A stretch of DNA of 20,000 bases. Source: an uncultured virus (IMG/VR IMGVR_UViG_3300023371_000084). Its lineage: Duplodnaviria > Heunggongvirae > Uroviricota > Caudoviricetes. The notes beneath the pieces are model-generated. The model had not been told where the DNA came from, did no database searches, and saw only the letters and a program-made list of their open reading frames with translations. The translations under genes and the position numbers were made by a program. The DNA lies in IMG/VR virus record IMGVR_UViG_3300023371_000084, one strand, 5' to 3'. Each line of letters begins with the position of its first letter. Position 1 is the first letter of the stretch. This document shows positions 1 through 20,000 of this stretch, one piece after another.

Positions 1-3
1 TGC

Positions 4-792
4 TTGGTGCGGGAGTATAAGCGATATAGAATTGAATATCAGAATGCTCATAGAGCAATGCAGCGTTTATGTATGATGTGTGACATCTACTATGACGCTG
101 CTTTATTTGATAATTGTTATGACGACGATGATACCATTGTTGGAAACTATATCAAGAAAACGAACATCCGGCAATACAAAGGCAGAACCTTTGATACGAC
201 CATTCATGAAAGTGGTCTATATTTTACTGGCGAACAGTCAAACGATGTGCCAGACGAAAACGGCGAAGGAAAAGAAACGCCAATTGATCCAAGGCTGATT
301 GAAAAATGGGGAGCTGGTCTGACGCAAATGGACTATGACTTGCTTGAAAACCATTATAGACAAATCAAGTCTTCCAATCCGAAATGCGATAACAACCAAG
401 AGCTTTTCATCTTTGACCTGTGCTACACAAAGATGCAGCAGATGAAAGCTATCAGGGAAAACCGCGTTGATGATTACAACAAAATGACGGAGTTGTACAG
501 AAAGACTTTCTCGCAAGCCGGACTGAAAACTGTTCAGGAAACCAGCAGCAATAACGAAGACTGCTGGGGTATCTGGCAAGCGAGAATTGCTCAATACACA
601 CCCGAAGAATACTATAAGAACAAGAAGCTGTATAAAGATTTTGACGGAATTGGCGATTATATGGAGCGCTTTATTTTGAGGCCGCTTCGCAATCTGATGT
701 TTGGTACGCAGGATCGTGACCCGGAATTCTGTGTGCATGACGACACTGAGGAAAACGACGATGTTGACTCAGACACAGAAGACACGCTATAA
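4..792 (+). CDS. Probable terminase small subunit (SPbeta-like), probably 5'-truncated by the window edge
   Basis: Open frame from the window edge with an acidic C-terminus. It lies directly upstream of, and overlaps, the large terminase. The call rests mainly on synteny. Confidence 0.6.
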   Translation: MVREYKRYRIEYQNAHRAMQRLCMMCDIYYDAALFDNCYDDDDTIVGNYIKKTNIRQYKGRTFDTTIHESGLYFTGEQSNDVPDENGEGKETPIDPRLIEKWGAGLTQMDYDLLENHYRQIKSSNPKCDNNQELFIFDLCYTKMQQMKAIRENRVDDYNKMTELYRKTFSQAGLKTVQETSSNNEDCWGIWQARIAQYTPEEYYKNKKLYKDFDGIGDYMERFILRPLRNLMFGTQDRDPEFCVHDDTEENDDVDSDTEDTL

Positions 793-2593
793 GAGCAGAC
801 ATGCCGATGAACGTCAAAAGGAGCTATACACAAAGTTTCCAAGCAACAGCTTTCTTGGAAATGAACAGAATATGGATCACGTATTCCTTTGGAATACGTT
901 CTTCAGACGGAACCTGCATCGGTTTGCGATAGATTTTCTAGGCATTAACCTTCATTGGTATCAGGCAATTTTGCTTTATATGATGGGTATATGTCAGTTT
1001 ATCGTGATTATCGCAAGCCGTGCTTCGGCGAAGTCTTTTATTATTGCCTTGTATGCGTGTTGCCGATGTATCACGCGGCCATATTCGAAAATCGTGCTTG
1101 CAAGCGCAACAAAGGGACAATCAAAGTTGATTGTCTCAGAAAAGATACAAAACGAGCTTATGGGCTTATCCCCCATGCTTCGCAGAGAAATCTCTAGGAT
1201 TAAAGACAATCAGAATGAGGTTATTGTGTATTTCAGGAATCACAGTACGATTACGGTTGTTCCTGCAAGTGAAAATGGTCGTGGTTATCGTTCAAATGCG
1301 GTTATCCGTGAAGAGTTCAGACAAATACTGAAATCTATTGACGATAGCATCCTATCCCCCTTCCAGACGGTCAGACAGGCTCCTTATATGACAGATGAGT
1401 TCTATGCGAGCATGCCGGAAATTCAGGAAGAACCCGTTGATATCTACATCAGCTCAAGCTGGATTGATAACGGGCATTGGATGTGGAAGATCGTTGATCA
1501 GGCGTTTGGCGACATGCTTGCTGAAAAGAACGGATGTCTTCTAGCCTTTGACGAGAGCATTACGCTCAAGCATAACATCCGCACAATGAAGCAGATGCAG
1601 AAGGAAAAGAAGAAACAAGACCCGCTTACATGGCGTATCGAGTTCTTGAATGAGCGTGTCAAAGAAAACGAGCATGCTTTCTTTACCTATTCGATGCTTC
1701 AGGAGAATCAGCGGCTTGAACGCCCATTCTATCCAAGAGCAACGCTTGATTATCGAATTGGAAAGAAAAATCCATACGCAATTGCTAAACAGACTGGCGA
1801 AATTCGTATTGTTTCCTGCGATATGGCGTTTATCGAAAACAAGAGAAACGATAATTCTGTTTTCTCCTGTATGCGCTTGTTACCGGAGCGCGTAACGCAT
1901 CAGCGTGAGTCCTCCAGCGACATCATCATTGATAACGGATATCGAAGGGTTGTACCTTATATCGAATCTGTGCAAGGCGGAGAAACGCTGAAACAAGCAA
2001 TTCGTATCAGGCAATTGTTTGAGGATTTCGATGCCGATTACATTGTACTGGATACAAGAAACGCAGGTGTGGCGATCTATGACATGCTTGCAAAAATCAT
2101 GTACGATAAAGAGCGCGATTGCGAATATTCCCCTCTTGTTTGTATGAATGATGACACGTTTGCAAACAGAATTAAGATTGAGGGCGCGAACCCGTGCATA
2201 TTCGTTGTTAATGCTTCTCAGAAAATGAACAGCGATATCGCTCAAGACTTCAGACGTGTGCTAACTGAACATCTCATTGATCTTCTTGTTGGATTTGATC
2301 GAGCAAGCGAAGAGATACTTCCAAACTATAAGGAGTACATTTCTTCCTCTGATCCGAATGTGCAATTCTTCTATGAAACGCCATTCCTTGAAACACAGGA
2401 GTTAATTAGTGAGACGGCTTCGCTTACATACGAAAAGAAGGAGCAGACGGGAGCAATCGTCATTAGAGAGGCTGGCGCAAACCGAAAAGACCGTTACACG
2501 TCTTGCAGTTACGGTTCTTATTTTGCTTCACTTCTTGAAAAAGATTTGATTTCAAATAATGACGAGTACGAATACGAAGTGCTCATTAACTGA
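761..2593 (+). CDS. terL: Phage terminase large subunit
   Basis: Walker A-like IASRASAKS, GRGYRS..VIREEF (Walker B), ISSS motif III, and nuclease acidic motifs SCDMAF, LDTRNAG, RKDRYTS. ATG at 761 (GAGG at 748-751) preferred over the track start at 701. Confidence 0.92.
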   Translation: MLTQTQKTRYKSRHADERQKELYTKFPSNSFLGNEQNMDHVFLWNTFFRRNLHRFAIDFLGINLHWYQAILLYMMGICQFIVIIASRASAKSFIIALYACCRCITRPYSKIVLASATKGQSKLIVSEKIQNELMGLSPMLRREISRIKDNQNEVIVYFRNHSTITVVPASENGRGYRSNAVIREEFRQILKSIDDSILSPFQTVRQAPYMTDEFYASMPEIQEEPVDIYISSSWIDNGHWMWKIVDQAFGDMLAEKNGCLLAFDESITLKHNIRTMKQMQKEKKKQDPLTWRIEFLNERVKENEHAFFTYSMLQENQRLERPFYPRATLDYRIGKKNPYAIAKQTGEIRIVSCDMAFIENKRNDNSVFSCMRLLPERVTHQRESSSDIIIDNGYRRVVPYIESVQGGETLKQAIRIRQLFEDFDADYIVLDTRNAGVAIYDMLAKIMYDKERDCEYSPLVCMNDDTFANRIKIEGANPCIFVVNASQKMNSDIAQDFRRVLTEHLIDLLVGFDRASEEILPNYKEYISSSDPNVQFFYETPFLETQELISETASLTYEKKEQTGAIVIREAGANRKDRYTSCSYGSYFASLLEKDLISNNDEYEYEVLIN

Positions 2594-2604
2594 AAAGGAG
2601 GGCT

Positions 2605-4269
2605 ATGCCAATGGGAAACACAAATTCATCCGCATCGCGGACTCAGAGGAATCGTCCTCCGAAACGCTATGCAAATAAACAAGCACAAAACGCGACGCAG
2701 GTTGATGACAAGACAAATGAGTTTTGCTCTATGTCAACTTCGCAGAGCCGTTCTATGTGCTATTTCGGACTCAATATCTTTGATCTATATTCGCAGGAAG
2801 CACTTGCGGCTCTAGTCAAAGATCCAATTAACAACAACCAGATTTTGCGTGAAATATCGCTAATCCTATATGGAAGCAATGGCACATATACAAACACCGT
2901 TGACTATATGACGGCTCTGCCAACGCTGGATAAGGTTGTTGTGTCACATGGCAAAAACGAGAATAAGAAGAAACGCAACAAAGAATTGATGGCCTCTACG
3001 CTTAGAACGATTAAAGATAAAGAAATTATTCGTGATGCGCTATTCAGGGGTATGGTTGAAGGTGTTGCGTTTTATTACTTTGAAACCACAGCACGCCCAT
3101 ATTCCAGCAGAAAAACGATGAGCGATTACGATGTGGACTGCATTACGGAGATCAATGAGCTTGGCATTAATGCAAGCATCATTTCCCTGCCAACCGACTA
3201 CACGCGAATTGTTGGTATCAAGAATTCATCTTATGTTCTTGCATTTAACCTTGATTACTTTGACTTGGCCACTGGAGAGTCCACTGAAAACAAGCTAAGA
3301 AAATATCCAAAGGAGATCAGGGACGCATACCACAACCGAAGGAATAATCGGAATAAGAATGACAACGGCAATTGGGTTGTCCTAGATAATGCACATACCA
3401 TTACACATAAGATTCGCTCAAAACGTGAAGAGCCATACGGAAGACCGCTTGTGCTTGCTGCGATCACAGACATTTTGTACCGTGATTATTTTACGGACAC
3501 AAAGAGAAGCGTGCTTGACGAGATCAACAATAGAATTGTTTACCAGACTTTCCCAGAAGGTAAAGAAAAAGGTACGTCCGCGCTGACTAAGCAACAGCAG
3601 CAGGCTCAGCATACGGCTGTTCGCGGTGCTGTTATGACAAAGAATAATCGCGGAGGCACTTCCTTCTTCTCTGTTGCTGCTGGCACAAAGATTAATGCGC
3701 TTGACACATCAAACACGGACATCTTTGATGAGAAGTATGAGTCCGATCTTGACAACAAGATTGCGTTGGCGCTTGGCTTTGCTGGCAATGCCCTATCTGG
3801 CACTGGAAGCGGAAGCTATTCAGCACAGGAAAGTAACCTTGAATTGGTCACATCACAAATTCTGCAATGGATTGAGCAGATTGAAAGCGAATTGAACAAA
3901 TGTATCAATTCGAGCATTATTAAAGATAAGGCCAATTGGGTTGAGTGCAAGTATCTGCCCATTACGCATATCAACAAGAAATCAATGGTTGGATATGCTA
4001 AAGAGCTTTACCTTCAGGGCTGTGGCAGTTTGTCTCTTTGGAGCGCTGCATGCGGCATTCAGCCCGAAATCTTCTACTCCATGCTTGATGAGGAAATTGA
4101 GGCTGGAATCTATGAAAAGTATAAACCGCATCAAACGAGTTTCACAATGTCTGGGCAGAACGGAGAAAACAAAGGTGGCCGTCCGATAACGGATAATCCA
4201 TCAGAAAAAACCGTTCAATCCAGAAGCAATCACGGAAATGCGCTGCCTAGTCCAAGTGACAACAGGTAG
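2605..4269 (+). CDS. Phage portal protein
   Basis: 554 aa directly after terL, with a strong RBS (AAAGGAGG). Contains a PYGRP motif and a low-complexity C-terminal GGRP tail typical of portals. Confidence 0.85.
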   Translation: MPMGNTNSSASRTQRNRPPKRYANKQAQNATQVDDKTNEFCSMSTSQSRSMCYFGLNIFDLYSQEALAALVKDPINNNQILREISLILYGSNGTYTNTVDYMTALPTLDKVVVSHGKNENKKKRNKELMASTLRTIKDKEIIRDALFRGMVEGVAFYYFETTARPYSSRKTMSDYDVDCITEINELGINASIISLPTDYTRIVGIKNSSYVLAFNLDYFDLATGESTENKLRKYPKEIRDAYHNRRNNRNKNDNGNWVVLDNAHTITHKIRSKREEPYGRPLVLAAITDILYRDYFTDTKRSVLDEINNRIVYQTFPEGKEKGTSALTKQQQQAQHTAVRGAVMTKNNRGGTSFFSVAAGTKINALDTSNTDIFDEKYESDLDNKIALALGFAGNALSGTGSGSYSAQESNLELVTSQILQWIEQIESELNKCINSSIIKDKANWVECKYLPITHINKKSMVGYAKELYLQGCGSLSLWSAACGIQPEIFYSMLDEEIEAGIYEKYKPHQTSFTMSGQNGENKGGRPITDNPSEKTVQSRSNHGNALPSPSDNR

Positions 4270-4305
4270 TGCATTTTATATTGCATAAGAATGAGGTGAT
4301 TGATT

Positions 4306-5208
4306 ATGGCGGTTAATGGTATCGTCGGCGCGAACTATTTGCTGACGAGAGTTGGAAATTCTTATGATGATGAAGACTGTGTGCATGCTGTTGTCATCAA
4401 TTTAATTCGGAATTGCGCTGGCGGTAATTCAACATATCGCACTGCAGGATGCACTGAATTATGGAATTCATTTACGAAATACAAACCGGGAAACAAATAC
4501 CATCACATTGTAAGCCGCAAGACGCTTGCAGAGGCCAAAGAAGAAGGTTTGCTGATTGGCGATCTGCCTGTTATCTATAATGCCTCAACTGGAAAATGTG
4601 AGCATATTGCCTACTATATGGGCGGCATTGGAGGCTATGAGTGTATCCACAGCAGTGCCACCAAGGGAGAGGTTTGTGGCACGATGCTTAAAAACGGTTT
4701 TACGCATGTGCTCAGGCACCGCGACATCATCGGCGTTTTGACAGATGGTGTATCAAATGAAGCGAATCATGATGATGTGATGGATATCCTGATTCCTGAT
4801 GAAAGAAATGAGGATATCAATATGAATATTTTGTACTATGCAAAAGTTGCAACGAATGGCGGTGCTTTGAATTTACGTTCAAGCGCCAAGAAAGCAAACA
4901 ATATTGTTTGTGAAATCCCGTTTGGCACAGAGCTTCCTGTGTATTCCACCACCGCTGATGGTTGGACTCAGGTGAGCTATAACGGAGCATATGGTTATGT
5001 ATCAAGCGGCTATTTGATGCATTCACGCAATGCCGAAGATGCTCCCGTGAACGCCGATAGCGGCGACAATGAAGCTCCGATTGAGCAGCATACCGGGTTT
5101 GGCGGAACTTGGGGCGTGTTTATTCCATGCTCAACTAAGCTCTCTGCAAACTCGCTTGCTAATCACTTTGCCAATGGCGAGGTTATCAAGGTAAAACTTG
5201 GTGACTAA
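4306..5208 (+). CDS. Cell-wall hydrolase / endolysin: NlpC/P60-like peptidase plus bacterial SH3 (SH3b) domain
   Basis: DC(V), HIAYYMG and CIHSS give a Cys-His-His pattern. ALNLRSSA...GWTQVSYNGAYGYVSSGYL is an SH3b signature. RBS GAGGTG precedes ATG 4306. Confidence 0.75.
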   Translation: MAVNGIVGANYLLTRVGNSYDDEDCVHAVVINLIRNCAGGNSTYRTAGCTELWNSFTKYKPGNKYHHIVSRKTLAEAKEEGLLIGDLPVIYNASTGKCEHIAYYMGGIGGYECIHSSATKGEVCGTMLKNGFTHVLRHRDIIGVLTDGVSNEANHDDVMDILIPDERNEDINMNILYYAKVATNGGALNLRSSAKKANNIVCEIPFGTELPVYSTTADGWTQVSYNGAYGYVSSGYLMHSRNAEDAPVNADSGDNEAPIEQHTGFGGTWGVFIPCSTKLSANSLANHFANGEVIKVKLGD

Positions 5209-5229
5209 TCCATTATGGAGGTTGCCAAG

Positions 5230-5481
5230 ATGAACACAAATGGCAAGTATGTCCAGTATAGCAAACGAGTTGTCAGCATTGCTGGCATCGCATATTTGAT
5301 TCAGCTCATTGCAACAATTACGCTAGTGTGCGTATACAACTACGCAGCGAGTGCATTGCTGGATATTCTGGCGACGACAACCGGATTGGTTGGCGTAATC
5401 TTTGGATGCTATACGGGTAATTCTGCTGCTGAAAAGTATATTAGAAATAAGGCAGCAACAAACCTTAGTCCTTCTGGCTGA
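5230..5481 (+). CDS. Holin-like small membrane protein (2 predicted TM segments)
   Basis: Two hydrophobic stretches (VVSIAGIAYLIQLIATITLVCVY and LLDILATTTGLVGVIFGCY) and a basic C-terminus. It follows the hydrolase, with GGAGG before ATG 5230. Confidence 0.6.
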   Translation: MNTNGKYVQYSKRVVSIAGIAYLIQLIATITLVCVYNYAASALLDILATTTGLVGVIFGCYTGNSAAEKYIRNKAATNLSPSG

Positions 5482-5552
5482 TGAAATATCAGTTTTATCT
5501 TGAAGGATTCATGATGATTTGAAGTGTGTATGCACTTCTACCCCACTGTAAT

Positions 5553-5578
5553 AAGAGGGCAACATATGCCCTCTTTTT
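5553..5578 (+). terminator. Intrinsic terminator-like hairpin after the lysis pair
   Basis: AAGAGGGCA (5553-5561) / TGCCCTCTT (5567-5575), running into a T tract. Confidence 0.65.
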
Positions 5579-5612
5579 ATATACAGATTTTTGACGGAAG
5601 GTGGTGAGAAGA

Positions 5613-6797
5613 TTGAAAACATTTGAGCTATCTAAAAGAAATACAAAAAATGGACGAAGAAAATTCAAAATTGTCCTTTGTGAAGTATTTCATGAAGACA
5701 CGATTGACGAAGAGAATCAGGTTGGAACCAAGTACAACCGAAACGGCATTTCGTGGATTGAACCGTATGTTCGGGCGCATTTGGATACGATTCCCGGCAT
5801 GTTCCTGCGAGCGGAATTTTTGGACGAGGATCGTACTGAGCTAAACGGACATGGCGAGACAGGCTTTGAAGATGGTATGCCGGTTTTTGAAAACGCTGTT
5901 GATATCGGTACATTTACTAAAGGGTACATCGAAGATGTTGAAACGGAAGACGGCGTAAAGATGTATTGCATCGGCGAAGGTGAGATTGACGCAGCGTGTT
6001 ACAACAAGTTCGTCAAGAAGCTGGACAAAGATATTTCAAGCGGATCTCCACCTTACGGAAGCGTTGAAATTTTAAAGACCGACGATAACGATGCAATTGT
6101 TTACAAATATGGATATGTGCCTGAAGGCCGTATCCCGGTTGAGTTCCAATTCTCCGGTTACGCATTGCTTGGCGTTCAGCCAGCAGATGATGCGGCATAT
6201 ATCGTCGAGCTGAATAATGAGAACAAGGAGGATGCCACTACTATGACTGAGGCTGAGATTAAAGAGCTGGTTGCTCAGACCGTGAATGAAGTGTCTGCGC
6301 ATACAAGCGAAATGAATAAGTGCAAGGAAGAGTGTGAAGCCAAGATCAGCGAAGCGAATGCTACCGTTGAAGAGGCTACTGCAAATGTTGCTAAGCTTGA
6401 AGCTGCACTTGATGAGTGCAAGAAGGAGCTTGGCGAAAAGTATGAGGAGATTGATAAGCTCTACAAGGAGCTTGATGAGCTCCGCGAAATGCTTGCGAAA
6501 GCAAGGGCTAAAGAGCGCGTTGGCGAGCTGAATGAGGCTATTAAGGAATTCTCTGAGGAAGAGAAGCAGTATGCTCAGGCCGAGATTGATGCGTTCAATA
6601 GCGACCCGGTGAATTCCGAGATTAATTCTGTTGTGAATAGGATCTGGGAAGGTATCGGCAAGAAGTCTAAGGCTGATGCAGAGAAGCAGGCAGCTATCGT
6701 TGCCGAGCAGAATGCGGCTTCCGCTGCTGAGATTGAAGATATTTTCAGTGAAGTGAGCGCACCCGTTGCGAACACGGAAGATGAGAACATTTTCTAA
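5613..6797 (+). CDS. Prohead protease / scaffold fusion protein
   Basis: N-terminal globular domain with a GHGETG motif and GSVEI, followed by a long acidic coiled-coil C-terminus. Located between portal and capsid genes. Start is TTG 5613 (AAGGTGGTGA upstream) or GTG 5601. Confidence 0.75.
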   Translation: MKTFELSKRNTKNGRRKFKIVLCEVFHEDTIDEENQVGTKYNRNGISWIEPYVRAHLDTIPGMFLRAEFLDEDRTELNGHGETGFEDGMPVFENAVDIGTFTKGYIEDVETEDGVKMYCIGEGEIDAACYNKFVKKLDKDISSGSPPYGSVEILKTDDNDAIVYKYGYVPEGRIPVEFQFSGYALLGVQPADDAAYIVELNNENKEDATTMTEAEIKELVAQTVNEVSAHTSEMNKCKEECEAKISEANATVEEATANVAKLEAALDECKKELGEKYEEIDKLYKELDELREMLAKARAKERVGELNEAIKEFSEEEKQYAQAEIDAFNSDPVNSEINSVVNRIWEGIGKKSKADAEKQAAIVAEQNAASAAEIEDIFSEVSAPVANTEDENIF

Positions 6798-6822
6798 ATG
6801 AACGAAAGGAAGGACAAACAAT

Positions 6823-7251
6823 ATGATTAAAGTTGAAACTCTTGGCATGATCGATGTTGCCAAGATTAATCCCGTTCTGAAGGCGGAAAAGGCCGTGAAG
6901 AACTATTCATTTCTGACTGATAATGAAATCGTTTATCTGATTTCTAATACTGTTGTCGGCGACAATGCTTACAACAAGGATGTGGTTTTTGCTGCTGGCG
7001 AATACCTGAATGGTTATGAGGTTGCCATGTGGAAGAACCAGAAGCTCGTTATTGATGAAGAGCACATTGCCTATGCTGAGGGCAAGAGCTATGCGGATCT
7101 TGAGGCTGGCGTTTCCATGCTGACCATCAATGAGGATGGCACTCTGGCTGTTGCCGATGCTGCGCCTGCGAGTGGCGTGTACTTTGTCGTGACCGATAAG
7201 GTTATGCTGACTGGCAAGGCTGTTAAAGCCCGCGTCATGATTGCTGGCTAA
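6823..7251 (+). CDS. Probable capsid decoration / head structural protein
   Basis: 142 aa, beta-rich, immediately before the major capsid gene. Strong RBS and the same biased codon usage as the capsid gene. Confidence 0.6.
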   Translation: MIKVETLGMIDVAKINPVLKAEKAVKNYSFLTDNEIVYLISNTVVGDNAYNKDVVFAAGEYLNGYEVAMWKNQKLVIDEEHIAYAEGKSYADLEAGVSMLTINEDGTLAVADAAPASGVYFVVTDKVMLTGKAVKARVMIAG

Positions 7252-7281
7252 TTGAATACATAGGAAGGATGGCATACAATT

Positions 7282-8382
7282 ATGAATACTTTTGAACTAA
7301 ACAATGTCCGCAAGGATGCCGAGGCGTTCAACGGCAAGTTCTCCAAGCAGTCTCCCGTTGTTGAGATTTTCTCTGCGATGGTGAATGGCGAGAATCTTGA
7401 CCGCTTTGGCAAGGCTGCGGATAAGGCTGTTGCCTATATTAAGGAGCTTGGCTCCCGTTCCGAGAATGGTGACTTCTCTGCTGTTGCGGAGCTGAACACC
7501 CTGCGTCGTTTTGTGATTGAGGCTCCGGTCATGGAAGAGCTGAAGCTGCTTGGCATTTTCGGTTCTTACAAGAATGTTGGTTATGATGAGACCATCGAGC
7601 GTGAGATTTACACCCATGTTGGCGAGCGCTCCCGTGAGCAGGCTGCGAGCGGCGATGTCGTGTTCCCGGCCATTCACAAGGAAATCTATCAGGTTCCGAC
7701 CTTCACGGTTTCCGGCGGCTATGCTGTGGATTACCGTCGTGTCGCGCTGGGCGATATGTCCAAGGAGAACGAGGGCGTTGCTCAGGTGAAGACTGACATT
7801 ATGAACCGTGCAAAGCTGGCGATTATCAACCGCGTGTACAATGCGATCAAGAACGCTTCTGGCGTGAAGTATATGTATGAGGGTGCTGGCCTGACTAAGA
7901 CTGGCGTTGACGACGTGCTGGGCAAGGTTCGCCGCAATGGACGTCCGACCGTTATCGGTGATTATGCGCTGATTTCTCAGTTCACTCCTTGGGCTGGCTA
8001 TGTTGGCAACATCAACAACAATGTTATCACTGGCATTTCCGAGAAGGTTATGAACGAGCTGGCGCAGAACGGCACCCTGTCTATGTACAATGGCGCTGTG
8101 CTGTCTGAGATGCCGAACCCGTACAACTTCTACGAGATGAACGAAGCTGGCGACAACTTCAAGACCCTGCTTCCGGCTGGCCTTGGCTTTGTCGTGCCGA
8201 CTGGCGTGCAGTCTCCGATTGCGACCTATTCTCGCGGTGGTCTGACTTCCTGCACTGGCACCGATGTCAAGAGCGGCAAGATCATGACTCGCTTCGACGT
8301 TGAGGTTGGTTGTGACGTTGCGAAGGGTCACGAGCACAAGATTGGTATGATTTACGATACCAACGTTGGCGGCCTGAAGTAA
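7282..8382 (+). CDS. Major capsid protein
   Basis: 366 aa after the scaffold and decoration genes, with strongly biased codon usage (CTG, AAG, GGC, CGT) and a downstream hairpin. Confidence 0.88.
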   Translation: MNTFELNNVRKDAEAFNGKFSKQSPVVEIFSAMVNGENLDRFGKAADKAVAYIKELGSRSENGDFSAVAELNTLRRFVIEAPVMEELKLLGIFGSYKNVGYDETIEREIYTHVGERSREQAASGDVVFPAIHKEIYQVPTFTVSGGYAVDYRRVALGDMSKENEGVAQVKTDIMNRAKLAIINRVYNAIKNASGVKYMYEGAGLTKTGVDDVLGKVRRNGRPTVIGDYALISQFTPWAGYVGNINNNVITGISEKVMNELAQNGTLSMYNGAVLSEMPNPYNFYEMNEAGDNFKTLLPAGLGFVVPTGVQSPIATYSRGGLTSCTGTDVKSGKIMTRFDVEVGCDVAKGHEHKIGMIYDTNVGGLK

Positions 8383-8391
8383 AAAATATAC

Positions 8392-8420
8392 GCGGGGTAT
8401 ATTTCGGTATACCCCGCTTT
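8392..8420 (+). terminator. Hairpin / terminator after the major capsid gene
   Basis: GCGGGGTATA (8392-8401) / TATACCCCGC (8408-8417), followed by TTT. Confidence 0.7.
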
Positions 8421-8438
8421 CCCTATAAGGTGATAGTT

Positions 8439-8627
8439 ATGGAAATAGAAAAACCTTTCTACTGCTATTCCTTGAGGCTATTTCACTATTTGTCTGCGTT
8501 TGGAGAGAAATGCCATTCGTCCAAGATTAACGGCAATAGCGGAAAACGTTATTGGGTTTTTTCAAAATCGAAGAGGCTGGATGACATTATTGCATCCTAT
8601 AATGCAGAGAAATATCGTTTTAGTTGA
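8439..8627 (+). CDS. Small phage protein, DUF5659-like
   Basis: 62 aa with pattern FYCYSLRL...GKRYWVF..S..LDDII..Y and RBS AAGGTGA. Family assignment is from memory of the pattern, not a search. Confidence 0.55.
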   Translation: MEIEKPFYCYSLRLFHYLSAFGEKCHSSKINGNSGKRYWVFSKSKRLDDIIASYNAEKYRFS

Positions 8628-8660
8628 TATCAATACATTAGTTGAAATGAGGAATCAATT

Positions 8661-9149
8661 ATGGAAGAGATTACCAAGCAAGAAGAGTTGAACCTTGATA
8701 CAAAGGTTACGATTCGAAATATCGCCGGATGGACGGTTGGCTTTGCCCGTATCGTTGAAAATCATGGCGATGTGAGCATTGTTGCAGACGGCAGCGTGAG
8801 GCTGTCACGAAATGAGATTATTGCTCAAGTTCAGAATGGCAACAAGCTATTTTGCGGAATTGATGGAAATGGCAGTCATGCCACAATTTTCATTGATGAT
8901 GCGCAAACCCGTGTTTATCTCGATTTTGACAGCGAAGACGGAAAGCGCAAGCAGAACATCTTTACTGATGTAAAGGTGAAGACGCTGTTTGATATGAAGA
9001 AGCAGGCTGACTTTGAAAAGAAATTTGTCGAAGAGATCACGACAAGGGCTGAGAAGTATGCTGTTATGCAGGCGATCAAGCGGCTCAATCTCAACGATTT
9101 CAGCAAAATCCGATTTGCGGAGAAGCACACGGGATACAGAATGGATTAA
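8661..9149 (+). CDS. Hypothetical phage protein of the head-tail region
   Basis: 162-aa ORF with RBS GAGG, co-oriented in the operon. Confidence 0.7.
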   Translation: MEEITKQEELNLDTKVTIRNIAGWTVGFARIVENHGDVSIVADGSVRLSRNEIIAQVQNGNKLFCGIDGNGSHATIFIDDAQTRVYLDFDSEDGKRKQNIFTDVKVKTLFDMKKQADFEKKFVEEITTRAEKYAVMQAIKRLNLNDFSKIRFAEKHTGYRMD

Positions 9150-9161
9150 GGGGTGTAGCCG

Positions 9162-9554
9162 ATGGTGAACACTACTGCAATGGATGTTTTCAGAAGCTTT
9201 GAAGCATCTTTCAGAGATAAGAGCGTTGTGCCGGAAGAGCTAATGCTTGAATGGCTGCATAAAGCAATCGGAAGATACTCTATTGAGCTTGAGCCATTGG
9301 CTTTTGACGAGGACATCCTGTGTTTTGATTGCAAGCTTGATCGGTATGTAATTGACACGTTAGCTGCATTTATGAAGCAATCCTATCAGGAACGCGAAGT
9401 ATCAAAGGTAAACAAGCGTGTATCTATTGTGAGTAAGGATATCAGTATTGATGGCAATAACGGATCAAAGACTGCGGCAAAAAATGAGCTTGATTACGAT
9501 TGCAGCAAGTCCGAGCAGATGATTGCTAATCAGATGCCTACTGCATATGTATAA
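9162..9554 (+). CDS. Putative head-tail adaptor protein
   Basis: 130 aa, helical, at the adaptor position after the capsid genes. Function inferred from synteny. Confidence 0.55.
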   Translation: MVNTTAMDVFRSFEASFRDKSVVPEELMLEWLHKAIGRYSIELEPLAFDEDILCFDCKLDRYVIDTLAAFMKQSYQEREVSKVNKRVSIVSKDISIDGNNGSKTAAKNELDYDCSKSEQMIANQMPTAYV

Positions 9555-9568
9555 GGCGGTGCATCTTA

Positions 9569-10630
9569 ATGGCAATAGCTTGGTATTTGCTAGACGGAAA
9601 TGAAATGACTGGCGGATTTGACTCCGGTGAACTGCGTGAATTGGCGAGCAATGGATTTATGAGTGTGCTGAATTCGGATGCAGCCACAGATGTTGAACTT
9701 TGCAATTATGACCTAAGCGTTTGTACGCCGATCAAAGCGATTATTCAAAACAACACCGCGAATACAAAGTCCAATACGATGATAAGACAAGTGCTTACTC
9801 CTATTGGTACATGCAAGGCGGGCATGTATATCAAATACAAGAATCGCTACTGGTTGATTGTTGGTCTGGTTGATGACAATACGATGTATGAAAAGTCTGT
9901 CGTTGTACTCTGCAATTATTATGCAGCATGGCTGAATGACAACGGAGAGATCGTTCGTCGATGGGTTAGCGCAGCCTCTGCTTCTCAATATAACAATGGT
10001 GAAACAAGCTCTGAATATTATCGAATAAGGACAGATCAACTTATGGTGCTTACACCAGATGACAAAGAATGCTTGATGCTTCACTCAGGAATCCGTTTGA
10101 TCATTGATAAGCGATGCAAAATCTACGAGCAAATGTTTTCTGAGGACACTATTGTTGATACGACAAACCCCGTCATTGTATATCAAATCACACGTGTTGA
10201 TTCCGTATTGTTTGATTATCAGGATAGTGGGCATTCTGAGTTTATGGCATATCAGGACGAGCAGCATGAAAATGATGGGTATTATGTTGTTGATGGAGAA
10301 GGATATTGGCTATGCGATATTCCGCGTCAGCAGGGCAATTCATCACAGATGGCAGAGATCGAATGTGAAAGCGATATCCTATATCCACAGATTGATCCAT
10401 GTATTTTCACTGCAAGGTTCTATGATATCTTTGGAGACGATACCGATGCAGAACCGATTTGGGAAATTGAATCTGATGTAAAGGATAAACTTACCATCGA
10501 TTATGTTGGCAACTCAGTAATTGTTTCAACAGACGATATGTCATGCGCTAATCACACGATTAAGATCACTCTTCATGCAGATTCTTTTACTTCGGTAACA
10601 AAAGAGATTCAAATCAAAGCTTTCTTTTAA
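9569..10630 (+). CDS. Putative head-closure / neck protein with a C-terminal Ig-like extension
   Basis: 353 aa. N-terminal beta-rich part (GMYIKYKNRYWLIV); C-terminal segment (IWEIES...VIVST...IKITLHA...EIQIK) looks Ig-like. Supported by synteny. Confidence 0.5.
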   Translation: MAIAWYLLDGNEMTGGFDSGELRELASNGFMSVLNSDAATDVELCNYDLSVCTPIKAIIQNNTANTKSNTMIRQVLTPIGTCKAGMYIKYKNRYWLIVGLVDDNTMYEKSVVVLCNYYAAWLNDNGEIVRRWVSAASASQYNNGETSSEYYRIRTDQLMVLTPDDKECLMLHSGIRLIIDKRCKIYEQMFSEDTIVDTTNPVIVYQITRVDSVLFDYQDSGHSEFMAYQDEQHENDGYYVVDGEGYWLCDIPRQQGNSSQMAEIECESDILYPQIDPCIFTARFYDIFGDDTDAEPIWEIESDVKDKLTIDYVGNSVIVSTDDMSCANHTIKITLHADSFTSVTKEIQIKAFF

Positions 10631-10642
10631 GGAGCGCAAAAC

Positions 10643-11131
10643 ATGGCAAGAAAAAAGACAACCGCAGAACGCGGAAAGTTTAAGCAAGAGATCAGCAGTG
10701 CTCTGTACAAGAATCCTGATATTCTGGATCTGCTACTTGGAGATACGAGCATGATGAGTTCGTCAAAAGTTCGAACGTTATTCAAGGAGCATGTGAAATC
10801 GCATTTATTCGTTGATGATACAATTACCGATATGACTACTTACATCTTTTACGATATTGCACTTCCGCGGATGTACTCAAATATCAAGGATTGCAAGGTA
10901 ATTATGTATCTTGTTTGTCATCGAGATATTCTTGAGGGATACGGCAAAGAGGGATACTACGGAGATAGAATCGATATTTTGTCTCAGATGGTTGAAGACT
11001 CATTAATCAACGATAAAAGTGTTTCAAATAAATTTGGCATTGGCGAGCTTACACTAGACAGCATTGAGCCGTATAATGCAACAAGGTTCTACGGATGCTG
11101 CATGGTGTTTTCCGTGCCTAATTTCAGATAA
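10643..11131 (+). CDS. Putative tail terminator / neck protein
   Basis: 162 aa with RBS AAGGAG, upstream of the tail tube. Overlaps the next gene via TAATG. Confidence 0.5.
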   Translation: MARKKTTAERGKFKQEISSALYKNPDILDLLLGDTSMMSSSKVRTLFKEHVKSHLFVDDTITDMTTYIFYDIALPRMYSNIKDCKVIMYLVCHRDILEGYGKEGYYGDRIDILSQMVEDSLINDKSVSNKFGIGELTLDSIEPYNATRFYGCCMVFSVPNFR

Positions 11132-11928
11132 TGATTTTAGATTACGGAACACAGTTAAGCCCAGATCCGATCACGCTGTCTATCGGGACGCTAAAAAAGC
11201 CAAGACTTAAAGATATATCACGTATTTCTTTCTCAACATTTAATACTTATGAGGTATTTTTAAAGTGTTCTCCGAAGGAATACTATACGAAAATCTTAAA
11301 AAGTAATGGCGGAATAGAAAAATGGAATGCCATTGCCGATAGTGATAAGGATATATTGACAATGTATACCTTACTTAAAGATGATGTGCAACTTCAAAAT
11401 ATCTATACGCAATTATTCAATTTCTTCTTTGAGGAACGAGTGGTCTTCAAGGAAGGTTTTTTTATTTTGCTCTATGGCGACATTGAGCAAAATAATGAAA
11501 TTGCACCAGAAAATATTCGCGGTGTGATTTCAGAGGATACATTTCCTCAGATTATCGATATCATTCAGCAAATTTGCTGTATTCACAGCAAGGCGGACGA
11601 AGATGCTGCCGATCAGAATTTTAAGAATGACATCGCGCGAAAGTTGTTTGAAAAAATGCAAAAAGCGCTCAAGAAGCAAGAAGAAGAGCGAAAAGTTAAA
11701 GCAGACAAAAATTTGTCTCTTTCCAATATCATCTCTTCTGTTTCCGCGCTTCATCCTTCTATTAATTTGATAAACATATGGGATCTTACGATCTTTCAAT
11801 TATATGACACTTTTAGAAGGATGCAGGGCAACTTGATTTTTGATATGAATTCCACAAGCGTTTCTGTTTGGGGAGACGAGAAAAACAAGTTTGATCAAAC
11901 ACTTTGGCACAAGAACTATTATGACTAA
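11131..11928 (+). CDS. Hypothetical tail-region protein, possibly a tail assembly chaperone
   Basis: 265 aa, translationally coupled to the previous gene. The C-terminal IWDLTIFQLYD resembles chaperone-type motifs. Confidence 0.5.
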   Translation: MILDYGTQLSPDPITLSIGTLKKPRLKDISRISFSTFNTYEVFLKCSPKEYYTKILKSNGGIEKWNAIADSDKDILTMYTLLKDDVQLQNIYTQLFNFFFEERVVFKEGFFILLYGDIEQNNEIAPENIRGVISEDTFPQIIDIIQQICCIHSKADEDAADQNFKNDIARKLFEKMQKALKKQEEERKVKADKNLSLSNIISSVSALHPSINLINIWDLTIFQLYDTFRRMQGNLIFDMNSTSVSVWGDEKNKFDQTLWHKNYYD

Positions 11929-11958
11929 AACAATTTTCTGAATTGGAGGAATACAAAT

Positions 11959-12717
11959 ATGCCTGAACTGAATAGAGCGAATCGACAGGTTTGTGATGTC
12001 GAAATTCGTATTTTGAAGACCATGGCACCTTTCCTGAACTTTGATACTGCCAATGCGACGACCGCCGGTCTGTCCAGTGATAGCGTCTATGCAATGGCTA
12101 AGGGTTCACGTCGTATTGCTTTTGCAAATCCGCTTGAGGGCACGATGACCTTGGAGGCACAGGTTTACCCGTTCAAGTTCTTTGCCCTGCTTGCCGATGG
12201 CACGATTAAGAACGACGCTGCGTACGCAGCTAAGGAAACCATTGCCTGCAAAGAGGCTGGTGTGCTGCCGATGGTTGTGAACAATGGCGAGATCGTCGCT
12301 GGTTCTGTTTTTGTCTATGCGAAGGGCGAGTTTGGCGATGCCGCTATTGAGGGTACTTTCGCTGATGGCAAGTTTACTGCTACCACTGCGGACAATATTA
12401 AGGTTGGTTCTGAGTATGAAGTTGGCTTTATTGTGAATCGCAATAAGGGTGTGCGCAGGATCTCCTTTACGAATGCTGATCTGCCGCAGGATTACTTTAT
12501 TACCATGAAGACGCTGGACAAGGATGAGCAGGGTCTGCTGACTCCGTTCCTGATGACTGCTTACAAGGCCACTATTCAGCGTAGCTTTGAGCTGTCTTTC
12601 AGCTCCGAGGGCGATCCGGCGACTGTTACACTGACCTTTGACCTGCTTGAGGATGCGAATAAGAACATTCTTGACATGGTTGAGATCGAGGAAGAGCTCA
12701 TTGTCAATCCGGCGTAA
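11959..12717 (+). CDS. Major tail (tube) protein
   Basis: 252 aa with RBS GGAGG and capsid-like biased codon usage. C-terminal FELSFSSEGDPATVTLTFDLL is typical of siphoviral tube proteins. Confidence 0.8.
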   Translation: MPELNRANRQVCDVEIRILKTMAPFLNFDTANATTAGLSSDSVYAMAKGSRRIAFANPLEGTMTLEAQVYPFKFFALLADGTIKNDAAYAAKETIACKEAGVLPMVVNNGEIVAGSVFVYAKGEFGDAAIEGTFADGKFTATTADNIKVGSEYEVGFIVNRNKGVRRISFTNADLPQDYFITMKTLDKDEQGLLTPFLMTAYKATIQRSFELSFSSEGDPATVTLTFDLLEDANKNILDMVEIEEELIVNPA

Positions 12718-12737
12718 TGCAGTTTGACACGATATAT

Positions 12738-12773
12738 GCGGGGATAGGCAAGTGAAAACTTACTATTCCCCGC
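12738..12773 (+). other. GC-rich stem-loop after the tail tube gene (terminator or mRNA-stabilising hairpin)
   Basis: GCGGGGA/TCCCCGC outer stem and AAGT-GAAA-ACTT inner stem. No clear U tract. Confidence 0.55.
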
Positions 12774-12800
12774 CCTATTAATTAAATATGGTGAAGCGAT

Positions 12801-13049
12801 ATGATTAAACAATGTAACGTTATTTTAAATAATGAGCTTGTGACGGTAGTTCGCTTCGGAGAAACCAATATTCAGCTTCCCGCCATTGGCAATGATGCAA
12901 AAAGCATCTGGGTGTGCCATGAGAACGGGAAGTATTTTGTTGTAGACGAAAACAAGGTGCTTACTTGCACCGAAGAGACTGCCGCAAAGCCTAGAAAACG
13001 GGCTTCGAAGAAAACAACCGAAAAGATTGATGAAACTGAAATTGAATGA
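12801..13049 (+). CDS. Hypothetical protein with a basic low-complexity C-terminus
   Basis: 82-aa ORF with RBS GGTGA. Confidence 0.65.
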   Translation: MIKQCNVILNNELVTVVRFGETNIQLPAIGNDAKSIWVCHENGKYFVVDENKVLTCTEETAAKPRKRASKKTTEKIDETEIE

Positions 13050-13081
13050 TCGTGACATTGATGAGTTGTATTGTATTTTTT

Positions 13082-13141
13082 TAGGGGAGATACTACCCAA
13101 CATCATCATCGGTGTCAAGGCGTTATCTCCCCTATCTTTTT
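13082..13141 (+). terminator. Long stem-loop followed by a T tract
   Basis: TAGGGGAGATA (13082-13092) / TATCTCCCCTA (13124-13134), then TCTTTTT. Confidence 0.6.
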
Positions 13142-13168
13142 GCGTTTTACATACAGGAGAAGACAGAA

Positions 13169-13396
13169 ATGAAAGCGATTCAGTTTGGATCTCTTGAAGA
13201 AGCAATCGATTGTTATGGACGCGAAAACCTGATTGCAATTGATTGCATCAAGCAGATCATCTTCTACACTACGCATGGTTGTCAGCCAAAGTTTGTCTGG
13301 GAGAAAGAGAATGATCCCGGAAGATTGACATGCTGGTTTTTGAAGAATGAAACAAATTATGTATATAAAAAGTGGCTTGCAAATAGGCCATCATAA
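13169..13396 (+). CDS. Small phage protein, DUF5659-like
   Basis: 75 aa from ATG 13169 (RBS AGGAG), with pattern QIIFY..HG.QP...WFLKNET..VYKKW. Confidence 0.55.
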   Translation: MKAIQFGSLEEAIDCYGRENLIAIDCIKQIIFYTTHGCQPKFVWEKENDPGRLTCWFLKNETNYVYKKWLANRPS

Positions 13397-13399
13397 CAC

Positions 13400-13951
13400 A
13401 TGAAAAATGTAGGAAAAGAATTTGAAGATGCCATTAAACGATCTGTTCCGGATCACATTTTATTATATCGTATTCCAGATGCCGCACAATCATTTGGAGG
13501 AGGCAATCTGAGATTTAGCAGAAAAAACCCATTTGATTTCATTATGTGGGATTCAAAAAGTCATATTTTATGCGCATTAGAAATGAAAACGGTTTCTGGC
13601 AAATCTGTTTCGTTTGAGCGAAACGAAAACGACCAAGGAGATATTCATCTTCACCAGATTCAGGGATTGCAGGAATGGAACAGGTATAACGGCATTGCCT
13701 GTGGATTCATTATTGAATTCAGGGGCATTGAAACGACAGTATTTGTTGATATACGCGGATTTGAGCGAGTTTCGAACGAGCTTTCAAAGAAGAGCTTTAC
13801 AATAAATGATCTTGATTCTCTTCATATTCGATATATTAAGATTCCACAAAAGAAAATTCGGACTCGATATAAATACGATATATCCAGCTTCGCTGAACAG
13901 ATTAGCAAGCATGGGTTTTACGATAAAGAGAAGGTTGAGGAAAAGTTATGA
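13400..13951 (+). CDS. recU: RecU-like Holliday junction resolvase (PD-(D/E)XK nuclease)
   Basis: GKEFE, PFDF, LEMKT and HLHQIQGL match RecU-family motifs. Confidence 0.8.
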   Translation: MKNVGKEFEDAIKRSVPDHILLYRIPDAAQSFGGGNLRFSRKNPFDFIMWDSKSHILCALEMKTVSGKSVSFERNENDQGDIHLHQIQGLQEWNRYNGIACGFIIEFRGIETTVFVDIRGFERVSNELSKKSFTINDLDSLHIRYIKIPQKKIRTRYKYDISSFAEQISKHGFYDKEKVEEKL

Positions 13952-14502
13952 GTATGACAATGAACATTGGAACAAAACTGAATATGCTTGATTACTTGAG
14001 CATTGTCAATGAAATTGCGAATGAGTTTTTTAATGAAGACGGCGATTACCAGCCTCATATCGGACTGATCAACGCAATGTGTGTGTTTTACAACAATTGC
14101 GTAAAGTCGAGCAAATTTGATGAAAAATTCGGTCATGAAATTGTTGACCCGACTGAAATCAGCGAAGTGTTTGAGGACGAAGAGTTTATTCAGGCATTTA
14201 ATGCATCCATCACCGTAACGATGGTTTGTTTTGATTTTGCAAACGCATTTCGTGATGCTATGGATATTGTAAATACCAAGAAGAATTCTGTGAATCAGAT
14301 TTACAACAAGATCAAGAAGCTGGCAAACGATGCAACTACTGTGATGGCGAGCATGGTAACGAAAGAAAATCTGGACAGAATTGACGCAATTACAGATAAG
14401 ATCAAGAACGGAACGCTTGATGTGGACGCATTTATTGAGTCTTACGGCTCCTCTGAGATGTTCAAAAGGACACTTGAAAGCGCAAAGAAAGCCGAGGCGT
14501 AA
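13948..14502 (+). CDS. Hypothetical protein (tail region)
   Basis: 184 aa, ATGA overlap with recU, RBS GAGG. Confidence 0.7.
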   Translation: MSMTMNIGTKLNMLDYLSIVNEIANEFFNEDGDYQPHIGLINAMCVFYNNCVKSSKFDEKFGHEIVDPTEISEVFEDEEFIQAFNASITVTMVCFDFANAFRDAMDIVNTKKNSVNQIYNKIKKLANDATTVMASMVTKENLDRIDAITDKIKNGTLDVDAFIESYGSSEMFKRTLESAKKAEA

Positions 14503-14505
14503 TTC

Positions 14506-14925
14506 ATGGTTGCCACAAATATGAAGCAACTAGACGATATGCTGAAAAAGCATGTTAAAAAGGCGCTTACCGTTACGTCAAGCAAGATCGAAGCAGACAT
14601 GTACGAAGAAACTGGCGGATTTTACACTAAAGGAGAGCCAAAGATGTATGAAAGAACTGGCGCTCTTGGTGATACGCCTAGAACAACTGCAATTATAACC
14701 AATGGCAGTGTGTTTACGTTTAATGCGTATCTTGATCAATCGCATCAGTATACAACTGGAAAATCGCCGTTGATGTCGGATGTTCTTGCGGTTGCGAATG
14801 ATCATAGTTTGTCTGCAACATATGGTCTTATGCCTCCGCTTGGTCGTCAGCATTTCTGGGATCGGGCAGAGAAAAAGATAGAGAGAACACTAAATAAGAC
14901 AATGAGAAGCTTCTTCCGAAAGTAA
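14506..14925 (+). CDS. Putative tail completion protein (HK97 gp10-like)
   Basis: 139 aa, basic. YERTGAL motif and C-terminal GRQHFWDRA resemble gp10-like neck proteins. Confidence 0.5.
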   Translation: MVATNMKQLDDMLKKHVKKALTVTSSKIEADMYEETGGFYTKGEPKMYERTGALGDTPRTTAIITNGSVFTFNAYLDQSHQYTTGKSPLMSDVLAVANDHSLSATYGLMPPLGRQHFWDRAEKKIERTLNKTMRSFFRK

Positions 14926-14946
14926 TTGCATGAGGAGGCGGTTTCT

Positions 14947-15999
14947 GTGGGCAATCAAAAAACAGGAAGAACAACTGTATACAATAACATTACATCAGAA
15001 GAAAAACTGAAACAGGTAAACCCTGAGAATATCGAGCTAGAAAATGACTTCCTCGAATATCTGGCTTCTGTAGATCGCTCAAAGGGAACGATTAAACAGT
15101 ATAAAGCGAACCTTCATGTATTCTGGTGTTGGAACCTTGAATTCAATAAAAATAAATTCTTTGTTGATCTAACTAAGCGAGAAATTGCAAAATTTCAGAA
15201 TCATGCAATCAACGTCTGGATGTGGTCTCCAAAGAGGATTCGAACTGTAAAGGCAACCATTTCATCCCTTAGCAATTATGTCGAAAACATACTTGACGAT
15301 GAATATGAGGACTACAGGCCGATTGTTCGAAAAATTGAGTCTCCTGCCGATGTTGCTGTTCGGCAGAAGACAGTGTTTCAGGAAGAAGACCTCCAGCCAC
15401 TTCTGGATAGTCTTATTGCAAATGAAGAATACATGAAAGCATGTATGTTGTCGCTTGCAATGAATAGCGGACGTAGAAAGGCAGAGCTTCCAAGGTTTAA
15501 GGTTCATTATTTTGATAACGAAAACTTGATCTGTGAAGGAGCGCTTTATAAAACACCTGAGAAGGTGACTACAAAAGGACGCGGAAGCAGAGGTAAGTTA
15601 CTTGACATATATACGCTTGCAAAGCCGTTCAAGCCGTATTTAGATTTATGGCTTGCACAGCGAAAGGAGCTCAAGGTCAAGAGCGAGTGGCTATTCCCCC
15701 GCTATTTCGATGGAAAATGGCTGGATGAGCCAATGTCAACAACGACTCTTGATTCTTGGACAAAAAGCTTTGGTAAATTCTTTGGCAAACCATTTTACTG
15801 GCACAGCCTGAGACATTACCTTACAACGAAACTACATGAATTCGGCATTCCAGACAATATTATTCAAGACATGATCGGCTGGGAATCTGCTGATATGCTG
15901 AAAATTTATATTGATACGGAAGCTGACAAACAGTTTGAAAAATACTTCGGCGCGGAAGGAATCAAGAAAGGACGAAAGTCTGCGCTTGAAGAGTTATAA
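14947..15999 (+). CDS. Tyrosine recombinase (integrase / XerCD family)
   Basis: Catalytic set SGRRKAEL (R), TKGRG (K), HSLRH (HxxR), IGW (W in place of H) and KIY (Y). GTG 14947 follows GAGGAGG. Confidence 0.9.
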   Translation: MGNQKTGRTTVYNNITSEEKLKQVNPENIELENDFLEYLASVDRSKGTIKQYKANLHVFWCWNLEFNKNKFFVDLTKREIAKFQNHAINVWMWSPKRIRTVKATISSLSNYVENILDDEYEDYRPIVRKIESPADVAVRQKTVFQEEDLQPLLDSLIANEEYMKACMLSLAMNSGRRKAELPRFKVHYFDNENLICEGALYKTPEKVTTKGRGSRGKLLDIYTLAKPFKPYLDLWLAQRKELKVKSEWLFPRYFDGKWLDEPMSTTTLDSWTKSFGKFFGKPFYWHSLRHYLTTKLHEFGIPDNIIQDMIGWESADMLKIYIDTEADKQFEKYFGAEGIKKGRKSALEEL

Positions 16000-16008
16000 A
16001 ACAAGTCT

Positions 16009-16034
16009 TCACCATTTGAAATGGTGATTTTTTT
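16009..16034 (+). terminator. Intrinsic terminator-like hairpin immediately before the TMP ribosome-binding site
   Basis: TCACCATT (16009-16016) / AATGGTGA (16020-16027), followed by seven T. Confidence 0.65.
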
Positions 16035-16046
16035 ATGGGAGGAAAC

Positions 16047-17984
16047 ATGTCTGAATTTACAGCAAAAATACAAGCGATTTTAGACACTAAGAAAATCCCA
16101 TCGCAAATTGCCAACATTGAAAAATCAAAAATTACACTGAGCAGGTTTACCCTCGATACAAAGAAGTTGCCGTCTCAAATTCAGGCATCCCTTGATCGTC
16201 ATAATTTCATGATCAGGCTGGATGGCATTAAAACTGATAGTCTTACTACTCAGATTAAAACGGCGGCGAATCGATCGGGTAAATCTTTTTCTCAGCAGTT
16301 AGTTGATAGGATCAATGCACAGCTATCAAATGGTGGAATTGAAGCGTCTATCGCAAGGGTAACTGCGCAATATGAAAAGCTTGGGTCAACGGGGCATGCC
16401 AAGCTCAAAACTATTGGTGCAGATCTTGAAACGTTAAACAGACTTCATAGGGATCTTGCTAAGAATCAAAATGCGCCCAAGGCGCTGATTAAAACATATG
16501 ACTCATACATTGATACACTTACACAAGTAAAAAACAATCTTGTGACCGTATCATCTCAAAGCAAAGTGACGATTAGTTCTCTCCAATCAGGAAAACTCAG
16601 CAATTCAATGAGTGACTGGATGGGAAAAAATACGCGGGCAACAAAGGAATTTGGTTCTGCGATTGATGATCTTCAAAACAGATTACGTTCACTATCTTCG
16701 TCTGGTAATCTAACTCAGGTTGATTTTGACAACATTAAAAACGAATTTGAGAGCATCGTACAGAGAGCAAATCAGGCTGGTCTAGCAGGGGAAACATTTG
16801 GCTCACGTATGAGTAGGACATTTAGCAACATGTTCCGATACTTTGGAGCTGCAGAAGTCCTGCACCGTATTGAAGACGTTCTCAAATCCATGGCAGAAAA
16901 TGTTGTTGCCGTTGATACGGCGATGACTGGACTATATCGTGTTACTGAACTTACGGATGAAGAATATCAGAAGATGTACGGTAATATGGTGAAGTCTGCA
17001 AAGCAGTACGGAACAGAACTTACCGATATTATCAATTCAACTGCTGATTGGGCAAAGCTTGGTTTTGACCCAAATGAAGCGCAAGAGCTTGCAAATATCA
17101 CATCCATGTATCAGCATGTTACTGATTTGAACACAGAAACCGCTGTAAATAATCTAGTGACAGCTTATAAAGGATTTGAAGATCAGCTTCTTGAGCTTAC
17201 TGGCGGAGATGTGTCTGCTGCCGTTGAATACGTTGCTGATATCTTTGATAAGCTTGGCAATGAGTTTGCCGTAAGCGCAAGCGATGTTGGCGAAGCTTTG
17301 ACTCGATCTGCTTCCGCGCTACAAGTGGCTGGCAATAGCATTCAGGAAACTGCTGCTATGGCAACGGGTATTACTGAGGTTACGCAGAATGCTGCTAAAG
17401 CTGGTAATGCACTGAGAACGCTATCCATGCGACTGCGTGGCACAACTGCTGCAGAGCTTGAAGCAATTGGAGAAGATGCAGAGGGATTAATTGAAGTTAC
17501 ATCATCACTGCAAAGTGCAATCAATGATTTGACGGGTGTGAATCTTGTTGAATCAAATGGTGATTTGAGATCCACTTATGATGTAATGCGAGACCTTGCA
17601 AATGTATGGGATACGCTTGGAACAAACACGCAATCCAGAGTGCTTGAGATCATTGCTGGCAAGAACAGAGCCAGTGATGTTGCTGCGCTTCTTAGCAATT
17701 GGGAGCAGGTTGAAAAAGCTATGCTTGCTTCTACGGATGCTTGGGGAACTGCGGCTGCAGAACAAGAAAAGTATGTTGAATCTATTCAGGGACATCTTAA
17801 TCAGCTCAAAACTGCGTGGCAGGCGCTATCAAATTCGTTGATCAAATCCGATTTCCTGAAAGGACTAATTGATACTGGATCTGCTGCGCTTAACACGCTT
17901 GATTGGATAATCAATAGAATCGGTACATTGCCGACGCTGATTGGAGCGGCTTTTGCCGGTCTTTCAATTGGCAAAAACGTGGGT
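16047..17984 (+). CDS. Tail tape measure protein, exon 1 (646 codons; TP901-family core domain)
   Basis: ATG 16047 after GGAGG. Ala/Thr-rich helical TMP core (VDTAMTGL, WAKLGF, LGNEFAVS, GNALRTLSMRL, IAGKNRAS). Ends ...KNVG at the predicted 5' splice site. The unspliced frame continues 31 aa to TAA at 18080. Confidence 0.9.
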
Positions 17985-18389
17985 GAACTAATGAATCAGT
18001 TCCAACACCGGATTATACTACGGATTGAATATGCCCACGAAGCTTTTACTAACAGTAATGTGAACGAGATTGCATGCTAAACTCGAAGTGCAATCAAGAG
18101 GGCTCCATGAAAACAGGATAAACTGATGTAAGTAATGGTTCTTGCATCGACAGACTGGGACGCATAATGCGCAAAGCTGTATATTATAGCGCATTATTGC
18201 TATCAGCAACCATTGCCTGAATACGAGATCAGGTAGGCTCAGAGGACATAAACCTGCGCGGCGGAAGTCGTGAATGTATGTTGCAAACTGTACTCGGCCA
18301 CAGCAAATGCCGGGGTAAAAACCAAACCAGTGCGCTAACTGGAGTATAGAAAATAGCGGGCTCTTCTACCCTTCCATATGCTTGAATGG

Positions 18390-18421
18390 AAAAAGAAAAT
18401 GGCAGAACAAGATTCTGCCAT
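18390..18421 (-). terminator. Intrinsic terminator of the intron cargo transcript
   Basis: Minus strand reads ATGGCAGAA-tcttg-TTCTGCCAT then TTTCTTTTT: a perfect 9-bp stem plus U tract, about 113 nt downstream of the cargo stop codon. Confidence 0.8.
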
Positions 18422-18534
18422 GAACATCGAAGCCGGTGTCGTTCCGAAATGCGGTACGCAGGTGGAGTTCTTTGTGGGTTGTGCGAAAACCACTAATCGG
18501 AGTAGGCAAAAGCCGAACGAAAACGCTCAAACGT

Positions 18535-18990
18535 TTACCATTTGTATCCACAGTTATTGCATTCAAATTGCGATGTTGCTGTTTTGCTAAAAAGCCCAAA
18601 TGCATAACCGTGGATTGCACGCTTCATGCCAGATATTTTCTTTATATTACTAGAATTACAGGTGGGACATTTGGGTACATTCTTATTTTGCGATTTTTGC
18701 TTTTGACGGAATTCGTTATTGAATTGATCAAATGCGTTATCACTTGCTTCTTTTGTTCTTGCGAATTGACACATCTGAGTATCGAAAATAGGATTGTGCT
18801 TGATTTCTTCGTCGTATAATACACTTTCCCATTTCTGGCTGTCTTTATACAACTGCATTGCTTTTCCCTTGTAGTATTCAGTATTTCGTTTGGATTCATG
18901 GTATGGAAGACCAGATTTGCAATACCTACAATGATCCATTTTAAAATATAAAGTTGTGCCACAAACGGGGCAATAATAGAAATACGACAT
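18535..18990 (-). CDS. Intron-borne antisense double zinc-ribbon protein of unknown function (151 aa)
   Basis: CPVC..CRYC at the N-terminus. CPTC..(GYAFGLFS hydrophobic loop)..CNNCGYKW at the C-terminus. GGAG 9 nt before ATG 18990. Has its own promoter and terminator. Confidence 0.85.
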   Translation of the reverse strand: MSYFYYCPVCGTTLYFKMDHCRYCKSGLPYHESKRNTEYYKGKAMQLYKDSQKWESVLYDEEIKHNPIFDTQMCQFARTKEASDNAFDQFNNEFRQKQKSQNKNVPKCPTCNSSNIKKISGMKRAIHGYAFGLFSKTATSQFECNNCGYKW

Positions 18991-19020
18991 TGCAATCAAC
19001 TCCAGATTATTTCTGACTAC

Positions 19021-19049
19021 ATTATATTCTTGTATTCTTTTCTCGTCAA
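19021..19049 (-). promoter_or_regulatory. Near-consensus sigmaA/sigma70 promoter driving the cargo gene
   Basis: Minus strand TTGACG (19049-19044), 17-nt spacer, TATAAT (19026-19021). Confidence 0.85.
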
Positions 19050-19101
19050 TACTTTATCTGCAATATTTTTCAAAGCACAAGCACTTTGATGAACAGTTTT
19101 G

Positions 19102-20000
19102 ATATTCAAAGCAATAGAAGATGAGGCGACAAAGAGCGGTTTAAGAATCAAGAGCATATTTGGAGATGTGGCAAGCAATGTAAAAATGTTGTTTTCGAAT
19201 ATGCAACTCTCCGTTCTTTCTCAGGACAACAAGAGAGCGCAAACTTTTGACATCTCTGCTCTTGTTCGTTATAGGACTGCGTTGCTCAATAATGTTGATG
19301 CAGAACAGGCTTATAACGATTGCATGAAGAATACTTCCGCATGGGCTCAACAGATTGCTCGTGAATTTAGAATCGATGAGATGTCAATGATCGATCTTGC
19401 CAAGGCAACAAGGTCGCATTACATTGAGCTGCAAGCAAGTGAAAAATCATGGAAAACGATTAAATCGCTAATTGGAGAGTATAGCTCTGGATGCAAAGAG
19501 ACTAATCTTACGCAACAAGAGTTTATTGGCGCTATTGCAAAATCCAATCAGGGACTTGCTGGATATCTCAATAGCTTAAACGGAGCAAAGGGATCTCTCG
19601 TAGGTTATATTGGCTACCTTGCAAAAACAGAAGCAATGACGCTTGGCGTGCGTACTGCTACTGTATTGGCAAATGCCGCTGTTTCTGCATTTGCTTCGTT
19701 TGCTATTTCTTGGGTTGTTTCCAAGATAACAGAATGGATTAACGCAGAAAAAGAAGCACGCGAAGCTTTACTGAATACGGGTAAAGCCGCCAAAGAAGAA
19801 GCTGACCGCATCCGTGATCTATACAGCGCATATGCTGACGCCAAAGGAGCATACGACGGAACTGATTCTTCAAAACAAACGCTTAAATCGACAAGTGAAG
19901 ACCTATTAATTGCACTTGGCCTTGAACGTTCTGAGATCGAAAAGCTGACCGAAGACTACGACGGCCTATCCAAGAAGATCGACGAAATAACGACGGATAC
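19102..20000 (+). CDS. Tail tape measure protein, exon 2 (partial, runs off the window; absent from the ORF track)
   Basis: Hand translation gives 299 stop-free codons (IFKAIEDEATKSG...LANAAVSAFASFAISWVVSKITEW...DEITTD) with TMP-like helical composition. An in-frame TGA sits at 19090-19092, just upstream of the 3' splice site, and no RBS is evident. Confidence 0.85.
   Translation, partial: MFKAIEDEATKSGLRIKSIFGDVASNVKMLFSNMQLSVLSQDNKRAQTFDISALVRYRTALLNNVDAEQAYNDCMKNTSAWAQQIAREFRIDEMSMIDLAKATRSHYIELQASEKSWKTIKSLIGEYSSGCKETNLTQQEFIGAIAKSNQGLAGYLNSLNGAKGSLVGYIGYLAKTEAMTLGVRTATVLANAAVSAFASFAISWVVSKITEWINAEKEAREALLNTGKAAKEEADRIRDLYSAYADAKGAYDGTDSSKQTLKSTSEDLLIALGLERSEIEKLTEDYDGLSKKIDEITTD

What the first reader, a model, noticed from the sequence alone, without database searches (positions are those of the whole stretch)
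17978..19109. Tape measure gene split by a group I-like intron with base-pair-resolved splice sites
Seen in sequence: (1) The exon end CGTGGGT (17978-17984) pairs with GCCCACG (18033-18039), placing a U.G wobble at T17984. (2) The adjacent guide bases TTGAATAT (18025-18032) are the exact complement of ATATTCAA (19102-19109), which follows G19101. (3) AAACTGT (18285-18291) pairs with ACAGTTT (19093-19099) across about 800 nt. (4) Joining 17984 to 19102 falls on a codon boundary and gives ...GLSIGKNVG-IFKAIEDE..., open to the window end. (5) Core helices are visible: P5 ATAATGCGC/GCGCATTAT (18164-18172/18189-18197), P6a TGCCTGA/TCAGGTA (18214-18235), P8 CGCGGC-GGAA-GTCGTG (18257-18272), plus Q-like TATCAGCAACC and R-like CTCAGAGGACATA. 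Established knowledge: P1 U.G, P10, P9.0 and the omega-G define group I splice sites. Inference: the full TMP is made only from spliced RNA, and gene callers would mis-annotate it as two genes.
Basis: partly seen in the sequence, partly recalled or inferred. Interest (0 to 1): 0.92.

Follow-up and report, generated by a model that had tools for sequence, protein, structure and literature searches.

The report
Self-splicing-type intron in phage tail gene
A gut phage's tail tape measure gene is interrupted at a codon boundary by a 1.1-kb element that looks like a divergent group I self-splicing intron, a known kind of interruption that here carries two unusual passengers: a backwards-facing zinc-ribbon gene and a 'drum' RNA of unknown function.

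Summary
Every string sits at the stated coordinates, and joining 17984 to 19102 keeps the frame.

In 7 long homologous tape measure proteins, exon-1 residue 650 and exon-2 residue 2 align to adjacent residues.

The 15-nt guide (18025-18039) pairs with both exon flanks. It covaries with the exons in four of five other introns at the same site; the fifth has identical flanks and guide.

The 5' ~400 nt is a conserved structured RNA:
- Window type: 82 pairs, all paired in both sequences, 11 compensatory.
- Sister type: 73 pairs, 27 compensatory, including a P3/P7 pseudoknot and P/Q-like elements.

Rfam RF00028 does not match, and no RNA data exist, so splicing is inferred (about 0.8).

- A drum RNA (RF02958, 74 bits) at 18422-18531.
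- An antisense zinc-ribbon gene with its own promoter and terminator, conserved next to the 3' splice site in all six introns.
- The literature: group I introns in prophage tape measure genes were described in 2008 (PMC2504315).

Verdict: a real feature, and a new variant of a known kind.

The parts
16035..17984 (+). Tape measure gene, exon 1 (650 codons)
   Evidence: PHROG phrog_4211 tape measure, E 2e-76, match ends at residue 652. Pfam PhageMin_Tail. Homologs align up to residue 650.
17985..19101 (+). Intervening sequence (1117 nt), group I-type intron
   Evidence: Absent from 7 exactly contiguous homologs and from loci L053/L054. Occupied at the same site in L020, L021, L022, L050 and L051.
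17985..18080 (+). Read-through tail of the exon-1 frame into the intron (31 codons, then a stop)
   Evidence: No homology to tape measure proteins beyond residue 652.
17978..17984 (+). P1, exon strand, ending in U17984 (U.G pair at the 5' splice site)
   Evidence: The equivalent helix covaries among sister introns (columns 5/55: AU, GC, UA).
18025..18039 (+). Internal guide: 18025-18032 pairs with exon 2 (P10), 18033-18039 pairs with exon 1 (P1)
   Evidence: 15 contiguous pairs; 0 of 2000 shuffles reach this. Four distinct exon/guide combinations occur in six introns.
17985..18002 (+). Hairpin directly after the 5' splice site (GAACU/AGUUC)
   Evidence: helix 2. The equivalent hairpin in the sister type has 3 compensatory pairs (helix 2).
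18068..18095 (+). P2.1-like hairpin
   Evidence: 8 pairs, 2 compensatory and 3 one-sided changes, none broken (helix 5).
18114..18117 (+). Tentative P3 5' strand (CAGG), pairing with 18253-18256 (CCUG)
   Evidence: Invariant in both sequences (helix 6), so unsupported by covariation. The analogous P3 in the sister type has 3 of 4 pairs compensatory (helix 6).
18125..18148 (+). Extra 8-bp hairpin between P3 and P4 (atypical for group I)
   Evidence: 3 compensatory pairs and 1 one-sided change (helix 7). The variant 18129 T>C in four public runs turns U.G into C-G.
18155..18206 (+). P4 (CUGG 18155-18158 / UCAG 18203-18206, tentative) enclosing P5 (18164-18172 / 18189-18197)
   Evidence: P4 is invariant; P5 has 1 compensatory and 1 one-sided change (helices 8 and 9). 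The layout ACUG-GGAC-[hairpin]-UAU-CAGCAA parallels the P/Q elements of Rfam-positive introns in related phages (read).
18214..18235 (+). P6 hairpin
   Evidence: 7 pairs, 3 compensatory (helix 10).
18245..18282 (+). P7 (GACAUA 18245-18250 / UAUGUU 18277-18282) enclosing the P3 3' strand (18253-18256) and P8 (18257-18272)
   Evidence: P7 is invariant and its first pair is G.U. P8 has 1 compensatory pair (helices 11 and 12). The variant 18258 G>A turns G.U into A-U.
18285..18291 (+). P9.0-like strand, pairing with 19093-19099 just before the terminal G
   Evidence: An equivalent pairing is present in 6 of 6 introns, with G-C to A-U exchange between the window and L020 (read).
18294..18342 (+). 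P9-region hairpins (18294-18313 and 18327-18342)
   Evidence: helices 13 and 14. The variant 18313 G>A keeps the pair.
18399..18421 (-). Hairpin followed by a T-run on the minus strand: terminator of the antisense gene. It also sits where canonical drum loci have a hairpin just upstream of the drum RNA.
   Evidence: 10-pair stem, then TTTCTTTTTC. Compared with 11 drum loci.
18422..18531 (+). drum RNA (Rfam RF02958), on the sense strand of the intron
   Evidence: 74.1 bits against a gathering score of 43, E 1.5e-12, full-length model 1-112.
18535..18990 (-). Antisense gene for a 151-aa protein with two Cys4 zinc ribbons around a helical core (ATG 18990, GGAG upstream)
   Evidence: 28 homolog clusters. 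A full-length homolog lies antisense next to the 3' splice site in L020, L021, L022, L050 and L051. AlphaFold2 pLDDT 86.9.
19021..19049 (-). Sigma-70-type promoter for the antisense gene (TTGACG-17-TATAAT)
   Evidence: 11 of 12 consensus matches. TTGACA-17-TATAAT and TTGAAA-17-TATAAT occupy the same place in L020 and L022 (read).
19101..19101 (+). Terminal intron G (omega-G position)
   Evidence: G in 6 of 6 introns at this site.
19102..20000 (+). Tape measure gene, exon 2 (runs off the contig end)
   Evidence: 497 homologs at E<=0.001. Residue 2 aligns directly after exon-1 residue 650 in 7 proteins. Window base 20000 is the end of the record.

Best explanation
Bases 17985-19101 are a group I-type self-splicing intron in the tape measure gene of a phage or prophage of gut Clostridia.

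Inferred mechanism. In the pre-mRNA the guide at 18025-18039 pairs with the last seven exon-1 bases, putting a U.G wobble at U17984. It then pairs with the first eight exon-2 bases. A ribozyme core folded from about the first 400 nt cleaves after U17984. The 3' end is brought in by the 18285-18291 / 19093-19099 pairing and the terminal G19101. The exons are ligated to read ...KNVG-IFKAIEDE..., so a full-length tape measure protein comes only from spliced RNA.

Cargo. The part between the core and the 3' splice site is a cargo bay. It holds a drum RNA on the sense strand, which would be released as part of the excised intron. It also holds an independently transcribed antisense gene for a zinc-ribbon protein. 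That gene accompanies two different ribozyme backbones at this same site, so it is probably the element's mobility or maintenance factor.

Shown: the exact boundaries, the guide-exon covariation, the conserved RNA structure, and the lack of an independent start for exon 2.

Inferred: catalysis, the splicing chemistry, and any role of the cargo.
For: 1. Boundaries. 44 of the 150 listed relatives of exon 2 also match exon 1. In 7 of them residue 650 and residue 2 map to adjacent residues (P0027, P0133, P0022, P0100, P0132, P0053, P0019), and P0006 agrees within one residue. L053 is contiguous at the DNA level, 7668/7669.

2. Guide. There are 15 contiguous pairs, reached by 0 of 2000 shuffles. 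All six introns at the site end exon 1 in U paired to a guide G, and all end in G. Guide and exons change together:
- CGUGGGU|AUAUUCAA with UUGAAUAU-GCCCACG
- AUCGGU|AUAUUUA with UAAAUAU-GCCGAU
- GUCGGU|(U)UUUUC with GAAAA(U)-GCCGAC
- UUCGGU|GUAUUUA with ..GGAUAU-GCCGAA

3. Structure.
- Window type (window + L021): 82 pairs, 163 of 163 cells paired, 11 compensatory pairs, against 0-1 when partners are slid.
- Sister type (L020, L022, L050, L051): 73 pairs, 97.6% paired, 27 compensatory, against 0-5 when slid and 0 of 500 shuffles. This includes a P3 that crosses P7, and P- and Q-like strings (AAUAUGCGAGGAA / UUCGCAG) like those of Rfam-positive introns in the same phages.
- Variants in four public runs that fall in helices keep the pairs: 18129, 18170, 18258, 18313.

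4. No own start for exon 2.

5. Context. In the sister phage G001 the same gene carries two further interruptions that RF00028 does recognise (66.3 and 49.5 bits). They sit exactly where the alignment to a 2511-aa relative breaks, at 1739|1740 and 1923|1925.

6. Precedent. Group I introns at three sites in tape measure genes of Bacillus cereus-group prophages (PMC2504315, section 8 part 1 read).
Against: RF00028 finds nothing in any of the six introns, even at E<=10, although it finds other introns in two of the same phage records.

In the window's core:
- P3, P4 and P7 never vary between the only two sequences available, so they rest on analogy.
- P4 is only 4 bp.
- An extra hairpin sits between P3 and P4.
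- The first P7 pair is G.U where canonical introns have G-C.

The structures were drawn by me from these same sequences, which favours them in the slid controls. With 2 and 4 related sequences, the shuffle counts are not probabilities.

For two sister introns the guide match alone is weak: 226 and 286 of 2000 shuffles reach it.

No RNA evidence of the ligated junction exists.
Confidence: 0.8

Rival explanations
1. The tape measure protein is naturally made as two polypeptides. The insertion is a non-splicing mobile cassette (antisense gene plus drum RNA), and the second half is translated from the TTG at 19099.
For: 22 of the 32 inspected database relatives start exactly one residue before the junction, as expected if a start codon sits there. 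The window, L020 and L021 do have TTG at that place. Genes split by mobile endonuclease genes are known in phages (recalled, not checked here).
Against: In L022, L050 and L051 there is no in-frame start between the upstream stop and the junction. The first start lies 47, 13 and 88 codons inside the conserved exon 2. The printed window upstream of the TTG shows no GGAGG-like ribosome-binding motif. This reading leaves unexplained the guide's covariation with both exons and a 400-nt RNA structure kept by compensatory changes. The G of the TTG is simply the invariant last intron base.
Confidence: 0.07
2. The element is a decayed group I intron that no longer splices, in a defective prophage with a broken tape measure gene.
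For: No RF00028 hit. A short P4 and a G.U at the first P7 pair. The record is a 29-kb fragment, rated 19% complete.
Against: Both exon frames are open and conserved. All 163 helix cells pair in two sequences that differ at many sites, with 11 compensatory pairs. Variants in four further samples keep the pairs. The same arrangement recurs in six loci with intact flanking frames.
Confidence: 0.07
3. The structured RNA is not a group I ribozyme. Its 15-nt guide, complementary to the uninterrupted target, serves another purpose, such as RNA-guided recognition of intron-less alleles by the zinc-ribbon protein, or splicing by an undescribed ribozyme class.
For: The guide is complementary to the ligated, intron-less sequence. 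The only conserved protein has no known nuclease or maturase fold. RF00028 does not match.
Against: The U.G at the cleavage site, the terminal G, and the P10- and P9.0-type pairings are the specific signature of group I splice-site choice, present in 6 of 6 introns. The sister type fits a complete P1-P9 group I topology with a covarying P3 pseudoknot. Nothing here shows any protein-RNA link.
Confidence: 0.04

Closest known systems
Group I introns TMP-IVS1, IVS2, IVS3a/b in tape measure genes of Bacillus cereus-group prophages (Tourasse and Kolsto 2008, PMC2504315; section 8 part 1 read)
   Same: The same host gene class, in prophages of Firmicutes. Several insertion sites occur per gene. Different ribozyme backbones share one site and have near-identical guides. 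P1/P10 adapt to the site.
   Different: Those introns were assigned to subgroups IA1/IA2 and found with standard methods. The present ones escape RF00028. The cargo here is an antisense zinc-ribbon gene and a drum RNA, rather than a sense-strand or decayed homing endonuclease gene. Hosts are gut Clostridia (record titles).
Rfam-recognised group I introns in the related phage records G001 and G003 (RF00028; 86.9, 66.3, 49.5 bits)
   Same: Two of them interrupt the same tape measure gene further downstream. The order of elements is shared: P4 strand, hairpin, Q-like strand, P6, R-like strand, P8, S-like strand.
   Different: The sequence of the core differs enough that the covariance model scores nothing. 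The window type has an extra hairpin before P4 and no P7.1/P7.2-like insert.
Nuclear rDNA group I introns with antisense homing endonuclease genes (PMC9548176; search listing and abstract only)
   Same: A protein gene is nested in a group I intron on the strand opposite to the ribozyme.
   Different: Those are eukaryotic introns with His-Cys box endonucleases. Here the element is a phage intron, the protein belongs to no known nuclease family, and the gene has its own bacterial promoter and terminator.
drum RNA, Rfam RF02958 (Weinberg et al. 2017, PMC5737381; passages read, supplement unreadable)
   Same: A full-length match to the model at 74 bits, and a hairpin just upstream, as in canonical loci.
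   Different: The 11 canonical loci inspected in viral contigs show a TATAAT-type box upstream and a terminator hairpin downstream. Three of them (L009, L010, L013) show a neighbouring ORF beginning MD(L/I)L..HLAGFQYMKD or similar. The window copy has none of these, lies inside an intron, and scores lower than 15 of the 17 viral-contig copies, which range from 65.5 to 102.1 bits. The authors judged an association with self-splicing ribozymes unlikely.

Membership tests
Group I intron | P1 helix between the end of exon 1 and an internal guide, with a U.G wobble at the 5' splice site | tested here: met
   7 bp with U17984.G18033. U.G in 6 of 6 introns at the site, with compensatory change in the helix.
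Group I intron | The last intron nucleotide is G (omega-G) | tested here: met
   G19101; G in 6 of 6.
Group I intron | P10 between the guide and the start of exon 2 | tested here: met
   8 bp in the window and 5-8 bp in the other five (8 in L021), changing together with exon 2.
Group I intron | Conserved core P3-P8 with the P3/P7 pseudoknot | tested here: inconclusive
   The sister type fits: P3 has 3 of 4 pairs compensatory, while P7 is invariant. In the window type a consistent model can be drawn, but P3, P4 and P7 never vary between the two sequences available, and the core has atypical features.
Group I intron | Guanosine-binding G-C pair in P7 | tested here: inconclusive
   The first P7 pair is G.U in the window and L021. 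The register of the binding site cannot be fixed from two identical sequences.
Group I intron | Match to the Rfam covariance model RF00028 (a detection tool, not a defining property) | tested here: not met
   No hit at E<=10 on 17800-19300 or 17970-18400, nor in G000. No hit on the five sister introns either.
Group I intron | Self-splicing by two transesterifications started by exogenous guanosine | not testable with these tools
   No RNA-holding run was listed. This needs bench work.
drum RNA (RF02958) | Score above the family's gathering threshold over the whole model | tested here: met
   74.1 bits against 43, model positions 1-112.
drum RNA (RF02958) | Stand-alone gene with a 3' Rho-independent terminator (as described in PMC5737381) | tested here: not met
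   No terminator-like site follows it on the plus strand. 11 canonical loci show one.
Known homing endonuclease families (LAGLIDADG, GIY-YIG, HNH, His-Cys box, PD-(D/E)XK), for the antisense protein | Recognisable nuclease domain by profile or fold | tested here: inconclusive
   Pfam, PHROGs, NCBIfam and PADLOC give only sub-threshold zinc-ribbon hits. Foldseek's best E is 1.3, and VIA-align's best Z is 2.9, to zinc ribbons only.

The most novel reading that the evidence does not exclude
The antisense zinc-ribbon protein is a new kind of intron-associated factor: an unrecognised homing nuclease, or a DNA- or RNA-binding helper. It keeps to this tape measure site across two unrelated-looking ribozyme backbones. 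In addition, the drum RNA, a widespread structured RNA of unknown function, can travel and be expressed as part of an excised self-splicing intron. That would tie drum RNAs to the biology of mobile elements in phages.
Probability: 0.2. Interest if true: 0.75.

Novelty: new variant of a known kind. Interest (0 to 1): 0.55.

Why it matters
Tape measure genes of gut Clostridia prophages appear to be heavily interrupted. Of the 48 related genome loci, 11 show alignment breaks at other positions, which I read as insertions at about six other sites. One sister phage gene carries at least three introns.

Standard tools miss this intron family. Automatic annotation therefore splits the gene: 22 of 32 inspected database entries start at the junction. 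Tail-length and host-range inferences from such annotations will be wrong.

The family also offers a divergent natural ribozyme for group I models to be trained on, a conserved antisense passenger gene of unknown function, and the first context I found for a drum RNA inside an intron.

The general phenomenon, group I introns in prophage tape measure genes, has been in print since 2008.

Tried and rejected
Searches that found nothing useful:
- Rfam at gathering and at E<=10 on the window, L020 and ten genome loci: no group I hit on any intron at this site.
- Megablast and blastn of the region against 50,697 phage records: no match.
- Exon-2 protein and alignment against viral contigs: only L002 (weak) and L020.
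- A degenerate pattern for 'TG + IFxxIEDEA' in metagenome contigs: 12 matches, none a tape measure gene. That used the single metagenome scan.
- A core pattern in viral contigs: only the sister record G001.
- nhmmer profiles of both core types against all fetched loci: no further members.

Sequencing runs:
- No RNA holder was listed.
- I laid four DNA runs with partial word shares hoping for an intron-less allele. All four carry the intron.

The zinc-ribbon protein:
- No family scored above cut-off in Pfam, PHROGs, NCBIfam or PADLOC.
- No fold match beyond zinc ribbons.
- The atlas neighbours are unnamed viral proteins.

drum RNA:
- No P0001 homolog lies near the 17 other drum loci.
- No drum above cut-off was found in five sister records or genomes.
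- The supplement of PMC5737381 that describes the drum-associated protein could not be read, so I cannot say whether the zinc-ribbon protein is related to it.

Other:
- I considered and rejected a group II intron: the ends are GAACU.../...UUUG, not GUGYG.../...AY (consensus recalled).
- I considered and rejected an intein: the inserted frame has a stop after 31 codons.
- Pfam on sense ORFs inside insertions at other tape measure sites gave only zf-FCS, DUF2726/DUF5889 and CapR/DUF723. My impression that they are homing endonucleases is untested.
- The earlier-findings look-up returned one unrelated note.

Full report
**Setting**

The window is the reverse strand of bases 1-20000 of a 29-kb viral record, and window base 20000 is the contig end. 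It encodes terminase, portal and virion proteins. ORF 16035-18080 matches tape measure families: phrog_4211 at E 2e-76, and Pfam PhageMin_Tail. That homology stops at residue 652, two residues after the proposed exon end. Relatives of the gene lie in metagenome-assembled genomes labelled Ruminococcus, Lachnospiraceae and other Clostridia, and in some Bacteroidales.

**Observation**

Joining 17984 to 19102 falls on a codon boundary. The guide at 18025-18039 forms 15 uninterrupted pairs with the two exon flanks, and none of 2000 shuffles of the first 210 intron bases reaches that.

**Boundaries**

An exhaustive HMMER search with the exon-2 product found 497 relatives. Of the 150 listed, 44 also match the exon-1 product. 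In seven long proteins, exon-1 residue 650 and exon-2 residue 2 align to adjacent residues, for example 726/727 in P0027 and 807/808 in P0133. The consensus there reads ..SFKN[VI]G|[ILF]FKTIEDEA...

I picked 32 further relatives because their match begins within 15 residues of their N-terminus. Of these, 22 start exactly one residue before the junction, 9 start a few residues upstream, and 1 starts essentially at the junction. This is what gene callers would produce if the same site is interrupted in many genomes.

**The same site elsewhere**

Five other loci carry an insertion at this codon: L020, L021, L022, L050 and L051. L053 and L054 are uninterrupted.

In all six interrupted loci, exon 1 ends in U opposite a guide G, and the insert ends in G. 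Guide and exons change together in four combinations.

**Could exon 2 be translated alone?**

In three loci there is no in-frame start codon between the upstream stop and the junction. The first start lies 13, 47 or 88 codons inside conserved sequence. In the other three, the only start is the TTG whose G is the last intron base, and the printed window upstream of it shows no GGAGG-like ribosome-binding motif.

**RNA structure**

The six inserts have two kinds of 5' region.

The window and L021 share one kind. On a model with P1 to P9 helices including a P3 that crosses P7, all 163 cells of 82 pairs are standard pairs. Eleven pairs changed on both sides, against 0-1 when partners are slid. The compensatory changes lie in the P1 loop hairpin, P2.1, an extra 8-bp hairpin, P5, P6 and P8. 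P1, P3, P4 and P7 are identical in the two sequences and so are untested. Variants seen in four public DNA runs that fall in helices keep the pairs.

The other four inserts share a second kind. It fits a complete group I layout: strings like the classical P and Q elements, a covarying P3 (3 of 4 pairs compensatory), P5 with a GNRA-capped extension, P6, an invariant P7 with a bulged A, and P8. Across this model, 97.6% of cells pair and 27 of 73 pairs are compensatory, reached by 0 of 500 shuffles and against 0-5 on sliding.

I drew both structures from these same sequences, and the sequences are few and related. The controls therefore overstate the case somewhat.

**What speaks against group I**

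Rfam's RF00028 scores nothing on any of the six, even at E<=10. It does find other introns in two of the same phage records, at 86.9 and 66.3 bits. The window's core has a 4-bp P4, an extra hairpin between P3 and P4, and G.U as the first P7 pair. No RNA run was available, and four DNA runs all carry the insert.

**Context that supports introns**

In the sister record G001, the downstream part of the same gene aligns to a 2511-aa relative with breaks at 1739|1740 and 1923|1925. RF00028 hits of 66.3/20.2 and 49.5/28 bits lie in exactly those gaps. That gene therefore has at least three interruptions, two of them canonical.

Among 48 genome loci, 11 show insertions of 0.4-2.1 kb at other positions of exon 1. 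Nine of these carry sense-strand cysteine-rich ORFs.

Group I introns at three sites of prophage tape measure genes, including different introns with near-identical guides at one site, were described in the Bacillus cereus group in 2008 (PMC2504315, section 8 part 1 read).

**Cargo**

Between the core and the 3' splice site the window holds two passengers.

- *A drum RNA*, a full-length match to RF02958 at 74.1 bits, on the sense strand.
  - Seventeen other drum copies in viral contigs score 65.5-102.1 bits. The 11 I inspected show their own TATAAT-type box and terminator, and L009, L010 and L013 show a characteristic neighbouring ORF.
  - The window copy has none of these, and the five sister introns have no drum.
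  - The only papers on drum in the library are its 2017 description and method or database papers. The supplement on its associated protein could not be read.

- *An antisense gene* (18990-18535).
  - It has a TTGACG-17-TATAAT promoter and a hairpin-plus-T-run terminator.
  - It encodes a 151-aa protein with two Cys4 ribbons around a helical core.
  - Full-length homologs (about 40-45% identical) lie in the same place and orientation in all five sister introns, across both ribozyme types.
  - The family has 28 clusters, essentially unannotated, and matches no known domain or fold beyond zinc ribbons.
  - Its constancy suggests a role in the element's spread or upkeep, but nothing here shows what that role is.

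**Verdict**

This is most likely a self-splicing group I-type intron with correctly placed splice sites (about 0.8). Splicing itself remains inferred.

It is not a new kind of thing. It is a divergent, Rfam-invisible variant of a known phenomenon, with an unusual antisense passenger gene and an embedded drum RNA. Those two features are the parts most worth following up.

Noticed in passing
G001 (record of L021), contig bases about 29775-31354 and 28390-29174, minus strand; loci L095, L097, L099, L100: The downstream part of the sister phage's tape measure gene is interrupted twice more. RF00028 hits (66.3/20.2 and 49.5/28 bits) sit in exactly the gaps of the protein alignment, so the gene has at least three introns.
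   Followed up: partly
L058, L060, L067, L071, L078, L083, L084, L086, L089/L090, L092, L093 (exon-1 region of each): Tape measure genes of other gut prophages carry 0.4-2.1 kb insertions at about six other positions (near query residues 409, 451, 459, 475, 507, 530 and 575). Nine have sense-strand cysteine-rich ORFs. Five of these loci (L067, L071, L084, L086, L092) were among the loci Rfam-scanned at gathering, and RF00028 reported none of their insertions.
   Followed up: partly
L094 (G003 contig 48635-48872, plus strand): A compact canonical group I intron (RF00028, 86.9 bits) lies in another gene of the phage that carries the L020 intron. The host gene was not identified.
   Followed up: no
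L021 3016-3582 (+) and 3766-4485 (-), inside the 2726-nt sister intron: The sister copy of the window-type intron carries two extra ORFs (188 aa and 239 aa) with no Pfam match. The 239-aa ORF is on the tape measure strand behind its own TTGACA-type promoter. The cargo region is evidently variable.
   Followed up: partly
window 13400-13951 and 14926-15999 (+): A Holliday-junction-resolvase-like ORF and an integrase-like ORF (phrog_1, E 9e-31) lie directly upstream of the tape measure gene, in the middle of the structural module. This is an unusual position.
   Followed up: no
L009 1613-1951, L010 1614-1829, L013 785-1399 (next to canonical drum RNAs): Canonical drum RNAs in phage contigs are followed by a conserved ORF (MD(L/I)L..AW..YRY.F.YGYK...HLAGFQYMKD), between portal and terminase genes. 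This is presumably the drum-associated protein mentioned in the 2017 paper. It is absent from the window.
   Followed up: partly
window 18125-18148 with 18207-18213: The loop of the extra hairpin (AAUGGUU) is complementary to AACCAUU just after the Q-like strand. That gives 7 bp in the window and 6 in L021 with one wobble, so a pseudoknot is possible. There is no compensatory change to test it.
   Followed up: partly
G001 contig 59346-59458 (-), locus L102: A sub-threshold drum-like match (33.8 bits, E 3.9e-6) lies elsewhere in the sister phage, outside its tape measure intron.
   Followed up: no

What the first reader, a model, noticed from the sequence alone, without database searches (positions are those of the whole stretch)
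18390..19049. Intron used as a neutral landing pad for an autonomous antisense accessory gene rather than a homing endonuclease
Seen in sequence: a complete minus-strand unit lies between P9 and the 3' strand of P9.0. It comprises a TTGACG-N17-TATAAT promoter, a GGAG RBS, a 151-aa ORF and a 9-bp hairpin with U tract. The terminator would stop transcription before the ribozyme core. The protein shows no HNH, GIY-YIG or LAGLIDADG motif by eye. Established knowledge: phage group I intron ORFs are usually homing endonucleases. Inference: this is a moron-like cassette hidden in an essential virion gene and expressible by host RNA polymerase in the lysogen or early in infection. It could be a variable slot for defence, superinfection exclusion or anti-defence genes. 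This is the best candidate for an undescribed system in the window.
Basis: partly seen in the sequence, partly recalled or inferred. Interest (0 to 1): 0.9.

Follow-up and report, generated by a model that had tools for sequence, protein, structure and literature searches.

The report
Phage tail-gene intron carrying passenger genes
A self-splicing intron that splits a gut phage's tail-length gene carries a backwards-facing small zinc-binding protein gene with its own on and off signals, plus a folded RNA of unknown function, and related phages use the same intron loop to carry other passengers, including a known anti-phage defence system.

Summary
On the minus strand lie a TTGACG-17-TATAAT promoter, a GGAG ribosome site, a 151-aa ORF (18990..18535) and a hairpin with a T tract.

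They sit inside a 1117-nt intervening sequence (17985..19101) that splits the tape-measure gene. Uninterrupted homologues join the two halves exactly at this point. A guide sequence pairs with both exon ends and co-varies with them. The 5' 415 nt is a covariation-supported, pseudoknotted fold of group I type. Rfam's group I model does not recognise it.

The ORF has no nuclease signature. It is not random cargo either. Of 160 loci fetched by similarity to it alone, 114 hold tape-measure sequence, 113 of them only on the opposite strand.

The loop is a variable bay. One relative carries DarT/DarG, others carry membrane proteins, and one carries a different small gene. Some alleles have no intron.

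The "terminator" hairpin doubles as the 5' hairpin seen in four of the seven other drum loci printed. Here drum lacks its usual promoter, terminator and PBECR4 partner gene.

The protein's function is unknown. Earlier notes of this scan describe the same layout on other DNA.

The parts
16035..17984 (+). Tape-measure gene, exon 1 (650 codons, ends ...AAC GTG GGT)
   Evidence: PF10145 PhageMin_Tail, E 1.2e-22. Uninterrupted homologues align up to residue 650 and then continue directly with exon 2.
17985..19101 (+). Intervening sequence of 1117 nt: a group I-type intron that begins after U17984 and ends with G19101
   Evidence: P0146 joins 726|727 and P0252 joins 807|808. P1 and P10 pairing was mapped. 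There is no Rfam Intron_gpI match.
18025..18039 (+). Internal guide: TTGAATAT (pairs with the start of exon 2, ATATTCAA; P10) followed by GCCCACG (pairs with the end of exon 1, CGTGGGT; P1, with U17984 opposite G18033)
   Evidence: In helix 1 the U.G pair is kept in 7 of 7 sequences. The guide co-varies with the exons in L206, L204, L208, L209, L210 and L222.
17985..18398 (+). Conserved folded core. My labels: P3 18114-18117/18253-18256 (pseudoknot), P4 18155-18158/18203-18206, P5 18162-18200, P6 18208-18239, P7 18245-18250/18277-18282, P8 18257-18272, P9 hairpins 18293-18367
   Evidence: RNAalifold on 7 sequences gave 101 pairs, 46 with compensatory changes. With the pseudoknot added, 96% of cells pair and 48 of 105 pairs change on both sides, against 5-9 in the slid controls.
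18399..18421 (.). Hairpin with two readings. On the minus strand it is an intrinsic terminator of the ORF's transcript (tail TTTCTTTTTC). On the plus strand it is a hairpin abutting the 5' end of the drum RNA.
   Evidence: Terminator scan. My reading of the printed flanks (no fold was computed) finds a hairpin in the same place in four of the seven other drum loci printed: L198, L199 (imperfect), L200 and L283/L284, which are identical in the printed flanks. L200's is similar in sequence to the window's.
18422..18531 (+). drum RNA (Rfam RF02958), same orientation as the tape-measure gene, with no promoter or terminator of its own
   Evidence: 74.1 bits against a gathering score of 43, model positions 1-112 of 112. 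No plus-strand promoter or terminator beside it was found. No PBECR4 gene is in the 29-kb record.
18535..18990 (-). 151-aa double zinc-ribbon protein gene (P0001), stop codon included
   Evidence: AlphaFold2 model with mean pLDDT 85. No fold or family match beyond generic zinc ribbons.
19000..19003 (-). GGAG ribosome-binding site
19021..19049 (-). Sigma-70-type promoter TTGACG-17-TATAAT
   Evidence: Promoters matching 12 of 12 lie at the equivalent place in L209 and L207.
19071..19088 (+). 3'-terminal intron hairpin (CAAAG/CUUUG) whose loop holds CAAGCA, complementary to UGCUUG at 18379-18384
   Evidence: The stem differs while the loop is kept in 5 clade members. The loop pairing is my inference; both partners are invariant, so covariation cannot test it.
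19102..20000 (+). Tape-measure gene, exon 2 (starts ATA TTC AAA = IFK; runs off the end of the contig)
   Evidence: No Shine-Dalgarno motif precedes the nominal TTG at 19099.

Best explanation
The flagged unit is an autonomous accessory gene. It has its own sigma-70 promoter, ribosome site, 151-aa double zinc-ribbon protein and terminator. It is housed backwards in the terminal-loop 'cargo bay' of a self-splicing group I-type intron that splits the phage tape-measure gene at a conserved codon boundary (..K-N-V-G | I-F-K..).

How it most likely works:
1. Inferred: host RNA polymerase transcribes the gene leftwards from about 19014, whenever sigma-70 promoters are active (prophage or early infection). 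Transcription stops at the hairpin 18421..18399, so no long antisense RNA against the ribozyme core is made.
2. Inferred from structure, not shown: late in infection the tape-measure pre-mRNA is read through the whole intron. The guide 18025..18039 aligns both exon ends. The core folds, because the cargo sits in a peripheral loop closed by the 3' hairpin. Splicing joins GGU to AUA and restores one long tape-measure protein.
3. Shown by comparison: the bay is variable. The zinc-ribbon gene is its commonest resident, always next to the 3' splice site. Between that gene and the core, relatives carry DarT/DarG, membrane proteins or other genes. This phage carries a promoter-less drum RNA that can only be made as part of the intron RNA.

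The protein has no nuclease features. I take it to be a nucleic-acid-binding factor used in phage-host or phage-phage competition, not a homing endonuclease. That last step is the weakest: I put it at about 55% within this explanation.
For: Exact excision point:
- Uninterrupted homologues join exon-1 residue 650 to exon-2 residue 'I' with no gap (P0146 726|727, P0252 807|808).
- L211 and L212 are intron-less alleles.

Guide pairing that co-varies with the exon end (exon 1 end / guide):
- GTGGGT/GCCCAC (window, L207)
- GTTGGT/GCCAAC (L206)
- GTCGGT/GCCGAC (L204, L210)
- GCAGGT/GCCTGC (L208)
- ATCGGT/GCCGAT (L209, L222)
- P10 of 6-9 bp and a terminal G were found in all 10 introns whose 3' end I mapped.

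Fold:
- 96% of cells pair, and 48 of 105 pairs carry compensatory changes, against 5-9 in slid controls.
- The P3 pseudoknot is 100% paired, with 2 of its 4 pairs changed on both sides.

Autonomy:
- Promoter, ribosome site and terminator are present here.
- L209 has a 12-of-12 promoter plus a different terminator, and L207 has a 12-of-12 promoter.

Not a recognisable nuclease:
- Pfam, PHROGs, NCBIfam and PADLOC give only sub-threshold zinc-ribbon matches.
- Foldseek's best E-value is 0.5 and VIA's best Z is 2.8.
- The PDB profile search found nothing below E 0.89.
- No HNH, GIY-YIG or LAGLIDADG family was found in 54 further ORFs from 16 interrupted loci.

Variable bay:
- L096 holds DarT (PADLOC E 3.9e-32) and DarG (E 2.5e-94) inside the 2992-nt intron.
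- L207 holds two membrane-protein ORFs, one with its own promoter and terminator.
- L104 holds three other ORFs.
- L165 holds a different 127-aa antisense gene.

Members of the family also occur outside tape-measure genes, for example next to a prophage integrase in L083, as accessory genes do.
Against: - No expression or splicing data exist. No RNA run holds the stretch, and the four DNA runs laid showed no spliced or cargo-less form.
- Rfam's group I model gives no match here, even at E<=10, nor above its gathering score in 12 related loci. The class therefore rests on my own structural reading.
- My core has an extra hairpin (18124..18149) between P3 and P4. That is not canonical.
- The zinc-ribbon family is tied to this one site and orientation (113 of 114). 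That is the signature expected of a homing gene, not of a free accessory gene.
- The family's function is unknown. A missing nuclease motif does not exclude a new kind of nuclease, or a targeting subunit.
- Whether this phage is temperate is not shown. The record is only 19% complete.
Confidence: 0.6

Rival explanations
1. The zinc-ribbon protein is the intron's own mobility factor: either a new kind of homing endonuclease, or a DNA-targeting subunit that recruits another nuclease to the intron-less tape-measure allele. The other cargo merely hitch-hikes.
For: - The family is strongly linked to one site. Of 160 loci fetched by the protein alone, 114 hold tape-measure sequence, 113 of them on the opposite strand only. 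39 are flanked on both sides.
- It is always the gene nearest the 3' splice site, in all 7 members of the window's intron clade.
- No other endonuclease candidate was found in these introns.
- The C-terminal ribbon weakly resembles the IS1595 transposase zinc ribbon. This is sub-threshold for the window's own protein (PF12760, E 0.044), but L071's homologue scores 25.4 bits, equal to Pfam's cut-off of 25.4 (E 1.4e-05).
- The target sequence around the site is conserved as AAAAAYGTNGGT|ATATTY.
Against: - There is no catalytic motif, and the only invariant acidic residue is E62.
- No structural similarity to any nuclease was found.
- Introns at the same site persist without it: L165/L206, L210, and the 19 loci of the AAACAAT type.
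- 46 of the 160 loci show no tape-measure context.
Confidence: 0.17
2. There is no splicing. The tape measure is made as two separate proteins, and the 1.1 kb between them is an ordinary intergenic accessory island.
For: - Rfam finds no intron.
- At least 20 of the 150 listed database proteins start exactly at the exon-2 position.
- A TTG lies one codon before exon 2.
Against: - The guide sequence co-varies with both exon ends in 8 loci.
- 415 nt of RNA structure is conserved by compensatory change.
- There is no Shine-Dalgarno motif before 19099, whereas 14 of the 21 other listed starts have one.
- Fused homologues are collinear across the point.
- NTG start codons called there are what a gene caller would pick when an intron ends in ..UG.
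Confidence: 0.05
3. What matters is the RNA, not the protein. The minus-strand transcript, which carries the full complement of drum, or the excised intron, which carries drum itself, acts on drum-PBECR4 modules of the host or of rival phages, as an antitoxin-like decoy or as its antisense. The ORF is secondary.
For: - Four of the seven other drum loci printed (L198, L199, L200, L283) have the layout promoter, hairpin, drum, terminator, PBECR4-type gene. L201 has that layout apart from the hairpin, which I do not see there. The layout resembles type III toxin-antitoxin loci; that comparison is recalled, not tested.
- The window keeps an intact drum (74 bits) without the nuclease gene.
- A 96%-identical relative keeps the whole stretch without any insertion or deletion (run X12).
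Against: - drum was found in no other tape-measure intron. It occurred in 4 of 50 related phage records, always elsewhere.
- 20 loci with homologues of the ORF have no drum.
- The ORF is conserved as a protein across 714 homologues.
- Nothing shows that drum neutralises PBECR4.
Confidence: 0.1

Closest known systems
Group I introns in tape-measure genes of Bacillus cereus-group prophages (TMP-IVS1, IVS2, IVS3; Tourasse and Kolsto 2008, PMC2504315; passages read)
   Same: A self-splicing intron lies in a prophage or phage tape-measure gene. Different introns adapt to one site through P1 and the guide sequence. Many lack a homing endonuclease gene, which left their spread 'a puzzling question'.
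   Different: Those introns are of classes IA1 and IA2, and hold either nothing or GIY-YIG or HNH genes. The words 'antisense' and 'opposite strand' do not occur in that paper. Here the loop holds autonomous non-nuclease genes and an RNA, and Rfam does not recognise the core.
Morons: autonomous promoter-gene-terminator units of prophages (concept recalled from the phage literature; no paper read here)
   Same: The unit has its own sigma-70 promoter and terminator. It is present, absent or replaced between related phages. It lies inside the late structural region.
   Different: Classical morons lie between genes. This unit lies inside an essential gene, made harmless by an intron, and its commonest member is tied to one site.
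Antisense homing endonuclease genes in nuclear rDNA group I introns (PMC9548176; search listing and abstract only)
   Same: A protein gene lies on the strand opposite to the intron and its host gene.
   Different: Those are His-Cys box nucleases in eukaryotic rDNA. Here the setting is a phage and the protein has no nuclease signature.
drum RNA (Rfam RF02958; Weinberg et al. 2017, PMC5737381; passages read; supplement not readable)
   Same: The full-length match is above the family threshold, and the context is a phage of Bacillota.
   Different: The published motif is followed by a terminator and is associated with a nearby protein gene. The window's copy has neither and sits inside an intron.
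DarTG and other defence systems carried in prophage hotspots (PADLOC models DarT and DarG)
   Same: In relative L096 the same bay carries a complete DarT-DarG pair.
   Different: The carrier is an intron loop within a structural gene, not an intergenic hotspot. The window itself carries no known defence gene.

Membership tests
Group I intron | The 5' splice site follows a U that forms a U.G wobble with the internal guide sequence (P1) | tested here: met
   U17984 pairs with G18033. The U.G pair is kept in 7 of 7 aligned sequences (helix 1). The guide co-varies with the exon in 8 loci.
Group I intron | The last intron nucleotide is G, and the start of the 3' exon pairs with the guide next to P1 (P10) | tested here: met
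   G19101, with ATATTCAA pairing to TTGAATAT (8 bp). A terminal G was found in all 10 introns whose 3' end I mapped. P10 is 6-9 bp in 9 of them and only about 4 bp in L204.
Group I intron | Core of P3-P8 and P4-P6 with the P3/P7 pseudoknot | tested here: met
   The pseudoknot helix 18114-17/18253-56 is 100% paired, with 2 of 4 pairs changed on both sides. P4-P6, P7 and P8 are supported. The helix names are my own assignment, and an extra hairpin lies between P3 and P4. In the sister clade (L204, L206, L209, L210, L222) I read the canonical order P3-J3/4-P4 by eye.
Group I intron | Recognised by the curated covariance model (Rfam RF00028) | tested here: not met
   No match at gathering score or at E<=10 in the window, and none at gathering score in 12 related loci. 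This is a test of likeness to the model, not a defining property.
Group I intron | Self-splicing with an external guanosine | not testable with these tools
   No RNA data.
Homing endonuclease (LAGLIDADG, GIY-YIG, HNH, His-Cys box, PD-(D/E)xK, EDxHD) | Catalytic domain or motif of one of the families | tested here: not met
   No such Pfam, PHROGs or NCBIfam match. The PDB profile search found nothing. E62 is the only invariant acidic residue.
Homing endonuclease (LAGLIDADG, GIY-YIG, HNH, His-Cys box, PD-(D/E)xK, EDxHD) | Nuclease fold | tested here: inconclusive
   Foldseek's best E-value is 0.5 and VIA-wide's best Z is 2.8, on zinc ribbons of TFIIB and NrdR type. A weak search result does not exclude a new fold.
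Homing endonuclease (LAGLIDADG, GIY-YIG, HNH, His-Cys box, PD-(D/E)xK, EDxHD) | The gene is linked to one insertion site | tested here: met
   114 of 160 loci hold tape-measure sequence, 113 on the opposite strand only. The same junction recurs, e.g. P0146 726|727 in L005 and L096.
Homing endonuclease (LAGLIDADG, GIY-YIG, HNH, His-Cys box, PD-(D/E)xK, EDxHD) | Cuts the intron-less allele | not testable with these tools
   A biochemical assay is needed.
drum RNA (RF02958) | Score above the family's gathering threshold over the whole model | tested here: met
   74.1 bits against 43, positions 1-112 of 112.
drum RNA (RF02958) | Rho-independent terminator at the 3' end (Weinberg 2017) | tested here: not met
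   No plus-strand terminator follows 18531. The ORF's stop codon lies 3 nt away. My reading of the printed flanks finds a terminator-type hairpin in six of the seven other drum loci printed: L198, L199, L200, L201 and L283/L284, which are identical in the printed flanks. I see none in L285.
drum RNA (RF02958) | Associated protein gene nearby (in my sample: PBECR4, PF18813) | tested here: not met
   No PF18813 match in the 29-kb record. Three loci have a Pfam-confirmed PBECR4 gene 45-56 nt downstream of drum (L199, L200, L283). Two more (L198, L201) have short look-alike ORFs that Pfam did not score. The paper's own statement of the partner is in a supplement I could not read.
Moron-type autonomous accessory unit | Own promoter and own terminator flanking the gene | tested here: met
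   The same design is seen in L209 and L207. These are consensus matches only.
Moron-type autonomous accessory unit | Present, absent or replaced between related phages | tested here: met
   Absent together with the intron in L211 and L212. Replaced in L165. Accompanied by other genes in L207, L104 and L096.
Moron-type autonomous accessory unit | Expressed from the prophage | not testable with these tools
   No RNA holder is listed. The lifestyle of this phage is not established.

The most novel reading that the evidence does not exclude
The intron family at this tape-measure site is a dedicated, mobile cargo platform for phage-warfare genes. It can carry a defence system such as DarTG, membrane proteins that may exclude other phages, and orphan RNAs.

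The conserved antisense zinc-ribbon protein is the platform's own maintenance or mobility factor, of a nuclease-free kind not yet described.

In this phage the cargo is a drum RNA released in bulk by splicing of a late transcript. It acts as an antitoxin-like decoy against the drum-PBECR4 modules carried by competing phages or by the host.
Probability: 0.15. Interest if true: 0.85.

Novelty: new variant of a known kind. Interest (0 to 1): 0.68.

Why it matters
Group I introns in phages are regarded as selfish ribozymes that either carry a homing endonuclease or carry nothing.

Here an intron loop inside an essential virion gene is used repeatedly as a safe harbour for self-contained genes. One relative holds a complete anti-phage defence system there.

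If this holds, there are three consequences:
- Introns become a further class of 'hotspot' where defence and counter-defence genes hide. Gene callers split the host gene at the intron, and the cargo looks intergenic, so such sites are easily missed.
- It gives a simple way to find new accessory genes: read what sits in the loop.
- It raises a testable question: how do such introns spread without a recognisable nuclease, and is the conserved zinc-ribbon protein the answer?

It also places the orphan drum RNA in a defined setting and links drum to PBECR4 nuclease genes. Both points can be tested at the bench.

Tried and rejected
- Rfam found no group I or group II intron in the window: gathering score, and E<=10 on 1.5 kb. 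It found none in 12 related loci or in L163-L165.
- The phage GenBank collection has no DNA match to 17000..20000 and no protein match to exon 2. The exon-1 part matches tape-measure genes at <=36% identity.
- My first DNA pattern for drum gave 32 chance matches and no true drum.
- I tested whether drum is the partner RNA of the zinc-ribbon family and rejected it. None of 20 homologue loci has drum. Drum occurs in 4 of 50 related records, never in the tape-measure gene.
- MAFFT of the window's intron against L165's was uninformative. Ten mixed introns aligned only within clades.
- An exon-2 protein alignment was too diverged for a locus search.
- For the AAACAAT-type and AGTATTCA-type loci I could not map the 3' splice site. 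In the AGTATTCA type my projected exon end is GGC, so the 5' site is not mapped either.
- Structure searches with the AlphaFold2 model found nothing: Foldseek PDB and VIA wide. The same holds for the ESM Atlas, which returned only unnamed viral clusters, and the PDB sequence profile.
- PADLOC has no match for P0001 or P0122.
- Sequencing runs: no RNA holder is listed. Contigs of X7, X8, X9 and X12 showed no joint, so no spliced or cargo-less DNA form was seen. X8 and X9 leave parts uncovered, which proves nothing.
- Literature searches found no paper on a phage group I intron with non-nuclease antisense or defence cargo, nor on drum with PBECR4 (listings and abstracts only, library limits apply).
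- The supplement of Weinberg 2017 that names the drum-associated protein could not be read.
Full report
**What is there**

The window is the minus strand of a 29-kb, 19%-complete viral record, and its last base is the end of the contig. It encodes a phage late region (portal, structural genes).

A 681-codon ORF, 16035..18080, carries the tape-measure domain PF10145 (E 1.2e-22). The plus-strand frame re-opens at 19093 and runs to the window end.

All its elements are present:
- promoter TTGACG-17-TATAAT at 19049..19021;
- GGAG at 19003..19000;
- ATG at 18990, stop at 18535, giving 151 aa;
- a 10-pair hairpin at 18421..18399, followed by TTTCTTTTTC.

The count of promoter-like sites in the region is no higher than in shuffles (4 against 4.1). 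However, relatives have perfect 12-of-12 promoters at the equivalent position (L209 and L207).

**The interruption is an intron**

A search of 1.8 billion representative proteins with the downstream frame found long tape-measure proteins in which this region is internal.

BLAST of both halves against them shows exact collinearity. In P0146, exon-1 residue 650 matches residue 726 and the 'I' at nt 19102 matches residue 727. In P0252 the join is 807|808. In P0125 it is 817|819.

The intervening sequence is therefore 17985..19101, 1117 nt. It begins after a U and ends with a G.

Forty-eight nucleotides into it lies TTGAATAT|GCCCAC(G). The right part pairs with the end of exon 1, (C)GTGGGT, placing U17984 opposite G18033. 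The left part pairs with the first eight bases of exon 2, ATATTCAA.

The same bipartite guide occurs in relatives and changes together with the exon end:

| Exon 1 end | Guide | Loci |
|---|---|---|
| GTGGGT | GCCCAC | window, L207 |
| GTTGGT | GCCAAC | L206 |
| GTCGGT | GCCGAC | L204, L210 |
| GCAGGT | GCCTGC | L208 |
| ATCGGT | GCCGAT | L209, L222 |

P10 helices are 6-9 bp, and a terminal G is present in all 10 introns whose 3' end I could map.

**The fold**

nhmmer found six further members of the window's intron clade: L207, L104, L071, L139, L096 and L208.

On their alignment RNAalifold predicts 101 pairs, 46 of them with compensatory changes. I added a pseudoknot helix found by eye, 18114-18117 with 18253-18256. 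It reads CAGG/CCUG, UAGG/CCUA, UGGG/CCCA or UGGG/CUCA in different members.

With that helix included:
- 96% of cells pair;
- 48 of 105 pairs change on both sides, against 5-9 in the slid controls;
- none of 500 shuffles reaches the observed covariation score.

The order of helices reads as P1, P3, P4-P5, P6, P7, P3', P8, P7', P9 (coordinates). The segments GGYUCAGAGGACAUAAAC and GAAUGUAUGUUGC resemble the classical R and S elements. That resemblance is recalled from memory, not tested.

Two reservations apply. First, an extra, well-supported hairpin (18124..18149) lies between P3 and P4. Second, Rfam's group I model finds nothing here, even at E<=10, and nothing above its gathering score in 12 relatives.

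In the sister clade (L204, L206, L209, L210, L222) I read the canonical order P3-J3/4-P4 from the alignment, with P3 and P7 co-varying. I did not count this formally.

The last 30 nt of the intron form a hairpin whose stem differs between members. Its loop keeps CAAGCA, which is complementary to UGCUUG at 18379-18384, just before the cargo. The cargo thus sits in a loop closed by these elements.

No Shine-Dalgarno motif precedes the nominal TTG at 19099.

**How common the intron is**

Of 80 tape-measure loci fetched from viral contigs, 72 reach the site.
- In 54 the frame closes within 73 codons.
- In 18 it runs on to the end of the locus.

The exact-site cases all end exon 1 in GGT. They show four different intron starts. 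Sixteen further loci project to GGC, and their splice site is not mapped.

Many loci come from one large data set, so they are not independent.

Group I introns in tape-measure genes are already published for Bacillus cereus-group prophages (PMC2504315, passages read).

**The protein**

P0001 has 714 homologues of similar length. It has an N-terminal CxxC..CxxC ribbon, a helical middle, and a very conserved C-terminal ribbon, NxPKCPTCxSxxIxKIS..FGxFSKTAxSQFxCxNCGYKW.

The AlphaFold2 model is confident, with a mean pLDDT of 85. It matches nothing beyond generic zinc ribbons.

No library names the family.

No nuclease family appears in it, nor in 54 other ORFs from 16 interrupted loci.

**It is not random cargo**

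I fetched 160 loci from viral and bacterial contigs by similarity to this protein alone.
- 114 hold tape-measure-like sequence.
- In 113 of those it lies only on the opposite strand.
- In 39 it flanks the gene on both sides, often at the very same junction, for example P0146 726|727 in L005 and L096.

In all seven members of the window's clade it is the gene next to the 3' splice site. Shorter proteins that keep only the C-terminal ribbon occupy the same place in other loci.

The remaining 46 loci show other contexts, for example next to a prophage integrase in L083.

**The bay is variable**

| Locus | Intron length | What the bay holds |
|---|---|---|
| L165/L206 | 722 nt | A different 127-aa antisense gene with a C-terminal membrane helix |
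| L207 | 2726 nt | Two membrane-protein ORFs, one with its own consensus promoter and terminator, plus the zinc-ribbon gene |
| L104 | 2431 nt | Three other ORFs |
| L096 | 2992 nt | DarT (PADLOC E 3.9e-32) and DarG (E 2.5e-94), on the tape-measure strand, plus the zinc-ribbon gene |
| L211, L212 | none | No intron |

L096 is a contig of a Ruminococcus genome bin.

Retropepsin-like ORFs recur downstream of exon 1 in six more distant loci.

**The drum RNA**

Rfam places a full-length drum RNA on the plus strand at 18422..18531, scoring 74.1 bits against a gathering score of 43. It fills the space between the ORF's stop codon and the hairpin.

I printed seven other drum loci with their flanks (L198, L199, L200, L201, L283, L284, L285). 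L283 and L284 are identical in the printed flanks. The statements below are my reading of those flanks; no fold was computed.
- Promoter-like hexamers lie upstream of drum in L198, L199, L201 and L283/L284. I see none in L200 or L285.
- A hairpin abuts the 5' end of drum in L198, L199 (imperfect), L200 and L283/L284. L200's is similar in sequence to the window's. I see none in L201 or L285.
- A terminator-type hairpin follows drum in every locus except L285.
- A PBECR4-type gene starts 45-56 nt downstream in five loci: L198, L199, L200, L201 and L283. Pfam confirms it in L199, L200 and L283. L198 and L201 have only short look-alike ORFs that Pfam did not score.

The window's 'terminator' therefore doubles as a hairpin of the kind that precedes drum elsewhere. 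An A-run on its 5' side, not seen before the hairpins of the other loci, supplies the minus-strand T tract.

The window's drum has no promoter, no terminator and no PBECR4 gene in the record. It can only be made as part of the intron RNA, while the ORF's transcript carries its complement.

Drum occurs in 4 of 50 related phage records, never inside the tape-measure gene, and in 4 of 151 genomes of one bacterial order.

A 96%-identical relative keeps the whole 1.7 kb without insertion or deletion (run X12).

Weinberg et al. 2017 report an unnamed protein association for drum. Their supplement could not be read.

**Reading**

The structural claims I hold with good confidence:
- the intron and its exact boundaries;
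- the autonomous antisense unit;
- the variable bay;
- drum as an RNA passenger.

The function of the zinc-ribbon protein is open. I favour an accessory, nucleic-acid-binding competition factor. The tight linkage to one site keeps a role in mobility alive (about 0.17).

I found no expression data.

**Earlier notes of this scan**

Earlier notes describe the same layout on other DNA. These are a tape-measure intron with an antisense zinc-ribbon passenger in an SPbeta-like phage (e1-5779140), an antisense cargo promoter at the tail of such an intron (e1-5844777), and introns with RNA or operon-gene cargo (e1-5915777, e1-5749258).

I did not test those notes. I found no paper that describes this arrangement in my searches.

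Noticed in passing
L198:1501-1884, L199:1501-2250, L200:862-1609, L283:845-1607, L201:1243-1605: In five drum loci a PBECR4-type nuclease gene starts 45-56 nt after drum, beyond a terminator-type hairpin. Pfam confirms it in L199, L200 and L283; L198 and L201 have only short look-alike ORFs. In four of the five (not L201) a hairpin abuts the 5' end of drum. The layout looks like a type III toxin-antitoxin locus. That comparison is recalled. A search for PBECR4 found one unrelated paper.
   Followed up: partly
L096:2888-5879 (minus strand is the tape-measure sense): A complete DarT-DarG pair lies inside the tape-measure intron of a prophage-like contig from a Ruminococcus genome bin.
   Followed up: yes
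window 14926-15999 (+): A tyrosine-recombinase (integrase-family) gene sits directly upstream of the tape-measure gene, where tail chaperone genes usually lie. It is 73% identical in L165, which is more conserved than the tape-measure protein itself at 56%.
   Followed up: partly
window 13400-13951 (+): A RecU-like Holliday-junction resolvase (PHROG 843, E 9.8e-20) lies within the late or structural region.
   Followed up: no
L241:6287-6709, L246:6059-6469, L233:6354-6782, L254:6044-6541, L269:6043-6540, L274:6877-7269: Retropepsin-like aspartyl-protease ORFs (PF13975/PF13650) recur just downstream of tape-measure exon 1 in six more distant loci.
   Followed up: no
proteins (e.g. P0124, P0143, P0161, P0169): At least 20 of the 150 listed database 'proteins' start one codon before the exon-2 boundary. 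Gene callers evidently split these tape-measure genes at the intron, using the intron's final NTG as a start codon.
   Followed up: partly
window 18003-18027 and the same columns of A7: A hairpin inside the P1 loop has a co-varying stem and a conserved 10-nt loop, GAUUAUACUA, in 5 of 7 clade members. Its role is unknown.
   Followed up: no
L006:2811-2892 and L089:1135-1493, 5478-5715: One homologue of the zinc-ribbon gene lies beside an RT-18 RNA (Rfam RF03021). Another lies between two tRNA gene arrays.
   Followed up: no
L227:6154-9217: About 3 kb with four or five unnamed ORFs on both strands separates the tape-measure halves in the 19 loci of the AAACAAT intron type. The 3' splice site was not mapped.
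   Followed up: partly
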